This document shows positions 1-64,000 of a stretch of DNA of 64,000 nt, piece after piece. Position 1 is the stretch's first letter. The number at the start of each line of letters is the position of its first letter. The stretch spans positions 94,907 to 158,906 of the forward strand of contig JAVCCW010000010.1 of NCBI GenBank assembly GCA_030765235.1, given 5' to 3'. The notes below the pieces were generated by a model. That model was not told where the DNA came from, ran no database searches, and saw only the letters and a list, made by a program, of their open reading frames with translations. Made by a program: the position numbers and the translations under genes. The DNA comes from Candidatus Gorgyraea atricola. Lineage in GTDB: Bacteria; Omnitrophota; Gorgyraeia; Gorgyraeales; Gorgyraeaceae.

Positions 1-552
1 GACTAATTCCTTTAACTGACCTGCTGTAAGCTCATTGTCCAGTTTTACTCTGTATTTCTTTTTCAGGGCATGGATCTTTTCTTCAAAATGCTCATGGTCA
101 ACGCCCATCACCACATCACCGAACATATCAATAAACCTTCTATACGCATCCCATGCAAGGCATTCGTTCTTGGTCTTTTTAGCCAGGCCTACAACAGTCT
201 GATCATTTAGGCCCAGGTTAAGGACTGTATTCATCATGCCAGGCATGGAAACAGCAGCGCCGCTCCTCACTGATACTAAAAGCGGGTTGTTGATGTCGCC
301 GAGCTTCGCGTCCATTACCTTTTCAAGCTTTATGATATTTGCGTCGATCTGCTTCTGAAGATCAGCAGGATATTTTTTGCCGTGCTTATAATAATAATCG
401 CACACCTCTGTTGAAATAGTAAATCCAGGAGGAACTGGAACTCCTATATTTGTCATCTCTGCGAGGTTAGCACCTTTACCTCCGAGAAGCGTTTTCATCT
501 TTGTATTTCCGTCTGCTTTTCCTTTGCCAAAAAAGTACACCATCTTGCTCAT
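1..552 (-). CDS. ppdK: pyruvate, phosphate dikinase, N-terminal part (gene continues beyond left window edge)
   Basis: Minus-strand translation from ATG at 552 gives [71 protein letters not shown], the classic PPDK N-terminus. Not in the ORF track because it is truncated by the window edge. Confidence 0.85.
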
Positions 553-585
553 GCTTTAAACCCCTTTCTATCTAATTTATGTTAG

Positions 586-705
586 AAAAATCCCAATACT
601 ACCAATACTACCAAATAAATCCCAATTTCAAAATCCCAAACATGGTTTTGGATTTGGGATTTTGGATTTATTTGGGATTTGGTAGTATTTGGATTTTGGA
701 TTTTT
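586..705. repeat. Family A imperfect palindromic intergenic repeat (words tcccaaa/taccaa, centre cccaaacatggttttgg)
   Basis: Inverted-repeat arms readable directly. Near-identical copies at 16894-17018 and 18210-18334, half copy at 24265-24345. Confidence 0.9.
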
Positions 706-2720
706 CATCTCACTAGTATCTGTGGCAGTAATGCCAAGTCCGCAATACGTTCTGTGTATAACCTGTTGATCGCCTTCATCATTGCCAGGCGATTAAGTCG
801 CAACGACCTATCTTTATCATTCACCATTACATTGTCAAAAAAATCATGCAATGCCCTGTAAAATGCCTGGGCATATTTCTTGGTCGCCTCTACGTATTCT
901 TCTTTATCAATTAGCGCGCTTATCTTATCTTTCGAATCTAAATATGCCTGCCAAACATCTTGCTCTAATTTTTCCTTGAAAAGCCCTTTATTCACTTCGC
1001 TGATTTTTTCATTCTTTGCACCTTTTAAGATATTGCTCGTACGCTCTACGACCTTTGCTGCTTCTAAAAAATACCTCTCGTTAGCCACAGAACTCAATGC
1101 CTCGATTCTATTAAATATATCAACTATGTCAGAACGCCCTGAGTCCAGTACTGCCCTTTTTAATTCAATGGGCCTTATGTCTCCCATTAAAAACTCCACC
1201 CTATCCTTTATATAATCAGCGACCTTCTCTTTTGAAGTCTTTAATTTGTTACCGTATAGCTGAATTGCTTTTTCTACTAGCTCTACTATTTCAAATCTCA
1301 GAGACTGATCTTTTACAATGCGAATAAGGCCTAGCGCGTTTCTTCTTATACCAAACGGATCAAAACTTCCGCTTACTTCCTTGGTTACTCCTAAAAAACC
1401 AACCACATTATCTATCTTATCGCTGATCGCGAGGATCGCGCCCTGTTTTGTCTTAGGCAAGTCATCTTCCAGGCCCTGAGGAAGATACTGCTCGCCTATG
1501 GCTAGCGCAATATCTTTTTCTTCTTTGTTTCTCAATGCATATTCTCTTCCCATCACACCCTGCAGGCTAGGAAACTCGCCCACCATGTGAGTGACAAGAT
1601 CTACTTTTGAAAGCTCGGCTGATTTTTCTATATTCTTTTTCAAAGAACTGTCTACGTTTAATCTGTCGCAGATAAAAACGCAAAGTACTTTCAGGCGTTC
1701 GATTTTTTCGAACATATTACCTAAATCCTTGTGAAAAATCAAGTCTTTTAATTGAGGGATATTATCCGAGAGGCTTCTTTTTATATCCTCGTCGAAGAAA
1801 AACAGGCTATCCTTTAGTTTTGCCTCTAAGATATTTTCATAATTTCTTCTAACCAGCCTTATGTTCCTGCCGCTGCCGTCTATTACAGCGATAAACCTGT
1901 TTGTGAGTCTATCTTTTTTCACAACAGGAAATATCCTCTGATGTTTTGCCATGCTGGCCCTGAGCACATCTTCTGGCAATGCCAGAAATTTCTTGTCAAA
2001 TTCTCCGCTGAATACCGTGGGGGAATTCACCATAAACGTTATCTCTTCCAGGAGCGCTTCATCAACGCATTGATCTGCCCTGAGTTTCTTTGTCTCGCGC
2101 AGGATCAATCTTTTTATCTCAGTCTTTCTTTTGTCTGAATCAGATAATTTTATTTTCTTTAGGTCTTTCGCTGAGGGGATGTTTCCGAGTCTTATATCTA
2201 AATGCTCTTTGCCGAATAATGCCAAGACTGACTCTATCGGCCTTGCAAAACGCAAACCAGAATCATCCCATCTCATTGTCTTTGGAAAATAGATATTCCT
2301 TATAATGCGCGGGGTTATTTCTTTAAGAATATCTTTTGTATTGCGGGCTTTTTCTTTTTTCTCAACAACTACATATTCGCCTTTTGGGGTCTCTTTGATT
2401 TTCAAATCCTCTATTTTCACACCCTGATTTTTTGCAAAACCAATAGCTTGCTTTGTAGGGTTACCGTTGTCGTCAAAGGCTATTCTTTTAGGTGGGCCTA
2501 GAATTTCCTTGGAGCTTTCCTTCTGGCACACATCCATATCTTTTATATAGCAAATCAATGAGTTCTTTGTACCTAAATTTACTGTGAGGTTATGGTCAAA
2601 AGCTATGCCTAACTTGGTTAGCTCTAAATGAAAATCACTGCATAGACTATCTAAAGCTCCCCTTACATAGCCTGCCGGCAACTCCTCCACATTTATCTCT
2701 AACAAAAAATTCTTCTTCAT
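705..2720 (-). CDS. glyS: glycine--tRNA ligase beta subunit
   Basis: 671 aa; N-terminus MKKNFLLEINVEELPAGYV typical of GlyS; lies directly downstream of glyQ. Confidence 0.85.
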   Translation of the reverse strand: MKKNFLLEINVEELPAGYVRGALDSLCSDFHLELTKLGIAFDHNLTVNLGTKNSLICYIKDMDVCQKESSKEILGPPKRIAFDDNGNPTKQAIGFAKNQGVKIEDLKIKETPKGEYVVVEKKEKARNTKDILKEITPRIIRNIYFPKTMRWDDSGLRFARPIESVLALFGKEHLDIRLGNIPSAKDLKKIKLSDSDKRKTEIKRLILRETKKLRADQCVDEALLEEITFMVNSPTVFSGEFDKKFLALPEDVLRASMAKHQRIFPVVKKDRLTNRFIAVIDGSGRNIRLVRRNYENILEAKLKDSLFFFDEDIKRSLSDNIPQLKDLIFHKDLGNMFEKIERLKVLCVFICDRLNVDSSLKKNIEKSAELSKVDLVTHMVGEFPSLQGVMGREYALRNKEEKDIALAIGEQYLPQGLEDDLPKTKQGAILAISDKIDNVVGFLGVTKEVSGSFDPFGIRRNALGLIRIVKDQSLRFEIVELVEKAIQLYGNKLKTSKEKVADYIKDRVEFLMGDIRPIELKRAVLDSGRSDIVDIFNRIEALSSVANERYFLEAAKVVERTSNILKGAKNEKISEVNKGLFKEKLEQDVWQAYLDSKDKISALIDKEEYVEATKKYAQAFYRALHDFFDNVMVNDKDRSLRLNRLAMMKAINRLYTERIADLALLPQILVR

Positions 2721-2726
2721 AGGTTC

Positions 2727-2775
2727 GTGTGTTCGAGGCCGGACCTCGGCTTTTGGCTTGCCAAAAGCCGAGGTC
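2727..2775. repeat. Family G hairpin (gaggccggacctcggctttt..aaaagccgaggtccggcctc) between glyQ and glyS
   Basis: Perfect inverted repeat; related copies at 11588-11635 and 27772-27806. Confidence 0.8.
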
Positions 2776-2780
2776 CGGCC

Positions 2781-3626
2781 TCAGATTTTGAGATACAACT
2801 CCGCGCATTTCTTGGCTAAAGAACGGATCCTGCCTATGTAGCGTGGGCGTTCGCTCTGGCTTACAGCGCCGCGGGCATCAAGTATATTAAAGGCATGTGA
2901 TGCCTTTAAGACAAAACTATATGCCGGGTAGACCAATTTTTTCTCCAGCAGGGCCTTTGCCTCTTTCTCAAAAGATTCAAAACCTTTTAGATGCATATCT
3001 ATATCTGCTTCGTCAAAATTATATTTAGAATATTCTATCTCGTGTTTCTTGTGCAAGTCTCCGTATTTTACGCCTGGCTGCCATTCTAGATCAAAGACAT
3101 TGAACTTATTCTGTATAAACATTACTATGCGTTCCAGGCCGTACGTGATCTCGCAGGAGACATGGTCTACCTCTATACCGCCTATCTGCTGAAAATACGT
3201 AAACTGTGTTATCTCGAGGCTGTCCAGCCACACCTCCCAGCCCAGTCCAGACGCGCCAAGTGTAGGTGATTCCCAATCGTCTTCCACGAACCTGATCTCG
3301 TGCGCCTTTAGATCCACGCCCAGGACCTTGAGGCTCTCCAGATAAAGCTTTTTTATATCTCTCGGGTTTGGTTTTACCAGCACCTGATATTGATAATAAT
3401 GCTGCATGCGCAACGGATTATCCGCGTACCTGCCGTCAGTAGGTCGCCTTGAAGGCTGCACATATGCGGTACGCCATTTATCCTTGCCAAGCGATTTGAA
3501 AAACGTAGCTGGATGAAAAGTGCCTGCGCCCACCTCTGTATCAAGCGGCTGCACTATCACGCAACCTTGCTTCTGCCAGAATTTATTCAGTCTTTCGATT
3601 ACTTCGACAAATGTGAGTTTTCTCAT
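2781..3626 (-). CDS. glyQ: glycine--tRNA ligase alpha subunit
   Basis: 281 aa; [38 protein letters not shown] motifs of GlyQ. Confidence 0.9.
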
Positions 3627-3643
3627 GAGTCACCTTTATTGCT

Positions 3644-3768
3644 GTGGAGGTTACGAAGGTTTCGGAAGGTTTCGGAATGTTGCGGAAGGTTGTCAAAAAG
3701 TTTGAAATCCATAGCTGTTGTAACCTTTCGTAACCTTCTCTAACATTCCGTAACATTCCGTAACCTCC
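3644..3768. repeat. Family B palindromic repeat (ggaggttacgaaggtt...aaccttcgtaacctcc)
   Basis: Long imperfect inverted repeat of acgaaggtt/tcggaa words; other copies at 22313-22420, 36058-36187, 53203-53272; half copy at 12013-12060. Confidence 0.9.
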
Positions 3769-3774
3769 CTATTA

Positions 3775-4413
3775 TCATGCAGCAAGCATTTTTGCCGTCT
3801 TAAGCGGCCTATCCAGATTATCCGCTATTATCTTAGCTGTCACCTTTTTTATATCATTTCCTACTTCGCGCGTCAGTTTTATCTTGGAAGAGACCTGCCA
3901 TGCCTCTCTTTCAAAGCACGCCAATGTGGACACTGCGCCCTTGGTCAGCTTAAAAGAGCTAGAGCCTGGCCAAAGCCCGAGTCCGAGCAAAAATTTTACC
4001 TCAAAAAGTCTTGCTATTACGCCTGGCTCTTTCTTGTGTTCCAGTGACCTCAGGCCATTTAAGAGCGTTTCGAATATCCCGCTATCCTCTCCGCCTGGTT
4101 CTGTAAACACATCTATAAGTTCTAATAAATAATATGCGATCGAGGCCCTGTCCCAATCCTTAAGGATATTAAAAAAGATCTCCTGCGCATCGCACTGAGA
4201 GATAATGAAAAGATCACTCTTCTTTTTTTCGTAAAAGACTATCTGGTCAAGACTGAAGAATAGCGGATTTACGCTGCTCCTGGCGCGGTTGCCTCGCGCG
4301 CCTTTTAAAACGCCGTTTACCTTACCAAAATCTCTAGTAAAATAACTGAGTATAAGGCTAGTCTCTCTAAGATCTTTTTTCCTTAATAGTATTGCGTCTG
4401 TCTTTTGTATCAT
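3775..4413 (-). CDS. recO: DNA repair protein RecO
   Basis: 212 aa; N-terminal OB-fold region ILLRKKDLRETSLILSYFTRDFGK typical of RecO. Confidence 0.8.
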   Translation of the reverse strand: MIQKTDAILLRKKDLRETSLILSYFTRDFGKVNGVLKGARGNRARSSVNPLFFSLDQIVFYEKKKSDLFIISQCDAQEIFFNILKDWDRASIAYYLLELIDVFTEPGGEDSGIFETLLNGLRSLEHKKEPGVIARLFEVKFLLGLGLWPGSSSFKLTKGAVSTLACFEREAWQVSSKIKLTREVGNDIKKVTAKIIADNLDRPLKTAKMLAA

Positions 4414-4429
4414 TAGCTCGCTTTGCTCG

Positions 4430-5053
4430 CTAATACATCTGTGTTTTAGGGACGATCGCGCCGCCCGAGACGATCATCTTCATTGCCTCAGCCACAGACA
4501 TATCCAAAGATACAGTCTCTTCTTGCGGAACAAATACCAGCATGCCAGAGGTGGGATTTGGAGTGGTCGGCACAAATATATTTAAAAGAGTGTTTTTTGT
4601 CTTTTGCTGGACCTCACCCTTTGTCCCTGAAACCACAAAACCCAACTGATACACGCCCTTTCTTGGGTATTCTATTAAAACTACTCTCTGAAAAATAGTA
4701 TTTTTATGAATAAAAAGAGCAGACCATATCTCTTTTATGGTCCTGTAGATCACGCTGATCATCGGCACCTTATACAGGATCCTCTCGCCAAAACCAAAGA
4801 TGTTCCTCAATACTATTATCCTCGCGGCAAAACCCACCAGGGTCAAGAAAACCAATAATAAGATAAAGATTATTATATTGGTAAAGACCTCTATATTCTG
4901 AGCTGCCGGGACAAACCTTTCTAAAACATTGGTTATGGGTGAGAGTAGAAAAGTAAATCTATCTATTATGAAATAGAGCACCCAAAAAGTAAGCACCAGT
5001 GGTACTACGATCAAGAGGCCTGTGAAAAAATTCGCCCTAATCTTAGAAAGCAT
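4430..5053 (-). CDS. DUF502 family membrane protein
   Basis: 207 aa; two TM helices; motifs FFTGLLIVVPLVLT and VPTTPNPTSGMLVFVP characteristic of DUF502. Confidence 0.7.
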   Translation of the reverse strand: MLSKIRANFFTGLLIVVPLVLTFWVLYFIIDRFTFLLSPITNVLERFVPAAQNIEVFTNIIIFILLLVFLTLVGFAARIIVLRNIFGFGERILYKVPMISVIYRTIKEIWSALFIHKNTIFQRVVLIEYPRKGVYQLGFVVSGTKGEVQQKTKNTLLNIFVPTTPNPTSGMLVFVPQEETVSLDMSVAEAMKMIVSGGAIVPKTQMY

Positions 5054-5055
5054 GG

Positions 5056-5757
5056 TTATCTCCTTAAAAACTGAAAGATCAATAGCGTTATGAAAATGCC
5101 TACTAGCGCGCCTGTAAAGACCTCTAGGGCCGAGTGGACACCATCCCTGACCCTGCTTCTGGACACAAGAAACGAAAGAATAAATACAAGAAAGATTACA
5201 ATGCTATTTGGATACAGTAGTGAGATTATGGTCCAGATGGAAAATGCTATTGCGCTGTGACCGCTTGGCATGCCCCCTCTTAGCGGCGTGCCGCTGCGGA
5301 ACAAGACCTTGCTTAAAACCACAAACCCCAGGATTGTTAATAAAACTATAAAACTGATATGCCAACTGGATTCCTTTATTTTTATTATATTGTCCTCTAT
5401 CCTGATACCCGCCTTTGAGACAAACAGCATGTAGCCGACAACTACAGCTGCTAACGCGCTCAATAAGACCGCGCCTGCGCATATATCCTTTACGATCCTT
5501 GCAAGAGGATGAAACTCTTCTTTGACCAAGTCTATGGTGTGTTCTATTGCCGTATTAAACATCTCGGCAAACAGGACAAACGCTATGGTAAGGCAAAGGA
5601 TTATCAGTTCTATGTATGTAAAATTTAAAAATATCCCAAGAATAATCGCTGTAATGCCGATCGCGAAATGCAGTCTCATATTGCGCTGGCTCTTAAAAAC
5701 AAATACAAAACCCTCTATAGCGGAATTAAAACTCTCTACCAGATTCTGCCGTTTCAC
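5056..5757 (-). CDS. dgkA: diacylglycerol/undecaprenol kinase (DgkA) fused to PAP2-family lipid phosphatase
   Basis: N-terminal half SFNSAIEGFVFVFKSQRNMRLH..AEMFNTAIEHTID is the DgkA fold. C-terminal half carries PAP2 motifs PSGH and SRSRVRDGVHSALEV. Confidence 0.75.
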   Translation of the reverse strand: MKRQNLVESFNSAIEGFVFVFKSQRNMRLHFAIGITAIILGIFLNFTYIELIILCLTIAFVLFAEMFNTAIEHTIDLVKEEFHPLARIVKDICAGAVLLSALAAVVVGYMLFVSKAGIRIEDNIIKIKESSWHISFIVLLTILGFVVLSKVLFRSGTPLRGGMPSGHSAIAFSIWTIISLLYPNSIVIFLVFILSFLVSRSRVRDGVHSALEVFTGALVGIFITLLIFQFLRR

Positions 5758-6182
5758 CTGACCCCCAGCAACTCTTTTTCCTTAGCTCTCATCTTTTTTC
5801 TATCACTCGTCCGTTCATCTTTGTAACCCAAGAGATGCAATATCCCGTGAATAAGATATAACTCTATCTCGCTTTGTATGGAAACTCCTCTTTTCTTGGC
5901 CTCTCTTTTCGCAGTCTCAGTAGATATGACCACATCTCCTAAAATGGGGCTTTCCTTTGGCAATCCATACCCCTCTCTCATTGAAAAGGCCAAAACATCT
6001 GTTTTGGAATCTACATCACGATACTTTGAGTTTAACTGCCTGATATAAGAATCTGCCACGAATAAAAGACTCAGCTCCCCTTTATCTTCGCCCATCTTCT
6101 TTAATACAGCTTCAGCGCGCTGGACTATCTTTTTAGTGTCGATCTTTACCCTGGCTTGTAAATCTCGGATATCTACCTTCAT
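5754..6182 (-). CDS. ybeY: rRNA maturation endoribonuclease YbeY
   Basis: 142 aa; DVLAFSM and HGILHLLGYKD metal-binding motifs. Confidence 0.85.
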   Translation of the reverse strand: MKVDIRDLQARVKIDTKKIVQRAEAVLKKMGEDKGELSLLFVADSYIRQLNSKYRDVDSKTDVLAFSMREGYGLPKESPILGDVVISTETAKREAKKRGVSIQSEIELYLIHGILHLLGYKDERTSDRKKMRAKEKELLGVR

Positions 6183-8353
6183 TCTTTCTCGGGTCCATCA
6201 GGATATTCCACGCGCGTGTGAAATATTCCTGTGAGTATATGCATGAAAACTTCTGCGATTCTTTCCAGATTCTTGAGCGTCAGATCGCATTCGTCCAACT
6301 GACCGTCAATAAATTTATTATTTATGATCTTTTTCACCAGGCCTTTTATCCTGGACGGTGTAGGATTATCCAGTGCACGCGATCCTGCCTCAACTGAATC
6401 AGCCAGAAGCACGCATGCTGCTTCCTTTGTCTGTGGTTTTGGTCCAGGATACCTGAAAGACTGTTCTCCTACATCCTCGTCTGTCACCTTTTCCAGTGCC
6501 CTCTTAAAGAAATAAAAAACAAGGCCTGTGCCATGATGCTGCCTGATGATATCAATGATCTTTTTATTGAGCTTGTGTTTCTGTGCCAACTCCACGCCAT
6601 TTTTAACATGGTTGGTGATTATGAGACTGCTCATGGTGGGCGAAAGTTTATCGTGCGCTGAACCCTCGCTGGATTGATTCTCACTAAAATATGATGCCTT
6701 TTCGATCTTGCCTATGTCGTGAAAATATGAACTGACCCTGGCAAGAAGCGGATTAGCGCCTATTGCCTCACAGGCCGCCTCTGCAAGATTTCCAACAACA
6801 AGGCTGTGATGATAAGTGCCTGGCGCCTTCATTACCATCTCTTTTAAAAGCGGATGGTTTAGATCCGCTAACTCGAGAAGGCTTATATCTGTCGTGATCT
6901 TAAAGATGTTTTCAAATACAGGTAGTATGCCTGTCACAATAACCGCAGACATTATGCCATTTGTAAGCCCAAAAAGCGCCTGTGTGATGTATGTATTAAA
7001 ATCCAACCCTCTTACAAGACCCATACCGATAAGATAACTCACGTTCGCAAAACCAACACACAGGCCAGCTGTCATGACCTGTGACCTGCGCCTTACGCCC
7101 TTCATCGCAAATATACCGACCATGCCTCCGACAAGAGAAACGCCTGCGATATCCAGAATATTTCCAGCGATCATGCCAACTAGTATACTTAAAAAACAAG
7201 TAGCTATCATTGCCATGCGGCTGTTTATTAAGATGGCTATAAGCATTGAAGCCACTGCCACAGGCACGAGATTACTTGGCCAGGGAGACATCACTATGAT
7301 CTTTGCCGCTACTAAGATCAGAAAAGACACTACGGAAAGCAAAACCAGCTCTTTATTTGCTGCTATAAAAATAGGTTCGTAAAATTTTACATAGAGCACT
7401 ACGATAAGCATGAAAAGCCCGACCAGTAGCAGTATCCCGAAGAGCCCTCCTATTTTCATTGCCATGGACTCATTCTGCTCTATGCCTTTTAACTTCACTA
7501 TATGATCCTTGCCAATACGCTCACCCTTGTTCAATATCATCTCATTCTTCTTTACCTCTATTGTATTGCGAATAGGGTTTATTTTCTGGGCAAGTTCATC
7601 TTTTTCTGCTGCTGTCTTTTCTTCATCATATATTATATTTGTGCTCAAAATGGCTTTCATAAAATCATTGGCAGCTGAACGCTCTTTTCTGCCTCTTATG
7701 CCTGAAGAAAAATCCTCCATGTTTTCCTTTAGATCTCCCAGCGTAAAAAAATCTTCTACCCATGCCGTGCTTTCAGTGTCCTCGATTTTATCTAGCACCT
7801 TTATTCTTTTTATCTCGTTCTCCACGAGCATAGAACGCTCTGAAGCAGAGATTATGCCTTTTAACATAAGGCGCTCTATTGCATCCTTTACTGAGTCGTA
7901 AAACATCTCGTGATCCTTTAGTTCCAGGATGCTAGTTGTAAGTGCCTCTGAGATATTATAATCAGCTGAAACTGCTGCGACCTTTGTCTTTTTTTCTTCA
8001 TCCGCCAAATCAGGTTCTGTCTTTAAAAGCGAGACTGAGTCCACGATAGCCTTGGCCTTATTCAAGACATTCTGCTGCACTCCAGCGTCAAAGATATAAA
8101 TGGGCAATACTGAATCCGCGGCCTTTTTTCTTGCGATATCCGTAGCCCTGGTATTTACCTCTCCTTTTATATTAAAATCATATGGCGCGTAAATAGAGCT
8201 CAGCGCTATGTCGCCCTCGCGAAACTCTGCCTTAAAAAGTCCCCTGTCCCACTGTATGATCGTCACCATTAAAAGACACGTTAATACCGCGATGATGGTA
8301 TGGGATAATGCATGTGAATTACTTTTCTTCTTACTATTAAGGATTTTTTTCAT
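6179..8353 (-). CDS. 7TM-receptor HD-domain phosphohydrolase (PgpH-like)
   Basis: 724 aa; central block of 7 TM helices followed by HD/HDIG domain (HDIGK); conserved phoH/pgpH-ybeY-dgkA neighbourhood. Confidence 0.75.
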   Translation of the reverse strand: MKKILNSKKKSNSHALSHTIIAVLTCLLMVTIIQWDRGLFKAEFREGDIALSSIYAPYDFNIKGEVNTRATDIARKKAADSVLPIYIFDAGVQQNVLNKAKAIVDSVSLLKTEPDLADEEKKTKVAAVSADYNISEALTTSILELKDHEMFYDSVKDAIERLMLKGIISASERSMLVENEIKRIKVLDKIEDTESTAWVEDFFTLGDLKENMEDFSSGIRGRKERSAANDFMKAILSTNIIYDEEKTAAEKDELAQKINPIRNTIEVKKNEMILNKGERIGKDHIVKLKGIEQNESMAMKIGGLFGILLLVGLFMLIVVLYVKFYEPIFIAANKELVLLSVVSFLILVAAKIIVMSPWPSNLVPVAVASMLIAILINSRMAMIATCFLSILVGMIAGNILDIAGVSLVGGMVGIFAMKGVRRRSQVMTAGLCVGFANVSYLIGMGLVRGLDFNTYITQALFGLTNGIMSAVIVTGILPVFENIFKITTDISLLELADLNHPLLKEMVMKAPGTYHHSLVVGNLAEAACEAIGANPLLARVSSYFHDIGKIEKASYFSENQSSEGSAHDKLSPTMSSLIITNHVKNGVELAQKHKLNKKIIDIIRQHHGTGLVFYFFKRALEKVTDEDVGEQSFRYPGPKPQTKEAACVLLADSVEAGSRALDNPTPSRIKGLVKKIINNKFIDGQLDECDLTLKNLERIAEVFMHILTGIFHTRVEYPDGPEKE

Positions 8354-8356
8354 AAG

Positions 8357-8971
8357 TTATTCAGGAATTACCAATTCCTGCCCTGGCTTGATATTATCAG
8401 GACTTTCTAAAATATTTTTGTTGGCTTCGAAAATCTTCTTCCATTTCTTTGTGGTGCCATATGCCTTGTCTGATATCTTTTGAAGTGTATCTCCCTTCTC
8501 TACTGTGTATATCCTTTCCCCTGTCTCTACTTTTCCTTCTCCTATAGTGCCACTACCTTTTTCCTTTCCATATTTATTATCTGAGCTTGCAGACGGTTGG
8601 TAAATTACTTGCGGTTTACTTGATCTGGTAAAAGGGAACAGTCCTTTTCTTCCTGTTTCTTTCTTTGCAGGAGCAGTTGCCTCTTTAGGAGATTCTTTCC
8701 CTGCCAAATACCCTCTGTTTCCTTCAATCGCCACATCTTTACGCGCTGATTTCTTATCTCTCCTTGAAGGAAGTTCTATCTCAAGATTGTACATCTTTTT
8801 GGTCTTTTTTCTTTCCACCTCAGGCATGTCTGAAACCTTACCCCCGATTATACCTCTGTTACCATTAAGTTCTTGATCAACCCTATCTGCCTCGTAAGAC
8901 GTTACTCTTGCCACACAGCCAGACACCACTAAAGCTGCAAAAAGTAAACTGTAAGCTATAAACTTTTTCAT
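8357..8971 (-). CDS. LysM-domain lipoprotein
   Basis: Lipoprotein signal LVVSGC; C-terminal Lys[28 protein letters not shown]. Confidence 0.7.
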
Positions 8972-10347
8972 ATAGCCTCCTTTGTTTTAGTTGCTAGTTT
9001 AATTCCTAATTCCCTCAGCTGTTTTGCATCTACTGACGATGGCGCATCTGTCATTGGGCAAGAGGCCTTTTGTGTCTTTGGGAATGCAATGACCTCTCTT
9101 ATGCTCTCGACCCCACATATCAATGAAAGAAGCCTGTCAAGACCAAATGCAATGCCGCCATGCGGAGGCGCGCCATAACTGAACGCCTCGAGCAAAAATC
9201 CGAATCTCTCTTTCGCGTGCGCTGCATCCAGGCCTATGCGCTGAAAAATTTTCTCTTGTAATTCCCTATTGTGGATCCTTATACTGCCACTGGCTATTTC
9301 CACGCCATTTATAACCAGGTCATAGGCCCTTGAGCCCACCTTATCAGGAGCTGACTCTATCAGATCTATATCTTCTGACACAGGTGATGTAAAAGGATGG
9401 TGCTCCATATCCCATCGCTTTTCTTCGTCATTATATTTAAAAAGCGGGAAGTTTAAAACCCACAGAAACTCAAACCCCTTGCCGTCTTTTCGCAGATCAG
9501 GCTTATCTGTCTTGTATTTTTCCATTGCCTCTTTATGACTGATCCTGGGAAAAGGGATCTTTAGTTCTATGCCTAAGACCTCCTTGAATACATGATAAAA
9601 CATTTTCTCTGCAACATTAAAGAGATCATCTTCATCTATAAAAGACATCTCCATGTCCAGCTGGGTAAATTCCGGCTGCCTGTCCGCGCGAAGATCCTCA
9701 TCCCTAAAGCACTTTGCTATCTGAAAATATTTCTCAAAACCAGACACCATCAAGAGCTGCTTGAAAAGCTGTGGTGACTGCGGAAGCGCGAAAAACTTAC
9801 TCAGGCTCAACCTAGAAGGTACCAGAAAATCCCTTGCGCCTTCTGGCGTGGATTTGGTAAGAATAGGCGTTTCTACCTCTATAAACCCGTCCTTATCCAG
9901 AAAATCCCTCATTGATTTACATACCTTGTGACGCAAAAATAATCTCTTCTGGACCTCAGGCCTTCTCAGATCGATGTATCTATACTTAAGCCTGACTTCC
10001 TCTGAGATATCTGTCATCTCATCAAGTTCAAAAGGAGGTGTCTTGGATGGATTTATTATTTCAAGCTCTTCCACTCCAAGCTCTACCTCGCCTGTTACTA
10101 TCTTTGGGTTATCAGTGCCCTTGGGCCTTTTCTGCACCTTACCCTTTACAGCTATCACGTACTCGCTGCGAAGCTCCTCTGCTTTTTTATTTTTAAAAAA
10201 CACGATCTGCGTAAAGCCAGAACGGTCTCTTATATCCACAAATATGATCTTCCCATGGTCCCGCCTCTTATACACCCAGCCAAGAAGCGTTGCCTCTTTA
10301 CCCATATCCTTTGCTGTCAATTCACCGCAGGTGTGTGTCCGCTTCAT
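8968..10347 (-). CDS. aspS: aspartate--tRNA ligase (short form, no GAD insertion)
   Basis: 459 aa; OB-fold N-terminus, [10 protein letters not shown], class II motifs [18 protein letters not shown] and GGIAFGLDR. Confidence 0.8.
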
Positions 10348-11575
10348 TGATTATCCTTTCTATTTCATTCAGATATACCTCTTGTTGCTGTTTAAGCTCC
10401 ATATCTCGTAGCACGATCTTTTTGTTTTTTAATTCTTCTTCACCAAAGATAATAACAAATCTCGCGCCGAGTTTTTCTGCTCGCCTCATCTGTGCCTTTA
10501 GAGATTTATCCTCGTAATCCATGTTGCACGAAAGACCTTTGCGCCTTAATTCATCCATAAATATAAAGGCCTTTTGGCGTGTGTTGCCAGCAGTTGCTAT
10601 AAAGATATCAAGCGCGGATTTACCTTCATTGTCTTTTTTCATGGCCATAATCAATCTTTCAATGCCAAACGCGAATCCTATTGCAGGCATATCCTTGCCG
10701 CCCATGTCTTTTACCAGGTTATTGTATCTGCCGCCTGCGCAGATCGCGTCCTTTGCGCCAAGATCCTTTTGCACTATCTCAAATACAGTCTTTGTGTAAT
10801 AATCCAGGCCACGTACTATTCTTTTATCTATTTCAAAATCTATTTTGAGATCCTTTAATCCTTTTTTTACAGTCTCGAAATGGCTGGAACAATCCTTACA
10901 CAATGAATCTGAGACCTCGATCTTTTCAACGATCCTTCCGCAGTCTGGATTCTTGCAGTCAAATATCCTTAGGACATTCTTAGTGTAACGCTGGTTGCAC
11001 TCACTACAGAGAGACTTTAGGTGCGGTTTGACAGCCTTTCTGTATTTTTCTATTATCTCTTTTTTATCCTTGTCGCAACCCAGGGTGTTTATCTTTAAAA
11101 CAAAATCAGTTATGCCTATTTTTTTCAAGAACCCTGCTGCGAGCGAAATGACCTCCACATCAATAAACGCGTTATCTGAGCCAATCGCCTCTACGCCCAG
11201 CTGATAAAACTGGCGCTGTCTGCCTTTTTGCGGACGCTCACTCCTGAACATGGGTCCTATATAAAATAATTTCGAAAGGGCCTCTTTCTGCGCCATGGAA
11301 TTTTCTATGTATGCCCGAACAATAGATGCTGTTGCCTCTGGCCTCAATGCAATATTTCTGCCGCCCCTGTCAGTAAATACATACATCTCCTTCTGGACTA
11401 TATCAGTGGCATCGCCTATGCTCCTAATAAAAAGAGACGCCTCCTCTATGATAGGCGTCCTTATCTCTTTATATCCATATATAGCAAATATATCCCTGGC
11501 AGATTTCTCTATACATTGCCAGAGACTGATTTCACTGGGTAATATATCTTTGGTACCGCGTAGGGCTTTTAGCAT
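10322..11575 (-). CDS. hisS: histidine--tRNA ligase
   Basis: [16 protein letters not shown] motifs. Start trimmed to the second Met ([10 protein letters not shown]) because the upstream extension runs into the intergenic hairpin. Confidence 0.85.
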
Positions 11576-11587
11576 ATAAATATCCAA

Positions 11588-11635
11588 GGTCCAGCCTCGG
11601 CTTTTTAGTAACAAAAAGCCGAGGCTGGACCTTAG
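11588..11635. terminator. Family G hairpin (aaggtccagcctcggcttttt / aaaaagccgaggctggacctt) downstream of HU gene
   Basis: Perfect stem read from sequence; T-runs on both sides; candidate bidirectional terminator. Confidence 0.55.
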
Positions 11636-11643
11636 TTTTTTAG

Positions 11644-11916
11644 TTATTTCACCTTTGCCTTCATCACAAGGCCGGGTTTGAATATTGCTACTTTTTTCGG
11701 TGCCACAGGTACCTGCTGGCCTGTCCTGGGATTGCGCCCCATGCGGCCTTTTCTCGACTTAGTCTTAAATACGCCGAAATTCCTGAGCTCGATCTTCTTC
11801 CCCTGCGCAAGCGAGTCGATTATAATATCAAACGTCATCTGCACAACCTGCTTAACATCAATCTGCTTAACATCAGTCTCATTCGAGATCTTTACAACGA
11901 TATCTTTCTTGGTCAT
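11644..11916 (-). CDS. HU/IHF family DNA-binding protein
   Basis: 90 aa; ..GKKIELRNFGVFKTKSRKGRMGRNPRTGQQVPVAPKKVAIFKPG.. HU arm signature. Confidence 0.85.
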   Translation of the reverse strand: MTKKDIVVKISNETDVKQIDVKQVVQMTFDIIIDSLAQGKKIELRNFGVFKTKSRKGRMGRNPRTGQQVPVAPKKVAIFKPGLVMKAKVK

Positions 11917-12012
11917 ACAAAACCTCCTTATGTTATCGTATCTAGTTTAATTACAAGGGGTAGTGTAACAGTTTCCAATTATGATGTCAAGAATGTTTTA
12001 TTAATATAACTT

Positions 12013-12060
12013 GTGGAGGTTACGAAGGTTACGGAAGGTTTCGCATTTGTACGGCTAACC
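12013..12060. repeat. Family B half copy (tgtggaggttacgaaggttacggaaggtttcg)
   Basis: One arm only. Confidence 0.7.
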
Positions 12061-12108
12061 TGGCAAAATCTAACCAGGTTAGATATTTATTTAGATATTT
12101 ATCCTATA

Positions 12109-13101
12109 TCACAAATTTACAGGAATTACGACAGAATGGACTTTTTCTTTTAAATTAAAACTATGGGGCTTTTGAAAAACTCTAATTGGCACTTTTCCTA
12201 AAACTAATGCTACATCGTCATAAAAACGGCTCTGGATGCTTTTTCCTGTAGATAAAACGTCTCTGACCTTTTTAAAAGTTGGTTGCGCTAAATAATCTAA
12301 ATATCCTAATTCTTTCATAATAAAATCTGAAAGCAATAAATCATCTCTTTCATGGGCAACAATAATAAAACCTCCGCTTTTGAGCAATTCCTCGCTTGTC
12401 TTTTTTATTAAATCTTTAATACTACTGTTAAGCCGTTTCTCGAATTCTGTTTTCTGGGCAGACTTGCTCCATTTAAACAACTCTGCGTCTGGGAATGCTT
12501 TATGATGTTCCGCCCAAGCCGTTAATCCTTTTATTAGCAGAACATCGACTCCGCCCGCTTTTTTAATTTTAGGAAAATACGACTTATAACTAAAGTTGTT
12601 TCTTGTAAACACTTTATATTTTTTTTTCATATTCCAATACATTTTTGGCAAACCTCTACCAATAGCTTCTTTTTCCAACAACTGCATATTTTTGACCGTA
12701 ACACCTATTCCATTTTTAACATTTAAACCAAAAGTCATAGTAAAATATGAAGGGAAATAATCATTCCCCCAAGAAAAATATAGTAAATTCCCTTTTAGCA
12801 CCTCTATAAAATTAAGCACCTCGAGCCTAGAGATCCAATTAGGGATTAGATTGTCGTAGTTGGTTTCCATAGAAATAATCTCTTTTAATTTTTTATTAAG
12901 TCTGTCTTGAGCCGCGAAACTATTGGAGATAATTTGTTCATTGAAATTTGCCGCTCTATCTTTATCTAATTTTAAATTTGAAGATAGAGGTTTTCTGAGA
13001 TGGACTATGTCAGAAGCATACAGAGAGCTATTAGCCATATATAATATGCCTACCAGCGCAATTGTGATTCTTAAGTTATTCCCTTTTCCAATCTCCTTCA
13101 T
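12109..13101 (-). CDS. hypothetical secreted protein (signal peptide, no recognisable domain)
   Basis: 330 aa ORF with N-terminal signal peptide; AT-rich; flanked by repeat elements. Confidence 0.5.
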   Translation of the reverse strand: MKEIGKGNNLRITIALVGILYMANSSLYASDIVHLRKPLSSNLKLDKDRAANFNEQIISNSFAAQDRLNKKLKEIISMETNYDNLIPNWISRLEVLNFIEVLKGNLLYFSWGNDYFPSYFTMTFGLNVKNGIGVTVKNMQLLEKEAIGRGLPKMYWNMKKKYKVFTRNNFSYKSYFPKIKKAGGVDVLLIKGLTAWAEHHKAFPDAELFKWSKSAQKTEFEKRLNSSIKDLIKKTSEELLKSGGFIIVAHERDDLLLSDFIMKELGYLDYLAQPTFKKVRDVLSTGKSIQSRFYDDVALVLGKVPIRVFQKPHSFNLKEKVHSVVIPVNL

Positions 13102-13208
13102 AATCCACCTAAAAAATCCTGCTTCGCAGGAATTCTGTTAGTTATTGATAATTATAGCATATAAATAGCAGCTACGCAACGATTTTAATGTCCTCCTACC
13201 CTTAGCTT

Positions 13209-13458
13209 TTTGCATCACAGGCAGGCTGGGGTCTGAGGCACATTAGGAAGATTTTGGCAAAAGTCCGCAAGGATTTACAGCGAGCCCCGTTCCAAATTCT
13301 TAAAGATTATCAAATAATATATCAAAATTGTACGCAGTTAGTTACAGATAATAAATCGAGAATCGATTAGAATTTGGAACGGGGCGAGCTGTAAACCGTA
13401 GCGGACGGCAAAATCTCTCCAGTGCCGAACGGCCCCAGCCTGTCTGTGATGCAAAAGC
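13209..13458. mobile_element. MITE-like long imperfect palindrome (two ~90 nt inverted copies around a ~70 nt AT-rich centre)
   Basis: Outer arms gcatcacaggcaggctgggg / ccccagcctgtctgtgatgc; inner arms agcgagccccgttccaaattct / agaatttggaacggggcgagct; no ORF. Confidence 0.55.
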
Positions 13459-16400
13459 CTAGTTTTTCTCAAATTTGATATGGTCGCGGCTTACGAATTC
13501 TTCTAGTTCGGTGAGCATGTCGTTGGTGACATTTACGAACAGGTCCTTGTCGACCTGGATGCGGTAGGCGCCGTTCTTCTTGGTGGAGACATTTAGGTAG
13601 ACAGGGGTAGTACCTTTGTGTCTTGCAAAAACAGTCTTTAATCTCTCGAGCATAGTCTCTTCCATGCCCAGCGAGATAAGATCAATGGAAATAGCCCGGG
13701 TAAAGCGTGTGCGTGCCTCCTCAATAGGAATGATCTCCTCGACTATTATCTTAGGACGGTCCTCCCTGAGATTTAGCCTGCCGCTCACAAACACAGCAAA
13801 ATTAGGCCTGATAAACTTTGAAACCTTCTTGTACGACGCTGGAAAAGCCAGGACCTCGACCTTGCCCTCCAGATCCTCTATCATCATAATAGCCATTCTC
13901 TCGCCAGTGCGCTTCGTGACCGTGCTCTTAACCTTATTGATAATGCCGCCAAACCAGACCTTTTGGCCATCCTTTAGATCCCTGAGTTCACTACTGTTAG
14001 CTGTTGAATATTCATTCAACTCCCTCTCGTACTTGGCAAGCGGGTGCCCTGTTATGTAAAATCCAAGCATCTCCTTTTCAAAATGAAGAAGCTGGCCCTC
14101 TGGCCATTCCTTTATATCTGGGGCCTCATCATGCATCTTTCTGTCATTAAAAAGCAGCATCTGGCCAGATGATTTTTCCTTCTGTATAGAGCTCGCTATG
14201 TCCATTGCCCTGGAAAGTATAACCATGAGCTGAGCCCTTTTAAAACCAAGGCTATCAAACGCGCCGCACTTTATAAGACTCTCCATCACCTTCTTATTTA
14301 CCAGGCGCGAATCCGTGTACTCGCAAAATTCACACAAAGACTTAAAGGCACCGTGCTCCTGTCTTGCCTGGATAATAGAATTTATAGCAGTCTGGCCCAC
14401 ATTTTTAACAGCACCCAGGCCAAAACGTATGGTGCTCTTTTCAACCATTGTAAAATTGGCAAAACTCTCATTTACATCAGGCGGCAGGATCTTCATGCCC
14501 ATCTCTTCTGCCTCGTTTATATACTCAACGATCTTGTCCGTATTATCTTTTTCGCTTGTTAGAAGCGCGGTCATGAACTCAACAGGGTAATTCGCTTTTA
14601 AAAACGCTGTCCTGTAGGAGATCATTGCGTACGCGGCAGAATGACTCTTATTAAATCCATACCCGGCAAAATGCTCTATGAAATTAAAGATCTTCTCAGC
14701 AATGCGCTTGTCGATCTTATTCTTCACAGCACCTTCAATAAACGCGCGGCGCTGCTGGTCCATTATCTCAGGCGTCTTCTTCCCTATCGCGCGGCGTAGA
14801 AGATCCGCCTGGGCAAGTGAAAAACCTGCCAGCTTAGAAACTATCATCATTACCTGTTCCTGATACACAATGATCCCGTATGTCGGCTTTAAGATAGACT
14901 CGAGCAATGGATGATCGTATCTTACATCCACTTCGCCGTGTTTTCGTTTCATAAAATCATCAAGCATGCCGCTTCCTATAGGACCAGGCCTATAAAGAGC
15001 CAAGAGCGCTACAATATCCTCGAACTCTTGAGGCTTTAACTTCTTTAGAAGATCCCTCATGCCTGAACTTTCTAACTGGAATATGCCCATTGTATGCGCG
15101 CGGCCAAAAAGCTTGTACGTCTTTGAATCATCTATTGGTATATCCTCGATATTTAATTTAATATTGTTTACCCTGTTTACTATCTTTATGGCCTCCTGGA
15201 TAACAGTGAGCGTCCTCAAGCCCAGAAAATCCATTTTTAAAAGACCTATCTTTTCGAGCGAACCCATGGCATAACCTGTTGAGATCTGACCATCCCCTGT
15301 CTTAAAAAGAGGTACGTGGTTTGATAGGACATCCTCGCTTATCACAACACCTGCGGCGTGAGTAGATGCGTGGCGTGTAAGGCCTTCGAGATGTCTCGAT
15401 GTATCAATAAGCTCTTTTATAATAGGATCTTTTTTGTAAAGGCCTTTGAGCTCTGGCTCTTGTTCAAGCGCCAGGTCCAACGTAATATTCGGATCCATTG
15501 GAACCATTTTGGCGATCTTGTCTACATCAGCGTAAGGCACATTCATTACCCTGCCGACATCCCTAAGGACGCCCCTTGCTGCCATTGTGCCAAATGTTAT
15601 GATCTGCGCTACATTATCCTGGCCATATTTCTTTATAACATAATCTATTACCTCACCCCTTCGCTCATAGCAAAAATCTATATCAATATCAGGCATGGTA
15701 ACGCGCTCACGATTCAAGAATCTTTCAAAAAGGAGATTGTATTTCAATGGATCGATGTCTGTTATGCCGAGACAGAAACTTACTATGCTTCCTGCCGCGG
15801 AACCCCTGCCAGGCCCGACTGCTATGCCCTTTTCTTTTGCAAAACTCACAAAATCCCTGGTGATAAGAAAATAACTCGTATACCCGGACTTATTGATTAC
15901 ATCCATTTCGTATTCGAGTCTTTGCCTTATCTCAGACGATGCGCCAGGATATTTCTTTTTTAGGCCCTGCTCGCAAAGATCCTTAAGGTATTTTTCGCGT
16001 GTCGTACCATCAGGCGCCACATAGTGCGGCAAATATGTCTTTGAAAAATCCAGTTCCAGATTACAGCGTTCTGTTATCTTTATGGTATTCTGGATCGCCT
16101 CAGGCACATCTTTAAAAAGAGCCTTCATCTCTTCAGGCGGCTTAAAATAAAACTGGTCTGTCTGCAGCTTCATGTGTTTTGGATCATCCAGGGTAGTCTG
16201 CGTCTGGATACAGAGAAGCGCCTCGTGCGCCCTGGCGCTGTCCTTACTAAGGTAATGCACGTCATTTGTCGCAACGAGCCCTATGTCCAGGGACCTGCCC
16301 AGCTTTATAAGGGTGGTATTTACGATCTCCTGTTCTGGGATGGAATTATTCTGGATCTCAAAATAGAAATTATCCTTACCTAAAATTTCGCGGTACTGGC

Positions 16401-16887
16401 CTGCTACCTCTTTTATTTTTGACTCTTTTTTGTTAATAGCAAGCTGCGCGCACTCGCCTTTAAGACAGGCTGAAAGCCCTATAAGGCCTTCTGAATATTT
16501 AGACAAGATCTCTTTGTCAATTCTCGGCTTATAGTAAAAGCCTTCCAGGTAGCCGATAGTAACGAGTTTCATCAGGTTCCTGTACCCGGTCTCGTCCTTT
16601 GCCAAAAGCACAAGATGATTCGATGTCTCGCCTCCGGCGTAAACAGTCTTATCGAGCCGGTTCTTTGGCGCTACGTAAACCTCGCACCCTATGATGGGTT
16701 TTACGCCATTCTGCATGCAGCTTTGATAGAATTCGATCGCGCCAAACATGTTGCCGTGGTCTGTCATCGCAACAGCAGGCATCTTCATACGCCTTGCGCT
16801 ATCAGTGAGTTTTTTTATTAGACATGCTCCGTCGAGGAGACTGTACTGCGTGTGGACATGGAGGTGTGTGAAGTCGGAATGAGGCAT
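13459..16887 (-). CDS. dnaE: DNA polymerase III alpha subunit
   Basis: 1142 aa; PHP domain start MPHSDFTHLHVHTQYSLLDGA; full-length DnaE architecture. Confidence 0.95.
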   Translation of the reverse strand: MPHSDFTHLHVHTQYSLLDGACLIKKLTDSARRMKMPAVAMTDHGNMFGAIEFYQSCMQNGVKPIIGCEVYVAPKNRLDKTVYAGGETSNHLVLLAKDETGYRNLMKLVTIGYLEGFYYKPRIDKEILSKYSEGLIGLSACLKGECAQLAINKKESKIKEVAGQYREILGKDNFYFEIQNNSIPEQEIVNTTLIKLGRSLDIGLVATNDVHYLSKDSARAHEALLCIQTQTTLDDPKHMKLQTDQFYFKPPEEMKALFKDVPEAIQNTIKITERCNLELDFSKTYLPHYVAPDGTTREKYLKDLCEQGLKKKYPGASSEIRQRLEYEMDVINKSGYTSYFLITRDFVSFAKEKGIAVGPGRGSAAGSIVSFCLGITDIDPLKYNLLFERFLNRERVTMPDIDIDFCYERRGEVIDYVIKKYGQDNVAQIITFGTMAARGVLRDVGRVMNVPYADVDKIAKMVPMDPNITLDLALEQEPELKGLYKKDPIIKELIDTSRHLEGLTRHASTHAAGVVISEDVLSNHVPLFKTGDGQISTGYAMGSLEKIGLLKMDFLGLRTLTVIQEAIKIVNRVNNIKLNIEDIPIDDSKTYKLFGRAHTMGIFQLESSGMRDLLKKLKPQEFEDIVALLALYRPGPIGSGMLDDFMKRKHGEVDVRYDHPLLESILKPTYGIIVYQEQVMMIVSKLAGFSLAQADLLRRAIGKKTPEIMDQQRRAFIEGAVKNKIDKRIAEKIFNFIEHFAGYGFNKSHSAAYAMISYRTAFLKANYPVEFMTALLTSEKDNTDKIVEYINEAEEMGMKILPPDVNESFANFTMVEKSTIRFGLGAVKNVGQTAINSIIQARQEHGAFKSLCEFCEYTDSRLVNKKVMESLIKCGAFDSLGFKRAQLMVILSRAMDIASSIQKEKSSGQMLLFNDRKMHDEAPDIKEWPEGQLLHFEKEMLGFYITGHPLAKYERELNEYSTANSSELRDLKDGQKVWFGGIINKVKSTVTKRTGERMAIMMIEDLEGKVEVLAFPASYKKVSKFIRPNFAVFVSGRLNLREDRPKIIVEEIIPIEEARTRFTRAISIDLISLGMEETMLERLKTVFARHKGTTPVYLNVSTKKNGAYRIQVDKDLFVNVTNDMLTELEEFVSRDHIKFEKN

Positions 16888-16893
16888 AAATAG

Positions 16894-17018
16894 AAAATCC
16901 CAAATCCCAATAATACCAATACTACCAAATAAATCCCAATTTCAAAATCCCAAACATGTGTTGGGGTTTGGGATTTTGGATTTATTTGGGATTTGGTAGT
17001 ATTTGGATTTGGGATTTA
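16894..17018. repeat. Family A palindromic repeat copy
   Basis: Near-identical to 586-705 and 18210-18334. Confidence 0.9.
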
Positions 17019-17022
17019 TATT

Positions 17023-18183
17023 TCATTTCCCCATCCCAATCCCCTGCGCTCTTTGCAGGAGTTTTCCTTCTGTCTTAATGGATGGGGCTATTATTATTTC
17101 GGTCAATTGCATTTCTTTTATATCTCTCGCGCCGACATTTCCCATCGAGGTCATTAGCGCGCCTACAAGATTTTGTGAACCATCATCGAGCTTTGCGGGG
17201 CCAAGTAAGATCTCTTCTAATGTCCCGGTCGTGCCCACGCGGATCCGCGTACCTCTGGGCAGGTTTGCATGCGGTGTGGCCATGCCCCAATGATATCCTT
17301 TTCCTGGCGCCTCTTGCGCCCTGGCAAACGCGGAGCCGACCATCACAGCATCTGCGCCGCTGGCAAAGGCCTTGCAGGTATCTCCGCCTGAATCCATGCC
17401 GCCGTCTGTAATAATCGGTATATATTTTCCTGTCTTCTTATGATAAAAATCTCGCGCTGCTGATGTATCTGAAGTAGCTGTGACCTGCGGTACACCTATG
17501 CCAAGGACGCCTCTTGTGGTGCACGCCGCGCCAGGCCCGATGCCGACCAGGATCGCGCTAGCCCCAGCCTCCATCAGCTCAAGCGCAACAGAATACGTAA
17601 CGCAGTTGCCCAATATAACAGGGATCTTCATCGATTTTATGAACTTGGCAAGATCAACTACTTTATATTCCTTAGACATATGATGCACACTTATCACTGT
17701 AGACTGGACTACAAATATGTCTGCGCCTGCATCCTGCGCAAGCTTACCAAAACGCTCTGCAGTCTGCGGAATCGTACTTACAGCCGCGGTCGCGTTCTTT
17801 TTCTTTATTTCCTTTATCCTCTTTGTAATGAGCTTTTCTTTTATAGGTTTAACATAAAGGGATTGCACGAGCTTTGTGGCCTCTTGCGGGCTTGCCTTTG
17901 CTATTTTTTTAAGTATCTCGTCAGGATTCTCATAACGGGTCTGCACGCCGTCCAGGTTTAAAACAGCCACGCCGCCGAGCTTACTCATCTCTACAGCAAA
18001 CTTCACATCCACCACGCCATCCATTGCAGCAGCAAGTATGGGTATCCTGTATTTCTTGCCTGCCAGCTCCCAACTTGTATCTACCTCGTTAGGATTTATC
18101 GTAACAGAACCAGGTACAAGAGCTATCTCATCAAATCCATAACACCTTCGCGCCTTTCTCCCTCTTCCAACCCACATACCCAT
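17023..18183 (-). CDS. IMP dehydrogenase-family protein without CBS pair (GuaB3-like)
   Basis: TIM-barrel IMPDH motifs (FDEIALVPG, ILAAAMDGV, GIGPGAACTTR). Start set to MGMWVGRG, which is preceded by AAAGGAGG. Confidence 0.65.
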   Translation of the reverse strand: MGMWVGRGRKARRCYGFDEIALVPGSVTINPNEVDTSWELAGKKYRIPILAAAMDGVVDVKFAVEMSKLGGVAVLNLDGVQTRYENPDEILKKIAKASPQEATKLVQSLYVKPIKEKLITKRIKEIKKKNATAAVSTIPQTAERFGKLAQDAGADIFVVQSTVISVHHMSKEYKVVDLAKFIKSMKIPVILGNCVTYSVALELMEAGASAILVGIGPGAACTTRGVLGIGVPQVTATSDTSAARDFYHKKTGKYIPIITDGGMDSGGDTCKAFASGADAVMVGSAFARAQEAPGKGYHWGMATPHANLPRGTRIRVGTTGTLEEILLGPAKLDDGSQNLVGALMTSMGNVGARDIKEMQLTEIIIAPSIKTEGKLLQRAQGIGMGK

Positions 18184-18209
18184 CCTAGTACCTCCTTTTG
18201 AAATACGCA

Positions 18210-18334
18210 AAAATCCCAAATCCCAATAATACCAATACTACCAAATAAATCCCAATTTCAAAATCCCAAACATGTGTTGGGATTTGGGATTTTGGATTTA
18301 TTTGGGATTTGGTAGTATTTGGATTTTGGATTTT
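18210..18334. repeat. Family A palindromic repeat copy
   Basis: Near-identical to 16894-17018. Confidence 0.9.
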
Positions 18335-18394
18335 CTACCATAAATATCTATTACCTTTTAGTTCTGTGTATAATACAGTAAACCTTGTAAAAAG

Positions 18395-20014
18395 TCAAGT
18401 CTTCGGTATCAGCAATACGTCTAACAGCAGCGCCTTAAATGCTATATTCTTCCAGAAATGCTTCCCTTGATCCCTCCCTAAAACAACATCCTTGACCCCA
18501 TGAAAAAATCCCAGGTTCTGCTGCGAATGTTCCTTAGAGATATTATGCGCGGAAAAACGGGCTTCTAAAAAACCTTCTGTTATATCATGCATGGGTTTTG
18601 GATTATCTGATAAAATAGCCCCTACAGATTCAAGGAACTCCCTTGCCGCAATATAGTCAAATTTAGAAGCGCCATATATCTTAAAACCCCTGCATAGAAT
18701 GCCATAGATCTCCTTTATAAATTCCTTTGGATCCTTGATCGCTAATTCCTGCAAACGTTTGCTTCTCATAAACATGTACACAGTAAAAAATAAAAGCCCT
18801 AAAACCACAAGCCACAAAACGCTAATAGATGAGTAATATAAAGGGCCTTTTTTCTTTATTGGTATTAGAGGGGGCAATATCTCAATGTACAGATCATTGC
18901 TAAATGTCCCGAGATAAGACGCAGATACATGCACGCTTCCTTCTTCTTTTGGCTTGAGATTCCCTTGATTATTTATTGATACCTCTGTGCTGCCGCTGGT
19001 CACCCAGTCAACAAGCTTTGTTACTGTAAGAGTAGAGTCATCGCTCATGGTCAATTCCGCTTCAAGTCTAACTTGCTTACCAAGGGGGACCTTATCCGCA
19101 TTTGAGTATATTGTAAGAGCCTTTATCTCAAAAATATCTATTTCCTTATTAAATCCTTCTGCGCGAAAACGCTGCTCGATCGCCTTTTTGGCCTTTCCTT
19201 CTGTCTCTTGTATTAATTCCTCTTGTCTTATCCTTACGCCCTGAGTTTCCCTCTTTTTCTTTATGGCATCTACGAGCTGTTCTTTTTTCCTTTTTTTATT
19301 GTCTTTTAGCTCTTTCGGCGCCTGATGCAATAACTTTAAAAGCGGGATCTTCTCGGGGATCCCTAAAAGCGTAGAGGGCAGTCCCTTTAAAGATAGATTC
19401 TCAAAACGCGGGACAAAGGGATAGACTAGAGACGCGACTATTAAAACAAAAGAAAACATCATTGCAGCCACTTTTATTTGCTGCCATAAACTCATTATCT
19501 TTTCCTGATCCCCCACTATAAGAGAGCCCTTGTTCTTTTTTTCGCATACCAGACTCAAACGCATCGCAAAGATAAAGATAAACAAAAAAACCGCAAGCAT
19601 GACCATATAAACTGGTTCCTGTTCCAGGGCAAGAGAAATGGATGAGATCAAAAGACACACTGCTATAAATTGCAACATAGCATAACTTTTTTCTTCTTTC
19701 AGGCCAAAACTTTGAAAAAGCGTAAGCCATGCCAGGGCTATAGAAAAACCCGTCAGAAGATTATCAAATGTCAAGGCCTTGTCAAAAAGGCCTCCCAATG
19801 TCACGACCACTGCTGCAAGAGACAGCATCCCTATAAAGGTATCTATATGCTGGGGTCTGGATTTTCTGATCCGCCAGCTTACAAGAAAACCTGCGATCGT
19901 ACCAGGTATCAGGAGCGCAGCGACAAAAGGATTTATGATCCCCTGGATGCTAAAAAGTCCTATCAGGACTATCCCCAGATTTGAAAAGTGAAAATATAAC
20001 GCGTCTCTGTCCAC
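18395..20014 (-). CDS. TgpA-like membrane protein (DUF3488 N-terminal TM region, Big_2-like domain, C-terminal DUF4129)
   Basis: Multi-TM N-terminus; C-terminal YIAAREFLESVG..EARFSAH resembles DUF4129; third gene of the MoxR-DUF58-TgpA operon. Confidence 0.55.
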   Translation of the reverse strand: MDRDALYFHFSNLGIVLIGLFSIQGIINPFVAALLIPGTIAGFLVSWRIRKSRPQHIDTFIGMLSLAAVVVTLGGLFDKALTFDNLLTGFSIALAWLTLFQSFGLKEEKSYAMLQFIAVCLLISSISLALEQEPVYMVMLAVFLFIFIFAMRLSLVCEKKNKGSLIVGDQEKIMSLWQQIKVAAMMFSFVLIVASLVYPFVPRFENLSLKGLPSTLLGIPEKIPLLKLLHQAPKELKDNKKRKKEQLVDAIKKKRETQGVRIRQEELIQETEGKAKKAIEQRFRAEGFNKEIDIFEIKALTIYSNADKVPLGKQVRLEAELTMSDDSTLTVTKLVDWVTSGSTEVSINNQGNLKPKEEGSVHVSASYLGTFSNDLYIEILPPLIPIKKKGPLYYSSISVLWLVVLGLLFFTVYMFMRSKRLQELAIKDPKEFIKEIYGILCRGFKIYGASKFDYIAAREFLESVGAILSDNPKPMHDITEGFLEARFSAHNISKEHSQQNLGFFHGVKDVVLGRDQGKHFWKNIAFKALLLDVLLIPKT

Positions 20015-20040
20015 GATCCTTATCCTTAATAACTCGTTGG

Positions 20041-20106
20041 TGTAAAGTGCAAAGTGTCAAGTGTCAGGGCCCTTTTGACACCTGACACCTAAAACCTGAC
20101 ACCAGC
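20041..20106. repeat. Family C palindromic repeat (gtgtcaagtgtcagg...cctgacacctgacacc)
   Basis: Other copies at 41376-41446, 45502-45531/45907-45944, 49389-49421; variant at 42903-42968. Confidence 0.85.
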
Positions 20107-20127
20107 CTTGTATTTATACAAAGCAAG

Positions 20128-21357
20128 TTACACCGTCTCGAACTTCTTCTCTAAATCATCGCCTTTCGAGATCCTGTAGGCGTATCCCTCCAGGCCTGCG
20201 AGTGCCTCATCAAATTTTCTTGCTGCCTCCATGTCAAGCTGCTCGCCCTCTGCCAACTGGCCAAACGTAGAAGTCGCGAGAACTATGGTTATCAATCTTA
20301 TCCCTTTTGCCTTAAATTGAACAAGGCTTGACAGAGCAGCCATATCATTATCCAGCATTATTGTTATAAGTGTAGAGCTGTATGGTGTAATAAAACTTGC
20401 TTCTTCAAGCGTCTGAGATAGAGAAAATTTACCATCCGAACGAACCTTTGCAAGATATTCTAACATCTTATGCAAATGCGATTCGCCTTTTCCAAAAGGC
20501 AGAGTCATTGCTGTCCTAGAATAACCCATCATCTGCACAAGTGCGCCTTCACTCAAGAGATATTTTGCAATAGACCCTGCTATTTTTACTGAATACTCCA
20601 AGGTTGTCTCTCTTTCTACGCCGACATCATGTTCTTTCTTTAAATCAATAACTATGGTTGCCTCCTGCACTACATTGCGTTCAAACTGCTTTACGATCAA
20701 TTTATTATGCCTGGCTGTTGAAGGCCAATGCATACGGCTCATGGCATCGCCCCTCTGATATTCCCTGACTCCGAAAAACTCATGACTGTCGCCGCCTATC
20801 CTTGTAGTCTCTACACCCATCCACGAAACAGAGCCTTTTGCAAGAGGCGGAAATGAAAATATCTTGAATAGGCCTGGATAGATCAAAATATCCGCAAATA
20901 CACTAAAGATCTTTTTCATCTTGAAAAATCCAAGCGCATCCTGAGAAATAACAAATATCGGGCCTATCTTCCATAAGCCCCTTCTATAGCAGTTAATCAC
21001 ATACCTAAAAGATATTTTCTTTTTGGCTTCTATATCTAATATAAATAGTGATGGCTTTTTCTCGTCAGGCGGCGCAAATGGAACCGTATCTATTATTTCA
21101 AAAAAAGAGGCGTCTATCTTGCGCTTATTCTTAATGTCCATCTTAACATTAAGCATATCATCTTCGAATGCCGTGTCTTGCAATGTCCTGCTTAAAGAGA
21201 TATCAGGAATATTAATCTGCAAGTGTATAAAAGAAAGGGTAAATATGACAAAGGCTATCACGAAAAATATGTAGATCATTGTTATGTCAGTATTCCACGC
21301 GATAGCAAGAAGAAGAATGGATGTTATGAGGAGAAAGATACTTTTCGAAGTAAACAT
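20128..21357 (-). CDS. DUF58 domain protein (MoxR-associated)
   Basis: VREYQRGDAMSRMHWPSTAR signature of DUF58; N-terminal TM helices. Confidence 0.75.
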   Translation of the reverse strand: MFTSKSIFLLITSILLLAIAWNTDITMIYIFFVIAFVIFTLSFIHLQINIPDISLSRTLQDTAFEDDMLNVKMDIKNKRKIDASFFEIIDTVPFAPPDEKKPSLFILDIEAKKKISFRYVINCYRRGLWKIGPIFVISQDALGFFKMKKIFSVFADILIYPGLFKIFSFPPLAKGSVSWMGVETTRIGGDSHEFFGVREYQRGDAMSRMHWPSTARHNKLIVKQFERNVVQEATIVIDLKKEHDVGVERETTLEYSVKIAGSIAKYLLSEGALVQMMGYSRTAMTLPFGKGESHLHKMLEYLAKVRSDGKFSLSQTLEEASFITPYSSTLITIMLDNDMAALSSLVQFKAKGIRLITIVLATSTFGQLAEGEQLDMEAARKFDEALAGLEGYAYRISKGDDLEKKFETV

Positions 21358-22295
21358 TATGCCGGGACTGGAACCTTCTTTAATATATGACTTACTATGT
21401 CTTTCGCTGCGAGGCCGCGGACTATTGAGCGCGGCTGGAGTATTATCCTATGCCTTAATACAGGGAGCGCTAATTTTTTTACATCATCAGGTATTACATA
21501 ATCTCTTTTATCAAGAAAGGCCAAGGCCCTTGCAGTACGCATAAGCGCGAGTGACGCGCGAGGACTTGCGCCAAGCTTTATATCGCCTGGCAATTCTCTT
21601 GTCGTGGAAATGATCTTTACGATGTACTCTGTGATACGCGGCTCTATATGAAGAGACATCACTGCCTTCTGCAAATCAATAATATCCTGTACACTCACAA
21701 CGCTCTTAAGGGTATCCAGGGGCGACTCTTTCACGTTTCTGGTAAGGATCTTTACCTCTTCCTGATTAGAGGGATATCCTACTGCAAGCTGCATAAGGAA
21801 CCTGTCGACCTGGGACTCCGGGAGAGGGTATGTGCCGTGAAACTCTATAGGGTTTTGAGTAGCTATAACAAAAAACGGTTCAGGCAATTTCCTCAATACG
21901 CCGTCAACAGTGATCTTAAACTCCTGCATGGCTTCTAAAAGCGCAGACTGGGTCCTCGGAGTAGTACGGTTTATTTCATCGCCGAGTACTATATTTGCAA
22001 ATATAGGGCCTTTTCTGAATTCAAATTCTCCTGTCTTCTGATTGTATATAGAAACGCCTGTGACATCAGACGGCAAAAGATCTGGCGTAAACTGGATCCT
22101 TTTAAACTCGGCATCTACTGACTTTGAAAGGGATCTGGCAAGCATTGTCTTGCCAAGACCAGGCACATCTTCTAATAGCACATGGCCATTAGCCATAATG
22201 CTGACTACGACAAACTCGATAACCTCTCTCTTGCCTACAATGACCTTTGAGATATTCTCAATTAATTTGTGGGGGATTTCATGAAGATCTGGCAT
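21357..22295 (-). CDS. MoxR-family AAA+ ATPase
   Basis: 312 aa; Walker A GLGKT, MoxR-typical ..IQFTPDLLPSDVTG.. and ATQNPIE. Confidence 0.9.
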   Translation of the reverse strand: MPDLHEIPHKLIENISKVIVGKREVIEFVVVSIMANGHVLLEDVPGLGKTMLARSLSKSVDAEFKRIQFTPDLLPSDVTGVSIYNQKTGEFEFRKGPIFANIVLGDEINRTTPRTQSALLEAMQEFKITVDGVLRKLPEPFFVIATQNPIEFHGTYPLPESQVDRFLMQLAVGYPSNQEEVKILTRNVKESPLDTLKSVVSVQDIIDLQKAVMSLHIEPRITEYIVKIISTTRELPGDIKLGASPRASLALMRTARALAFLDKRDYVIPDDVKKLALPVLRHRIILQPRSIVRGLAAKDIVSHILKKVPVPA

Positions 22296-22312
22296 GTGTT
22301 CCTCCTGTTTTT

Positions 22313-22420
22313 AGCGAAGGTTTCGTAAGGTTGTGTGAGGTTTCGTTAGGTTGCGTAAGGTTACATTATTGCAACTTCACGAAACATTACGAAACTTTAC
22401 GCAACTTCACGCAACCTCCA
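22313..22420. repeat. Family B palindromic repeat copy
   Basis: gcgaaggtttcgtaaggtt...cgcaacttcacgcaacctcc. Confidence 0.85.
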
Positions 22421-22472
22421 TAATATATAATTACACTAACTATATCACAGCCATTAATTATTGTCAAAAAAT

Positions 22473-22512
22473 AAAAACCCCGTTCCAAATTCTTAATTAA
22501 GAATTTGGAACG
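22473..22512 (-). terminator. groEL rho-independent terminator (perfect palindrome ccccgttccaaattcttaa/ttaagaatttggaacgggg + T-run)
   Basis: Perfect 19-bp stems followed by ttttt on the minus strand; preceded by a second hairpin at 22546-22577 (tgtaggtgaccctt/aagggtcacctaca). Confidence 0.7.
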
Positions 22513-22592
22513 GGGCACGGCCCGCGAGTTTGCGCGAGTTATCCACATTGTAGGTGACCCTTAAGGGTCACCTACAATTAGTTGTTTGCGTA

Positions 22593-24345
<1,753 letters not shown>

Positions 24346-24358
24346 TTCTAGTTATATT

Positions 24359-24646
24359 TTATTTAAGTATAGCCAGGATGTCTTCTTCCCTTAAGATAAT
24401 GTATTCCTGGTCATCGTGAGTTATTTCATTGCCAGCGTATTTCCCAAAAAGCACCTTGTCGCCCTTTTTTACCTCTAAAGGCTCTACCTTGCCGCTCTCC
24501 AATACCTTGCCCTTGCCAGCAGCAACTACTTCACCCTTCTGCGGCTTTTCCTTTGCAGTCTCTGGCAGCAAAATGCCACCCTTTGTCTTCTCCTCAGCTT
24601 CGAGACGTTTTACCAAAACCCTGTCTCCTAATGGTTGTATTGCCAT
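24359..24646 (-). CDS. groS: co-chaperonin GroES
   Basis: 95 aa [14 protein letters not shown]... Confidence 0.97.
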
Positions 24647-24673
24647 ACTTACACCCCCTTGTATTGTTTGTTG

Positions 24674-24700
24674 TTAGCACTCTATTTAGAGGAGTGCTAT
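24674..24700 (-). promoter_or_regulatory. CIRCE operator (HrcA binding site) upstream of groES
   Basis: TTAGCACTC-TATTTAGAG-GAGTGCTAt matches the TTAGCACTC-N9-GAGTGCTAA consensus with one mismatch. Confidence 0.85.
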
Positions 24701-24711
24701 TAAGGAAGTAC

Positions 24712-24740
24712 TATAATAAGCCAATATCAATTTCTTGTCA
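24712..24740 (-). promoter_or_regulatory. sigma70-type promoter of groESL (TTGACA-17-TATTAT)
   Basis: Minus strand TTGACAagaaattgatattggctTATTAT immediately upstream of CIRCE. Confidence 0.65.
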
Positions 24741-24748
24741 AGGATTTT

Positions 24749-25405
24749 TTATCTGGATTCAAAAGAGATGATTACGTTGAAGGTGATCTGGTATTGGCTC
24801 ATGCCTTTGGGGAATGATGGGAATGGGCTGGCATCTCTTACGCTATTTATGGCGATCTTTCTTAGTGTTGGACTTCGCGCAGATCTTTCATCTATTACCT
24901 TGACCAAAAGCAGCTCGCCGCTTGAGGCAACCACAAAGGATAAAAACACCTCGCCCCTGGCCAACCTCTTTCTACGCGGGTAATTCTTGTCCGCATACTG
25001 TCTTATCTTCTCCCTAACCGAGCGGTAATAGCTTATGTATGTTGCCTTTTTAGCATCGTCCTTCTCTTCCTCAATTACCTTTTCAAAGCGCTTCTCTTTT
25101 ACCTCCACCTTCTTATGCGCTGCAACACGCCTCGGCTTCTTCTGCGCAACCTGCTTCTTCTTTACAGCGATCTTCTTTGGGGGCTTAGCTATCTCTTCCT
25201 TTTTTATGTCAGGGAGTTTCTTTGCAATTGGCTCAACTACCTTTTTAACCTTTGGCGCTTCCTTTATCTTATAATACGCGATCTTTATACTCTGCAAAGA
25301 CCTCTTGCTCGGCATAATCGGCATATGCGGCAGTCCCAAGAAAAAGACAGAATGAGCCACTACAGAAACTAAAAGTGATATTTGAAAAGTCTTATTCTCC
25401 GACAT
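24749..25405 (-). CDS. tonB: TonB family energy transducer
   Basis: N-terminal TM helix, Lys/Pro-rich linker, C-terminal TonB domain (..YYRSVREKIRQY..GEVFLSFVV..). Confidence 0.75.
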   Translation of the reverse strand: MSENKTFQISLLVSVVAHSVFFLGLPHMPIMPSKRSLQSIKIAYYKIKEAPKVKKVVEPIAKKLPDIKKEEIAKPPKKIAVKKKQVAQKKPRRVAAHKKVEVKEKRFEKVIEEEKDDAKKATYISYYRSVREKIRQYADKNYPRRKRLARGEVFLSFVVASSGELLLVKVIDERSARSPTLRKIAINSVRDASPFPSFPKGMSQYQITFNVIISFESR

Positions 25406-25450
25406 GTGTATCTATAATAACAAGTGTTTACTCTTTTGTCAAACGCGAGA

Positions 25451-27445
25451 TTAAAACTTATAACTCGCGCCCATCTCAAAGTTACGCTCTGGCGCGGGGT
25501 AATAGTCTTTTTTATTTGAACTCGAGCTCTTGGCAGCGTATGTGAAATATTTCTCATCGAATATATTATTAATGCCTGCGTAAATCTCCAAGGAATCCTT
25601 ACCATAGGAAAGCTTACTATCCAACGTAAAAAAATCCTTCATCTTGGTCGTCTCATTCCTTGTGTCATTAATAGCATAGCGCTCGCCAACATATCTTCCT
25701 GTCAAAGAAAGATTGTAATCCTCATAAAGCTCAGCTCTCAAACTAACCACAGCCTGATGCATGGGAGTCATCGGTATGTCATTGCTGCCATAGTCGCCGC
25801 CCTTGAATTTTGCCTGCTGACATGTGTAATTTGCATGCATAAAAGCTTTATCTACATAAGGCAAGTCTATGAAATTCGACAAGTCCAGATCTACTCCCAA
25901 CTCAACACCCTTTCTTCTTGTCTTATCATAATTTTCATTTTGACCCGGCGAGGGATAAGGATTCACGTATATCTCATCCTTTATATCTATCCAATACGGC
26001 GTAACTGTAACTATCACTATATCGTCAAAATTATGCCTGATACCAACTTCATATTGCGTACCTGTCTGCTGTCTGAGATTGGTATTTAATCCTGACCAGG
26101 TGCTATACCATTCATCAGTAGCAAGAAATCTAAAACTCTCCTGCATGCTTAAATGCAGGCTAGAATCATCAGAATATTCATATTTAAGGCCAGTCATAAA
26201 TACGGACTCTGTTGGCTCTTTTGTCTCACGCCGCACAGTAGACGCACGCTGATCAAATATATATTCTGCCTTTTGATATCTCGCCCCGCTGTTTATAAAA
26301 AGATTCTTGAACATCTCGTATTCTGAATAACCGTAAAAGCCTATCTCTTCCTTAAATATAGTAAGGTCATCTGAATTCCATTCACTGCCCTTGATTATAT
26401 TTTCAATATCATAATAGTCCGTGCCAATAACAAAATTCAGCTCTTGATCGCCAATGCTGCCATCGTATGTATATTTTATAGTAGCGCCTTCTGTATCTAT
26501 CATGTATTTCTGCGCAGATGGCCAGCCTCCATAATTAAGCCATGAATAAGAGTCTCTGTTTCTGTAAAAGATATCTACGTTAAAATGCGCTGAATCCGTG
26601 ACATCAAACCACGGCCTTAGATCCAGCGACAGATTGACATATCTATCCTTTGTAGAAGCGAAATCACTCTCATCCGGCGACCCGCGCCTGCCATACTGCG
26701 TAAGCTCACCCTGATCATCAAGGCCTCCTGGCATGCCATAGTCATCCTCGTGCCATCCTGCTGTAAGCTCAAGCGATAGATCTTCTGAAAATTCATAACC
26801 CAGCTTTGTATTGCAATCCTTTGTATTCACATTACTATTTGATCTATAGCCATCACTATCGTAATGTTTCAAATATAAATAATGAGAAAACCCTTCTGTC
26901 TTTCCCGAAACTTCTACATCCTCTTGATAACTATCATAGCTCGCGCACATTACACCTGCTTTCCCTGATATGCCTGTGTTACCTTTTTTTGTTATGACGT
27001 TAACTACGCCACCTACTGCATTATCTCCATATAAAACTGAGCCTGTGCCCCTTATGACTTCTATTCTCTCTACGCTCTCCAGTGGTAGCTGCAGCCAATC
27101 AGGGCCTGATATATCTGCAGGATTGACCTTGCGGCCATTTACTAATAAAAGCACGTTTCTCCCAGCAGTATCTCCAAAACCCCTAATATCTACTGTTGCA
27201 GTCTTGGCGCTGCTATTGTCATAATAATGGATCCCTGCCTCTTCCTTTAATATATCTGCCACATTCTGGGCATTAGAGGATTCGATACTCTTAGAGTCGA
27301 TCACAGTAATGTTTGACCCTGTTTTATAATCCTCCTGGGCCATCCTTGTTGGCGTAACTACGATCCTTTCTAACTCCACGTTCTCTGCATAAACAAGCCC
27401 TGTTGATATAGCTAATGCCAATGCCAAAAAAGTTATCTTCATCAC
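25451..27445 (-). CDS. TonB-dependent outer-membrane receptor (BtuB-like, riboswitch-controlled)
   Basis: Signal peptide, plug domain with TonB box region, C-terminal ..GASYKF aromatic terminus; cobalamin riboswitch immediately upstream. Confidence 0.85.
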   Translation of the reverse strand: MMKITFLALALAISTGLVYAENVELERIVVTPTRMAQEDYKTGSNITVIDSKSIESSNAQNVADILKEEAGIHYYDNSSAKTATVDIRGFGDTAGRNVLLLVNGRKVNPADISGPDWLQLPLESVERIEVIRGTGSVLYGDNAVGGVVNVITKKGNTGISGKAGVMCASYDSYQEDVEVSGKTEGFSHYLYLKHYDSDGYRSNSNVNTKDCNTKLGYEFSEDLSLELTAGWHEDDYGMPGGLDDQGELTQYGRRGSPDESDFASTKDRYVNLSLDLRPWFDVTDSAHFNVDIFYRNRDSYSWLNYGGWPSAQKYMIDTEGATIKYTYDGSIGDQELNFVIGTDYYDIENIIKGSEWNSDDLTIFKEEIGFYGYSEYEMFKNLFINSGARYQKAEYIFDQRASTVRRETKEPTESVFMTGLKYEYSDDSSLHLSMQESFRFLATDEWYSTWSGLNTNLRQQTGTQYEVGIRHNFDDIVIVTVTPYWIDIKDEIYVNPYPSPGQNENYDKTRRKGVELGVDLDLSNFIDLPYVDKAFMHANYTCQQAKFKGGDYGSNDIPMTPMHQAVVSLRAELYEDYNLSLTGRYVGERYAINDTRNETTKMKDFFTLDSKLSYGKDSLEIYAGINNIFDEKYFTYAAKSSSSNKKDYYPAPERNFEMGASYKF

Positions 27446-27462
27446 ATTCCCTCCTTAAAAGC

Positions 27463-27700
27463 AAAAAACTCTTAATCCATTATAGTGGATTAAGAGTTGC
27501 ACCCTGTTTTCTTCACCCTTTATGACTGCCCTCAGCAGCTCCCTGTTATAGGGAAAAATATATTGTAAGGTTTTCTGACTTAAGGCCGTCTACTCTCTGC
27601 GCCTTCTCGTCCGCCCAAAGCGAACAATGGCTTATTGCAGATTTCGTAACCTATTACAGCAGCGGGGCTGCGCTGGACTCCCACCAGCTTCCCTTAAACA
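27463..27700 (-). promoter_or_regulatory. cobalamin (B12) riboswitch with terminator expression platform
   Basis: Minus strand AAGGGAAGCTGGTGGGAGTCCAGCGCAGCCCCGCTGCTGTAATAGG matches the AAGGGAA..GGTG..A.TCC..GC.G.CCCGC..CTGTAA core; GAAGGC further on. Terminator aactcttaatccactataatggattaagagtttttt at 27463-27499. Candidate promoter TTGACT-17-TATAAA at about 27740-27770. Confidence 0.75.
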
Positions 27701-27771
27701 ACATAATATGAAATATTCAATTGTAAATATTTTATACCCTAATTACTAAAACAAGTCAACAAAAAAATACC

Positions 27772-27806
27772 TTTGCCGAAAAAGCCGAGGTCCAGCCTCG
27801 GCTTTT
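27772..27806 (-). terminator. rho-independent terminator after the ABC ATPase gene (family G hairpin + T-run)
   Basis: aaaaagccgaggctggacctcggcttttt on the minus strand. Confidence 0.65.
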
Positions 27807-28579
27807 TACCGCCTCACCAAAAACACATGCGGCCGGGATGTCAGGGGATTTTCTTTGACAATGACCCGGGTCTTGTAGACCTCTTCTATTGTCTTGTAAT
27901 CAAGGACCTCGCTTGGTGTGCCTTGTTTTTTTATCCGGCCCTCGCTCAATAATATTAATCTATCGCAATAAAGCGAAGCTAAGTTCAGATCATGCAATAT
28001 CGCAACTACTGTCAATTTTGATTCCTTGTTCAGCTTCTTTAATAGTGAAAATGTCTCTATCTGATGGCTTATATCAAGGTGTGTGGTTGGCTCGTCTAAA
28101 AACAAAACCCTTGGCTTTTGCGCAAGTGCCTTTGCAATGACAACCCTCTGACGCTCGCCACCACTCAGCTCATCTATAAATCTATCCCTCAGGTGTATAG
28201 CATCCACTTCTTCCAGTGCCTTAAATGCGATCCTCAGATCATCCTGAGATTCAAATCCTAATCTGCTCAAATAAGGTATACGGCCCATCAAGACTACATC
28301 CAGCACTTTAAATGGGAACATAAACAGCGCGTCCTGCGGCACTACTGCTATCAGCTTTGCTATCTCTTTTAAAGGTGTATCCTTTAGCCTTTTCTTCTGC
28401 AAATATATCTCGCCCTTAAAAGGCTTTAGCACCTTTGTAGCAGTACGCAAAAGCGTTGATTTGCCTGAGCCGTTCGGGCCGATTATGCCAATAAAATCCC
28501 CAGGATCGACACTAAAGGTCACATCCTTTAGGACCTCAGTACTCCCGTAACCACTCGCGACATCTAAAAAGTAAAGCAT
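27806..28579 (-). CDS. iron-siderophore/B12-type ABC transporter ATP-binding protein (BtuD/FecE-like)
   Basis: Walker A GPNGSGKST, signature LSGGERQR. Confidence 0.9.
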   Translation of the reverse strand: MLYFLDVASGYGSTEVLKDVTFSVDPGDFIGIIGPNGSGKSTLLRTATKVLKPFKGEIYLQKKRLKDTPLKEIAKLIAVVPQDALFMFPFKVLDVVLMGRIPYLSRLGFESQDDLRIAFKALEEVDAIHLRDRFIDELSGGERQRVVIAKALAQKPRVLFLDEPTTHLDISHQIETFSLLKKLNKESKLTVVAILHDLNLASLYCDRLILLSEGRIKKQGTPSEVLDYKTIEEVYKTRVIVKENPLTSRPHVFLVRR

Positions 28580-28580
28580 A

Positions 28581-29552
28581 TTATCTAAAATATACCTTTC
28601 TGGTCCGTCTCAAGATAAATATAAAAAATGGTACACCCACGAACGCGGTAACGACTCCTACTGGGATCTCGGCCGGCGCCATCACAGTCCTTGAAAAAAG
28701 ATCACACACTAAAAGAAACGCCGCTCCTGTTAAAACAGAGCTCGGTATAAGCACTCTGTGGTCAGGCCCTACCAGTCTCCTTGTTATATGAGGCACCATA
28801 AGGCCCACAAAACCTATAATGCCGCACATGGAAACCACGACACTTGTGACCAACGCAGAAATAACCAGCAGTAGTTTTTTTACCTTATTGATATCCACGC
28901 CAAGATGCATTGCGTCTTCTTCTCCTAATGACAAGGCGTTTAATTCCTTTGCAAAAATGGCGGCTAATAATAAACCCAGGGCCACTGCTCCAGAAACAAT
29001 GGCTACATGTATACCTTTATATACCTGTAGATTACCCAGGAGCCACCACATAATAGAATGGACCTTTGCGCTGCTGGAAATAGAGACAAAAAACATCAAG
29101 AGGCTAGAGAATAACGCGCTTACTAATATTCCAGCGATGATCATGTTTTCAGTAGATAATCTATTGCCTGACCTTGCGATATTATAGACGATTATTATGG
29201 TCAGGATGCCGCCTAAAAAGGCCAGGCCATGCGAAGCCGCGACATGCGAAAAGAACAATAACCCTATAACCGCTCCCAGGCCAGAACCAGAAGATACGCC
29301 TAAGACATAGGGTTCTGATAGAGGGTTTCTCAATACACCTTGCAGGACTACGCCTGAGAGACTAAGCCCAGCGCCAGCTGCAATGGCCAGGATAACCCTA
29401 AATAGCCTCAATCTCATAATATCAGAATACTTCTGCAGAAATATCTCATCTATGGCTATTTTGACAGGGCCTATCAGCATGCCTAAGATAATCAGGACAG
29501 TGATAAATAAAAGCGAAGTCAGTATATAAGTCAGGGGTTTAATTCTTTTCAT
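28581..29552 (-). CDS. FecCD-family ABC permease (BtuC-like)
   Basis: 323 aa, about 9-10 TM helices, FecCD family pattern. Confidence 0.85.
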   Translation of the reverse strand: MKRIKPLTYILTSLLFITVLIILGMLIGPVKIAIDEIFLQKYSDIMRLRLFRVILAIAAGAGLSLSGVVLQGVLRNPLSEPYVLGVSSGSGLGAVIGLLFFSHVAASHGLAFLGGILTIIIVYNIARSGNRLSTENMIIAGILVSALFSSLLMFFVSISSSAKVHSIMWWLLGNLQVYKGIHVAIVSGAVALGLLLAAIFAKELNALSLGEEDAMHLGVDINKVKKLLLVISALVTSVVVSMCGIIGFVGLMVPHITRRLVGPDHRVLIPSSVLTGAAFLLVCDLFSRTVMAPAEIPVGVVTAFVGVPFFIFILRRTRKVYFR

Positions 29553-30279
29553 AGAATATCTTGTTTAGTTCTTCGATAGCCAATATGATTCGCGGGCCTG
29601 GTCTTAAAAGGGTATCTGGATTAAAATCCGCATCTTTTGAAAAACTCGTCTTTATAATAATATCCGGATCCCTGTACAATAAAACCTCAGGGCTAAAAAG
29701 GCCATTGTCATCCTTTACATCCTGAGCTATATTATTACCACCTGCCAACCTCACAACATCTCCGATAAACGACGAACCAGTAACAAGCGGATCGTGAAAT
29801 AACTGTACAAAAACCTTGGGTCTATCTGCACCCTTTTTTACTGGTAGATTTTCTATGCGGGTCTTCATATCCTCTATGATAAAGCGGGCCTTATCTTCCC
29901 TATTAAATATCTTGCCAAGCATCAGCATCCTTCCGTGTAGCTCATCCATGCTTTTAGGTGACACCTTTATAATCTTCGCACCCCTTAGCCTTAAATAATC
30001 CATTAGATCAGCATCAAGATCAGCATTCACCAGGATATGGCTTGGCCTTAATAAAATTATCTTTTCTATATTTGGCCTATTAAAACTTCCGACGCGCTCT
30101 ATATCCAGGGCCTTTCTCGGATAATCTGAATACTCATCCACACCTACTACTGACTCGCCAAGTTCGAGGCTAAACAATATCTCCGTAGTATTCGGCGCCA
30201 GAGAAATTATGCGATATTCCCGAGCCATAGCCATGGATGCAATTAATAAAAATAGGCATAAAAATATTATCTTTTTCAA
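29539..30279 (-). CDS. periplasmic substrate-binding protein (BtuF-like, cobalamin/heme class)
   Basis: Signal peptide; RIISLAPNTTEILFSLELGESVVGVDEYSDYP typical of PF01497 binding proteins. Confidence 0.8.
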   Translation of the reverse strand: MKKIIFLCLFLLIASMAMAREYRIISLAPNTTEILFSLELGESVVGVDEYSDYPRKALDIERVGSFNRPNIEKIILLRPSHILVNADLDADLMDYLRLRGAKIIKVSPKSMDELHGRMLMLGKIFNREDKARFIIEDMKTRIENLPVKKGADRPKVFVQLFHDPLVTGSSFIGDVVRLAGGNNIAQDVKDDNGLFSPEVLLYRDPDIIIKTSFSKDADFNPDTLLRPGPRIILAIEELNKIFYEKN

Positions 30280-30800
30280 TACTCTATTCCTTTCCTCGCG
30301 CCAACCTTAGATCTAAAAGGATGTTTTTTATCTATCATTGCCGTCACATAATCCGCATGCTCTTCTATGCCAGAGATATCCCCTCTACCTGTAAGCACCA
30401 ACTCAAGTTCCTGTGGTACACTTTTTAATAATTTGAGGAATTTTTCCTTACTGAAAAACCCTTGATCTATAACATTTATAACTTCATCCAACACCACCAT
30501 GCCATACTTCTTGCTAAACATTACCTTTTCTGCTTCTTTGACCATTCTCTCGATAGCCTTTTTCACCTTCCCTTGTCCCTTGTCACTTGTCACTTGTCCC
30601 ATAAATAAAGGGTGACATTCCTCGCACTTCACAACCTCTATGCTTAACTCCTTAGCCGAAATCTCTTCCCCGCAAACCAGTTTCTCAGGCTTAAAAAACT
30701 GGAACACGCAGACCTTAAGTCCCTGGCCGCTCGCCCTCATTGCCAGGCCAAAGGCCGAAGTAGTCTTGCCTTTTCCATTTCCAGTATAAATATGTATCAT
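30276..30800 (-). CDS. cobO: cob(I)yrinic acid a,c-diamide adenosyltransferase (CobO/BtuR)
   Basis: MIHIYTGNGKGKTTSAFGLAMRA P-loop start typical of CobA/CobO; contains in-frame (cttgtc)-heptamer tract at 30570-30600. Confidence 0.85.
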   Translation of the reverse strand: MIHIYTGNGKGKTTSAFGLAMRASGQGLKVCVFQFFKPEKLVCGEEISAKELSIEVVKCEECHPLFMGQVTSDKGQGKVKKAIERMVKEAEKVMFSKKYGMVVLDEVINVIDQGFFSKEKFLKLLKSVPQELELVLTGRGDISGIEEHADYVTAMIDKKHPFRSKVGARKGIEY

Positions 30801-30821
30801 CTTGGATTTTCTATCCTCTTC

Positions 30822-30957
30822 TTAGAAACTCTAAACACTAAACTCTAAATCCTAAACAAACTCAAAACACAAAACTCAAATGCCAAAACTGCAGTTTTGA
30901 GTTTTGGATTTGGGGTTTTGGATTTGTTTAGAGTTTAGGGTTTCGAATTTAGAGTTT
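30822..30957. repeat. Family F palindromic repeat (aaactctaaa.../...gttttggatttggggttttgg, centre ctgcag)
   Basis: Imperfect inverted repeat; right arm shares words with family A. Confidence 0.8.
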
Positions 30958-30964
30958 ATATTTA

Positions 30965-31477
30965 TCAAAATGCTGACCTACCTGCTATCGTCAGCATCGT
31001 TACTACTGTTGCTGCTATCAGGACGCCGAGGGTTGCGGCTATAAAGGTTGGCACAAAGTGTATGCGTAAAAGTGATGCTATGAGGCAGCCTGTCCACACG
31101 CCTGTGCCTGGGAATGGTATGCCAACGAAAAGCATAAGCCCCAGCGCTTCGTATTTCTCGATAAGCCCGGCACGCTTCTTTGCTCTTGCGAAAAGCCACT
31201 CGAAGAATTTACGCATGAGTTCGGTCTTGCCCAGTCTTTTAGAAATTGGCTCTAATAAAAAATATATCGGCGCTATTGGCAGAAGATTCCCTATCACTGC
31301 ATAAAAAAATACCAAATAAACATCCTGTTTGAGCAGTAGAACGCCTATAGGTATAGACGCCCTTAGCTCAGTAACAGGTAAGGTGCTTAACAATAAGATC
31401 GTTACTTTTGGAGATAATCCGAATGAATATAAGAAGTTGACTATTGCGTCTTGCATAGCATTTAAAAACGTCTCCAC
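30965..31477 (-). CDS. small multidrug-export-like membrane protein (COG2426-like)
   Basis: 170 aa, 4-5 TM helices; weak family assignment. Confidence 0.45.
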   Translation of the reverse strand: METFLNAMQDAIVNFLYSFGLSPKVTILLLSTLPVTELRASIPIGVLLLKQDVYLVFFYAVIGNLLPIAPIYFLLEPISKRLGKTELMRKFFEWLFARAKKRAGLIEKYEALGLMLFVGIPFPGTGVWTGCLIASLLRIHFVPTFIAATLGVLIAATVVTMLTIAGRSAF

Positions 31478-32133
31478 AGGGATTCATAGATGATAAGCTT
31501 TATAAATCTGAGCGTATCAAAAAAGGGATTGATCTGGCTGGATTCACTCCCGTAGATCGAATCTATATCCACAAACGTTATGCGCAAATTATGTCTTTTT
31601 GCCTCAAGGAGCATCTCTGATTCTATCTCATACTTTGTCGTCCTTAGATTCATTTTATCAATAGCGTTCCTGGACAGGAGCCTGTATCCGCATTGCGAAT
31701 CTTCCACCTTCTCCCCCAGGATAAGCGATATTATAAAAGACATAAATACATTTGTGCACCGCCTTACAAAAGGCATTTTCTTTGGATTGCGCATTCGATT
31801 GCCAAGTACAATATCCGCGCCTGATCGTTTGTGTTCTTTTATGAATTTATCGATCTCTGCAAGATCATGCTGGCCATCACCATCCATAGTGATGACAAAA
31901 TCACAGCCATTATCCAGGGCGTATTCCATGCCTTCTCTTATGCACCGGCCCTTGCCTACATTTTTAGAATGCACCACGAGCTCTGCCCCGAATTTATTCG
32001 CCTCTACAATAGTGTGATCACGTGAACCATCGTCCACGACCACGACCCTGAAATCCATTGTCCTGAGTTTCCTCACGATAGGACCAATAGTCCTTTTCTC
32101 ATTATAAGTTGGGATGACTATAAATACGCTCAT
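31462..32133 (-). CDS. GT2 glycosyltransferase (dolichyl-phosphate mannosyltransferase-like)
   Basis: MSVFIVIPTYNE..VVVDDGSRD..DGDGQHD motifs. Confidence 0.85.
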   Translation of the reverse strand: MSVFIVIPTYNEKRTIGPIVRKLRTMDFRVVVVDDGSRDHTIVEANKFGAELVVHSKNVGKGRCIREGMEYALDNGCDFVITMDGDGQHDLAEIDKFIKEHKRSGADIVLGNRMRNPKKMPFVRRCTNVFMSFIISLILGEKVEDSQCGYRLLSRNAIDKMNLRTTKYEIESEMLLEAKRHNLRITFVDIDSIYGSESSQINPFFDTLRFIKLIIYESLWRRF

Positions 32134-32136
32134 AGA

Positions 32137-33018
32137 TTAAAGCACAAACGCGTCTGTGGGCGCCTCCCAGAATCTCCTGAATACAAGCCACTGTTCTGGA
32201 TACGCCTTGATATATTTTTCCATTACAGGTACAAAACTTTCTGTTGCCCTTTTAATCATTTCCTCTTCTGTCATGCCCGGTATCTTTTTTATTTCAATGG
32301 GTTTCTCAAATATTAACTTGTAGCTAAATCTATCATGACGTATACAAAATCCTGGTATAATCGGTGAGCCTGTCTTTAAACTAAGCGCTGCTGGACCCTT
32401 TGGAATGCTTGTTGGCACACCGAAGAACTCCAGGGTTACGCCAGAATCCGTAAAATCCCTGTCTCCGACCAATGCAAGCATGCCGTTTCTCAATAACGTC
32501 CTGATACAGCCTCTCATAACAGAGCTCATCCCGATCACTTTCATGCCGTTCTCTTCTCTCTGTTTAATAAAAAAATCATTTATCCTGTCGTGCCTGTGAT
32601 TCAAGGTAACAGCGGATATGTCATAGCCCTTTATGCCTACTGCCACTCCGGCTATCTCCCAGTTGCCAATATGACAGCTGAGAATAATGGCGCCTTTATT
32701 TTCTTTTAAAGCCTTATCAATATTCTCAAGGCCTTCGATCTTAACGTTTCTATCAATATTTTCTTTATTAAGTTTTGGTATTCTGAAGAAATCCACAAGA
32801 TACAGACCAAAATTCCTGAAGACCTTTCTTGCCAATACGCGAGACCCTGCAATATCTTTCTTAAGCACTGTACTTAAATTCTCAGTGACAGCCTCTCTGT
32901 CTTTTTTTGAAATGCAATAATGAATATCAGCGAATCTCTCTGCAAGCCAGTATACAACCTTTAGCGGCAGGGCATTCGAAAGAAAAAAACCAATTCTGTA
33001 TAAAATATAAAAAAACAT
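32137..33018 (-). CDS. lysophospholipid/lipid A acyltransferase (LpxL/HtrB family)
   Basis: 293 aa; N-terminal TM helix, PF03279-like layout. Confidence 0.7.
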   Translation of the reverse strand: MFFYILYRIGFFLSNALPLKVVYWLAERFADIHYCISKKDREAVTENLSTVLKKDIAGSRVLARKVFRNFGLYLVDFFRIPKLNKENIDRNVKIEGLENIDKALKENKGAIILSCHIGNWEIAGVAVGIKGYDISAVTLNHRHDRINDFFIKQREENGMKVIGMSSVMRGCIRTLLRNGMLALVGDRDFTDSGVTLEFFGVPTSIPKGPAALSLKTGSPIIPGFCIRHDRFSYKLIFEKPIEIKKIPGMTEEEMIKRATESFVPVMEKYIKAYPEQWLVFRRFWEAPTDAFVL

Positions 33019-33019
33019 T

Positions 33020-34138
33020 TTATTCCGTATCCAATACCAGCTTTGCGATATCCCTGGCTGCGTTGGGTCTTTTTAGTTCACTGGCCCTTTTGCGCATCTG
33101 GTCGAGTTTTGTATTATTCAAAAGTAGCTCCTTGACAAGCGCCACTATGTCCTCGCTGTCTTCTGCCTTAACAGCCACGCCCTGCTGCAGGAGAAATTCA
33201 GTATTTTTTGCCTCCTGCCCTGGTATTGGACGTACAATGATCATTGGCAGATCTTTACTTAATGCCTCGGATGTCGTAAGTCCTCCTGGTTTTGTAATGA
33301 CTATACTCGAGACTTCCATTAACTCATCTATGTTTTCCACATGGCCAAAGACAAACAATTTCTTCTTGTACTTGAGCTCCCTTTTTTTTAGTGTCTTCTC
33401 GAGTTTTTTATTGGTTCCGCAAACCACTGCCAACTGAAAAGGGATATCTATGCTTTCAAGCATATCAACAATGTCCTCGACAGGTCCCAGCCCCTGGCTT
33501 CCGCCCATAATGAGAACAGTGGAGACTTGAGGATCAAGCCCTATATCCTTACATACTTTATTCTTATCGTGTGCTATGCCAAATCTTGGATTGATTGGAA
33601 TACCAAAGACCTTTATCCTGGATCCACTCACTCCGTTCTTCACAAATCTCTCCTTGCAGATCTCAGACGGCGTAATATACCAGTCCACATCATTAAATAT
33701 CCAGTAGGAATGCGGGGCATGATCTGTCAGGACGCCTGTCAGCGGCAGAGGCAGATTCAAATTCCTTTTGTAATCAGCTATCATGCCACATGGAAACGCC
33801 TGTGTGCACACAACAGCATCTGGCTGGAAATCCTTTAAAAGCGCTTTTAATTTTTTAGAATTAAATCTGTGTATGGCTTCCCGTATAGCCTGGGCATTCT
33901 TTAAGATCTTTGGATTATCATACAGGTACTCCCATACCTCTGGCTTCTTCTTTATCACCTCTGCATATGTTTTGCTGATCACCTTTTCGAGAATAGGATT
34001 AGTGTACCCAAAGGCATTTATGTTAAGGGTCTGGACTGACGGCGAGATCTCCTTTAAGGCGCTCTCAATGGCAATGCTGGCGCGATGATGCCCGGAACTC
34101 TCGGTTATGTACATTAAGAGGATTTTTTTATCTGGCAT
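33020..34138 (-). CDS. GT28 glycosyltransferase, monogalactosyldiacylglycerol synthase-like
   Basis: N-terminal MGDG_synth-type region (ILLMYITESSGHHRA), C-terminal GT28 Glyco_tran_28_C (VITKPGGLTTSEAL). Confidence 0.75.
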   Translation of the reverse strand: MPDKKILLMYITESSGHHRASIAIESALKEISPSVQTLNINAFGYTNPILEKVISKTYAEVIKKKPEVWEYLYDNPKILKNAQAIREAIHRFNSKKLKALLKDFQPDAVVCTQAFPCGMIADYKRNLNLPLPLTGVLTDHAPHSYWIFNDVDWYITPSEICKERFVKNGVSGSRIKVFGIPINPRFGIAHDKNKVCKDIGLDPQVSTVLIMGGSQGLGPVEDIVDMLESIDIPFQLAVVCGTNKKLEKTLKKRELKYKKKLFVFGHVENIDELMEVSSIVITKPGGLTTSEALSKDLPMIIVRPIPGQEAKNTEFLLQQGVAVKAEDSEDIVALVKELLLNNTKLDQMRKRASELKRPNAARDIAKLVLDTE

Positions 34139-35282
34139 TTTTCTTTATGAATCTCTCTATGCGCAGGCACGCCTCCTTTAGATCAGGCATCTTGGAAGCA
34201 TAGGATATTCGTATATAATCTTTTCCTTCTGGCCAAAAAGCTGTGCCAGGCACGACTGCCACATTTTCTTTCTTTAAAAGTTTTTTCGCGAATTCCATGC
34301 AGTTCATGCCTGTATTTTTTATTGAAGGGAATATATAAAAAGCGCCGTCTGGCATAGGACAGACTAGTCCTATCTCGTTCATCCGGTCTACTATAAAATC
34401 GCGCCTTCTCTTATATTCGCGCTTCATCTCCTGCACGTAACGGCTGGAATTCTTCAGCGCCTCGATCGCCCCTATCTGCCCCATTATAGGAGAGCACAGC
34501 ATTGTATACTGGTGGATCTTTGTCATAGCGTCTATTATCTTTTTTGGGCCGCATGCATATCCGACCCTCCACCCTGTCATGGCAAATGTCTTGGAAAATC
34601 CATTTAAGTACACAGTTCGATTCTTCATCCCCTTTAATGTGCAGAGAGGCGTATGCGAAAAATCGTAAGTAAGTTCGTCGTATATCTCGTCGCTTATGAC
34701 AATAAGGTCGTGTTTTATAAAAACCTTGGATAGCTCCTGAAGCTCTTTCTTCGAATAAGAAACACCTGTGGGATTTGCAGGGTAATTTAAGATTATTGCC
34801 TTTGTGCCTCTTGATATGTGTTTTTCCACGAGAGAAGGCGTTAATTTAAAACCAGTCTTTTTGGTGTTGATAAATACAGGTGTACCTCCTGCCAGGAAAG
34901 TTACAGGATGATATGACACGTAACAAGGCACAGGTATAAGCACTTTATCGCCTGGATTCATGAGGCTGCGCAAAACAAGATCCATGCCCTCACTTACACC
35001 TGTAGTAATAAGCACTTCTGTATCAGGATCATACTCTACGTTGTGCCTGGTCTTTAGGTGTTTTGAAATCTGCGACCTTAACTCGTAAAGACCTTTATTA
35101 GAAGTATATGAGGTCGCCCCTCTTTCAATAGAAAATATGCTAGACTCGCATATGTTCCATGGTGTGACAAAATCCGGTTCGCCCACACCAAGAGAGATCA
35201 CATCCTTCATCCCGATGACAAGTTCAAAGAATTCCCGTATACCCGAAGGCGGTATTTGTTCTACTTTCTTGGATATATCCAT
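34128..35282 (-). CDS. class I/II PLP-dependent aminotransferase (AspAT family)
   Basis: LNGFSKTFAMTGWRVGY Lys-containing PLP motif, NYPANPTG. Confidence 0.85.
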   Translation of the reverse strand: MDISKKVEQIPPSGIREFFELVIGMKDVISLGVGEPDFVTPWNICESSIFSIERGATSYTSNKGLYELRSQISKHLKTRHNVEYDPDTEVLITTGVSEGMDLVLRSLMNPGDKVLIPVPCYVSYHPVTFLAGGTPVFINTKKTGFKLTPSLVEKHISRGTKAIILNYPANPTGVSYSKKELQELSKVFIKHDLIVISDEIYDELTYDFSHTPLCTLKGMKNRTVYLNGFSKTFAMTGWRVGYACGPKKIIDAMTKIHQYTMLCSPIMGQIGAIEALKNSSRYVQEMKREYKRRRDFIVDRMNEIGLVCPMPDGAFYIFPSIKNTGMNCMEFAKKLLKKENVAVVPGTAFWPEGKDYIRISYASKMPDLKEACLRIERFIKKNAR

Positions 35283-35300
35283 AATTTAGCCTCGTTAATT

Positions 35301-35786
35301 TTAAAATGAAATAGCGATGCGCTTATCTCTCTCAGCCCTTTTTAGTACGTCTCCGTCTTCTTTGTATTTTTTCAAAAGAAAATGTGTGACTGTGCCTCTG
35401 ACATTGTCGAGCGTTGCAAGGCGCTCAGAGACAAAGCTCGACACAGCCTGTATGTCCTTGCCTTCTACAACCAGTAAAAGATCATATGTGCCTGAGAGCA
35501 GATAGCAGCTTACGACCTCTGGAAATCTGTATATCCTCTCAGCTATATGATCAAAACCATGTCCTCTCTGTGGCGCAATATTTACCTCTATCAATGCCCT
35601 GACAGCCCTGTTATTATCTTTTATAAGCTCCCGATTCAAAACTGTTTTGTATTTAAGTATTACTCCGTCTTTTTCAAGCTTCTTTATTGTATTTTTTACT
35701 GTCACAACGCTCTTCTTCACGCTCTTTGCTATTTCCTGCGGCGTTGTCCGCGCATCTTTCTCGAGAATCTCGAGGATTTCCTTCAT
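35301..35786 (-). CDS. Lrp/AsnC family transcriptional regulator
   Basis: HTH N-terminus plus RAM domain. Confidence 0.85.
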   Translation of the reverse strand: MKEILEILEKDARTTPQEIAKSVKKSVVTVKNTIKKLEKDGVILKYKTVLNRELIKDNNRAVRALIEVNIAPQRGHGFDHIAERIYRFPEVVSCYLLSGTYDLLLVVEGKDIQAVSSFVSERLATLDNVRGTVTHFLLKKYKEDGDVLKRAERDKRIAISF

Positions 35787-35795
35787 GACTACCTC

Positions 35796-36026
35796 CTATT
35801 CTATTACTGCTAAAACATCGCCAACCTTAACAGTGTTACCTTCTTGTGCAACAATCTTCTTCAGCGTACCTGCGGCCTTTGACGGCACATTAAATGCTGC
35901 CTTATCAGTAGCCATCTCCACAAGCTCATCTCCTTCTTTTACTGCATCGCCTTCCTTAAAGTGCCAAAAAGACACGACTGCCTGATCCACGCCTTCTGTC
36001 AACTCCGGTAATCTTAATTCTGCCAT
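35796..36026 (-). CDS. stand-alone lipoyl/biotinyl-attachment domain protein
   Basis: 76 aa; EMATDKAAFNV lipoyl-lysine motif; adjacent to lipA/lipB. Confidence 0.75.
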   Translation of the reverse strand: MAELRLPELTEGVDQAVVSFWHFKEGDAVKEGDELVEMATDKAAFNVPSKAAGTLKKIVAQEGNTVKVGDVLAVIE

Positions 36027-36057
36027 ACTTCCTCCCCTTATTTTTTATTACTTACTT

Positions 36058-36187
36058 ACGTGGAGGTTACGTAAAGTTACGGAAGGTTTCGGAATGTTGC
36101 GTAAGGTTGTATTAAGAGCGTTGGAATCCATCGCTCTTGTAACCTTCGGTAACCTTCTCTAACATTCCGTAACCTTCGTAACCTCCA
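36058..36187. repeat. Family B palindromic repeat copy
   Basis: tggaggttacgtaaagttacggaagg...ccttcgtaacctcca. Confidence 0.9.
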
Positions 36188-36195
36188 TGTAGTAT

Positions 36196-37047
36196 TTACA
36201 TATAAGACGACCTCGTAAACGGGCTGCAGGAATGTTTCTTGAAGCCCAGCTCCTCTGCCCATCTTGAAAATTTAGTAAATTCCTCTGGCGCTAAAAATTC
36301 CTCGACCTCCAGGCAGCTCGGATCAGGCCGTAGATACTGGCCTATGGTAATTATTTCGCAGCCTGCTTTCCTTAAGTCCTCCATCGAGACTCGAACCTCG
36401 TCTCGAGTCTCGCCAAGCCCTACCATCAGGCCGCTCTTTGTTGTAACCTGGTTGCTCGCATACCTTATGAGATCCAATGATCTTTTATAATCTGCCTGCG
36501 GCCTGACTCTATTATATAATCTAGGTACGGTCTCTATATTATGCGAAAATATATCAGGTTTTGCAAGAATAACTTTATCAATTGCATAGCGCTTGCCAAG
36601 AAAATCAGGGACAAGCACTTCTATCCTTAAATCGCTGTTAGATTCCCTTAAGATCTTAATGCAATCTGCGAAATGGCTTGCGCCGCCATCCCCTAGATCA
36701 TCACGCGTAACAGAGGTTACGATCACACTGAGAAGCCCTAATCTTTTAACTGCATCTCTTATATCAAAGAGCTCTTTTTTGTCTGGCAATGACAATTTCT
36801 GCGCTGTCTCGATCGCGCAAAACCTGCAACTCCTGGTGCATCTATTGCCTAATATCAAAAATGTGCACTTGCGCCTTGAAAAACAGTCGTATATGTTAGG
36901 GCATTGCGCGCTCTGGCATACTGTATTAATATTTGAATCACGCAAAAGTTCCCTGAACTCTGCTGTATTCTTATCAATTCTTACTGACTGTCTCAGCCAA
37001 TAAGGGAATCTCTTTAAATGTCGAGATGAGTCTATTTTTAGCATCAT
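36196..37047 (-). CDS. lipA: lipoyl synthase
   Basis: CPNIYDCFSRRKCTFLILGNRCTRSCRFC cluster motifs. Confidence 0.95.
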   Translation of the reverse strand: MMLKIDSSRHLKRFPYWLRQSVRIDKNTAEFRELLRDSNINTVCQSAQCPNIYDCFSRRKCTFLILGNRCTRSCRFCAIETAQKLSLPDKKELFDIRDAVKRLGLLSVIVTSVTRDDLGDGGASHFADCIKILRESNSDLRIEVLVPDFLGKRYAIDKVILAKPDIFSHNIETVPRLYNRVRPQADYKRSLDLIRYASNQVTTKSGLMVGLGETRDEVRVSMEDLRKAGCEIITIGQYLRPDPSCLEVEEFLAPEEFTKFSRWAEELGFKKHSCSPFTRSSYM

Positions 37048-37600
37048 CCATGTCTATTTCGCGCTTCAGCAAACTTTTTAATGATGTGATCTCAACGCCT
37101 TCAATGCCACATGGCCTGATAAATGAAAAAGGCATAAGATCAGTGTTGATATTCATGGCCAAGCCGTGATACGTGACCCATTTTTTTACGCCTATGCCTA
37201 TGGAGCCGATTTTTTTATTGTCGGTCCATACACCTCTGAGTCCAGGTCTTTTTTCTGTAAAAATCCCGTATTGTGCTAAAAAAGCGCTTCCTATCTCTTC
37301 TAAAAACTCTAAAAATCTATGTATATCCCGACTCTCATTTTCCAGTTTAAAAATAGGGTACGCTATGAGCTGGCCAGGGCCGTGATATGTAACATCCCCA
37401 CCCCTGTCAGTCTGAACCACATGGATCTCGCGCCTAAATACATTCTGCTCTGAACCAGTTCTCCCTATTGTTATAACTGGGTTGTGTTCTGTTACGAGTA
37501 ACGTATCTTCACAAATACCCAGGGCAACTCTCTCTACGAATTCCCTCTGAAGCTGATATATCTCTGAAAAATCAGTTACACCCAAATCTATAACTCGCAT
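36974..37600 (-). CDS. lipB: octanoyltransferase
   Basis: 208 aa; LipB/LplA-type fold (..RTGSEQNVF..RGGDVTYHGPGQL..). Confidence 0.9.
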   Translation of the reverse strand: MRVIDLGVTDFSEIYQLQREFVERVALGICEDTLLVTEHNPVITIGRTGSEQNVFRREIHVVQTDRGGDVTYHGPGQLIAYPIFKLENESRDIHRFLEFLEEIGSAFLAQYGIFTEKRPGLRGVWTDNKKIGSIGIGVKKWVTYHGLAMNINTDLMPFSFIRPCGIEGVEITSLKSLLKREIDMDDAKNRLISTFKEIPLLAETVSKN

Positions 37601-37628
37601 AATGACTTGAACGGGCTAACGACCTCAG

Positions 37629-38849
37629 CTATTTGAACCTCACCCTATACGACTCTAAGTGCTTTGTTAATCCCTCTATCTTTGTGATCTTCTCGATCGC
37701 TTCTTTTTCTCTTTCAAGCGCCTTTTTGGAATATGCTATCGTGTGCGTGCTCTTAAGAAAAGACCTCACACTAAGACCTGAGAAAAACCTGGCTGTGCCG
37801 CCTGTTGGCAAGACATGGCTCGGACCTGCCACATAATCTCCTACGCATACAGGCGAATATGGCCCTATAAACACTGCGCCCGCGTTATTAATTAACTTCA
37901 AGACCCTGTTGGGGTTTTTTATAAACACCTCGAGATGCTCAGGCGCGATCCTATTTATGACCTCTGCTGCCTGCTGAAGATTTTTTGCCAGTACGATATA
38001 ACCCTTGCCTACTTCTTTTCTCATTGCGCGGGCGAATTTTTTTGATGTAGTAACAAGGATTGCAAGGCCCTTTAAATGTTCTGCCTGAGCCTGCATGTCT
38101 TCTATTACATAGTCTTTATCTGAAAACTGGTTCGCCAATATAACGACTTCGCTCGGACCTGCAAGCATGTCTATGTCAACATAACCATACACCTGACGCT
38201 TTGCCTCAGTCACATAATCATTGCCCGGGCCCACGACCTTATCCACCTTTGGTATAGTCTTTGTGCCAAACGCAAGGGCAGCTATTGCCTGCGCGCCTCC
38301 GACCTTATAAACCTCATCCACCTTTAAGAGATTTGCCACTGCGAGTATGTGGGGATCAACAGTGCCGAATTTTGTCGGCGGAGTCGCGAGTATTATCCTT
38401 TTCACGCCAGCTATCCTCGCAGGTAAAACGCTCATGTACACGCTCGAGACAAGCGGTGCTGTGCCTGCTGGTACATATATGCCGACGCTTTCAATAGGCC
38501 TAAAGATCTCGCCCAGCTGAATACCTTCCGCGTCTTTTATCTTCCATGGCCTAGGCAATTGTTTTCTGTGGAATTTCTCGATGTTCCCGATTATGGTTTT
38601 CAGGCTCGATATAAAACCTGTATCTATATTCTGATAGGAGCCATTGATCTCGTTTGCGCTTACCTTTAGGTCTTTTGGAGAGAGCTTTACCTTATCAAAT
38701 CTCCTGGTATACCTGATGACTGCCTTGTCACCATTCTCTCTCACGTCATCTACGATCCTGCGCACCTTTTCTGTTACGCGCTTTTTATTGCAATAATATC
38801 TCCCACAGAGTTTCTGTATTTCCTTGCTGGAAAGTCTCAAAATTTTCAT
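37629..38849 (-). CDS. hisD: histidinol dehydrogenase
   Basis: GGAQAIAALAFGT, VGPGNDYV, AGPSEVVILA motifs. Confidence 0.9.
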   Translation of the reverse strand: MKILRLSSKEIQKLCGRYYCNKKRVTEKVRRIVDDVRENGDKAVIRYTRRFDKVKLSPKDLKVSANEINGSYQNIDTGFISSLKTIIGNIEKFHRKQLPRPWKIKDAEGIQLGEIFRPIESVGIYVPAGTAPLVSSVYMSVLPARIAGVKRIILATPPTKFGTVDPHILAVANLLKVDEVYKVGGAQAIAALAFGTKTIPKVDKVVGPGNDYVTEAKRQVYGYVDIDMLAGPSEVVILANQFSDKDYVIEDMQAQAEHLKGLAILVTTSKKFARAMRKEVGKGYIVLAKNLQQAAEVINRIAPEHLEVFIKNPNRVLKLINNAGAVFIGPYSPVCVGDYVAGPSHVLPTGGTARFFSGLSVRSFLKSTHTIAYSKKALEREKEAIEKITKIEGLTKHLESYRVRFK

Positions 38850-41350
38850 AAATGCTCCTTTAGGACTTCTTGTGCTTTTTTTAATATTTTCTTTATGTCG
38901 ATATTAGCGCGGGCTCCTGCCTGGGCAAAATCTGGCCTGCCTCCACCTTTTATGCCAAAACTTGAGCCTATCTCATTCAATACCTTGACAGCATCCATGC
39001 CTGCCTGGACCCTGACAACCATTGAAAGCTTTCCGTCCTTTTCAGATACCAGGACAAAAATTGACTCCCTTATCCTGCCTTTTATTGTATCAGCTGTTTT
39101 TCTCAGCATAGCCATATCCACATTGCTGATCTCTGCAACAATAACATCGCGCCCTTTGATCTTCTTTATGTCTTTCAAAATCCCATCAATGCTTGAGGAA
39201 GCGAATCTATCACTGACAATATTCAAATCTTTCTCTATCTTCTTAAGCCTTTTTGTCAATTTTTCTATTTCTTTTAGTATATTATCTGGCGATGTCTTTA
39301 ATTCTTTCGCTATCTCTTTTACTAAGGCTATGCTTTCCTGGATCTTTTTATTCGCCGCGTCTCCTGTAACAGCCTCGATCCTTCTTACTCCGCCTGCTAT
39401 GGAAGACTCTGAGAGGATCTTAAATCTGATGATCTCTCCTGTATGCCTTACATGCGTGCCGCCGCATAATTCCTTGCTATATTCACCCACAGAGACCATT
39501 CTCACAGTATCCGCATATTTTTCTCCAAAAAGCGCGATCACGCCCTGCTTCTTTGCCTCTTCCAATAAAAGCTCTTTAACACACACCAGGCTATCCTCTT
39601 TTATTCTTTCATTCACAAGATCCTCTACCCTTGAAAGCTCCTCGCCTGTAAGCGCCTTAAAATGCGTGAAGTCAAATCTCAGATGATCTGGCGCGACCAA
39701 AGAACCAGCCTGCTTTACATGCTGGCCCAGCACCTTTCTTAAGGCATTATGCAAGAGATGTGTAGCTGTATGATTTTCTCTTACCTGGCCTCTACGTTTT
39801 ACATCTATCCTTGCCACTACTTTATCACCTGGTTTTAGCGCGACTGTTTTCATCTTTACCTGATGCTCGATCCTCCCGGCAAGATCAATTGCATTTGTAA
39901 CCTCTGCTATAACTTTTCCATCCTTGATCAATGCCCCAGTATCACCTACCTGGCCACCTTTTTCGCCATAAAAATTTGTCTTCTTCAAGAAAATAGAATC
40001 TCCTGAAACCTGCACAACTTCAGTCTCGAGTTCTTCTTCGTTTTCTACAAAAATACTTTCATCAGGCAATTTCAGGTTTGCGTCGCCTTTAAATATCGAA
40101 CCTTTTATCTTGCTGGATGCGCGTGACTTAATGCGCTGGTCTTTCATGCATTTTTCAAAACCCGGGATGTCTAGCTTTATACCCCTGACTCTTGCTATGT
40201 CTTGTATTAATTCTACAGGAAACCCATAAGTATCATAGAGTTTAAAAATAGCTTTCCCTGGAAGCACGCCTTTAGACTTAAAGGTCTCCTCTACCTCTTT
40301 CAGCCTCTCTTGACCAGCTTGGATAACGTTACTAAATCTTTTTTCCTCTTCCAATATTTCCTGCGCAATATATTCTCCGCGCTGTGTAAGTTCTGGATAT
40401 GGCCTCTTCATCTCCCCTGCAACCACAGGAACCAACTTATACAAAAAAGGCTCTTTAATGTCCATTGCCCTACCATGCCAAGATGCTTTTCGAATCAATT
40501 TACGAATAACATAGGCTCTCTCTTCATTAGATGGCGACACACCATCTCCAATCGCAAATGTAACTGCGCGTATATGATCAGCGATAGTATTAACAGTATT
40601 AGGATTGTGAGAACTTCCAGCAAATCCTTCTATCTTCTTAACTATCGGTTCAAACGAATCTATCTCGAAATTCGTCTTTTTCCCCTGCATGACCCTTGTG
40701 ATCCTCTCAAGTCCCATGCCTGTATCTATGTTCTTGCCTGGCAGCGGGTCTAATTTGCCGTGATCCTTTCTGTCAAACTGCGTAAATACAAGATTCCATA
40801 TCTCCACACCATCTGGGCCGCCATAAAAAATCTCAGAGCATGGACCACATGGCCCGTTCGGACCTTTGCTTGGCGCGCTCGCTGGCCAGAAATTATCTTT
40901 TTCTCCCAGCTTTAGGATCTTTTTCGTAGGTACTTTTATTTCATTCTTCCAGATATCGTACGCCTCGCTATCATCTTTATACACTGAGACCCATAGATCC
41001 TTTTCCTTAAGGCCTAACTCCTTTGTCAGAAACTCCCATGCCCACTCTATTGCCTCTTTCTTAAAATAGTCGCCGAACGAAAAATTTCCAAGCATCTCAA
41101 AGAACGTATGATGATCAGGCGTCTTTCCCACATTCTCAAGGTCGCCTGTGCGCAGGCACTTCTGGCAGGTCGCTGCCCTTCTCGGGCCCTTCACTCTACC
41201 AAGAAACTCTTGTTTAAATTGATTCATACCCGTGCCTGTAAAAAGAAGGCTGGGGTCATTGGCAGGAACGAGTGAATCGCTTGGATAGATCTTATGTCCA
41301 CGTTCCTCGAAGAACTTCAAGAAACGATCTCTGATTTCGTCTGCTGTCAT
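38846..41350 (-). CDS. alaS: alanine--tRNA ligase
   Basis: 834 aa; N-terminal FLKFFEERGHKIYPSDSLVP..FTGTGMNQFK. Confidence 0.95.
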   Translation of the reverse strand: MTADEIRDRFLKFFEERGHKIYPSDSLVPANDPSLLFTGTGMNQFKQEFLGRVKGPRRAATCQKCLRTGDLENVGKTPDHHTFFEMLGNFSFGDYFKKEAIEWAWEFLTKELGLKEKDLWVSVYKDDSEAYDIWKNEIKVPTKKILKLGEKDNFWPASAPSKGPNGPCGPCSEIFYGGPDGVEIWNLVFTQFDRKDHGKLDPLPGKNIDTGMGLERITRVMQGKKTNFEIDSFEPIVKKIEGFAGSSHNPNTVNTIADHIRAVTFAIGDGVSPSNEERAYVIRKLIRKASWHGRAMDIKEPFLYKLVPVVAGEMKRPYPELTQRGEYIAQEILEEEKRFSNVIQAGQERLKEVEETFKSKGVLPGKAIFKLYDTYGFPVELIQDIARVRGIKLDIPGFEKCMKDQRIKSRASSKIKGSIFKGDANLKLPDESIFVENEEELETEVVQVSGDSIFLKKTNFYGEKGGQVGDTGALIKDGKVIAEVTNAIDLAGRIEHQVKMKTVALKPGDKVVARIDVKRRGQVRENHTATHLLHNALRKVLGQHVKQAGSLVAPDHLRFDFTHFKALTGEELSRVEDLVNERIKEDSLVCVKELLLEEAKKQGVIALFGEKYADTVRMVSVGEYSKELCGGTHVRHTGEIIRFKILSESSIAGGVRRIEAVTGDAANKKIQESIALVKEIAKELKTSPDNILKEIEKLTKRLKKIEKDLNIVSDRFASSSIDGILKDIKKIKGRDVIVAEISNVDMAMLRKTADTIKGRIRESIFVLVSEKDGKLSMVVRVQAGMDAVKVLNEIGSSFGIKGGGRPDFAQAGARANIDIKKILKKAQEVLKEHL

Positions 41351-41375
41351 GTTATCCTATTTCAATAGCGCCTCT

Positions 41376-41446
41376 AGTGTCAGGTTTTAGGTGTCAAGTG
41401 TCAAGGAGCTAAAATCCCTGACACCTTTCACCTGACACTTGACACC
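41376..41446. repeat. Family C palindromic repeat copy
   Basis: agtgtcaggttttaggtgtcaagtgtcaagg...cctgacacttgacacc. Confidence 0.85.
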
Positions 41447-41451
41447 AACGC

Positions 41452-42885
41452 TTATCTCTCCTTAATTACAACATACCCTCTATAGGTTCCTATTAGCGCA
41501 TCGCCTGAGACATCGCTAATAGCACTCTTGTAGTCCTTCAGGCCCTTGATCCGTATTCTATTGATCTCGTAAATCACATCCCCTGAGCGTATACCAGACC
41601 CTTCGGCAGAACTACCTGGTTCCACCTTAATGACGATCACACCGATACTTTTGCTCAGCTTAAAACGACTCGCTATCTCAGGCGTAACCTCAGAAACCTC
41701 AAGCCCTCGCCAGAATTTACTGTCTACAGCCTCTGTCTTTACCTTTTTTCTGCTTTGCGCCAACGCAGTCTTTCCATCAGGCCTTTGGCCTATCTCTACC
41801 TCAAAAGTATGGATCTTTCTTTTTCTTATTATGCCAAGCGATGCCTTTTCACCAATATCTTTTTTCAATACCATCCTGATTAGATCCTGTGTATTCCTTA
41901 CCTTTTCATCGTCAAAAGACGCGATTATATCTCCTGGCAGCAACCCAGTCTTTTCAGCAGGACTATTTTCTAAAATCCTTGAGATCAAAACCCCAAACTT
42001 ACTATCCAATCCAAAATACTCAGCCAAATCAGAATCAACATCCTGTATGATCACGCCGAGCCAACCGTAAAGAACCTCTCGGCCCTGCTTCAAATCCTCC
42101 ATGATCCTCTTGGCTGTATTAGCAGGCACTGCAAAGCCTATGCCCTCGGACCCGCCACTCAAGGTAAATATCGCTACATTTATACCTATCACCTCTCCAT
42201 GGATATTCACAAGAGGTCCACCGCTGTTGCCTGGATTTATAGCCGCGTCAGTCTGTATTAAATCAGAATATTCTCTTGCCCTTTTGTCCGTCCTTGGAAG
42301 ACTCCTGCGCAAAGCGCTTACCACGCCCACAGTGACAGTAGGCTCAGGATTTTTTACAGCGTACGCGAATGGATTGCCGATCGCGATCGCCCAATGGCCT
42401 ATTTGCACATTATCCGAATCGCCAAGCCTCGCAACAGGAAGATCGCCTCTTGGCTCGATCTTGACAACCGCAAGATCCGAATGCACATCTGAACCTGTTA
42501 GCTGGCCTTTAAATTCCCTGCCATCCGGCAAGGTAACAGTGATCTTGTCTGCGGTGCCGACCACATGTTCATTAGTAAGGATATATCCTTCCTTATCTAT
42601 AATAACACCTGAGCCAAGGCCTGCGCGCTTAAACTCCCTGTCAGGACCAGCTACAAAAAAATCATCAAAAAAATCCTTGAAAAAATCATCCTGGAATTCC
42701 GCGAATGGATAATATCTAGTCTGATAATGCTCCACCTGTTCAATGCTTATGCTCACTACAGCTGGCCCGACCTCCTTGGAGACCTTGACAAACGAATCCT
42801 GCAGATTAAGCGCCTCCTGAGCAGGCTGGGCACTTGCGATGCATGCTATTAAAAGCAAACCCAGAATCAATGTAAATCTTTTCAA
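41452..42885 (-). CDS. htrA: Do/DegP-family periplasmic serine protease (trypsin domain + 2 PDZ)
   Basis: GSGVIIDKEGYILTNEHVV and GNSGGPL motifs. Start set to TTG (MKRFTLILGLLLIA signal peptide) 7 nt after GGAGAG, because the upstream extension is a repeat. Confidence 0.85.
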   Translation of the reverse strand: MKRFTLILGLLLIACIASAQPAQEALNLQDSFVKVSKEVGPAVVSISIEQVEHYQTRYYPFAEFQDDFFKDFFDDFFVAGPDREFKRAGLGSGVIIDKEGYILTNEHVVGTADKITVTLPDGREFKGQLTGSDVHSDLAVVKIEPRGDLPVARLGDSDNVQIGHWAIAIGNPFAYAVKNPEPTVTVGVVSALRRSLPRTDKRAREYSDLIQTDAAINPGNSGGPLVNIHGEVIGINVAIFTLSGGSEGIGFAVPANTAKRIMEDLKQGREVLYGWLGVIIQDVDSDLAEYFGLDSKFGVLISRILENSPAEKTGLLPGDIIASFDDEKVRNTQDLIRMVLKKDIGEKASLGIIRKRKIHTFEVEIGQRPDGKTALAQSRKKVKTEAVDSKFWRGLEVSEVTPEIASRFKLSKSIGVIVIKVEPGSSAEGSGIRSGDVIYEINRIRIKGLKDYKSAISDVSGDALIGTYRGYVVIKER

Positions 42886-42902
42886 CTCCGGTCTCTCCTT
42901 CT

Positions 42903-42968
42903 GTGTAATGTGTAAAGTGTAAGGTGTAATGTAATTGGGGTAGCTTGGTACATTACACATTACACAAC
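42903..42968. repeat. Family C variant palindrome (gtgtaatgtgtaaagtgtaagg...cattacacattacac)
   Basis: Imperfect inverted repeat between recA and htrA. Confidence 0.75.
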
Positions 42969-42979
42969 CGTTGTCCGTA

Positions 42980-44026
42980 CTATTTTCTCCCAGGTGTTTT
43001 AGCTAGTAAGGATTCCCTGATCTTTTTCTCGATCTCATTACTGACCTTTGTATTACTCCTTAAAAAATCCCTGGCTGATTCCCTGCCCTGGCCGATTTTT
43101 TCATTGCCAAACGTTACCCATGAGCCGGATTTTTCCAGTATCCCTGCGTCAATACCTAAGTCAAGGATCGCGCCTGTGCGCGAAATGCCCTCGTCATGCA
43201 TGATCTCAAACTCTGCTTTTTTAAAAGGCGGGGCAACCTTATTCTTCACGACCTTTGCCCTTACCCTTACGCCAACCACATTGTCCCCTGCCTTTATAGA
43301 GGTTATTCTTCTTAGATCGATCCTCACTGAAGAATAGAATTTCAATGCGCGGCCGCCAGTAGTAGTCTCTGGATTACCGAACATAACGCCGATCTTCTCC
43401 CTTATCTGGTTTATAAATATAACGCATGTGTTTGTCTTTGAGATAATAGCTGTCAGCTTACGTAATGCCTGTGACATGAGACGCGCCTGTAACCCTATGT
43501 GCCTATCACCCATCTCACCTTCTATCTCTGCCTTTGGCACAAGCGCTGCAACAGAATCAATGACGATCAAGTCCACTGCGTTCGAGCGCACAAGCATCTC
43601 TGCTATGTCCAGCGCCTGCTCGCCTGTGTCTGGCTGCGATATCAAAAGATCATCCAGGTTCACGCCTAATTTCTTGGAATAGCTCGGATCCAATGCATGC
43701 TCAGCATCTATAAACGCGGCTACTCCGCCCAGCTTCTGGGCCTGCGAAATAATACTCAGAGTCAGTGTGGTCTTCCCTCCTGCCTCAGGCCCGTATATCT
43801 CCACGACCCTGCCTCTTGGCACACCGCCAACACCCAAAGCCAGATCAAGCGGCAATGCGCCTGTTGGAATAACGTCAACTTCAAACTTTGTCTCTTTGCC
43901 AAGTCTCATGATGGCGCCCCTACCAAACTGCTTCTCGATCTGCGAAACCGCCATATCTAATGCCTTTTCCTTATTACCCTTAGCAGCAACCTTTTTCTCT
44001 TCCTTTTTCACTTCTTTCCTAACCAT
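42980..44026 (-). CDS. recA: recombinase RecA
   Basis: 348 aa; ..[22 protein letters not shown].. [10 protein letters not shown] Walker A. Confidence 0.97.
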
Positions 44027-44253
44027 CCTACACCCCCTTTTTTCTGTTAACTTTACACTTAAACAAAGCTCCTCTTCTGTAGGCCAGGTTTAAACCTGGC
44101 CTACTTTACGCTGAAGCAAAGCTCAAGTGTAAAGTTATTATATAATCCTAACCCTATAAAGTAAAGTAAATTATCCGCCACCTCCTTTCTACATATAGTA
44201 GACACATCGAGGAGCTAATTTTCTTTCAAAAAAGATTGCTTCTATAATTCATA

Positions 44254-45507
44254 TTGCATATAATAAGACCTATGGAAATATCCTCGCATGTAATATGCAT
44301 TGGCAATGAAATTATGCTTGGCCATATTAATAACACAAATGCCCAGCATATTTCAGAGAAACTCTCCTCTATTGGCATAAAGACTGCAAAGCATCTGTCC
44401 ATTCCTGACGTTCCAAAGGTTATTATTAATTCAATAAAAAATAGTCTAGCCGATGCTAATATCGTTATAGTTACAGGTGGTCTTGGTCCTACTGTGGATG
44501 ACCTGACGCTTGACTGCATCGGAAAGGCACTGGATAGAAAACTCATCTTTAAAGACAGGGTTGCAAACCATATAAGGCAGCATTTTAAAAATCGTAAGTT
44601 AAAGATGCCAAAAAATAACCTGCGCCAGGCACTTATACCTGAAGGGGCAACCCCAATACTAAACAATATAGGCAGCGCCCCAGGCCTTATAATCCAGACA
44701 AAAGGAAAAGTCCTTATTGCATTACCAGGTGTGCCTTTTGAAATGCATGCCATGATAAAAGATACTGTGCTGGGCTTTCTTAAAAAGAGATTCTCTCCAG
44801 GCAGGCTAATAAAATCCCGCGTAATAAAAATAACAGGGCTTCCAGAGTCAAAGGTGAATGAAAAGATCGAGGACATATTGAAGCTGGGTGGCAATGTCCA
44901 GATGGGTATCTACCCTCACCCCGAAGAGATCACAGTAAAGATAACTGTGACTGACAAAAAGGCTGACGCTACAATAAAAAAGATCGAGAGAAAGATAAAA
45001 TCACGGCTGGGAAACTACATATTCGGCTATGATGAAGAGAAATTAGAAGAAGTTGTTGGCAAGCTGCTCTTAAAAAAGAAAAAAACCTTAGCAGTCGCAG
45101 AATCCTGCACAGCCGGACTTTTGGCGAGTAGAATCACAGACGTTTCTGGAAGTTCAAGGTATTTCAAGATGGGTGTAGTTACTTACAGTAATCAAGCTAA
45201 GAATAAACTTCTATATGTGCCTAAAGATACGATAAAACAACACGGCGCTGTCTCCAAACAAGTAGCAAGCGCAATGGCCAAAAACATGCGGCTATTAGCT
45301 GACGCAAGCATAGGAATCGGTATAAGCGGCATTGCAGGTCCAACCGGCGGCACCAAGAAAAAACCAGTAGGCCTAGTCTACATCGCGCTCTCAACAAAGA
45401 AAAAGACCATTTGCAAAGAATTCCGCTTCCTGGGCCAGCGAAATATCATAAAGTTTAAAGCCACTCAAGCAGCCCTTAACCTGGTGAGGCTTCATGGGCT
45501 TGTGTAA
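44254..45507 (+). CDS. cinA: competence/damage-inducible protein CinA (MoCF-binding + PncC deamidase domains)
   Basis: 417 aa; N-terminal VICIGNEIMLGHINNTNAQ..VIVTGGLGPTVDD. Confidence 0.9.
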   Translation: MHIIRPMEISSHVICIGNEIMLGHINNTNAQHISEKLSSIGIKTAKHLSIPDVPKVIINSIKNSLADANIVIVTGGLGPTVDDLTLDCIGKALDRKLIFKDRVANHIRQHFKNRKLKMPKNNLRQALIPEGATPILNNIGSAPGLIIQTKGKVLIALPGVPFEMHAMIKDTVLGFLKKRFSPGRLIKSRVIKITGLPESKVNEKIEDILKLGGNVQMGIYPHPEEITVKITVTDKKADATIKKIERKIKSRLGNYIFGYDEEKLEEVVGKLLLKKKKTLAVAESCTAGLLASRITDVSGSSRYFKMGVVTYSNQAKNKLLYVPKDTIKQHGAVSKQVASAMAKNMRLLADASIGIGISGIAGPTGGTKKKPVGLVYIALSTKKKTICKEFRFLGQRNIIKFKATQAALNLVRLHGLV

Positions 45508-45538
45508 AGTGTCAAGTGTCAGGTGTCAAGGAGGATAA

Positions 45539-45908
45539 AGTGAGAAATTACAGGTTTGATTTCGAGAAATTAGATGTGTATGAGAAAACGTTAGATTTTG
45601 CAAATAAGGTTTTTAATATTACCAAGAAATTTGATAGAGAAATTCAATATTCACTTGGAGACCAATTTCGTAGAGCCTCTCTATCTATATGTAATAATAT
45701 CGCTGAGGGCAGCGGTAGACCCAGTCAAAACGCAAAAAGACAATTTTACGGCTACGCCTTAGATTCAGCCAGAGAATGTATACCAATGATAACGTTAAGC
45801 CAAATGCAGAATCAAATTACTAAACAAGATGAAGAAGCATTAAGAGACGAATGTATAAGTATCTGTAATATGACTGGCAAGCTAAAAATGTCAACAAAGC
45901 ATCCCTGA
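45539..45908 (+). CDS. four-helix-bundle protein (23S-rRNA-intervening-sequence protein family)
   Basis: ..YRFDFEKLDVYEKTLDF..SICNNIAEGSGR.. pattern. Start placed at GTG 45539 after AAGGAGG (ORF track starts at an upstream GTG inside the repeat). Gene bracketed by inverted family C copies. Confidence 0.7.
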
Positions 45909-45944
45909 CGCATTGACACTTAACACCTGACACCTGACACTAAC

Positions 45945-46502
45945 ATGCAAACTATCCGAGCATTTGTTGCAGTTGAAATCGACCAGCCAAATAAACAAAA
46001 GCTTTCCCAAGTCATCTCTACTCTCAAGCAAGCAAACGCAGACGTAAAATGGGTCAATAAAATCCAGATGCACCTGACACTAAAGTTTCTGGGAAATATT
46101 GAAGAAAATCGCATCAAAGAAATCTCAGACACACTTAAGTCTATTGCAGATAACTTTAGCGCCTTCAACATCCACCTCTCTAAAATCGGCGCATTCCCAA
46201 ACATGCATAAACCAAGAGTCATCTGGCTTGGAATTGACAAGGGCGCACAAGACTTAAAAAACCTAGCTTCTCAGCTCGAAAAACTCGGCCCCAAAGAAGA
46301 AAAGCGTGAGTATAAAGCTCATCTCACGCTAGGCAGGGTCAAATCCTTAAAAAACATCTCTCAACTAACAAAACTTATAAACGAAACCCCCTTTCAATCC
46401 CAAGGCAACATCCCCATCACCAAACTAATCCTCTTCCAAAGCACCCTCACGCCTAAAGGTGCAATCTACTCACCCCTGACAACATTAGCTTTAAAACAAT
46501 AA
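45945..46502 (+). CDS. thpR: RNA 2',3'-cyclic phosphodiesterase (2H family, ThpR/LigT)
   Basis: Two H-x-T-x motifs (HLTLKFLG, HLTLGRV). Confidence 0.85.
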   Translation: MQTIRAFVAVEIDQPNKQKLSQVISTLKQANADVKWVNKIQMHLTLKFLGNIEENRIKEISDTLKSIADNFSAFNIHLSKIGAFPNMHKPRVIWLGIDKGAQDLKNLASQLEKLGPKEEKREYKAHLTLGRVKSLKNISQLTKLINETPFQSQGNIPITKLILFQSTLTPKGAIYSPLTTLALKQ

Positions 46503-46504
46503 AA

Positions 46505-46765
46505 TCATCTATAAATCTCTCTTCTATGACCCAGGTCAATGATGTATACGATAAGCCGATTTTTATGAACTGTATATATCACACGGTAACTTCCTACGCG
46601 CAATGAATAGTCGCCTGAAAGTTTACCTTTAAGGCTTTTAGCTTGATAGGGGTCTGTCTTTAGGGCTTCTATGGCAGAGATTAGGCGGGAATACAATTTT
46701 TTGTCTTCTTTGTAAACTTTTCGCAGTTCTTTTGCTGCTGAATTGGCAAATTCTATTTTATACAT
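46505..46765 (-). CDS. RelE/ParE-family type II toxin
   Basis: 86 aa; ..LRVGSYRVIYTVHKNRLIVYIIDLGHRREIY; overlaps antitoxin gene by 8 nt. Confidence 0.8.
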   Translation of the reverse strand: MYKIEFANSAAKELRKVYKEDKKLYSRLISAIEALKTDPYQAKSLKGKLSGDYSLRVGSYRVIYTVHKNRLIVYIIDLGHRREIYR

Positions 46766-47033
46766 CTTTCTCTATCTTTTGCCTCAGCTTAGCTAAGGAA
46801 ATAGTCTTGCCTTCCCCAATCTCCTTCTTTGCCTTTTTTATCCTTCGGGCAACGGTTTTATTAGAAAGAATTTGTATGGTCTCTAAGAGGCCTTCGTAAT
46901 CATCAGGGCTCATCATGATAGCTATAGGTTTTCCTCGCTTTGTGACAATATAGCGATCCAGCCTATCGTCAATATGCTTTATTACTTCTGGTAATTCTGG
47001 TCGTAGTTCTTTTAAGGTAATTGTGTTAACCAT
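46758..47033 (-). CDS. Phd/YefM-family antitoxin
   Basis: 91 aa; ..YIVTKRGKPIAIMMSPDDYEGLLETIQILSN. Confidence 0.8.
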   Translation of the reverse strand: MVNTITLKELRPELPEVIKHIDDRLDRYIVTKRGKPIAIMMSPDDYEGLLETIQILSNKTVARRIKKAKKEIGEGKTISLAKLRQKIEKDV

Positions 47034-47122
47034 TGCACTCCACCTCCCTCTAATATAAATTAACTCGTTTCGCTCGTAATTTATTCCAAAGGGGCTTCGC
47101 CCCTATGGCGCTCCATACAACA

Positions 47123-47152
47123 AGTATACACTAAAGAGTATACTTTGTCAAT
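47123..47152 (-). promoter_or_regulatory. promoter/operator of the TA operon (TTGACA-17-TATACT with palindromic AGTATAC-N8-GTATACT)
   Basis: Minus strand TTGACAaagtatactctttagtgTATACT; the inverted repeat overlaps -10, as expected for antitoxin autoregulation. Confidence 0.55.
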
Positions 47153-47595
47153 CAGAAAAGTCTATGCACGATCTGTAGTATCAGATTCGCATAGACGCCG
47201 GCGAGGAGGTCGTCTAGCATGATGCCTAGGCTGCCATTTAGTTTTTCCAGGTTTCTTATGGGGCGGGGTTTTATGATGTCGAAGAATCTAAAGAGGATAA
47301 AAGCTGCGACTATGTAGCCCATGGTGGGCGGCAAAAGATATAACGCCACGAGCATGCCTGCGAATTCATCTATTATGATCTCACTCGCGTCCTTGCCGCC
47401 AAGAAGCTTCTCTGTCTTTCCTGCAGTTAAAAGACCCAAGATAATACATAACACAATGCTCGCGCCCATCATCTGTGGACTATTCTTGAGGGCTCCGTAA
47501 AGAAATAGCGCGGCAAAACTCCCGATACTACCTGGGGCCACAGGAAGATAGCCTAAATAAAAAACAGTTGCGATCAGCTTACATAATCTGTTCAT
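47152..47595 (-). CDS. pgpA: phosphatidylglycerophosphatase A
   Basis: ATVFYLGYLPVAPGSIGSFAALF PgpA signature. Confidence 0.85.
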   Translation of the reverse strand: MNRLCKLIATVFYLGYLPVAPGSIGSFAALFLYGALKNSPQMMGASIVLCIILGLLTAGKTEKLLGGKDASEIIIDEFAGMLVALYLLPPTMGYIVAAFILFRFFDIIKPRPIRNLEKLNGSLGIMLDDLLAGVYANLILQIVHRLF

Positions 47596-48158
47596 CCTTC
47601 ACCCATAAAAATATTTTTATTCTTTATCATAAAAGAAATACCTGAAGCTAAAGTCATTGCTACTGTAATAAGCATCAGGATATGCACAGCACCGGCATAA
47701 TAACCGATATATTGAAGAGTAAAACCAGAATCCCTAATTATCAAAAATATCAGTATAAATAACACTGCCACTATCTGTGACACGGTCTTATGTTTTCCTG
47801 CGATTTCAGCTGAGAGTACCTTCTTTCTTGCAAGCGCCAGTGCCCTTATTCCTGTTATCACTAACTCTCTCGCAATGATCACTATTACCATCCACGCAGG
47901 TATTATCTTCATCTCAACAAATGCAAGAAATCCGCCGAGTATGAGTATCTTATCAGCAATAGGGTCCATTAGCCTGCCAAAATCAGAGATGGAATTTGTC
48001 TTTCTCGCGATCAGGCCATCATAGTAGTCTGTAATAGACGCTACTAAAAATACAGCAAGCGCAAAAAACTTAGCACCTACGCCTCTAATGAAAAGCGCCA
48101 GTATAAAGATTCCTGCTAAGATTATCCTTGATATCGTGAGTTTATTCGCTAAGTTCAT
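47592..48158 (-). CDS. pgsA: CDP-diacylglycerol--glycerol-3-phosphate 3-phosphatidyltransferase
   Basis: CDP-OH transferase motif DYYDGLIARK..DPIADK. Confidence 0.9.
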   Translation of the reverse strand: MNLANKLTISRIILAGIFILALFIRGVGAKFFALAVFLVASITDYYDGLIARKTNSISDFGRLMDPIADKILILGGFLAFVEMKIIPAWMVIVIIARELVITGIRALALARKKVLSAEIAGKHKTVSQIVAVLFILIFLIIRDSGFTLQYIGYYAGAVHILMLITVAMTLASGISFMIKNKNIFMGEG

Positions 48159-49354
48159 AAAACCTGCCCTACAAGGTCATATTCATGTGTATCTGTTATT
48201 TTTACCTTGTAAAATTCGCCTATCTTTAAATCCTTGCCACTTACATGCACAACACCGTCTACTTCTGGGGCATCGTATTCAGTCCTTGCAATATCTTTTT
48301 CATCAACTAATACCTTTAGCGTTCGACCCTTGAATCTCTCGTTTATCTCGCGCGATACTGTCTGCTGCAGCAACATCCCTTCGCTAAAGCGTCTCTCTTT
48401 TTCTTTTTCAGATATCTGGTCTTTAAGCTTATACGCTGGTGTACCTTCCTCTCTAGAATACCTGAAAATACCTAATCTTTCAAATTTAATTTCTCTGATA
48501 AATTGTAATAGCTCCTGAATTTCTTGTTCTGTCTCGCCAGGGAAACCCACAATAAATGATGTGCGTAAAGCCACGTCCGGAATCTCTTTTCTAATATACT
48601 CTATCAATGAGATAATATCTTTCTTAGTAGTCTTCCTGCCCATTTGCTTTAATATCCTGTTATTTATATGCTCGATGGGTAGGTCAATATATTTACATAT
48701 GTTCCTACTATCTCTTATGACCTTTATTGCGTCTTTTCCCAGATTTGTTGGGTGCGTGTAAAGAAGTCTTATCCATTTATCTTTTGAAATTTTATCAAGC
48801 TCTTTCAATAATTCTGCTAATTTTTGATACGCTGAAGTATCCTGGCCCACCAAGATTATCTCTTTAGCAGAACTTTCTTCAGCCTCTTTTATGATCGAAT
48901 CAATTGCCCTGGCTTTATACGGTCCTTTTAGATGCGGTATTATGCAATACGTACATCTATTCTTGCATCCTTCTGAAATTTTGATATATTTGTAATGAGC
49001 CGGGGTAAGCCTCGAAGCGTAATCATCTTTAAACGCAGAAACTACACCTCTAAATTCATCTATTTCCTTTAAGTCTTTCTGCAATTCTCTCCTGTATCTC
49101 TGCGGAAGGCATCCTGCTACTATTATTCTTTTTACTTCACCTGCTTTCTTGGCATCTATCACCTTTAAAATAGTATCTATGGATTCCTTTTTTGCGTCTT
49201 CAATAAACGCGCATGTATTTATAACCACAGTATCCACGCCAATTGCATTCTCTTTAAATGCATAGCCCTTACTTGCGAACTCGGACATAATATGTTCTGA
49301 ATCAACCAAATTTCTTGGACAACCCAGACTTATAATGCTAAATGTCTTTGTCAT
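48155..49354 (-). CDS. rimO: ribosomal protein S12 methylthiotransferase RimO
   Basis: MTTase N-domain SLGCPRNLVDSE, radical SAM CxxxCxxC, C-terminal TRAM. Start trimmed to MTKTFSIISLGC because the upstream extension is a family C repeat. Confidence 0.85.
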   Translation of the reverse strand: MTKTFSIISLGCPRNLVDSEHIMSEFASKGYAFKENAIGVDTVVINTCAFIEDAKKESIDTILKVIDAKKAGEVKRIIVAGCLPQRYRRELQKDLKEIDEFRGVVSAFKDDYASRLTPAHYKYIKISEGCKNRCTYCIIPHLKGPYKARAIDSIIKEAEESSAKEIILVGQDTSAYQKLAELLKELDKISKDKWIRLLYTHPTNLGKDAIKVIRDSRNICKYIDLPIEHINNRILKQMGRKTTKKDIISLIEYIRKEIPDVALRTSFIVGFPGETEQEIQELLQFIREIKFERLGIFRYSREEGTPAYKLKDQISEKEKERRFSEGMLLQQTVSREINERFKGRTLKVLVDEKDIARTEYDAPEVDGVVHVSGKDLKIGEFYKVKITDTHEYDLVGQVL

Positions 49355-49388
49355 AAAAATAGGGACGCTCTCCCGCCCCTCAAAATAA

Positions 49389-49421
49389 CCTGACACTTTA
49401 AGTCATACTTAAAGTGTCAGG
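49389..49421. repeat. Family C short palindrome (cctgacactttaagtcatacttaaagtgtcagg)
   Basis: Perfect 13-bp stems. Confidence 0.8.
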
Positions 49422-50150
49422 TTAAGGTTGCCTAATGCCGTCTTTTGTGATGATTAGGGTCTTTTTCTCTCCTTTTTTACCAGGGGTGCCGAGGTTTTTT
49501 CCGTTGAAGGTCAGGGTTACGCCACCAGCATTGCCCAGCTCCAGATCTATCTGCTTTTTTGCTTCCCAACTATCAGAAGCGCCCTTCTTTAATATGCCTC
49601 TAAACAAGAGCTCTTTGCCGCTGGTGACCTGGACCCACGTGTTGTAACGCGCTGCAAGTTCGACCTTAAAACTCTCTGCTACCGCCGCAACCCCGGAGGT
49701 TGCCGTGCTCGCAACCTCCGGGGTTGCGACAACGGCTTGCCCCTTATGTTTAGTGAAAAGATTCCGTATAAACCTTCCCACCTGCACAAAGCCAAAGGCA
49801 AGCAAATACACGCTGAAAATAGTCACAAGCCCGAGTCCGATCTGGCGCTTGTGTTTTAAGAACCAGTCACTTTTGGACTTTTCAGGTTTTAAGGCTAACT
49901 GAGATCCGGGCTTTTTTTCTCCACTTGACAGAAATTCTTTTACTATTCTTTCTTCAAGCGCCCCCAGGAACTGCGAATAGGATTTAATAAAGCCTCTTGC
50001 GTAAAAAGGGTCCGCTGTCTTTAAGATGCTATCTTCTTCTATTGTAGAGATTATTTTCTTAGGTATGCGCGTTCTTTCTGAGACATCTTCTATGGAGAGC
50101 TGCCTTGTTTCGCGGATCTTCTTGAGTGTTTTTCCAAGTGATTCAGGCAT
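49422..50150 (-). CDS. rodZ: RodZ-like cytoskeleton protein (HTH + TM + C-terminal DUF4115)
   Basis: N-terminal XRE HTH LKKIRETRQLSIEDVSERTRIP; single TM; C-terminal domain. Contains GC-rich palindrome at 49687-49727. Confidence 0.7.
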   Translation of the reverse strand: MPESLGKTLKKIRETRQLSIEDVSERTRIPKKIISTIEEDSILKTADPFYARGFIKSYSQFLGALEERIVKEFLSSGEKKPGSQLALKPEKSKSDWFLKHKRQIGLGLVTIFSVYLLAFGFVQVGRFIRNLFTKHKGQAVVATPEVASTATSGVAAVAESFKVELAARYNTWVQVTSGKELLFRGILKKGASDSWEAKKQIDLELGNAGGVTLTFNGKNLGTPGKKGEKKTLIITKDGIRQP

Positions 50151-50151
50151 A

Positions 50152-50236
50152 ATCGTTTAGCCCGTTAGCCCGTTGCCCGTTAGCCCGTTGACCCATTAAC
50201 GGGCAAACGGGCTAAACGGGCAACGGGCTAAACGGA
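50152..50236. repeat. Family D palindromic repeat (cccgttagcccgttgcccgtt.../...aacgggcaacgggctaaacgg)
   Basis: Half copy at 52413-52452. Confidence 0.85.
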
Positions 50237-52411
50237 TTCGGAAGATTCTTCTTCCTTAATCTTGTATTCAGCTATCAGGATCTCTCTTGGCTTACTGCCT
50301 CTAAATGGGCCTACTATGCTTTCCTCTTCCATCGCGTCTATTAATCGCGCAGCCCTGGTGTAGCCCAGCCTGAGCCTGCGCTGCAGCATTGAAACAGAGG
50401 CCTGGCCTGTCTCAAGCACCATCTTTACTGCTTCGTCGAAAAACTCGTCCTTTTTAAAACCGCCTCGCCCAGACATGCTTTTTTTCTGCTGTTCAAGTAT
50501 TGCATCATCATAGATAGGATCTCTTTGTTCCTTTACTGAATTAACGACTTTTTCTATTTCAGCGTCTGTCAGGAGCGTACCTTGCGCGCGTACGGGCTTT
50601 GCGTTGCCAGGCTCTAAAAACAGCATATCGCCCTTGCCCAATAACTTATCCGCGCCATTCATATCTAAAACAGTCCTTGAATCCACTTTCGACGCCACTT
50701 TGAATGAGATCCTTGCTGGAAAATTCGCTTTTATTACACCTGTTACAACATCCACGGACGGCCGCTGCGTCGCGAGTATTATATGTATGCCCACTGCCCT
50801 TGAAAGCTGCGCGAGCCTCGTGATCGCATTCTCAACATCCTGCTGCGCTACTATCATAAGGTCTGCCAGCTCATCTATGATCACTACAAGATAAGGCATC
50901 TTTTCGCTGGATTTCTGGTTAAAGGCGTCTATGTTTCTCGCTACAGCCTTTGCAAGCTTCTTATATCTCACTTCCATCTCACTCACGACCCATTCAAGAA
51001 CGCCTGATGCCTTTTTTGAATCTGTAACCACAGGGCACAGAAGATGCGGCAGGCCATTATAGATAGCCAGCTCCACCATCTTTGGGTCCACCATTATGAA
51101 TTTCAATTCATCAGGCGTTGCATTATATATCATGCTCATTATCAAAGAATTCACGCACACAGTCTTGCCAGAGCCAGTAGTACCCGCGATCAAAAGATGC
51201 GGCATGTCGCCAAGATCTGCCACTACGCTCCTCCCAGCAATATCTTTTCCAAGCGCTATGGCAAGCTTTGAAGAGCCTGCCTGTTTCTGATATTCGCGAG
51301 ATTCAAGGATCTCTCTTAAGCCCACAAGGGATGTACTTTGATTCGGGACCTCTATGCCCACTGCTGATTTGCCCGGTATAGGGGCCACGATCCTGACTGT
51401 AGTCGCCTTCATAGTAAGCGCAATGTCATCACTTAAGGCTGTGATCTTATTCACCTTTACGCCAGGCGCTGGCTGCAGCTCGTACCTGGTAATAACAGGT
51501 CCCTTGTTTATCTCTACCACCTTTGCATCTATGCCAAAATCCTGCAAGGTATCCTCTAATACCCTGGCACTTCCTTCTAAATCCTCGCCCTTAATCTTCT
51601 CTGGCTCAGATGAAGGCATATTTAATAATTCCAAAGAAGGAAGCTTGTAGTCTCCGACTATCCTTGGTGTAAGTTTAACTGGTTTTTTAGGGGCAGGTTT
51701 TGGTTGAGCGAATATCTTAGGTTTTGGCAATACGATCCTCGGCGCAACTGGCCTCTCTACCTTTTTCTCTTCCTTGTCCCTTGTCCCTTGTCCCTTGTCC
51801 CTTGTCCCCAAGTTAACCGCCGGTCTCAACTTAGGCCTATCCTTAACCCTGACCCTCTTCTTGCTCGCCATCCCCGATATCAATTTCCATGCGCGGCCAA
51901 ATAAAAATGAAAAAATAGGTATAATCAAAAACTCTGTAGCAACCATGAGCGACAGGATAGCCAATGCAAGGGTTACTATGTATCCGCCGATCCCGCCAAA
52001 GTATCCAAGAATCTTGCTCGAAACAAAAAAACCAATAAGCCCGCCCCTCTCGACCGAAAGAACAGAATCTCCTGCGGCTGTAAGACTGAAGAACGCGCTG
52101 GCTGAGCTAAAAAGCAGCCCCAATCCTAAAAACCTGAACAAAGGTTTTTGTTCTAATCTTTCAGCGAGAATACCAATACCCCACGTGAAACACAAGAATG
52201 GAATAAGAAAACCCGCATAGCCCACTACCTTAAACACAAGCCACGCAAGATACGCGCCCACTATGCCAATATAATTTCTAACATGCAGATTCGGGGAGGA
52301 TGTTTCAAAGGAAATATCGTAAGGAGAGTAAGAAACCATTGCCGCCAGTAAAATCACTGCCAGCGCGAATAAGCTAAGCGAGATCAGTAAATCTTTCTTA
52401 TCTCTTGTCAT
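50228..52411 (-). CDS. ftsK: DNA translocase FtsK
   Basis: 727 aa; N-terminal TM helices, linker, motor domain with Walker A GTTGSGKT. Linker contains (cttgtcc)x4 heptamer tract at 51775-51805. Confidence 0.95.
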   Translation of the reverse strand: MTRDKKDLLISLSLFALAVILLAAMVSYSPYDISFETSSPNLHVRNYIGIVGAYLAWLVFKVVGYAGFLIPFLCFTWGIGILAERLEQKPLFRFLGLGLLFSSASAFFSLTAAGDSVLSVERGGLIGFFVSSKILGYFGGIGGYIVTLALAILSLMVATEFLIIPIFSFLFGRAWKLISGMASKKRVRVKDRPKLRPAVNLGTRDKGQGTRDKEEKKVERPVAPRIVLPKPKIFAQPKPAPKKPVKLTPRIVGDYKLPSLELLNMPSSEPEKIKGEDLEGSARVLEDTLQDFGIDAKVVEINKGPVITRYELQPAPGVKVNKITALSDDIALTMKATTVRIVAPIPGKSAVGIEVPNQSTSLVGLREILESREYQKQAGSSKLAIALGKDIAGRSVVADLGDMPHLLIAGTTGSGKTVCVNSLIMSMIYNATPDELKFIMVDPKMVELAIYNGLPHLLCPVVTDSKKASGVLEWVVSEMEVRYKKLAKAVARNIDAFNQKSSEKMPYLVVIIDELADLMIVAQQDVENAITRLAQLSRAVGIHIILATQRPSVDVVTGVIKANFPARISFKVASKVDSRTVLDMNGADKLLGKGDMLFLEPGNAKPVRAQGTLLTDAEIEKVVNSVKEQRDPIYDDAILEQQKKSMSGRGGFKKDEFFDEAVKMVLETGQASVSMLQRRLRLGYTRAARLIDAMEEESIVGPFRGSKPREILIAEYKIKEEESSESV

Positions 52412-52412
52412 T

Positions 52413-52452
52413 TTCCCGTTTCCCGTTAGCCCGTTGCCCGTTTAGCCCGTTA
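52413..52452. repeat. Family D half copy
   Basis: cccgtttcccgttagcccgttgcccgtttagcccgttac. Confidence 0.75.
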
Positions 52453-53190
52453 CAAAAATAATAGAGCTACTAGCCCAAGAATAATGCAATAAATGCCAAA
52501 CAGATGAAACTTATTCTTGTAAAGCACCCTTAATAACAATTTTAATGACAAAACACCAATAATGCAAGAAGTAATAAAGCCTATTAAATAAATCGGGCTA
52601 AATCCTGTCAAGGCCGGATCTTTTATCTTAAATAAGGCCGCGCCTATTATTGCGGGAATGGCTAATAAAAATGAAAATCTCGCGGCAGCCTGGCCATCGA
52701 GCCCCAGAAATAATCCCGTGGAAATAGTCACGCCGCTCCTTGATATGCCTGGCATAACTGCAATAGCCTGGGCCAGGCCTATCAAGATTGCCTTAAGGCC
52801 TGAAATACCACCAGAGCCGAATCTAAGAAAGCTCCCAAGGATAAGCCATATGCCGGTTACAACAAGCATTGCGCCGACCATCTTGACATTGCCAAATGCT
52901 GCTTCGATCCCTTTACCAAAAAACAATACGCATAATACAGTAACAGCAGTTGCCATTAAGATAAAGAAACCTATTTTTCTCTTAACAGTAACTGCCTCTA
53001 TTATATCTTTCCAAAATACTATGAATATAGCGGCCAGAGTACCAACATGCAGAAATATATCAAAACTAAGCTGCGGCCCTTCCATACCCATCAGCTTATG
53101 CATGATCACGAGATGACCCGAGCTGGAGACTGGAAGAAATTCAGTAAGGCCTTGGACTATGCCGGAGATTAAGGCTTGGAGGAAAGTCAT
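52450..53190 (-). CDS. uppP: undecaprenyl-diphosphate phosphatase
   Basis: GIVQGLTEFLPVSSSGHL N-terminal signature. Confidence 0.9.
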   Translation of the reverse strand: MTFLQALISGIVQGLTEFLPVSSSGHLVIMHKLMGMEGPQLSFDIFLHVGTLAAIFIVFWKDIIEAVTVKRKIGFFILMATAVTVLCVLFFGKGIEAAFGNVKMVGAMLVVTGIWLILGSFLRFGSGGISGLKAILIGLAQAIAVMPGISRSGVTISTGLFLGLDGQAAARFSFLLAIPAIIGAALFKIKDPALTGFSPIYLIGFITSCIIGVLSLKLLLRVLYKNKFHLFGIYCIILGLVALLFL

Positions 53191-53202
53191 ACTTTACAGC
53201 AA

Positions 53203-53272
53203 GAGGTTACGAAGGTTATGGAAGGTTATGTAACGTTCCATAACATTACGTAACATTCCATAACCTCCACGT
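53203..53272. repeat. Family B palindromic repeat copy (short)
   Basis: aagaggttacgaaggttatggaagg...cattccataacctcc. Confidence 0.85.
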
Positions 53273-53282
53273 ATTAAAACAC

Positions 53283-55358
53283 TTATTCCTGCGCCTGCTT
53301 AATACTCAAATTCAACCTACCCATATCATCTATCTTAATCAGCTTGACCTTGACCTTGTCGCCTACTTTTACAGCTTCCTCGACATTTTTGACAAACTTG
53401 CCTGCCAATTCAGATACATGGATCAGGCCTTCTTTTCCAGGGAAGATCTCGCAAAACGCGCCGAAATTCATAAGACGCGTGATCGTGCCCTCAAACACAG
53501 TGCCTATCTTGATATCACCTGCTATACCTTTTATGATCTCTATGGCCCTATCAATGGCTTCCTTGTTCTCAGACGCTACTGAAACCTTACCTTCATCTCC
53601 ATCCACCTCGATGGTCGCTCCTGTTTCCTGAATGATCCTCTTTATTACCTTTCCGCCTGGCCCTATTACCGCGCCGATCTTGTCCTTATTTATAGTGATC
53701 ATCTTTATCTTTGGCGCGTACTCAGAAAGTTCCTGCCGCGGCCCTTCCATTGCTTCCTTGATCTTATTCAAGATAAATGAACGCGCGGGTTTTGTCTGCG
53801 TCATAATCTTTTTTATTAATTCCAGGTCAATACCATCGATTTTCAGATCCATCTGGAGCGCTGTGACACCTACCTCAGTGCCTGTGACTTTAAAATCCAT
53901 ATCTCCAAAATGATCTTCAATGCCCGCGATATCAGTCAGGATCATGGCCTTGTCCCCATCTTTTACCAGACCCATGGCAATACCAGATACAGGTCTTTTT
54001 ATAGGTACGCCCGCGTCCATCAAAGAAAGCGTGCTCGCGCACACTGTTGCCATGCTGCTCGAACCATTTGACTCAAGTATCTCAGATACGATCCTTACTG
54101 TATAAGGAAATTCCTCAGCAGATGGCATCACTGCCTCAAGCGCCCTTGCTGCTAAAGCGCCATGCCCGATCTCACGCCTTCCAGGACCTCTTGCAGGCCT
54201 TGCCTCTCCCACGCTAAACGGAGGAAAGTTATAATGCAGCATAAAACTCTTGAACTTCTCGCCTTCCAGTGTATCAAGCCTCTGCTCATCATCGCCAGTG
54301 CCCAATGTCGTTACAGACAGACTCTGCGTCTGTCCTCTTGTGAATAACCCTGAGCCATGCGTCCTGGGCAGCACCCCGACTTCACACGTGATCTCCCTTA
54401 TGTCCTCACACTTCCTGCCATCTACTCTTTTCTTTTTTTCTAATATAAACTTGCGGACCTCTTCCTTCTCGATCTTCTCAAGCGCGCTCTTTATATCCGC
54501 GTCTTCTAAGGTCTCGTCCTGCGCCTTTAACTTTTCTATGACCTCTTTGCTCAGGATACTCAAAGCCTCTTCTCTCTGCTCCTTTATAGGAAGAGAGTTA
54601 ACTTTATTCAATCCTGACAGAGAAAGCTTTTTAACCTTCTCGCATAACTCATCTGAGACAAGCTTCAATTCAGGCTTGATCTTTTTCTTGCCTGCTTTTT
54701 TCTTTAATTCCTCTTGTAGTTCAATTGTCTCAGCTATGTATTTCTGGGCAAGCTCTATTGCCTCGACCATCTTTTCTTCTGATATCTCGCTTGCTCCTGC
54801 CTCGAGCATAACGATCTTGTCCTTCATGCCTACCGCGACCAGATTTAAAGCGCTGTTCTCCATCTCATCAAATGTAGGATTCACGATAAATTTATCTTCT
54901 ACTAATCCTATCCTCACAGCGCCCACAGGCCCTGCGAACGGTATATCTGAGATCGTCAATGCGGCTGAGGCGCCTATCAAGGCAGGTATGTCAGAATTAT
55001 TTTCTCCATCGCTTGAAAGCACTATTGCGAATATCTGCACGTCATTTAAAAACCCCTCTGGAAATAACGGCCTTATAGGCCTATCTATGAGCCTGGCGGT
55101 CAGGATCTCTTTTTCCGTAGGCCTTCCTTCTCTTTTGAAATATCCACCGGGTATCTTACCCGCAGCATATGTCTTTTCCTGGTATTCCACTGTAAGAGGG
55201 AAAAAGCCGATACCCTTCCTCTGTTCTTTTGAACTGACAGCAGTAGCCAGGACCATGGTATCTCCATACTGCACACACACAGAACCGCTTGCCTGCTTTG
55301 CCATTTTCCCGGTTTCAATAACTAAATTCTCTTTTCCTATCTTTCTTTCGACTTTCAT
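53283..55358 (-). CDS. pnp: polyribonucleotide nucleotidyltransferase (PNPase)
   Basis: 691 aa; two RNase PH domains, KH (..IGPGGKVIKRI..) and S1 domains. Confidence 0.97.
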   Translation of the reverse strand: MKVERKIGKENLVIETGKMAKQASGSVCVQYGDTMVLATAVSSKEQRKGIGFFPLTVEYQEKTYAAGKIPGGYFKREGRPTEKEILTARLIDRPIRPLFPEGFLNDVQIFAIVLSSDGENNSDIPALIGASAALTISDIPFAGPVGAVRIGLVEDKFIVNPTFDEMENSALNLVAVGMKDKIVMLEAGASEISEEKMVEAIELAQKYIAETIELQEELKKKAGKKKIKPELKLVSDELCEKVKKLSLSGLNKVNSLPIKEQREEALSILSKEVIEKLKAQDETLEDADIKSALEKIEKEEVRKFILEKKKRVDGRKCEDIREITCEVGVLPRTHGSGLFTRGQTQSLSVTTLGTGDDEQRLDTLEGEKFKSFMLHYNFPPFSVGEARPARGPGRREIGHGALAARALEAVMPSAEEFPYTVRIVSEILESNGSSSMATVCASTLSLMDAGVPIKRPVSGIAMGLVKDGDKAMILTDIAGIEDHFGDMDFKVTGTEVGVTALQMDLKIDGIDLELIKKIMTQTKPARSFILNKIKEAMEGPRQELSEYAPKIKMITINKDKIGAVIGPGGKVIKRIIQETGATIEVDGDEGKVSVASENKEAIDRAIEIIKGIAGDIKIGTVFEGTITRLMNFGAFCEIFPGKEGLIHVSELAGKFVKNVEEAVKVGDKVKVKLIKIDDMGRLNLSIKQAQE

Positions 55359-55381
55359 TGAAGACTCCCTTTCTTAGTTGT

Positions 55382-55450
55382 AGCTTTCAGCCCTCAACTC
55401 TCAGCTCTCAGCCTTAAAAGCTGAAAGCTGACAGCTGATCGCTGAAAGCT
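55382..55450. repeat. Family E palindromic repeat (agctttcagccctcaactctcagc.../...gctgacagctgatcgctgaaagct)
   Basis: Imperfect inverted repeat between pnp and rpsO. Confidence 0.8.
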
Positions 55451-55524
55451 ATCGTTATAATAAAAGCGGATCTGCCGACCCTAATTACCTGCTTAGCGAC
55501 CCAGGTCGTTAAATCCGCCCTTCA

Positions 55525-55794
55525 TTATTTCTTTAAGTTTAACTTTTTTACGAGCTCGCGATACTTGTCAGTATTTTCTCTTCTTAAATACTCCAAGAGT
55601 CTTTTTCTCTGACTGACCAAACGTAAAAGACCTACCCTGGAATGATAATCCTTCTTATGAGCTTTAAAATGCCCTGTAAGGTTATTAATCCTATTGGTAA
55701 GCAATGCTACCTGCACACTGCAGGAGCCTGTGTCTTTTTCGTGCTCAGCAAAATCCTTCACGATCCCTTGTTTTGCATCCTTCGCTAATACCAT
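55525..55794 (-). CDS. rpsO: 30S ribosomal protein S15
   Basis: 89 aa; ..[39 protein letters not shown].. Confidence 0.95.
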
Positions 55795-55821
55795 TTTTCT
55801 CTCCTTTGAGCTGAAATTATA

Positions 55822-56772
55822 CTATTTTTTACCCCTGCGGTCAAGCAATTTCTTCACGACCAACATATATCCCAATATCTTTAACTCATATAATACTATA
55901 AAAGGTAGATTCAATAATATGCCACGTAATGAATCATTCTTTTTTATGCATAAGTATCTATTCTTAATATACCTTCTCTTCAACTCCTCAGAAATACGGT
56001 GGACTAGGGGTTGGGGTGTCCTGTGAGTGGGAGGATCCACACCGGGCGGAGGGGCCCACGAACAGGATACCCCGACCTCTAGTCCACCCGCAGTTCCCCC
56101 TCTCACATGATACGCTAGTGCCTTCGGGTTATAATATGCTTTCCAATCCTTCTTCTGTGCTCTCCAACATAAGTCTAGATCTTCGTAATACATGTCAAAT
56201 CTCTCGTCAAAATATCCATATTTATCCCTTACATTCTTCAGCATGCTTTTTCTTAAAAAAGCGCATGCGCCGCTGGCTCCAAATACATATCCTGGCTCAT
56301 CATACTGCCCCTTGTCTACCTTTCCATAGCCTCTCTCGACTGGCTTTCTATTCTTGCCTAAAAATAATCCTGTTGAATCTATGGTCTTTTTATCCATTCT
56401 TAATATTTTTCCGCTTACCATGCCGATTCGCGTATCAAGACCTATCGCCAATAGAACCTGCCTCAGATAATCTTTGTCCAACACGCAGTCGTTATTCAGG
56501 CATAAGACAAAATTCCCTTTTGACGCATCAATGCCCTGATTCTGCGCTTTACAAAAAAGAAGGTTGCTGGTATTTCTGATCAATTGAACATCCGAATAAT
56601 ACATGGCTACCATCTCGATACTGCCATCGGTAGAGGCATTATCTACAACAATAGTCTCAATATCCTGAAAATTCTGTCCCCTTACGGAGTCCAGACACTG
56701 CCTCAACAAATCTTTCCTGTTGTAATTGACAATTATTATTGATATCATAGATTTAATTATATCATGAATCAA
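55822..56772 (-). CDS. GT2 glycosyltransferase carrying an in-frame 93-nt GC-rich palindromic insertion
   Basis: N-terminal IIIVNYNRKDLL..VVDNASTDGS; C-terminal ..RRYIKNRYLCIKKNDSLRGILLNLPF.. is normal GT2 tail. Between them lies a foreign 31-aa segment AGGLEVGVSCSWAPPPGVDPPTHRTPQPLVH. Confidence 0.8.
   Translation of the reverse strand: MIHDIIKSMISIIIVNYNRKDLLRQCLDSVRGQNFQDIETIVVDNASTDGSIEMVAMYYSDVQLIRNTSNLLFCKAQNQGIDASKGNFVLCLNNDCVLDKDYLRQVLLAIGLDTRIGMVSGKILRMDKKTIDSTGLFLGKNRKPVERGYGKVDKGQYDEPGYVFGASGACAFLRKSMLKNVRDKYGYFDERFDMYYEDLDLCWRAQKKDWKAYYNPKALAYHVRGGTAGGLEVGVSCSWAPPPGVDPPTHRTPQPLVHRISEELKRRYIKNRYLCIKKNDSLRGILLNLPFIVLYELKILGYMLVVKKLLDRRGKK
55997..56089. repeat. GC-rich palindromic element inside GT2 CDS (arms cggtggactaggggttggggtgtcctgt / acaggataccccgacctctagtccaccc)
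   Basis: 93 nt = 31 codons; locally very GC-rich against an AT-rich host gene; reads through in frame. Confidence 0.85.
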
Positions 56773-57945
56773 ACAGAAACCAAACCCTTATCACCCCTCA
56801 TATTTATTCCCTTATTATCCCTTATCTTCATCCGGCCTTTCATCTCTGGCCTTGCATACCCGGCCTTTGAGATGTTTTATGAAAACATCTTGATATTCCT
56901 TGCTATCATGATCTTATTCATGGAAAGATCCAGATTTAAACTGTATCCTAAAAATTTCAGTAACTTCCCTGTAATATTCCTATTATTTGCCTATGCTATT
57001 TCAACTATATTCTCGATCAACATACAAAACTCTATTAGAGAAACGCTTAAATTCATCAGTTTCTTTGCCATATTCTTTATGGTTTCCCAATCTGATGAAA
57101 AACAAAAGAAACTGCTGCTAAAGACCATTGTCATAGCTGCTTCAATAATAAGTCTGTATTCAATATACCAGTACTTCTGGGGATATGGACGCACACTAGA
57201 TTATCTACAAAAAACCAACAGCGATTTTCTCTCCACCTCTTCCTATGCCCGCGACATCCTGCTCTCAAAACGCGCAATAGGAACATTTCCCTCTCCGAAT
57301 ATCTTAGCTGGATACTTGATAATAATGTTTTTTCTCGCAATGCACTTACAGCGTCGCATTTCGCTAGTTCTAATCACTGCTGCGTTAATCCTCACTAAAT
57401 CCATGGGCGCGTGGTTAAGTCTTATTGCTGCACTGATCTACCTCGGTAACTTCGTAAGTTACCCAAAGGGTAACTTACGAAGTTACCGAGGTAAGTTAAT
57501 GGCAGTATTAATCGTAGCTATACTATGTTTTATCCTCGTGAATCGCTGGGAACGCCTGATGAACATGGAAAACCCGCAAAATTCCATTACCCAGCGCCTA
57601 AACTACTGGCGCACAGCCATAGCCATAATAAAAGATCAGGCTATTTTTGGAGTCGGACCTGGTAATTTTCAAGAAGTCTTCTTGGGGCATAAGGTAGGCT
57701 TAGGCACAGATACAAGATACGCGCATAACATATTTCTTCACATATGGTCAGAAATAGGTATCTTAGGTCTTGTAGGAGTCTTTTACCTTATTATTAATTT
57801 TTTCAGAAAAGCCAGATCTCAATCCAGCTATAGATTTATACTGTGCGGCGGGCTTGTGTTTATCCTGCATAATCTCATAGATAATACCTTTTTCATGCCT
57901 CAAGCTGCACTCTTCTGGTGGATATTACTGGCTTCTAAGGAATAG
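56764..57945 (+). CDS. O-antigen ligase/polymerase family membrane protein (Wzy_C domain)
   Basis: 393 aa polytopic membrane protein. Contains in-frame perfect palindrome at 57441-57491. Confidence 0.7.
   Translation: MNQTETKPLSPLIFIPLLSLIFIRPFISGLAYPAFEMFYENILIFLAIMILFMERSRFKLYPKNFSNFPVIFLLFAYAISTIFSINIQNSIRETLKFISFFAIFFMVSQSDEKQKKLLLKTIVIAASIISLYSIYQYFWGYGRTLDYLQKTNSDFLSTSSYARDILLSKRAIGTFPSPNILAGYLIIMFFLAMHLQRRISLVLITAALILTKSMGAWLSLIAALIYLGNFVSYPKGNLRSYRGKLMAVLIVAILCFILVNRWERLMNMENPQNSITQRLNYWRTAIAIIKDQAIFGVGPGNFQEVFLGHKVGLGTDTRYAHNIFLHIWSEIGILGLVGVFYLIINFFRKARSQSSYRFILCGGLVFILHNLIDNTFFMPQAALFWWILLASKE
57441..57491. repeat. Perfect 24-bp-arm palindrome inside O-antigen ligase CDS (cctcggtaacttcgtaagttaccc-aaa-gggtaacttacgaagttaccgagg)
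   Basis: 51 nt = 17 codons encoding LGNFVSYPKGNLRSYRG; words ttacgaag/cttcgtaa relate it to family B. Confidence 0.85.
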
Positions 57946-59603
57946 ACCCTATCCACGGCCATAAGTGTCGATGATCTATGAGAAACAGTAATCAGGCTTA
58001 TTTCTCCAAGGAGCTGTTTTATATTCAATAATATCTTTTCCTCGCTGGCTGAATCCACAGAAGACATTGCCTCATCAAGGATCAGGATCCTGGGCCTTTT
58101 AATTATTGCACGGGCAATGGCGATCCTTTGCTTTTGTCCTTCTGATATCTTGCAGGCATTTTCACCTATAACCGTTTCATATCCATCAGGAAGATTATTT
58201 ATAAAATCATCGGCCAAAGAATGCCTGGCGGCCTCACATATCTCAGCCCTACTCGCGTTCTTTTTTCCATAGGCAATATTGTTCGCTACAGTATCGTTGA
58301 ACAAAAAAGGTTCCTGCAATGCCATGCCGATCTGTTCTTTTAGGCTCCCCATCTTCATGTCCTTGATATTGACACCATCAATAAGGATCTCTCCCTGCCA
58401 TGGATCATAAAGCCTTACGATTAAATTCAATAATGTGGTCTTGCCAGCGCCTGAAGGCGCAAAAAAACCAATATGCTTATTGCCTTCTATTGAAAAACTT
58501 AGATCCTTTAGGATAGGCTTGCCCGGCATATATCCAAAGCTAACGTTTTTAAATTGTATATTGCCTTGACTGAAAACAATGTTTCTTGCGCCTTTGTCCT
58601 CAATGACCATCCCTTCTTCATCTAAAATAGCAGCCACCCTTTGACAGGAGATAAGCCCCAATACAGCTGTTTGAAAAAATCCTACAAAGCTATTCTGCAT
58701 AGCTACTAGCTGCCCCAGGTAGACCAATATCGCTGCAAGACTTCCAAGACTCATTTCTCCCCTGATAACCATATATCCGCCGTAAAAACTAATAAGGCCT
58801 ATAATGATCTTACTCCCCGCATTCGCGGCAAAAGCGCCAAAGATATCCAGCCTTACACTGCTAAGCTCTATCTTTATATTGTCCATCAACTGCCTCAGGT
58901 ATTTCTTCGTCTCGACATTTTCTTTATTAAATACCTTAATAAGAGGGATGTGAGAAAAAAGCTCCTGAATGGATTTAAAAATATTCTGAGAATTCCCGAT
59001 CAATCTTTCCCAGACCTTCCTTCTTTTATTGATAAAATAATATGACGGTAAATAGAGGAAGGGTGTGAGAAAAAAAGCGAGGACTGCAATCCTCCAGTTA
59101 AGATGCGATATAATAATAAGGATAAGCACAAGTTTAGGAAAAAGGGCTATGGCCCGAGGAAGCGTAGTCGCAACAAGATCTTTTACCCTGCTAATATCGT
59201 GATCGATCTTATAAAGATGCTCCCCTGTGCTTTTATTTTGAAACCAGCTAAGCGGAAGGATCTCTATCTTTTTAAAAACCTTCTTGTTTAGATCAAATTT
59301 TATTCTTAATTTTACATATCTCTCTAAATATTGCCCGAACCCGTTTATAATTCCTATAACAATAAAAACTGCCCCGCCTATGATTACCAGAATGACAAAG
59401 GTCTTTAAATCCTTATTTCCTATTGCCTTATCAACGACTAATTTTGTCAAATACGGATTGATCAGCCCCAGCAATGCCCCAAAACCACTCAGGAAGATAA
59501 TTGCTGCCCATTTTTCTCTATAAGGCAAGAGTAATTTTATAAATCTTAAGAAAAGCGCCTGCTGTTTCTTGTCTAATCTTATTTTATGCCGGGAAAAATT
59601 CAT
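57900..59603 (-). CDS. ABC exporter, fused permease + ATPase (no C39 peptidase domain)
   Basis: 567 aa; 6 TM helices then Walker A GAGKTTL, LSGGQRQR, Walker B ILDEA. Confidence 0.85.
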   Translation of the reverse strand: MNFSRHKIRLDKKQQALFLRFIKLLLPYREKWAAIIFLSGFGALLGLINPYLTKLVVDKAIGNKDLKTFVILVIIGGAVFIVIGIINGFGQYLERYVKLRIKFDLNKKVFKKIEILPLSWFQNKSTGEHLYKIDHDISRVKDLVATTLPRAIALFPKLVLILIIISHLNWRIAVLAFFLTPFLYLPSYYFINKRRKVWERLIGNSQNIFKSIQELFSHIPLIKVFNKENVETKKYLRQLMDNIKIELSSVRLDIFGAFAANAGSKIIIGLISFYGGYMVIRGEMSLGSLAAILVYLGQLVAMQNSFVGFFQTAVLGLISCQRVAAILDEEGMVIEDKGARNIVFSQGNIQFKNVSFGYMPGKPILKDLSFSIEGNKHIGFFAPSGAGKTTLLNLIVRLYDPWQGEILIDGVNIKDMKMGSLKEQIGMALQEPFLFNDTVANNIAYGKKNASRAEICEAARHSLADDFINNLPDGYETVIGENACKISEGQKQRIAIARAIIKRPRILILDEAMSSVDSASEEKILLNIKQLLGEISLITVSHRSSTLMAVDRVYSLEASNIHQKSAA

Positions 59604-59605
59604 AT

Positions 59606-60760
59606 CTATTTTTTAGATGTCCTTTTGAATGTCTCAAGCGATGCAGCGCGGGCATGGGCTACTTCGCAAAAATAATCTACCGGCTTATCTAATTCTCCTG
59701 TCTCTAAATGAGCGTGTGCTGGACACCAGGTACAGAGATTGATGATAGGGCAGATCCGGCATTTCTTCAAAAAATCTTCTCTTTTTGAGCGTTTATCCCT
59801 CACCCGAAGGACAAAATTCCGATATGCTTCAAGTAATGTCCCATTCTTAAGGTCATAGACACAATCCGGATGCCAGAGCGAAGAGCAAAGTCGGAAAAAA
59901 CCGTCATAGCTTACCGCAAAACTGCCGTTGCCTGCGCCGCAATGAAAGAGATGATCACAGTTAGTGTGAGCAAAATCAGGGTCAATGAACTTGCCGCAAG
60001 ATTCTTCTAATGCCTTGAAACGTTCTGAGTCATTTTTTTCAATTGAAACTATCTCTTCAGGAAGAAGCCGCTCGGATCTTATTTCTTTATTTCTTCCTGT
60101 ATCACCGTCAAAACGAAGATGCAAAAACGGATCAAAACGGAAATAATCCTTGGTCTTTTGCCTGCAAAATTGAGAAATAACAGTTAATTCATGGATGTTT
60201 GAACGCAGGGCCATTGTCTTAAGGCGCACCTTGATCTTGTTTTTGAGCAGAAGATCTAAGCCTTTCATAAAAGCATTGAAGGAGCCTGGATTTCTGGTTA
60301 CCTTCTCATAGGTTCCTTTAGTCGCGCCGTATACTGTTACTTCAATGTTGCGCGGCGGGTACCTTTTGAAAAATTTAATGTGTCTTTCTGTTATCAATGT
60401 AGCGTTAGTAAAAACCGAGACTAAAAGGCCTTTTTTCTTGAGATGCAGATATATATCAAAAAAATCTTCCCTTAAAAGAGGTTCGCCTCCTGTAATCAGG
60501 CACCACAATGCTCCTAAATCAGCTGCCTCGTCAATGATATTCTTTATCTGCTGAAACTTGAGCTCTTTTGATTTCGCGCAAGAATCTCCTGCTGGTAAAT
60601 TTATATAGCAGTGTCTGCAATTATTGTTACAGCGCGCGGCAATCTCTAAGTCAAAAGAGATAAGCTGCCTATTATTCTTCATCTTGTTCCAAAGGGAAAA
60701 CCGAGGCAAGGAAACTCGGGACACAAAAGATCTTTTCATGATATCAAACTCTTGATCCAA
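59606..60760 (-). CDS. radical SAM/SPASM-domain peptide maturase (paralog 1)
   Basis: CNNNCRHC (Cx3Cx2C), GGEPLL, C-terminal Cys-rich SPASM region ..CRICPIINLCTWCPAHAH.. Confidence 0.85.
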   Translation of the reverse strand: MDQEFDIMKRSFVSRVSLPRFSLWNKMKNNRQLISFDLEIAARCNNNCRHCYINLPAGDSCAKSKELKFQQIKNIIDEAADLGALWCLITGGEPLLREDFFDIYLHLKKKGLLVSVFTNATLITERHIKFFKRYPPRNIEVTVYGATKGTYEKVTRNPGSFNAFMKGLDLLLKNKIKVRLKTMALRSNIHELTVISQFCRQKTKDYFRFDPFLHLRFDGDTGRNKEIRSERLLPEEIVSIEKNDSERFKALEESCGKFIDPDFAHTNCDHLFHCGAGNGSFAVSYDGFFRLCSSLWHPDCVYDLKNGTLLEAYRNFVLRVRDKRSKREDFLKKCRICPIINLCTWCPAHAHLETGELDKPVDYFCEVAHARAASLETFKRTSKK

Positions 60761-61224
60761 AAAATAAAAGATAATAATCTTGTCTTGCTCAAAAAAGCAA
60801 TTATAAACCGTTCCAGGCCAAAACCAAGTTGAGTTTTCCTGCCTGCCCTTTCTACTTTCGACACAACGCCTAAAATGTCCTTCATTGGAATCAAACCGTC
60901 AGTCTCAACAGAGTTATCTCCTTTTATAAGATAATAATCGCCTTTTTTACCTACTACTCTATGAATAACAAGCCTCCCTGTCTGAGCGTGGATAAAAGCT
61001 ACTGGCTTACCAAAACCTATTGGATGATCAAGCAGCGGGGAAATAGTAACTACATCGCCATTTTTAATAAACGGTGACATGCTAAAACCCATAGCCTTAA
61101 ACCTAAAAGGAATTCTCATGCCAGTGGCAGCTTGAAGCAATCCAGTCATTGCTTCCCCTGAAAGAGAAAGTTCTTCTTCAGGAACTACGCAATATCCTGC
61201 TTTAATCTCGCTTGACTTCAACAA
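60736..61224 (-). CDS. S24/S26-family serine peptidase (candidate leader peptidase)
   Basis: 162 aa; GFSMSPFIKNGDVVTI resembles the catalytic Ser region of signal peptidase I / LexA-like peptidases. Confidence 0.6.
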   Translation of the reverse strand: MLKSSEIKAGYCVVPEEELSLSGEAMTGLLQAATGMRIPFRFKAMGFSMSPFIKNGDVVTISPLLDHPIGFGKPVAFIHAQTGRLVIHRVVGKKGDYYLIKGDNSVETDGLIPMKDILGVVSKVERAGRKTQLGFGLERFIIAFLSKTRLLSFIFWIKSLIS

Positions 61225-61504
61225 GCATTCTCCTTTTGAGTAATTCTTCGACCAGCCCTAATACATCTTTTTCTATTTCTATCTTAGATGATTCAAATTC
61301 TGCCCCCAGATCATCCGCTAAATCTTTTAAGCTTTTTTTTCCATCTATCCTGCGCCAAATTGCCTGTCCGGTCTCATTGAGACTAAATATCGCATCTTCT
61401 AAATCCGCTACCCCTGAAGTTATGGGAATAATAATAAACTCTCCTTGTATCTCTCGCGCGACTATATCTTCAGACGGTTTATAAACACTTTCGATGTGGC
61501 CCAT
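61202..61504 (-). CDS. PqqD-family peptide chaperone (RiPP recognition element)
   Basis: 100 aa; ..LNETGQAIWRRIDGKKSLKDLADDLGAEF.. typical PqqD fold signature. Confidence 0.8.
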   Translation of the reverse strand: MGHIESVYKPSEDIVAREIQGEFIIIPITSGVADLEDAIFSLNETGQAIWRRIDGKKSLKDLADDLGAEFESSKIEIEKDVLGLVEELLKRRMLVEVKRD

Positions 61505-61525
61505 AAATACCTCCTTCGTTTTCGG

Positions 61526-62698
61526 TTATTTTGTAAATTTCCTGATCCGATCCTTCCCGTCCTTGATCTCCCATGCCATTTCACCTTCTTTTATCAGGCC
61601 CAGAAATCTTGCCTGAGCATGGGCAATTTCACAATAATATTCTACCGGCGTATCTAAGGTGCCGCTTTCTAAGCAGGATTTTGCAGGACATTGCGCGCAC
61701 AGGCCTTTTAAAAAACATTTAGCACAGCGATTTAAATAATCAGGATTGATAGCTTTTATCTCTCTTACTTTTGGAAAAAAATTAATCAGCGCATCTTTAA
61801 GAGAACCCTTTTTAAGATCATAGACTGTCTCCTTCTGTCTAAGCAACATACAGGGCTGAAACATACCATAAGCATCCACGCATCCGCTGGCACGGCCGGC
61901 CCCGCAGGAAAAAAGTCTATCACCAGATGGCCGCATAAATTTTGAGCAAAATTCTTTCATATTATTAAGGTATCTATTTTTTTGGCGGGTAAGAACTCTA
62001 AGTCCCTGCTCTGGCGTAACTCTGAGTTTTTTAATTGATTCATTTTTCCGACTATCATACCTGCGCCGCAGGTTAAAAAACATAGAATAAGGCGGCGATT
62101 TGCCTATCCATGGAATATTTTTAGCCCATTTCTCGAATTCATCGATTTCATCTTTGTTAGGCGGCAGTAACGAGCTTTTCACTATAAAAGGGGTCTTTTT
62201 CTCCAGTAGTAAATTTATGCCCCGCCAGGCCGCTTCAAATGAACCGGAAACCCTGGTTACGCCTTCATACGAGGCCTTTCTCATCCCGTAAACTGTAACC
62301 TCCACTTTTTCTAAGGGCGGGATATGACTCAATAGATCAGCTAATTTAGACGTAATCAAAGTGGCATTGGTAAAAAGCAATACCTTTAAACCAAGCTTCC
62401 TCGCGAAAACATATAATTCCTCAAAATCATCCCTTAAAAGCGGCTCCCCTCCTGTAAACCGTACTGTAAGGCAATCCAGAGAAACTGCTTCCTTGAGAAT
62501 ATTTTTTATCTGACTAGTAGATAACTCTTTATCTTTGGCATTCAAATCACCTTCCGGCAGATTTATGCAGCAGTGAATACAGTTATTATTACAGCGTTCG
62601 GTAAGTTCTATATCCAAACTACCTAAAACTGGCATGCTATTCTTCCACAATAAAGCTTTACTTGTTTCCTGTTTTTTAACGTAAAGACTGCTCTTCAT
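61526..62698 (-). CDS. radical SAM/SPASM-domain peptide maturase (paralog 2)
   Basis: CNNNCIHC, GGEPLL, SPASM Cys cluster ..CAKCFLKGLCAQCPAKS..; paralogous to 59606-60760. Confidence 0.85.
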   Translation of the reverse strand: MKSSLYVKKQETSKALLWKNSMPVLGSLDIELTERCNNNCIHCCINLPEGDLNAKDKELSTSQIKNILKEAVSLDCLTVRFTGGEPLLRDDFEELYVFARKLGLKVLLFTNATLITSKLADLLSHIPPLEKVEVTVYGMRKASYEGVTRVSGSFEAAWRGINLLLEKKTPFIVKSSLLPPNKDEIDEFEKWAKNIPWIGKSPPYSMFFNLRRRYDSRKNESIKKLRVTPEQGLRVLTRQKNRYLNNMKEFCSKFMRPSGDRLFSCGAGRASGCVDAYGMFQPCMLLRQKETVYDLKKGSLKDALINFFPKVREIKAINPDYLNRCAKCFLKGLCAQCPAKSCLESGTLDTPVEYYCEIAHAQARFLGLIKEGEMAWEIKDGKDRIRKFTK

Positions 62699-62721
62699 TT
62701 GCTTATAAATTCCTTACATGA

Positions 62722-62913
62722 CTAAGAAGTTACATTCCCATCACAGTCAGCACAAACTTCCGGCATCTTACAAACGCTGTATGCTGTGCCTGCGAAGATG
62801 CTACTCTCTTCATCCTTTTCCTTGCAAGCTATCAGAACACCCTCCTCTGGTTTGCCTCTCATCAGCACAATCAGTTTTGGTCTCTCCCATTTTTTCTTCG
62901 CTTCTCTCTTCAT
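62722..62913 (-). CDS. RiPP precursor peptide B (leader MKREAKKKWERPKLIVL..GKPEEGVL; 4-Cys core ending -VTS)
   Basis: GGAGG 5 nt upstream of ATG 62913 (ORF track starts 12 nt earlier at 62925); immediately upstream of the rSAM gene; paralog of the 62959-63150 peptide. Confidence 0.75.
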   Translation of the reverse strand: MKREAKKKWERPKLIVLMRGKPEEGVLIACKEKDEESSIFAGTAYSVCKMPEVCADCDGNVTS

Positions 62914-62958
62914 TTTTACCTCCAATAAGTGCTAATAGTAAGGGAACAAGAACTATGG

Positions 62959-63150
62959 TCACGACGTCACAAGGACGTCACACCTCAGGTTAGCGCATAG
63001 ATCCACTCTAAAACATGATGCAAACGCGTTATCAGGGCCGATCATGCCGGGAAAAGTCTTGCAGCTCTGCAACACCCACTCTTCAGGTTTCCCTTTGGTT
63101 AAAATAATCAGCTTCGGCTTTTCCCATTTTTTCTTAGCTTCTTTCTTCAT
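62959..63150 (-). CDS. RiPP precursor peptide A (leader MKKEAKKKWEKPKLIIL..GKPEEWVL; 4-Cys core ending -VTS)
   Basis: Conserved leader with peptide B at protein and DNA level; alternative upstream start at 63174. Confidence 0.75.
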   Translation of the reverse strand: MKKEAKKKWEKPKLIILTKGKPEEWVLQSCKTFPGMIGPDNAFASCFRVDLCANLRCDVLVTS

Positions 63151-63180
63151 CTTTACCGCTTCCTCTGCATCCAACCTGCT

Positions 63181-64000
63181 CTACATCTGCCTCAAGGCAT
63201 CCACTATTTCTCCGCTTTTGTCAAAACGTAGAACATAAACAGGGACTCTTGCGGCTAAATTATCTATAACCAACAATGTCTTCTCCCACCAATCTACAGT
63301 TACAAATGGCCTTATCAAACAAGATAAGAGTTTTCTCACTATCTCTTTCTTGTCCTCAATACGCAAAATTTTATTTTCCAATGACTTCTCCAGAAAGAAA
63401 ATAGCTTTCAGCGCAGCAGAATTACTTGAGATATCAGGTATATCGCCGTGACTCCACGTCCCATAGATCCTAAACTTGCCTGCTTTTCTTCTTACGATCA
63501 TCCTGTCATCGCAAAGTATCTCGGCTTTTCCTTTTAACATTGTTGCCATTGTAGACTTACCTGCTTCAGAGTGCCCGGCAAAAAGCAGGCCCTTGCCTTC
63601 AAAATTAACACCGCAGGAATGCAAATAGCAGCCTTCTCTATCAGCTAAAATTCTTGCAAAGAGTATCTGATCAGTAGGGAACATAGTCAGAGAGTGCAGA
63701 TTCCCTCTTAAGAACATTTCTTTCTTATCGTTATAGATCCTGGCCCTGGTATGGCCTGAGTTAAATGTCGCAACGCAATGTGGACTTTTTCTATTCCCAT
63801 CTGGATAAATAACCCCAGAATAAATCCATGAGCCGTTATTTTTATATATTGCCCAAGGGGACCTGCAGTAAACCTCTTCGCCAAAATTCCTGCCGTTTAA
63901 ATCCGGCAGAGAAAAATGATGCCGGATATAAATAGTATCTTCTCTATGTCCATCAACCTCAAATTTTTTGAATTTGGAATGGAATGTTTGCTCATTTATC
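63181..64000 (-). CDS. HPr-kinase-like P-loop kinase (open reading frame continues beyond right window edge)
   Basis: GHSEAGKST P-loop resembling the HprK C-domain GxSGxGKS; the frame stays open upstream of the first Met to the window end, so the N-terminus is probably outside the window. Confidence 0.65.
   Translation of the reverse strand, partial: INEQTFHSKFKKFEVDGHREDTIYIRHHFSLPDLNGRNFGEEVYCRSPWAIYKNNGSWIYSGVIYPDGNRKSPHCVATFNSGHTRARIYNDKKEMFLRGNLHSLTMFPTDQILFARILADREGCYLHSCGVNFEGKGLLFAGHSEAGKSTMATMLKGKAEILCDDRMIVRRKAGKFRIYGTWSHGDIPDISSNSAALKAIFFLEKSLENKILRIEDKKEIVRKLLSCLIRPFVTVDWWEKTLLVIDNLAARVPVYVLRFDKSGEIVDALRQM

Follow-up and report, generated by a model that had tools for sequence, protein, structure and literature searches.

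What does a gene cluster make in which two paralogous radical-SAM (rSAM)/SPASM enzymes flank a PqqD-type protein and an S24/S26-like peptidase, and how is the work divided among these enzymes? A preliminary description of the window (the whole 64,000-nucleotide stretch of DNA analysed here) placed four open reading frames (ORFs) at 59606-62698 on the minus strand and read them as a RiPP-type maturation cassette. ORF calling finds all four where they had been placed, and the RiPP-type reading is supported. The span omits two precursor genes, an HprK-like gene and an ABC exporter of the same operon, and the two paralogs around PqqD and the peptidase are joined by a third, which lies partly past the window end. 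That third rSAM, the HprK-like kinase domain and the conserved Ser/Thr at the precursor C-terminus had not been seen in the preliminary description. The operon consists of an rSAM3-HprK-like fusion, two 63-aa precursors, rSAM1, PqqD, the peptidase, rSAM2 and the ABC exporter, in this order; all genes are on the minus strand, and neighbours overlap or are tightly spaced.

63181..64000, minus strand: C-terminal part of the rSAM3-HprK-related (ScmC-like) fusion; ORF open at the window edge
62959..63150, minus strand: candidate precursor peptide A, 63 aa from ATG; ORF with leader and tail motifs
62722..62913, minus strand: candidate precursor peptide B, 63 aa from ATG; ORF with a GGAGG Shine-Dalgarno sequence upstream
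61526..62698, minus strand: rSAM1, radical-SAM/SPASM enzyme of clade R1, 390 aa; CNNNCIHC, GGEPLL, Pfam Radical_SAM
61202..61504, minus strand: discrete PqqD-type RRE, 100 aa; PF05402, E=2.4e-15
60736..61224, minus strand: soluble SpI-like (S26B, ER/archaeal-type) serine peptidase, 162 aa; S48/H88/D109
59606..60760, minus strand: rSAM2, radical-SAM/SPASM enzyme of clade R2, 384 aa; CNNNCRHC, GGEPLL, Pfam Radical_SAM
57900..59603, minus strand: MsbA/HlyB-type ABC exporter with fused TMD and NBD; Pfam ABC_membrane and ABC_tran

The peptidase start codon is a TTG that overlaps the 3' end of the PqqD gene, rSAM2 likely starts at the ATG at 60739, overlapping the peptidase stop codon (ATGA), and the exporter ATG lies 2 nt past the rSAM2 stop codon. 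The exporter has no C39 peptidase domain: its NCBIfam alignments start after the peptidase domains of bacteriocin-exporter models. Judged from sequence, the cluster is a complete, previously uncharacterised RiPP-type system for small Cys-rich modified peptides, with a predicted chemistry, and it is an undescribed variant of rSAM RiPP systems. We estimate a probability of about 0.75 that this eight-gene operon makes Cys-crosslinked, probably phosphorylated peptides.

Precursor A (MKKEAKKKWEKPKLIILTKGKPEEWVLQSCKTFPGMIGPDNAFASCFRVDLCANLRCDVLVTS) has the same sequence (100% identity) as P0405, which NCBI lists as a hypothetical protein of Candidatus Gorgyraea atricola, and gene calling in L070 gives it as a 63-aa gene. 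Precursor B (MKREAKKKWERPKLIVLMRGKPEEGVLIACKEKDEESSIFAGTAYSVCKMPEVCADCDGNVTS) shares 45% identity with A over 56 aa, and L068 and L069 each contain it as a called gene of 63 aa. In the family consensus, the leader WxKPxLIVLxRGxPEExVLxxCK precedes a variable core that ends in C-x5-6-[S/T]. Among 59 unique precursors, the leader Trp is present in all 59, Pro at +3 in 58, Glu at +15 in 56, Cys at +21 in 55 and Lys at +22 in 54; position +20 also admits larger residues, so that the cleavage site is placed tentatively. Ser or Thr is the last residue in 55 of the 59, and the last Cys of these 55 is followed by 6 (42 precursors), 7 (10) or 8 (2) residues. Core sequences are hypervariable, both from one species to another and among paralogous precursors, and only their Cys framework is conserved.

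The three candidate core-modifying enzymes are radical-SAM/SPASM paralogs. rSAM1 and rSAM2 are true paralogs, as indicated by 41% identity over 381 aa (E=7e-88); CX3CX2C and seven SPASM cysteines (C..C..CX2CX5CX2C..C) are invariant in both, across 40 and 47 orthologues, respectively, and the same motifs are present in rSAM3. The Pfam SPASM model itself has no match at E <= 0.01. The rSAM3 gene runs about 1139 nt past the window end, to about position 65139, and its ORF has no start codon among the first 94 codons visible in the window. A metagenome contig (L071) that matches window positions 63101-64000 with 0 mismatches in 900 nt holds the full ORF of 652 aa, the N-terminal half of which is the third rSAM/SPASM paralog (Pfam Radical_SAM at residues 26-180, Hpr_kinase_C at residues 505-561). 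In a tree, R1 (n=40 members), R2 and R3 form reciprocally monophyletic clades, and the rSAM1 and rSAM2 clades are separate, anciently diverged and co-occurring. Comparison with characterised maturases reveals no specific affinity: the best NCBIfam models are AhbD/NirJ, ScmE/F, StsB, ACGX and PapB, all far under their cutoffs, and the best PDB matches are SkfB, PqqE and MoaA, at E about 1e-9 or weaker. Since this affinity is lacking, thioether chemistry is a prior and not a result. The sacti- and ranthipeptide maturases AlbA, SkfB, StsB, CteB and PapB have CX3CX2C and the full 7-Cys SPASM motif in common with the window rSAMs, their systems share an RRE-dependent leader and a Cys-containing core with the window cassette, and the rSAM matches include models or structures of StsB, AlbA, PapB and SkfB, with scores far under family cutoffs. 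In those systems, however, one enzyme with its own N-terminal RRE usually makes all thioethers, whereas the window cassette has two or three dedicated paralogs, no fused RRE and one shared discrete PqqD; its leader peptidase and kinase have no counterpart there.

The C-terminal domain of the fusion is HprK-related, with an invariant P-loop and invariant H127, K148, D164 and D165. Its AF2 model (pLDDT 87) matches PEPCK and HprK/P folds in Foldseek, and its best NCBIfam model is TIGR04249 (ScmC; E=5.6e-9, 35.7 bits versus a cutoff of 125). Kinases of the paeninodin-type lasso systems phosphorylate an "extremely conserved" C-terminal Ser of the precursor by means of a catalytic His-Lys-Asp-Asp motif (PMC9266682). 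These kinases (PadeK, ThcoK, SyanK), like the window domain, are HprK-related, occur in RiPP clusters and keep the His/Lys/Asp/Asp residues; both kinds of system have a W-type WxxP leader, and the C-terminal Ser of paeninodin precursors may have its counterpart in the Ser/Thr end described above, a candidate phospho-acceptor. Unlike the paeninodin type, the window cassette has neither a lasso cyclase nor a B2 cysteine protease, and its kinase is fused to or beside an rSAM. A second precedent is found in the linear polyphosphorylated peptide (LPP) clusters of Bacillota (LppA/K/B/S/D/N; Popov et al., Nat Commun 2026, PMC13381572), where LppK phosphorylates Ser3 of its core and phosphorylation promotes cleavage by LppS (PMC13381572). 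The LppK acceptor is an N-terminal core Ser and not the C-terminus, and our assignment of the acceptor in the window precursors is a guess.

Single models match the peptidase weakly: PF00717 (Peptidase_S24, E=0.0022) is the sole Pfam match, and the signal peptidase I models TIGR02228 (33.4 bits versus a cutoff of 51.85, E=3.7e-8) and TIGR02227 (17.7 versus 47, E=0.0025) both stay under their curated cutoffs. The S26-type assignment is nevertheless solid, because the family profile finds SEC11C and SEC11A as the best solved relatives, as does fold comparison, the AF2 model has a signal-peptidase fold, and the protein is homologous to LppS (33% identity, BLASTP E=1e-12; hhalign probability 98.4% over 111 columns that take in the N-terminal helix). 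The alignment pairs S48, H88 and D109 with S29, H68 and D93 of LppS, whose S29A, H68A and D93A mutants abolish RRE-dependent leader cleavage (PMC13381572). In 25 diverse homologues GFSMSP, HR and GD are invariant, as are Ser48 and His88, and D109 is conserved in at least 90%. SEC11A/C and SipW (MEROPS S26B) share the fold and the Ser-His-Asp motifs (SM.P, HRV, GDN..D) with the window peptidase, which differs from them in being small (about 170 aa), cluster-specific and under the TIGR02228 cutoff, with a soluble helix in place of the N-terminal transmembrane (TM) anchor. This single amphipathic helix spans residues 23-35 of the model; no N-terminal TM segment is found in the window protein (19-residue Kyte-Doolittle maximum of 0.58 in residues 1-45) or family-wide (maximum <1.1). 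Membrane association is possible, since the C-terminal tail is moderately hydrophobic (Kyte-Doolittle 1.4).

The peptidase occurs in 63 species of many phyla, including archaea. PqqD, rSAM1, rSAM2 and the HprK-like gene, each at 40% identity or more, accompany it in 28 of the 34 loci with enough flanking sequence, and PqqD lies directly upstream of it in 20 of the 34. Taxa with the cassette include Omnitrophota, Desulfobacterota, Acidobacteriota/Aminicenantes, Chloroflexota, Planctomycetota and Methanomicrobiales, and many of its carriers are uncultured anaerobes. The named database homologues are all called "hypothetical protein".

The preliminary description had offered one enzyme per precursor as one explanation for the paralogs and sequential crosslinks as another. 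Two divergent precursors and more than one rSAM in the window would suit paralogs that each serve a different precursor instead of acting in sequence on the same peptide, but a single precursor is detectable in 33 of the 44 loci with rSAM1 and rSAM2, the monophyletic R1, R2 and R3 clades co-occur, and paralog number follows the cysteines within a precursor and not the number of precursors. At least 4 Cys are present in 29 of 30 precursors from fusion (3-rSAM) loci versus 4 of 15 from 2-rSAM loci (Fisher p=1.4e-6, kinship ignored); cores typically have four Cys with three rSAMs and three with two, and exceptions exist. We thus consider a separate enzyme for each precursor quite improbable. Sequential crosslinks, with one predicted site-specific crosslink per enzyme, are the favoured reading, because rSAM number tracks core Cys number and most loci hold a single precursor. 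The same cores bear on whether the cassette might instead yield a redox cofactor derived from a peptide, or a peptide that binds metal inside the cell, in the manner of PQQ or mycofactocin, with the cysteines as ligands or otherwise converted, for example to formylglycine. A PqqD with PqqE-like rSAM/SPASM enzymes follows PQQ and mycofactocin logic, rSAM models of both are among the matches, and the ABC exporter is seen in just 14 of the 34 loci. Hypervariable cores, however, are typical of diversifying secreted RiPPs, whereas PQQ and mycofactocin cores are invariant; the window exporter, starting directly behind rSAM2, belongs to the same operon, and the operon holds no redox-partner genes. 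A cofactor pathway is therefore unlikely.

For the peptidase, the alternative of a housekeeping type I signal peptidase, a LepB/SipW paralog of generic specificity that sits in the cluster incidentally, draws on its weak matches to signal peptidase I models, the annotation of homologues as "signal peptidase I" by their sources and the fold itself. Such a paralog was to be recognised by a signal-peptidase-type TM anchor, which the window protein lacks; sub-cutoff scores for both models, a gene that overlaps PqqD and rSAM2, synteny with these two in 28 of the 34 loci across bacterial phyla and archaea, and whole-length alignment with an RRE-dependent leader peptidase leave this alternative hardly any credence. 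The Peptidase_S24 match could also point to a self-cleaving regulator of the LexA/UmuD/CI kind or to a non-catalytic, SipA-like chaperone or scaffold of the maturation complex, and Foldseek with the peptidase model does retrieve the C-terminal domains of LexA, UmuD' and lambda CI as well as S. pyogenes SipA, which is non-catalytic. Yet a protein of 162 aa with a single N-terminal helix has no DNA-binding domain, the general base is a His (HRV) that aligns with those of SEC11 and LppS where S24 and bacterial S26A enzymes use Lys, and the conservation of Ser48, His88 and Asp109 is unexpected in a non-catalytic scaffold, which makes either role very doubtful. Without a TM anchor, conserved in its place beside PqqD and the rSAMs across phyla and equipped with an LppS-like triad, the soluble S26-like protein most likely serves as leader peptidase, as had been suggested. 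It had also rightly been called atypical in that role: no SpI-like peptidase had been described in a RiPP pathway before LppS, according to the May 2026 paper (PMC13381572), which supplies the one experimental precedent.

In the pathway that we propose, the discrete PqqD would bind the leader WxKPxLIVLxRGxPEExVL, whose WxxPxL part corresponds to the motif that RREs of the lasso, PQQ and LPP types recognise. rSAM1, rSAM2 and rSAM3 would each install one site-specific crosslink, most likely a Cys thioether as in sacti- or ranthipeptides, on one of the three core Cys after the conserved "CK". The HprK-related domain would phosphorylate Ser/Thr, the best candidate being the near-invariant C-terminal Ser/Thr, 6-7 residues past the last Cys. 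The soluble SpI-like peptidase (Ser48/His88/Asp109) may dock via its N-terminal helix on the RRE-leader complex and remove the leader as LppS does, with the cut tentatively near the junction of PEE[A/S] and VL, and the MsbA-like ABC transporter would export the product. A bolder version, tentative and in our view rather doubtful, is that the cassette represents a RiPP class of its own whose enzymes strictly divide the work: each of the two or three paralogs makes exactly one Cys-derived crosslink, the rSAM3-fused kinase phosphorylates the C-terminal Ser/Thr, and phosphorylation gates RRE-dependent leader removal by the SpI-like peptidase or itself has a part in forming the C-x5-6-S/T ring. If true, it would mean a phosphorylated, multiply thioether-bridged peptide from Omnitrophota, sulfate reducers and methanogens, and the same logic would account for the orphan SynChlorMet (SCM) cassette.

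LPP clusters and the window cassette have in common an SpI-like peptidase with a Ser/His/Asp triad and LppS homology, and a [Y/W]xxPx[L/V] RRE-binding leader motif. The LPP leader reads YxxPxVLxHQxIxFETxxS, in place of the window leader given above, and LPP cores are Cys-free, Gly/Asn/Pro-rich and linear, whereas window-family cores carry a Cys framework and end in S/T. Radical-SAM enzymes are absent from LPP clusters (PMC13381572 names neither "radical" nor "SPASM"), where phosphorylation is the only primary modification; the window operon has three rSAM/SPASM enzymes as further core-modifying candidates. An NTP-transferase is present in LPP clusters but no such ORF is found in the operon (57900 to about 65139), where kinase domain and rSAM form a single fusion protein. 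LPP occurs in Bacillota only, and the window cassette spans many phyla; LppS and the window peptidase are just 33% identical, and the match between the window PqqD and LppB is weak (E=2e-4, 17% identity). The cassette adjoins polysaccharide genes, as LPP clusters do.

SCM (ScmC/D/E/F, TIGR04248-04251) has the same gene content as the window cassette, with two PqqE-like rSAM/SPASM enzymes, a PqqD homologue and an HprK-related ScmC-type protein. SCM models are among the best matches of each component, and an 80%-identical orthologue carries a precomputed Pfam ScmC domain (PF27840). No curated family, SCM included, reaches its cutoff with the window proteins: besides ScmC, ScmD scores 27.5 versus 100, ScmE 86.7 versus 400 and ScmF 77.9 versus 400. 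Because every protein scores far under the SCM cutoffs, the window cassette is a sister of SCM and not SCM itself, from which it also differs in its rSAM3-kinase fusion and its W-type instead of Y-type leader. The literature searched contains no mention of SynChlorMet. In L022, a bona fide ScmC (181.8 bits, cutoff 125) likewise has an S26-like gene next to it, together with a Cys-rich precursor whose leader is of the YxxPxV type.

The interval 59606-62698, described beforehand as two paralogous radical-SAM/SPASM enzymes flanking PqqD and an S24/S26 peptidase, does contain these four ORFs with the quoted motifs (CNNNCRHC, CNNNCIHC and GGEPLL). It forms the middle of a longer, densely packed minus-strand operon:

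57900-59603, minus strand: ABC exporter without C39 domain; its start lies 2 nt past the rSAM2 stop
59606-60760, minus strand: rSAM2 (384 aa; Pfam Radical_SAM)
60736-61224, minus strand: S24/S26-like peptidase (162 aa; weak single-model matches)
61202-61504, minus strand: PqqD (100 aa; Pfam PqqD E=2.4e-15)
61526-62698, minus strand: rSAM1 (390 aa; Pfam Radical_SAM)
62959-63150 and 62722-62913, minus strand: two small ORFs, the precursors (63 aa each; ATG and Shine-Dalgarno-like sequence)
63181-64000 and on past the window edge, minus strand: HprK-related ORF, upstream of rSAM1 (counterpart on the metagenome contig L071: 81-2039, minus strand)

The rSAM2 ATG overlaps the peptidase stop codon (ATGA), and the peptidase start overlaps the 3' end of PqqD. 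Promoter and terminator scans of the operon gave counts not above shuffled controls, and Rfam had no match within or upstream of it. The preliminary description stands as an observation, enlarged by a third rSAM, the precursors, the HprK-like gene and the exporter; its interpretation is upheld in part. The cluster is a coherent, widespread and unnamed RiPP system with predicted enzymology. Its modules are all known (RRE, rSAM/SPASM, HprK-like kinase, SpI-like leader peptidase, ABC exporter), and we found no description of their arrangement in curated families (NCBIfam, Pfam) or the searchable literature.

The HprK-related ORF has no start codon among its first 94 visible codons and stays open to the window edge. 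Exact-protein look-ups with rSAM1, precursor A and the ABC exporter returned contigs of at most 2.3 kb or no record; L071 was found by a DNA-pattern scan of metagenome contigs and has 0 mismatches over the last 900 nt of the window, plus 1280 nt of further sequence. On L071 the gene is complete, preceded by ~140 nt of non-coding DNA, and encodes a 652-aa fusion, in which a third rSAM/SPASM paralog, rSAM3, makes up the N-terminal 380 aa (motifs CNNNCRHC, GGEPML and CX2CX5CX2C; 33% identity to rSAM1, E=3e-51, and 31% to rSAM2, E=2e-57). The system therefore has three rSAM paralogs, not two. The HprK-like protein is fused to rSAM3 at 27 loci (~60%) and is short (~300 aa) and unfused at 17. This kinase-rSAM fusion suggests that phosphorylation is coupled to radical chemistry, a coupling not previously described.

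rSAM1 and rSAM2 are 41% identical across 381 aa (E=7e-88). A neighbour-joining tree of rSAM1 orthologues (n=40), rSAM2 orthologues (n=47) and the N-terminal domains of the ~650-aa fusions (n=27) resolves three reciprocally monophyletic clades, R1, R2 and R3, with R1 and R2 as sisters; median identity is 54-57% inside clades and 36% between R1 and R2, and the CX3CX2C motif and seven SPASM cysteines are invariant throughout R1 and R2. An N-terminal RRE domain is absent from all the paralogs, as judged by their radical-SAM motif beginning at residue 36-44; this absence fits one discrete PqqD common to all. No rSAM reached a curated NCBIfam family cutoff: the best matches (AhbD, NirJ/NirJ2, ScmE/F, StsB, ACGX, PapB) score ~60-100 bits against cutoffs of 340-650, and PDB sequence matches (SkfB, PqqE, MoaA, cytosylglucuronate decarboxylase) have E of 1e-9 or weaker. 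We dropped assignment to a specific characterised maturase, AhbD/NirJ, ScmE/F, StsB, PapB, SkfB, PqqE and MoaA being similarly weak.

Scanning one genome per species across 185,579 species, we found the peptidase in 63, distributed over Omnitrophota, Thermodesulfobacteriota and other 'delta' lineages, Aminicenantes/Acidobacteriota, Chloroflexota, Planctomycetia, Bacillota, Actinomycetota, Nitrospiraceae, Margulisiibacteriota and Methanomicrobiales/Methanoregula; uncultured anaerobes from a dozen or more phyla, archaea among them, carry the cassette. Loci were annotated by comparing six-frame ORFs with the window proteins. The recurrent gene order is HprK-like, rSAM1, PqqD, peptidase, rSAM2, with at least one precursor at varying positions. 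Among 34 loci with enough flanking sequence, all four partners occur at 40% identity or more in 28, rSAM2 lies immediately downstream of the peptidase in 28, PqqD lies immediately upstream of it in 20, and the ABC exporter was observed in 14; at the remaining loci the rSAM, PqqD and HprK-like neighbours are more distant in sequence. Two variant loci, L050 and L066, have three or four divergent precursors interleaved among the biosynthetic genes, and L050 also carries a second, distant pair of S26-like and ScmC-like genes, which suggests modular expansion of the system. More distant cassettes on two other contigs (L040:7938-14615 and L058:4664-11943) encode a peptidase of the same SpI-like family alongside PqqD, an 'HprK-related kinase B'-like protein and as many as four rSAM/SPASM proteins of other kinds; the peptidase/RRE/kinase module therefore appears common to several rSAM RiPP subfamilies.

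An NCBI 'hypothetical protein' from Candidatus Gorgyraea atricola (Omnitrophota) has the same sequence as precursor A (100% identity), and a precursor profile search returned 93 clusters, every named one 'hypothetical protein'. Counted from the invariant Trp, the leader of 59 distinct precursors consists of W0 (59/59), P+3 (58), L+5 (56), V/I+7, L+8 (49), R/K+10, E+15 (56), V+17, L+18 (54), C+21 (55) and K+22 (54). Its WxxPxL agrees with the [Y/W]xxPx[L/V/I...] motif bound by the RREs of lasso, PQQ and LPP systems, the last being RiPP clusters of Bacillota. Beyond the Cys+21/Lys+22 pair ('CK') the core is hypervariable, and the C-terminal residue is Ser (44) or Thr (11) in 55/59 precursors; of these, 42 have 6 residues after the last Cys, 10 have 7 and 2 have 8. 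The cassette gives these 'hypothetical' genes a precursor family defined by its leader, its Cys framework and its terminal S/T.

The number of cysteines varies with the type of locus. At fusion (rSAM3) loci 29/30 precursors have at least 4 Cys, the extra one typically 2-5 residues before the last (C-x2-5-C-x5-6-S/T), and at loci with the short-type HprK-like protein 11/15 have 3 (Fisher p=1.4e-6, a statistic that ignores phylogeny). One apparent exception, L050, has an extra 652-aa rSAM-containing ORF beside its 4-Cys precursor. The two rSAMs had been thought to serve either as one enzyme per precursor or for two sequential crosslinks. The former is not supported: 33 of the 44 loci having both rSAM1 and rSAM2 encode a single detectable precursor; the covariation and the single precursors favour sequential, putative crosslinks. 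From both observations we infer that each paralog would handle one post-'CK' Cys on one common peptide. The loci amount to a natural experiment on rSAM maturase site selectivity, with two rSAMs accompanying 3-Cys cores and three accompanying 4-Cys cores.

Single models score the peptidase weakly (PF00717 E=0.002; TIGR02228 33.4 bits vs a cutoff of 51.85). A search of 5.8 billion proteins gave 160 clusters of ~170-aa homologues, called 'signal peptidase I' or 'S24/S26 family peptidase' where annotated, and its profile matched 707 of 1.84 billion representatives at E of 1e-30 or better. In 25 diverse members G46, S48, M49, S50, P51, F52, H88, R89, G102 and D103 are invariant and D109 is conserved at 90% or more. 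By profile, SEC11C and SEC11A are the closest relatives of known structure, with SM.P, HRV and GDN aligned. The AF2 model (pLDDT 79.5) runs from an N-terminal helix (23-35) through a beta core (40-131) to two C-terminal helices, and Foldseek matches it to SEC11A/C, SpsB, SipA and LexA/UmuD. Against the alternative of a housekeeping lepB paralog with a signal-peptidase-type TM anchor, the protein lacks any N-terminal TM anchor: the 19-residue Kyte-Doolittle maximum over residues 1-45 is 0.58 and stays below 1.1 family-wide; the C-terminal tail is moderately hydrophobic (1.2-1.9). In some database proteins of the family, far longer than 170 aa (P0346, 598 aa; P0274, P0294, P0319 and P0332, ~340 aa), the peptidase domain occupies one terminus; these may be fusions with other cassette components.

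The decisive precedent for a leader-peptidase role, predicted here, comes from the 'LPP' clusters in Bacillota (Popov et al., Nat Commun 2026; PMC13381572), which comprise a precursor, the HprK-like kinase LppK, the discrete RRE LppB, an MsbA-like exporter, an NTP-transferase and LppS, an archaeal-type SpI homologue; SpI-like peptidases were previously undescribed in RiPP pathways. Leader removal by LppS requires LppB, the RRE-leader sheet is contacted by the N-terminal helix of LppS, the unphosphorylated precursor is a poor substrate, and the mutants S29A, H68A and D93A are inactive (PMC13381572). The LppS sequence (Supplementary Data 1 of PMC13381572) is 33% identical to the window peptidase over 90 aa (E=1e-12) and matches the family profile at 98.4% probability over 111 columns, N-terminal helix included, with S48, H88 and D109 aligned to S29, H68 and D93. 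LppS cuts 15 residues past the Tyr of YxxP, at FET↓A (PMC13381572). The equivalent leader region here is P13-E14-E15-[A/S]16, with E+15 in 54/55 sequences and a small +16 in most; this equivalence tentatively suggests a cut near PEE[A/S]↓VL. The leader may instead be cut directly ahead of Cys+21; placing cleavage there by the small -1/-3 rule was rejected, since +20 is also H, N, Y or F.

We rejected assignment of the cluster to LPP itself, given its different leader, the presence of rSAMs and the lack of an NTP-transferase; the LPP paper (PMC13381572) makes no mention of radical SAM or SPASM. The window cassette bears radical-SAM enzymes and is related to LPP without belonging to it. SpI-like leader peptidases have been in the RiPP literature only since 2026, from one Bacillota family without rSAM chemistry, and here the module of RRE, HprK-like kinase and SpI-like peptidase is coupled to predicted radical-SAM crosslinking. 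Because it occurs together with rSAMs in a dozen or more phyla, we conclude that the module is of greater age and generality than published so far.

The best family match of the HprK-like domain is ScmC (TIGR04249; 35.7 bits vs a cutoff of 125), followed by HprK-related kinase B (E=2.7e-7) and the HPr(Ser) kinase model (E=1e-4). Its 1347 database clusters all carry the precomputed Pfam PF27840, and the named ones are all 'hypothetical protein'. A PDB sequence search with the domain gave no match at E<=1; its AF2 model (pLDDT 87.4) matches ATP-dependent PEP carboxykinases and the HprK/P structures 1knx, 1ko7, 1kkl, 2qmh and 3tqf. Invariant are the P-loop G142-x-S-x-x-G-K148-S-T, H127 and C163-D164-D165-R166, and the H-21-K-16/17-DD spacing is the catalytic constellation of L. 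casei HprK/P (His140, Lys161, Asp178/179). Lasso-peptide kinases of the HprK-like family have a His-Lys-Asp-Asp motif in common; their phosphorylation target is the precursor's C-terminal Ser, which is 'extremely conserved' (PMC9266682). By analogy in motif and target, the HprK-like domain would phosphorylate the conserved C-terminal S/T, and its fusion to rSAM3 fits the rSAM3-associated Cys being in the same C-terminal tail.

The cassette also matches the parts list of the SynChlorMet (SCM) cassette. We rejected membership, as all four models (ScmC-ScmF) score far under their cutoffs, and regard the cassette as a sister of SCM. To our knowledge, the TIGRFAMs text lists the SCM precursor as unidentified. 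A homologous locus (L022:11541-13418, minus strand) also encodes a bona fide ScmC, scoring 181.8 bits vs the cutoff of 125. Beside it are an S26-like gene, whose motifs are GTSMRP, HRV and GD, and an ORF of 87 aa that combines a YQAPEV leader with a Cys-rich core; these two look like the leader peptidase and precursor of the SCM cassette. It thus seems that SCM shares its peptidase and leader logic with the window cassette, which in turn indicates what the precursor and peptidase of this long-orphan system are likely to be.

Polysaccharide genes adjoin the operon (55822-57945). One is a GT2-like glycosyltransferase ORF (55822-56772, minus strand); the other encodes an O-antigen-ligase-like membrane protein (56764-57945, plus strand) and converges on the ABC gene, with 46 nt of overlap at the 3' end of the latter. 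In Bacilli, LPP clusters too are harboured in capsule loci (PMC13381572). Elsewhere in the window a cobalamin riboswitch (27548-27743, minus strand; RF00174, 87.2 bits, E=4e-20) bears no relation to the operon. Within the glycosyltransferase ORF lies an in-frame, GC-rich 89-nt segment (55999-56087) with 12-nt inverted repeats at its ends (GTGGACTAGGGG...CCTCTAGTCCAC), present once in the window and without an Rfam match. Its predicted fold is an almost perfect hairpin (-62.5 kcal/mol, z=-6.4), and it resembles a small palindromic insertion, mobile or REP-like, tolerated by the coding sequence.

What the first reader, a model, noticed from the sequence alone, without database searches (positions are those of the whole stretch)
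62722..63174. Tandem paralogous precursor peptides with a conserved leader and 4-Cys cores of identical length
The peptides align as MK(K/R)EAKKKWE(K/R)PKLI(I/V)L(T/M)(K/R)GKPEE(W/G)VL. Both are followed by a 36-residue core with Cys at core positions 3, 19/21, 25/27 and 30, and both end in VTS. The leader is conserved while the core diverges, which is the hallmark of RiPP precursors. One Cys-rich substrate per rSAM paralog is plausible. I do not recognise the KKKWExPKL leader from known families (SCIFF, subtilosin, thuricin, streptide, mycofactocin, PQQ).
Basis: seen in the sequence. Interest (0 to 1): 0.85.

Follow-up and report, generated by a model that had tools for sequence, protein, structure and literature searches.

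The report
Unnamed four-cysteine peptide precursors, radical-SAM cluster
Two neighbouring 63-codon genes encode precursors of a large, so far unnamed family of modified peptides that always sits beside the same set of peptide-modifying enzymes, pointing to an uncharacterised natural-product pathway common in uncultivated anaerobic bacteria.

Summary
Two 63-aa ORFs on the minus strand (63150-62959 and 62913-62722) share a conserved leader and a divergent four-Cys core ending in VTS. They are real genes: an exhaustive profile search finds 2,772 cluster representatives of about 60 aa. The family shares an invariant leader (KKW-x-KP-x-LIVL-x-RG-x-PEE-x-VL-x-x-CK) and a rigid core scaffold, C-K-x14-19-C-x4-8-C-x2-3-C-x5-[S/T]-COOH. 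Of 245 unique cores, 98% end in Ser or Thr and in 93% the last Cys is exactly 6 residues from the end. The peptides co-occur with three orthologous radical-SAM/SPASM enzymes, a PqqD-type peptide-binding protein, a signal-peptidase-like protease, an ABC exporter, an HPr-kinase-fold protein (ScmC-like) and often a nucleotidyltransferase. Peptide copy number varies from 1 to 4 while the three radical-SAM genes stay constant, so "one substrate per paralog" is not supported. No NCBIfam or Pfam model hits the peptide, every public copy is "hypothetical protein", and I found no paper on it. The nearest catalogued system, the SynChlorMet cassette, is missed by wide margins on all four curated models. 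Best reading: a new rSAM-modified RiPP family. Inferred, not shown: Cys cross-linking and kinase action on the C-terminal Ser/Thr.

The parts
62959..63150 (-). Precursor peptide A (63 aa + stop): MKKEAKKKWEKPKLIILTKGKPEEWVLQS|CKTFPGMIGPDNAFASCFRVDLCANLRCDVLVTS. Leader about 29 aa; core 34 aa counted from the invariant Cys-Lys.
   Evidence: ORF and translation. Identical 63-aa product in NCBI/JGI (P0001; L003). Family profile hit at 73 bits. GAGGA 10-11 nt upstream of the ATG, at 63161-63165.
62722..62913 (-). Precursor peptide B (63 aa + stop): MKREAKKKWERPKLIVLMRGKPEEGVLIA|CKEKDEESSIFAGTAYSVCKMPEVCADCDGNVTS.
   Evidence: P0002 was called as a 63-aa gene on three independent contigs. GGAGG at 62919-62923 with a 5-nt spacer. 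Against the L008 orthologue, leader dN/dS is about 0.13.
63181..64000 (-). ScmC-like HPr-kinase/PEPCK-fold P-loop domain (272 aa visible; the gene runs off the window end). In the closest relative L008, and in L004, L011, L014, L018, L024 and L026, this domain is the C-terminal half of a roughly 650-aa rSAM/SPASM::ScmC fusion (rSAM group C).
61526..62698 (-). Radical SAM/SPASM enzyme, orthologue group A (390 aa).
   Evidence: PF04055 at 1.1e-18. CNNNCIHC and SPASM-type CAKCFLKGLCAQC motifs. Best PDB relatives are SkfB, BlsE and PqqE. Orthologues lie next to the peptides in every adequately long locus.
61202..61504 (-). PqqD-family protein (100 aa), the presumed leader-binding RiPP recognition element.
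   Evidence: PF05402 at 2.4e-15. Weak full-length match to the lasso PqqD chaperone NF033536 at 9e-7. Natural PqqD::precursor fusions P0063 and P0059.
60736..61224 (-). S24/S26-type peptidase (162 aa), ER/archaeal signal-peptidase-I-like; the presumed leader peptidase.
   Evidence: TIGR02228 at 33 bits here, and 55.6 bits (above the 51.85 cutoff) for the L004 orthologue. Invariant GxSMxP Ser, HR His, KGD and D across 8 orthologues.
59606..60760 (-). Radical SAM/SPASM enzyme, orthologue group B (384 aa).
   Evidence: PF04055 at 8e-21. CNNNCRHC and CRICPIINLCTWC motifs. Conserved partner across loci.
57900..59603 (-). ABC exporter (567 aa; permease + ATPase, no C39 peptidase domain).
   Evidence: PF00664 and PF00005. 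An ABC partner is present in L004, L014, L016, L020, L022 and L024.

Best explanation
The two ORFs are tandem precursor genes of a large, unnamed family of ribosomally synthesised, post-translationally modified peptides (RiPPs). Proposed pathway, with the status of each step marked. (1) The invariant leader (W-x-x-P-x-L...RG-x-PEE-x-VL) is bound by the PqqD-type recognition protein. This is inferred, and is supported by strict co-occurrence and two natural PqqD::precursor fusions. (2) Three distinct radical-SAM/SPASM enzymes act on the same peptide. They most likely turn some or all of the four invariant cysteines into thioether (sacti- or ranthi-type) cross-links. This is inferred from enzyme class and the Cys scaffold; the chemistry is not shown. 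(3) The ScmC-like HPr-kinase-fold domain, usually fused to the third rSAM enzyme, acts on the invariant C-terminal Ser/Thr, most likely by O-phosphorylation. This is by analogy with the HprK-type kinases PadeK and PsmK, which phosphorylate the C-terminal Ser of lasso precursors. Where an NTP_transf_5 gene is present, a further sugar may be added on the phosphate, as with PsmN. All of this is inferred. (4) A Ser/His signal-peptidase-like protease removes the leader, probably at L-x-[A/G/S/T]|C-K, which fits the -3/-1 rule. This is inferred. (5) The ABC transporter exports the product, which is also inferred. Hypervariable cores, multiple precursor copies and a dedicated exporter suggest a secreted bioactive peptide, such as a bacteriocin or signal, and not a cofactor.
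For: The family is real and large: 2,772 representatives at E <= 1e-3 and 1,933 90%-identity clusters. The leader is near-invariant: W 100%, P 99%, L 97%, EE 89/99%, L 99%, C 100%, K 99%. Core scaffold on 245 unique cores: 98% end in S/T, 90% have 4 Cys, 93% have the last Cys 6 residues from the end, and the last Cys pair is CxxC or CxxxC. The two clear exceptions to the S/T rule (P0006, P0110) carry the canonical C-x5-S internally and look like read-through. Co-occurrence: the window plus L004, L008, L014, L016, L018, L020, L024 and L026 all carry rSAM groups A and B, PqqD and ScmC. The S24-like peptidase was detected in all of these except L020. NTP_transf_5 is present in 8 distinct loci. 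The taxa include Omnitrophota, Planctomycetia and Chloroflexi. All three rSAMs have CxxxCxxC and a SPASM Cys motif. ScmC-like domain: invariant Walker A and LCDDR, confident model, HprK/P and PEPCK as the top folds. Precedent for an HprK-type kinase acting on a RiPP C-terminal Ser, the DD-motif mutant, and the NTase-dependent hexose: PMC6993621. Position -1 before the invariant Cys is A/G/T/S in 79% of peptides and -3 is Leu in 99%. Peptidase catalytic residues are invariant. PqqD::precursor fusions. Selection pattern: leader constrained, core free.
Against: There is no chemical, proteomic or expression evidence; everything beyond gene content is inference. None of the three rSAMs reaches the threshold of any characterised maturase family, so thioether formation is only the commonest precedent for Cys-rich substrates. 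The four Cys could instead form disulfides or bind metal. ScmC has never been assayed, and its similarity to lasso kinases is at superfamily level only. The Chloroflexi locus L022 has peptides ending in Ser but no ScmC within 14.5 kb, although that cluster is interrupted by an IS66 element. One orphan copy sits in a Smithella MAG with no partner genes nearby. Co-occurrence was examined in about a dozen loci, not across all 2,772 representatives. The window does not show the N-terminal part of the ScmC gene or whether an NTP_transf_5 gene lies upstream.
Confidence: 0.7

Rival explanations
1. The peptides are precursors of an intracellular redox cofactor or other small molecule excised from the peptide, as with PQQ or mycofactocin. 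Those pathways also use PqqD plus an rSAM/SPASM enzyme and a peptidase.
For: PqqD scores 40 bits against the PQQ PqqD model, whose cutoff is 46. The rSAMs hit MftC and PqqE models at 60-100 bits. A strictly conserved C-terminal residue recalls the C-terminal Val-Tyr of MftA (own knowledge).
Against: Cofactor precursors have conserved cores. Here the core is hypervariable apart from the Cys positions and the last residue. There are 1-4 divergent copies per locus and a dedicated ABC exporter in the operon. All MftC and PqqE scores are far below cutoff.
Confidence: 0.07
2. The mature product is a metal-binding or disulfide-rich peptide. The four cysteines stay as thiol or disulfide ligands, and the rSAM enzymes perform other chemistry such as epimerisation, C-C cross-links or methylation. 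Cleavage would expose an N-terminal Cys, as the related S26 protease SodX exposes the His-Cys nickel hook of NiSOD.
For: Four invariant Cys include a terminal CxxC or CxxxC pair. The peptidase has a weak hit to the NiSOD maturation protease model at E = 2e-4. The predicted cleavage site would leave Cys at the N-terminus. The rSAMs fit no thioether-synthase family model.
Against: rSAM/SPASM enzymes paired with Cys-rich RiPP substrates most often make thioethers; the best PDB relative is the sactisynthase SkfB. No metal-handling genes are seen in the clusters. Three separate rSAM enzymes are hard to explain if the Cys residues are left untouched.
Confidence: 0.13
3. The ScmC-like domain does not phosphorylate the C-terminal Ser/Thr. 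It might be a scaffold or nucleotide-dependent chaperone for the fused rSAM enzyme, or it might phosphorylate Ser/Thr only as a leaving group for dehydration followed by Cys addition (lanthionine-like). The C-terminal Ser/Thr would then be conserved for another reason, such as serving as an rSAM cross-link acceptor at a fixed distance from the last Cys.
For: The C-x5-[S/T] spacing is as rigid as the residue identity, which suggests a ring or ruler involving the last Cys. ScmC is physically fused to an rSAM enzyme in most loci. Class III/IV lanthipeptide synthetases use phosphorylation and elimination (own knowledge).
Against: Walker A and the DD catalytic motif are invariant across 63 diverse homologues, which argues for real phosphotransfer. 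The only characterised RiPP-associated HprK homologues phosphorylate exactly a C-terminal Ser and leave the phosphate on (PMC6993621). The same NTP_transf_5 partner that decorates that phosphate recurs here. No lyase gene is seen.
Confidence: 0.3
4. The ORFs are chance open frames or remnants of a decayed gene and are not translated.
For: They are short, have no database annotation beyond 'hypothetical protein', and there are no expression data.
Against: There are thousands of homologues with the same length and scaffold. Synonymous differences far exceed non-synonymous ones in the leader. Both have Shine-Dalgarno sequences, conserved synteny, and independent gene calls on other contigs.
Confidence: 0.01

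Closest known systems
SynChlorMet (SCM) cassette: NCBIfam TIGR04248 ScmD, TIGR04249 ScmC, TIGR04250 ScmE, TIGR04251 ScmF; Pfam PF27840 ScmC
   Same: Same parts list: PqqD-like protein, HprK-like ScmC protein and multiple PqqE-like rSAM/SPASM enzymes. The ScmC models are the best hits for the window's kinase-fold gene, and its homologues carry precomputed PF27840.
   Different: All four curated equivalog models are missed by wide margins: ScmC 35.7 against a cutoff of 125, ScmD 27.5 against 100, ScmE 86.7 against 400, ScmF 77.9 against 400. This system has three rSAM groups, one usually fused to ScmC, plus a signal-peptidase-like protease, an ABC exporter and NTP_transf_5. From my own memory of the TIGRFAMs text (not checked here), no precursor peptide was assigned to SCM. 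No paper on it exists in the searched library.
Sactipeptides and ranthipeptides (subtilosin/AlbA, SkfA/SkfB, thuricin, freyrasin/PapB, SCIFF)
   Same: Cys-containing core, rSAM/SPASM maturase with an RRE, leader-dependent processing and a dedicated exporter. SkfB is the best solved relative of rSAM group A.
   Different: No maturase model is reached: PapB 55-61 against 340, AlbA 45-50 against 850, StsB 73-78 against 625. The peptide matches no SCIFF or other precursor model. Known systems use one or two maturases, not three distinct ones. A rigid C-x5-[S/T]-COOH tail and an HprK-fold partner are unknown in these classes, as far as the held literature shows.
Phosphorylated lasso peptides (paeninodin PadeK; pseudomycoidin PsmK + PsmN)
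   Same: A stand-alone PqqD-type RRE, an HprK-family kinase with the DD motif, an 'uncharacterised nucleotidyltransferase' partner and a precursor ending in Ser (PMC6993621). The leader contains W-x-x-P-x-L, the same spacing as the lasso Y-x-x-P-x-L motif (own knowledge). There are faint hits to a lasso leader model (E = 0.047) and to the lasso PqqD model (E = 9e-7).
   Different: No lasso cyclase (Asn-synthetase-like) or B2 transglutaminase-type protease is present in the window cluster or in any related locus. rSAM/SPASM enzymes and an S26-type peptidase take their place. The spacing from Leu to Gly differs (+6 against +4), and there is no penultimate Thr.
PQQ and mycofactocin pathways (PqqA/D/E; MftA/B/C)
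   Same: A small precursor, a PqqD-type chaperone and an rSAM/SPASM enzyme. The C-terminal residue of the precursor matters.
   Different: The core is hypervariable and multi-copy, an exporter is present, and all equivalog scores are far below cutoff.

Membership tests
RiPP precursor peptide (generic definition) | Short ORF with a conserved N-terminal leader and a variable C-terminal core | tested here: met
   Leader positions are 97-100% conserved and core positions are variable except for Cys and the last residue. Leader dN/dS is about 0.13 and core dN/dS is 1 or more.
RiPP precursor peptide (generic definition) | Conserved adjacency to modifying enzymes, a recognition element, a protease and an exporter | tested here: met
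   The same gene set occurs in the window and in L004, L008, L014, L016, L018, L020, L024 and L026. PqqD::precursor fusions exist.
RiPP precursor peptide (generic definition) | The peptide is translated and post-translationally modified | not testable with these tools
   No expression or mass-spectrometry data are available.
SynChlorMet cassette (NCBIfam equivalogs) | ScmC (TIGR04249) at or above 125 bits | tested here: not met
   35.7 bits for the window fragment and 32-49 bits for full-length homologues; only the kinase core aligns, profile positions 120-230 of 292.
SynChlorMet cassette (NCBIfam equivalogs) | ScmD (TIGR04248) at or above 100 bits; ScmE and ScmF (TIGR04250, TIGR04251) at or above 400 bits | tested here: not met
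   ScmD 27.5 bits. ScmE 74-88 bits and ScmF 68-102 bits for the three rSAM groups.
Pfam ScmC (PF27840) | Match to the Pfam ScmC model | tested here: met
   All 120 listed homologues of the window's domain, and the fusion genes in L004, L024 and L026, carry a precomputed PF27840 hit. The local Pfam copy lacks this model, so the window fragment itself was not scored.
Sactipeptide / ranthipeptide | rSAM enzyme with CxxxCxxC and a SPASM auxiliary-cluster motif, plus a Cys-containing core | tested here: met
   The motifs are present in all three rSAM groups. Four Cys occur in 90% of cores.
Sactipeptide / ranthipeptide | Maturase belongs to a characterised thioether-synthase family (AlbA, StsB, PapB, SCIFF maturase) | tested here: not met
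   All scores are 5- to 20-fold below the curated cutoffs.
Sactipeptide / ranthipeptide | Cys sulfur linked to C-alpha, C-beta or C-gamma thioether bonds in the product | not testable with these tools
   Needs MS/MS or NMR.
SCIFF, subtilosin, thuricin, streptide, mycofactocin and PQQ precursors | Match to the precursor family model | tested here: not met
   No NCBIfam or Pfam hit for either peptide at E <= 1, apart from a sub-threshold lasso leader hit.
Lasso peptide | Asn-synthetase-like cyclase (C) and transglutaminase-like protease (B2) in the cluster | tested here: not met
   Absent from the window cluster and from all related loci with Pfam annotation.
Lasso peptide | Leader motif Y-x-x-P-x-L-x3-G-x5-T-x and a match to a lasso precursor model | tested here: inconclusive
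   W-x-x-P-x-L is present with the same spacing, but the Gly offset differs and there is no penultimate Thr. NF033534 scores 13.4 bits against a cutoff of 30.
HprK-type RiPP kinase (PadeK/PsmK-like) | HprK/PEPCK-like P-loop fold with Walker A and the DD catalytic/metal motif | tested here: met
HprK-type RiPP kinase (PadeK/PsmK-like) | Phosphorylates the side chain of the precursor's C-terminal Ser | not testable with these tools
   Only the prerequisite is shown: 98% of cores end in Ser or Thr.
ER/archaeal-type signal peptidase I (S26B, Sec11/SipW-like) | TIGR02228 at or above 51.85 bits, with Ser/His/Asp catalytic residues | tested here: inconclusive
   The window protein scores 33.4 bits (below cutoff) and the L004 orthologue 55.6 bits (above). 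Ser (GxSMxP), His (HR) and Asp residues are invariant.

The most novel reading that the evidence does not exclude
This is the precursor family of a new RiPP class that is widespread in uncultivated, mostly anaerobic phyla (Omnitrophota, Planctomycetota, Chloroflexota, Desulfobacterota, and judging from the ScmC partners also Aminicenantes, Poribacteria and Eremiobacterota). In it, a lasso-type leader, RRE, HprK-kinase and nucleotidyltransferase module has been combined with three dedicated rSAM/SPASM enzymes and a signal-peptidase-type leader protease. The product would be a multiply cross-linked four-Cys peptide carrying an O-phospho- or phosphoglycosyl-Ser/Thr at its C-terminus. It would also supply the long-missing substrate type for ScmC/SynChlorMet-like cassettes.
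Probability: 0.35. Interest if true: 0.8.

Novelty: new variant of a known kind. Interest (0 to 1): 0.62.

Why it matters
If correct, it defines a very large precursor family that no annotation resource currently names: thousands of sequence clusters across several phyla that have almost no cultured members. It gives a concrete, testable substrate for three uncharacterised rSAM/SPASM enzyme groups and for the ScmC (PF27840) HPr-kinase-fold family, which has more than 1,300 clusters all annotated "hypothetical". The rigid C-x5-[S/T]-COOH tail next to a kinase fused to an rSAM enzyme predicts a modification combination (radical cross-linking plus C-terminal phosphorylation) not described for any rSAM RiPP in the literature I could search. 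It also suggests an evolutionary link between lasso-peptide tailoring modules and rSAM RiPP pathways. In practice, the profile built here would let genome-mining tools call these clusters and their precursors.

Tried and rejected
1. Chance or decayed ORFs were rejected.
2. Membership of the SynChlorMet cassette was rejected at the curated-model level, although it remains the nearest catalogued architecture.
3. Lasso peptide was rejected because no cyclase or B2 protease is present. The leader hit to 'rhodolasso' is sub-threshold.
4. 'One precursor per rSAM paralog' was rejected by the copy-number comparison.
5. Sequence search of the ScmC domain against the PDB gave nothing significant (HprK E = 0.69). 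The fold comparison was needed.
6. The broad 70-sequence peptide alignment was too diverse for the locus finder, so the 8-sequence alignment was used and reaches only close relatives.
7. Literature searches all found nothing on this system: SynChlorMet; ScmC with radical SAM; HprK with SPASM; HPr kinase with radical SAM and precursor peptide; ranthipeptide with kinase; and the leader motif strings themselves. Papers mentioning Omnitrophota RiPPs discuss only generic BGC counts.
8. The promoter/terminator scan of 57700-64000 was not above shuffled expectation and gave no operon boundaries.
9. The rSAM next to the PqqD::precursor fusion in L028 is unrelated to groups A-C, so that locus says nothing about the enzymes.
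Full report
**1. What is there**

The window's last 6 kb carries a compact minus-strand operon. In order of transcription:
- a gene that runs off the window edge, of which 272 codons are visible (63999-63184);
- two 63-codon ORFs, pepA (63150-62959) and pepB (62913-62722);
- a 390-aa radical SAM enzyme (62698-61526);
- a 100-aa PqqD-family protein (61504-61202);
- a 162-aa S24/S26-type peptidase (61224-60736);
- a 384-aa radical SAM enzyme (60760-59606);
- a 567-aa ABC exporter (59603-57900).

Intergenic gaps are 23-45 nt or the genes overlap. pepB has GGAGG 5 nt before its ATG, and pepA has GAGGA 10-11 nt before its ATG. BLASTP between the two peptides gives E = 5e-18. The window comes from a Candidatus Gorgyraea atricola MAG (Omnitrophota). 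There both peptides are annotated as hypothetical proteins P9L93_02760 and P9L93_02755.

**2. The peptides are real and belong to a very large family**

A word-indexed search found six further homologues. A profile of these eight, scored against every one of 1.84 billion representative proteins, gave 2,772 hits at E <= 1e-3 and 284 at E <= 1e-10, almost all 55-75 aa long. A second search with a 70-member profile found 1,933 90%-identity clusters.

Leader consensus, numbered from the invariant Cys as position 0:

| Position | Residue (frequency) |
|---|---|
| -24 to -22 | K-K-K |
| -21 | W (100%) |
| -18 | P (99%) |
| -16 | L (97%) |
| -13 | L (97%) |
| -11 / -10 | R / G |
| -8 | P |
| -7 / -6 | E / E (99%) |
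| -4 | V |
| -3 | L (99%) |
| -1 | small residue (A/G/T/S, 79%) |
| 0 | C (100%) |
| +1 | K (99%) |

On 245 unique cores:
- 98% end in Ser (206) or Thr (35);
- 90% contain exactly four Cys;
- in 93% the last Cys lies exactly six residues from the C-terminus;
- the last two Cys are spaced CxxC (153) or CxxxC (57);
- the first-to-second Cys spacing peaks at 16.

The two clear exceptions to the S/T rule (P0006, P0110) contain the canonical C-x5-S followed by extra residues, so they look like read-through.

Selection analysis agrees. Between the paralogues, the leader has pS = 0.87 and pN = 0.16. Against the L008 orthologue, leader dN/dS is about 0.13 and core dN/dS is 1 or more. For pepA the core is almost saturated at non-synonymous sites while the Cys residues and the terminal Ser are retained.

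**3. Conserved partners**

I fetched contigs carrying homologues. I searched their six-frame ORFs with the window's proteins and the peptide HMM.

Apart from the IS66-interrupted L022 (described below), every locus with enough flank carries the following (window, L004, L008, L014, L016, L018, L020, L024, L026):
- rSAM group A, the orthologue of the 390-aa gene;
- rSAM group B, the orthologue of the 384-aa gene;
- PqqD;
- a ScmC-like domain, either fused to the C-terminus of a third rSAM/SPASM enzyme (group C, about 650 aa) or encoded next to it.

The S24-like peptidase was found in all of these except L020, where my search detected none. Most loci also have an ABC exporter. A PF14907 'NTP_transf_5' nucleotidyltransferase is present in eight distinct loci (L004, L012, L014, L018, L020, L022, L024, L026).

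In the closest relative, L008, the gene upstream of the two peptides is such an rSAM::ScmC fusion, and its ScmC half aligns with the window's truncated gene. The window gene is therefore very probably also a fusion.

Peptide gene number is 1 (L004, L016, L020), 2 (window, L008), 3 (L014, L024) or 4 (L018). The three rSAM groups stay constant throughout. This contradicts "one substrate per rSAM paralog" and suggests that three enzymes act on each peptide.

Taxa named in the records include Omnitrophota, Planctomycetia, Smithella, other Deltaproteobacteria and Chloroflexi. For the ScmC partner they also include Aminicenantes, Poribacteria, Thermodesulfobacteriota and Eremiobacterota.

Exceptions:
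- a Chloroflexi locus interrupted by an IS66 element lacks ScmC and rSAM C within reach;
- a Smithella contig holds an orphan peptide with no partner genes nearby.

**4. What the partners are**

- **rSAM enzymes.** All three have CxxxCxxC and a C-x2-C-x5-C-x2-C SPASM-type motif. They hit many rSAM/SPASM models at 50-130 bits (AhbD, NirJ, MftC, ScmE/F, StsB, PapB, AlbA, PqqE), always far below the curated cutoffs. The best solved relative of group A is the sactisynthase SkfB.
- **PqqD.** The protein matches PF05402 and, weakly but over its full length, a lasso PqqD chaperone model. Two database proteins are natural PqqD::precursor fusions with different Glu/Lys-rich linkers. P0063 is verified as an intact ORF in NCBI assembly GCA_030640885.1, and P0059 is N-terminally truncated. 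This is Rosetta-stone support for the PqqD-leader pairing.
- **Peptidase.** It has invariant GxSMxP Ser, HR His, KGD and Asp residues. Its L004 orthologue passes the archaeal/ER-type signal peptidase I model. Small residues at -1 and Leu at -3 before the invariant Cys fit a signal-peptidase-type site. The site itself is an inference.
- **ABC transporter.** It has no C39 peptidase domain, consistent with a separate leader protease.

**5. How it most likely works**

Shown:
- gene content, conservation and co-occurrence;
- the catalytic motifs;
- the kinase fold.

Inferred:
- PqqD binds the leader;
- the three rSAM/SPASM enzymes modify the four-Cys core, with thioether cross-links as the most common precedent;
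- the HprK-fold domain acts on the invariant C-terminal Ser/Thr;
- the signal-peptidase-like enzyme removes the leader before Cys-Lys;
- the ABC transporter exports the product.

The kinase inference rests on a specific precedent. In the paeninodin and pseudomycoidin lasso clusters, HprK-family kinases (PadeK, PsmK) phosphorylate the side chain of the precursor's C-terminal Ser. A DD-to-AA mutant of PsmK is inactive. PsmN, an 'uncharacterised nucleotidyltransferase', adds hexose to that phosphate (PMC6993621). The present family has the same three ingredients: a C-terminal Ser/Thr, an HprK-fold protein with a DD motif, and NTP_transf_5. It also has a stand-alone PqqD and a W-x-x-P-x-L leader motif with the spacing of the lasso Y-x-x-P-x-L motif (the lasso motif is from my own knowledge). 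It has no lasso cyclase or B2 protease.

The rigid six-residue distance between the last Cys and the terminus, and the fusion of ScmC to an rSAM enzyme, leave open that the tail takes part in a ring. They also leave open that phosphorylation serves another purpose (see the rival explanations).

**6. Comparison with known systems and novelty**

The nearest catalogued architecture is the SynChlorMet cassette. All four of its curated models are missed by three- to five-fold in score, so I do not file this as a member. It is a member of the broader Pfam ScmC family through its kinase-fold domain.

It works like a sacti- or ranthipeptide pathway in outline, but it reaches no maturase or precursor model. 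Neither peptide hits any NCBIfam (June 2026) or Pfam model above noise. All public copies are unnamed. Nine literature searches, including one for the motif strings themselves, found no description. The searched library excludes most subscription-journal papers, so a prior bioinformatic mention cannot be excluded.

I rate it a new variant of a known kind: an rSAM/SPASM RiPP with an undescribed precursor family and an unusual enzyme ensemble. Interest is moderate to high because of the family's size, its rigid scaffold and the predicted radical-plus-kinase chemistry. It is tempered by the complete lack of chemical evidence.

Noticed in passing
window 56764-57945 (+) and 55822-56772 (-); L016 7508-8053; L006 8736-10001; L004 12178-13938; L026 5203-6690 and 10628-11968: Membrane glycosyltransferase-type genes recur right beside these peptide clusters. 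A Wzy_C/O-antigen-ligase-like gene is convergent with the ABC exporter in the window and in L016, and overlaps the peptide start in L006. PMT_2 overlaps cluster genes in L004 and L026. GT1 and GT2 genes are also present. This may reflect glycosylation of the exported peptide, or only Omnitrophota synteny.
   Followed up: partly
L028 237-848 (P0063, NCBI GCA_030640885.1); P0059: Natural fusions of PqqD to a precursor peptide through Glu/Lys-rich linkers. The rSAM gene downstream in L028 is unrelated to the cluster's rSAM groups.
   Followed up: yes
P0009 (180 aa): A single ORF carries two complete leader-plus-core units in tandem. It could be a genuine double precursor or a gene-calling merge in a high-GC organism.
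   Followed up: no
L022/L023 2708-4180 and 7997-8549: In a Chloroflexi version of the cluster, an IS66-family transposase and a BrnT/BrnA toxin-antitoxin pair sit inside the operon. A SAM-dependent methyltransferase is also present, and no ScmC or rSAM group C is within reach.
   Followed up: partly
L018 3258-12070: One Omnitrophota locus has four divergent precursor genes and duplicated PqqD and S24-like modules, but still one copy of each rSAM group.
   Followed up: partly
L004 9687-9863: A 58-aa '23S rRNA intervening sequence protein'-like gene is inserted between rSAM group A and the precursor gene.
   Followed up: no
L019 9998-10165 (Smithella MAG): An orphan family member (ends in S, 4 Cys) has no recognisable partner genes within 10 kb upstream or 3 kb downstream. 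It lies directly after a 1,033-aa ORF.
   Followed up: partly
window 50228-55794: The cluster sits in ordinary chromosomal context: FtsK-like translocase, undecaprenyl-diphosphatase-like membrane protein, polynucleotide phosphorylase and ribosomal protein S15. These were judged from their translations only.
   Followed up: no

Follow-up and report, generated by a model that had tools for sequence, protein, structure and literature searches.

At the edge of the window, by which we mean the whole 64-kb stretch of DNA analysed here, lies a gene for an HprK-like P-loop protein of the ScmC family, and its best reading is that of an ATP-dependent kinase which probably acts on the C-terminal Ser of two short precursor peptides encoded beside it. 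The gene heads a putative RiPP operon of eight genes on the minus strand, arranged in the order kinase, two precursors, radical SAM (rSAM)/SPASM enzyme, PqqD-type RRE, SpI-like peptidase, second rSAM/SPASM enzyme and MsbA-like exporter, all packed tightly or overlapping. The earlier note had described an HPrK-like protein carrying the motif GHSEAGKST directly upstream of two precursors that end in VTS, and this arrangement was borne out, the small ORF of the first precursor starting 7 nt downstream of the kinase stop and that of the second another 33 nt on.

The kinase gene (63181..64000, minus strand) is partial in the window. Its uninterrupted frame is cut off by the window edge while still open and extends from 63999 to the stop at 63181, leaving 272 aa visible, and the list of open reading frames shows it only from an internal Met at 63717. 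Since homologues are some 290-300 aa long and start about 25 residues earlier than the visible frame, the gene is almost complete, with about 25 N-terminal residues lying past the edge. A database search returned 1349 homologues from Omnitrophota, Desulfobacterota, Aminicenantes, Planctomycetota, Poribacteria and other phyla, the best 120 of which are 50-80% identical at about 100% coverage, and an exhaustive profile search of sequences clustered at 50% identity found the ScmC family in 363 clusters at E <= 1e-30 and 4540 at E <= 1e-10. The reading of this frame as a chance ORF was rejected because these 1349 homologues exist and the active site is conserved. The Pfam family PF27840 ('ScmC') is precomputed on all 120 best homologues, including one that is 80% identical (P0001), and the window kinase is a member by proxy, through these precomputed matches. 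Its best NCBIfam match is likewise ScmC (TIGR04249), at 35.7 bits against a cutoff of 125 (E = 5.6e-9) and over profile positions 120-228 only; HprK_rel_B scored 30 bits and HprK_rel_A 12.8 bits, and the protein falls far below the cutoff for every curated NCBIfam kinase model. On these scores it is placed within the HprK-related superfamily and outside all of the curated families.

Alignment of the window kinase (LHSCGVNFEGKGLLFAGHSEAGKST...LCDDR) to the L. casei HprK/P (...IADDR) and to the 1jb1 structure showed that the Walker A motif, the active-site His and the Asp-Asp pair are all present. The P-loop GHSEAGKST (63550..63576, minus strand) aligns with GDSGVGKSE, LCDDR (63502..63516, minus strand) is the counterpart of the catalytic Asp-Asp in IADDR, and the His of LHSCGV (63619..63621, minus strand), which falls in an invariant alignment column, aligns with the active-site His of MHGVLV. 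Among the best 120 of the 1349 homologues, the P-loop pattern G.S..GK[ST] occurs in 117 and LCDDR in 119. In ScmC-family P-loops, a Gly of the HprK/P motif is replaced by Glu or Asp (GHSEAGKS versus GDSGVGKS). The window protein can thus be described as a predicted HprK/PEPCK-fold P-loop protein whose phosphotransfer site is apparently intact.

Several features set this protein apart from HprK/P, and it is probably a peptide-tailoring kinase and is not that metabolic regulator. The ScmC-type kinase shares with HprK/P (PDB 1jb1, 3tqf, 1ko7) the fold of the catalytic domain and the residues for phosphate binding and catalysis, but it has neither the HprK N-terminal domain nor an HPr partner and lies within a RiPP operon. 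The score against TIGR00679 (hpr-ser) was 21.8 bits, with a cutoff of 240, and that against PF07475 was 20 bits, with a cutoff of 33.3. The earlier note had named a full-length HprK/P with an N-terminal regulatory domain and a ptsH gene nearby as the outcome that would count against its proposal. We found no HprK N-terminal regulatory domain in the window kinase, whose beta-rich N-domain of about 100 residues aligns better with PEPCK (190-195 residues aligned), and tblastn with the HPr sequences of E. coli and B. subtilis gave nothing better than E = 9.4 in the 64-kb window. The explanation that a bona fide HPr kinase/phosphorylase for carbon metabolism lies beside RiPP genes by chance is effectively refuted by the TIGR00679 score, the absent N-domain, the lack of an HPr gene within the window and the conserved RiPP context: the order with precursors, rSAM and PqqD genes is strictly kept across phyla, and fusions to rSAM genes exist.

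Precursor A (62959..63150, minus strand) and precursor B (62722..62913, minus strand) are each 63 aa long from an ATG, with the longest ORFs beginning at a TTG at 63174 and at 62925, respectively, and they match our precursor HMM with E = 5e-21 and 7e-22. No NCBIfam or Pfam model matched either peptide. Both match, residue for residue, 63-aa proteins annotated in Candidatus Gorgyraea atricola, phylum Omnitrophota (P9L93_02760 and P9L93_02755; P0121 and P0124 in our precursor set), and exact-protein look-ups of the first rSAM enzyme and of the two precursors found the window peptides again on four independent metagenome contigs of 1.4-2.3 kb. Precursor A has the leader KKKWEKPKLIIL...PEEWVLQSCK and a core with three further Cys that ends in CDVLVTS; precursor B ends in CDGNVTS and has Glu-Lys-Asp after its CK. 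The two window leaders read KKKWEKPKLIxL..PEExVLxxCK, and the consensus over 164 non-redundant precursors is KKxWxxPxLIVLxRGxPEExVLxxCK, with W, P and L found at fixed spacing in 131, 150 and 130 of the 164. This consensus includes [W/Y]xxPx[L/I], the lasso-type WxxPxL motif that is recognised by discrete lasso-peptide RREs (PMC13381572).

When the 164 non-redundant precursors were aligned on their invariant Cys-Lys, all of them ended in Ser (140) or Thr (24, about 15%), and Ser or Thr reached at most 34% at every position other than the C-terminus. Because of this difference, the terminal hydroxyl residue is the sole conserved candidate phosphoacceptor. A set of 120 precursors from the database contained 93 with a final Ser and 24 with a final Thr; the other three resemble frameshifted or read-through gene calls. 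Among the unique precursors detected by HMM in the kinase-seeded loci (25 genomic and 49 metagenomic, annotated with HMMs built for this analysis), 63 of 66 end in Ser and one in Thr, and one of the exceptions is a truncated ORF. As the precursor HMM covers the last column, detection was redone with a regular expression confined to the leader, and all 56 unique precursors found in this way in the kinase-seeded loci end in Ser or Thr, compared with 16% of the small unannotated ORFs in these loci (binomial P = 5e-45). In an acidobacterial clade, every precursor ends in ...GS.

The lasso-peptide literature offers a precedent for this site. HprK homologues of lasso clusters phosphorylate the C-terminal Ser hydroxyl of the linear precursor with little regard to the rest of its sequence, and kinase-associated lasso precursors share little except that terminal Ser (PMC8498205). 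A terminal Ser accompanies the kinase in three peptide classes that otherwise differ, namely lasso peptides, the ScmC-linked family and the peptides of the acidobacterial clade. The choice of phosphosite is nevertheless the main uncertainty, in that LppK, the nearest characterised relative by score, polyphosphorylates an internal residue, Ser3 of the core, and tolerated no exchange of that Ser for Thr (PMC13381572), whereas Thr is the last residue of about 15% of the ScmC-linked precursors. In hhalign the ScmC family matched an LppK-type kinase of the Paenibacillus cremeus locus L025 with 98% probability (E = 3e-14) over the whole catalytic domain, and the ScmC profile scored LppK-type kinases at E of about 1e-14 and the lasso-type kinase of L025 at 2e-7. 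The window enzyme might then be an active RiPP kinase that modifies an internal core Ser or Thr, as LppK does in precursors that do not end in Ser, with the terminal Ser/Thr kept for another reason; it could be conserved for another enzyme of the cluster, such as an rSAM enzyme, the peptidase or the exporter. It might, for instance, accept an rSAM cross-link or be recognised by the peptidase or exporter. In favour of this reading, 24-34% of the 164 precursors have Ser or Thr at positions +2 to +5 behind the Cys-Lys. No internal position is conserved as Ser/Thr, however, the maximum of 34% standing against 100% at the C-terminus; precursor B has Glu-Lys-Asp immediately after its CK, and the terminal Ser tracks the kinase in all three peptide classes named above. 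We consider modification of an internal site unlikely and favour the C-terminal Ser.

Kinase and peptide family also travel together. The earlier note had reasoned that its proposal would suffer if kinase homologues did not accompany this peptide family in other genomes; they do so from both directions. Within the close ScmC family, the same gene set was present in all kinase-seeded loci. The closest relative, L030 from Omnitrophota, whose locus begins at a contig edge, has the identical order ScmC-precursor-rSAM-PqqD-peptidase-rSAM-ABC, and loci from Desulfobacterota, Chloroflexota, Aminicenantes, Actinomycetes and Clostridia contain the same gene set. In the opposite direction, a profile of seven precursors retrieved 145 relatives, and the four that we inspected on long contigs, two of them ending in Thr, all have ScmC, PqqD, peptidase and two or three rSAM genes adjoining. 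A more distant clade, mostly from Acidobacteriota and with kinases of about 30% identity, shows the arrangement PqqD-rSAM-precursor-ScmC-like-peptidase. A third rSAM/SPASM protein that carries the ScmC domain at its C-terminal end is seen in many lineages (for example in L003, L006, L007, L008, L010, L032, L033, L034, L036 and L083), and in 19 of the best 120 homologues of the window kinase the N-terminus is the SPASM end of an rSAM protein.

Such frequent fusions, together with the low similarity to curated kinase models and the replacement of the second Gly of the HprK/P P-loop, could be taken to mean that the ScmC protein is a pseudokinase, that is, a non-catalytic scaffold or peptide-binding partner of the rSAM enzymes. 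The Walker A Lys-Ser/Thr, the Asp-Asp and the His are, however, almost invariant in hundreds of sequences from many phyla, and since they are so well kept a degenerate active site is not expected. A pseudokinase is in our view very improbable, and a catalytically active kinase is the reading that we carry forward.

The remaining genes of the cluster provide the predicted partners of this kinase. The first rSAM/SPASM peptide maturase (61526..62698, minus strand; Pfam Radical_SAM, 68 bits) matched PapB-type ranthipeptide maturase and NirJ2 models over their full length in NCBIfam and also ScmE/ScmF and PqqE, all below cutoff. The second (59606..60760, minus strand; Pfam Radical_SAM, 75 bits) matched ScmE at 86.7 bits and gave full-length PapB and ACGX-type matches, and the two maturases are paralogues (E of about 1e-81). 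Between them are encoded a discrete PqqD-type RRE, predicted to bind the leader (61202..61504, minus strand; Pfam PqqD, 57 bits; NCBIfam matches to PQQ_PqqD, lasso_PqqD_Bac and ScmD, all below cutoff), and a putative leader peptidase of the SpI-like type (archaeal-type signal peptidase I, S24-S26; 60736..61224, minus strand), which has two weak matches, to TIGR02228 (sigpep_I_arch, E = 3.7e-8) and to Pfam Peptidase_S24. The last gene encodes an MsbA-like ABC exporter without a peptidase domain (57900..59603, minus strand), with Pfam ABC_membrane and ABC_tran and NCBIfam MsbA, HepA and HlyB-type matches. NCBIfam and Pfam models detected no lasso cyclase or B2 leader peptidase among the eight genes and no lyase, LanC-like cyclase or nucleotidyltransferase in the cluster. 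Six NTP_transf_5 homologues used as phmmer queries found no relative in the 64-kb window, which ends inside the kinase gene.

Comparison with characterised systems places the cluster close to two of them. It shares with paeninodin-type lasso clusters (PadeK and its proteobacterial homologues; Zhu et al., 2016, reviewed in PMC8498205) the HprK-type catalytic domain with its His, GxSGAGKS and Asp-Asp motifs, a discrete PqqD-type RRE, the [W/Y]xxPx[L/I] leader, the Ser end, an ABC exporter and, in some relatives, an NTP_transf_5 partner. It is nevertheless not a lasso cluster, because lasso cyclase and B2 protease are missing; two rSAM/SPASM enzymes and an SpI-like peptidase take their place, the cores are Cys-rich, and a terminal Thr is possible in the ScmC-linked family. 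The LPP clusters (LppK/LppB/LppS/LppD/LppN; PMC13381572) share the HprK-like kinase, the discrete RRE, the archaeal-type SpI peptidase and the MsbA-like exporter, such that the LPP core genes minus the transferase correspond to the non-rSAM genes of the window cluster. LPPs are linear and made without rSAM enzymes, whereas the window cluster has two rSAM/SPASM maturases; the LPP leader motif YxxPxVLxHQxIxFETxxS is absent from the window leaders, and the NTP transferase (LppN/NTP_transf_5) was not found in the window. Given the rSAM maturases, the different leader and the Ser-ended precursors, the cluster is not an LPP cluster either. Relatives of both systems meet in P. cremeus L025, where a lasso cyclase and an adjacent 309-aa HprK-like gene accompany a lasso precursor, MKREWQKPELEVLEV...DLTFS, that likewise has the KREWQKPELEVL leader and ends in Ser; L025 and L026 also encode 260-aa kinases beside peptides with YxRPxVLxHQPxxFETAQSWNK, the LPP signature, which do not end in Ser.

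A gene set of like composition is the SynChlorMet cassette (TIGR04248-TIGR04251, ScmC/D/E/F), which also combines an HprK-related protein, a PqqD homologue and two PqqE-like rSAM/SPASM proteins. The partner types are all present in the window, at 27.5 bits for ScmD (cutoff 100), 86.7 for ScmE (cutoff 400) and 77.9 for ScmF (cutoff 400). Because all four proteins, ScmC included, score far below the equivalog cutoffs, we regard the window cluster as a sister system of the cassette and not as the cassette itself. To our knowledge, the TIGRFAMs text assigns neither a function nor a precursor to the cassette, and earlier descriptions of the ScmC family lacked precursor peptides. The analysis presented here supplies such precursors, which have a leader of lasso type and invariably end in Ser or Thr, and gives a catalogued but function-less ScmC/SynChlorMet-like family a concrete predicted role.

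The family itself (PF27840; TIGR04249 'ScmC') and peptide kinases of the HprK fold are already known; HprK-type kinases tailor lasso peptides (PMC8498205) and, as reported since 2026, linear polyphosphorylated peptides (PMC13381572). We found no paper linking an HprK-like kinase with rSAM/SPASM peptides and no mention of the SynChlorMet cassette in the literature searched, and Letzel et al. (2014) mention HPr kinase in lasso clusters only. We therefore present the kinase as a well-supported prediction rather than as a categorically new system. As a module, the RRE, kinase, SpI-like peptidase and MsbA-like exporter match those of the phosphorylated paeninodin and LPP systems. If the prediction is right, the products would carry both rSAM cross-links and a phosphate at the C-terminus, and at least three RiPP classes would share and exchange a module of leader, RRE, kinase, SpI-like peptidase and exporter.

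From homology and comparative genomics we infer a pathway in which the PqqD-type RRE would bind the WxxPxL motif of the leader and the ScmC-type kinase would use ATP to place a phosphate on the hydroxyl group in the side chain of the last residue, which is always Ser or, in about 15% of the family, Thr. The two rSAM/SPASM enzymes would cross-link the Cys-containing core, probably by thioethers, after which the SpI-like peptidase, as in LPP biosynthesis, where an SpI-like peptidase removes the leader together with the RRE (PMC13381572), would release a product to be exported by the ABC pump. The same comparisons suggest the phosphotransfer, the phosphosite, the order of the steps and the nature of the rSAM cross-link. 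Where relatives also encode an NTP_transf_5 nucleotidyltransferase, the phosphate may receive further groups; such homologues occur in a subset of ScmC loci (L006, L034, L041, L042, L081, L082 and L084) and are found together with the kinase in the clusters for paeninodin, pseudomycoidin and LPPs.

Cys is found at -7 from the C-terminus in 103 of the 164 precursors, both window peptides included, and this residue raises the question of whether the phosphate stays on the peptide. It might be a transient leaving group or handle, with a final product that is not a simple phosphopeptide. Examples are beta-elimination followed by ring closure with the Cys six residues upstream, radical chemistry of an rSAM enzyme that is fused to the kinase or adjacent to it, or sugar transfer by a nucleotidyltransferase. 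The recurrent rSAM/SPASM-ScmC fusions point in this direction, as do the NTP_transf_5 and sugar-metabolism genes beside several relatives and the Wzy_C and GT2 genes beside the window cluster, and pseudomycoidin is a known case of a phospho-Ser at the C-terminus that becomes phosphoglycosylated (PMC8498205). Against it, the cluster encodes no lyase or LanC-like cyclase, no nucleotidyltransferase was found in the 64-kb window, and the phosphate persists in the paeninodin and LPP products that have been detected (PMC8498205, PMC13381572). We judge a transient phosphate improbable, and a phosphate retained on the C-terminal Ser is the outcome that we prefer. The fusions and the conserved Cys at -7 also fit a joint action of the kinase and an rSAM enzyme on the C-terminal residue, which might yield a phosphate-dependent thioether ring or a phospho(glyco)sylated, rSAM-cross-linked peptide; this is a tentative possibility that we would not put forward as the leading one. 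Should it hold, the products would constitute a new class of RiPPs, widely distributed among uncultivated phyla such as Omnitrophota, Aminicenantes, Desulfobacterota and Acidobacteriota. Since most producers are uncultivated, access to their chemistry runs through heterologous expression of genes known from sequence.

The surroundings of these clusters show some further common traits. Past the exporter, the window continues with a divergent Wzy_C gene and a GT2 gene, followed by housekeeping genes, and clusters of both the ScmC-headed and the LPP type tend to sit among glycosyltransferase genes. Sugar-metabolism genes also adjoin several of the relatives.

The ScmC kinase-like domain, which belongs to an HprK-like P-loop family, does not always stand as a separate gene among the relatives of the window cluster. 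Nine loci encode proteins of 636-724 aa in which it follows an N-terminal third rSAM/SPASM protein (L003 1955-4045, L006 6876-8864, L007 6858-8831, L008 6855-8870, L032 5852-7807, L033 5864-7876, L034 1-2175, L036 178-2139 and L083 3827-5782), and orthologues of both rSAM genes of the window are retained in clusters with such a fusion. Fusions of at least 560 aa make up about 26 of the 150 best ScmC family representatives. The Desulfobulbaceae cluster L008 also carries a second HprK-like ORF of 302 aa downstream of the ABC exporter (12913-13821; HprK_rel_A 33 bits, hpr-ser 32 bits), in which the P-loop regular expression found no match.

Precursor number also varies, with 11 genes of diverse cores lying in a single cluster between the fusion and the PqqD gene in L033 (7920-12856), and every one of these peptides ends in Ser or Thr. 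A Cys placed exactly six residues ahead of the terminal Ser/Thr (C-x5-S/T) was found in 103 of the 164 non-redundant precursors aligned, including both window peptides, which end in CDVLVTS (62959-62982) and CDGNVTS (62722-62745; last eight codons in each case, stop codon counted). Precursors of the distant acidobacterial clade show C-x4-S. This clade also encodes giant ORFs of 2300-2660 aa with a SpI/S24-like peptidase domain as their N-terminus (L012 8506-16506, L013 8347-16332, L014 8536-16527, L050 3110-10084 and L076 3587-10582).

Clusters of the linear polyphosphorylated peptide (LPP) type were observed in the Paenibacillus cremeus (L025 7015-15284) and Peribacillus kribbensis (L026 7410-11975) loci, with a gene set comprising a precursor ending in FETAQSWNK, a 260-aa kinase, an RRE, an ABC exporter and an NTP transferase. 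In P. cremeus, the LPP-type cluster directly adjoins a lasso cluster that encodes a separate 309-aa kinase, in agreement with the co-localisation of LPP and lasso clusters already on record (PMC13381572).

Sugar-related genes lie beside several of these clusters. The window cluster adjoins GT2 glycosyltransferase and Wzy_C (O-antigen ligase-like) genes (55822-56772, minus strand, and 56764-57945, plus strand), and clusters of relatives adjoin Glycos_transf_4, GT4, DegT, WbqC, PIG-L, PGM_PMM and NTP_transf_5 genes (L081 401-3404, L082 709-4332, L084 2877-3989 and 13387-14733). LPP-type clusters likewise sit amid glycosyltransferases (PMC13381572). These neighbours may point to phosphoglycosylation, or else their presence may be coincidental.

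In two Thr-ending family members, the precursor is directly followed by DUF5838 and FAD_binding_3 genes (L081 9368-11463, L082 9337-11355), whose products may act as additional tailoring enzymes; the window lacks both genes. In a close relative (L031 822-5791, 61% identity), the rSAM genes are split into several short ORFs, reflecting either a cluster in decay or frameshift errors of long-read assembly, and the cluster adjoins ParE/Phd and PIN toxin-antitoxin genes.
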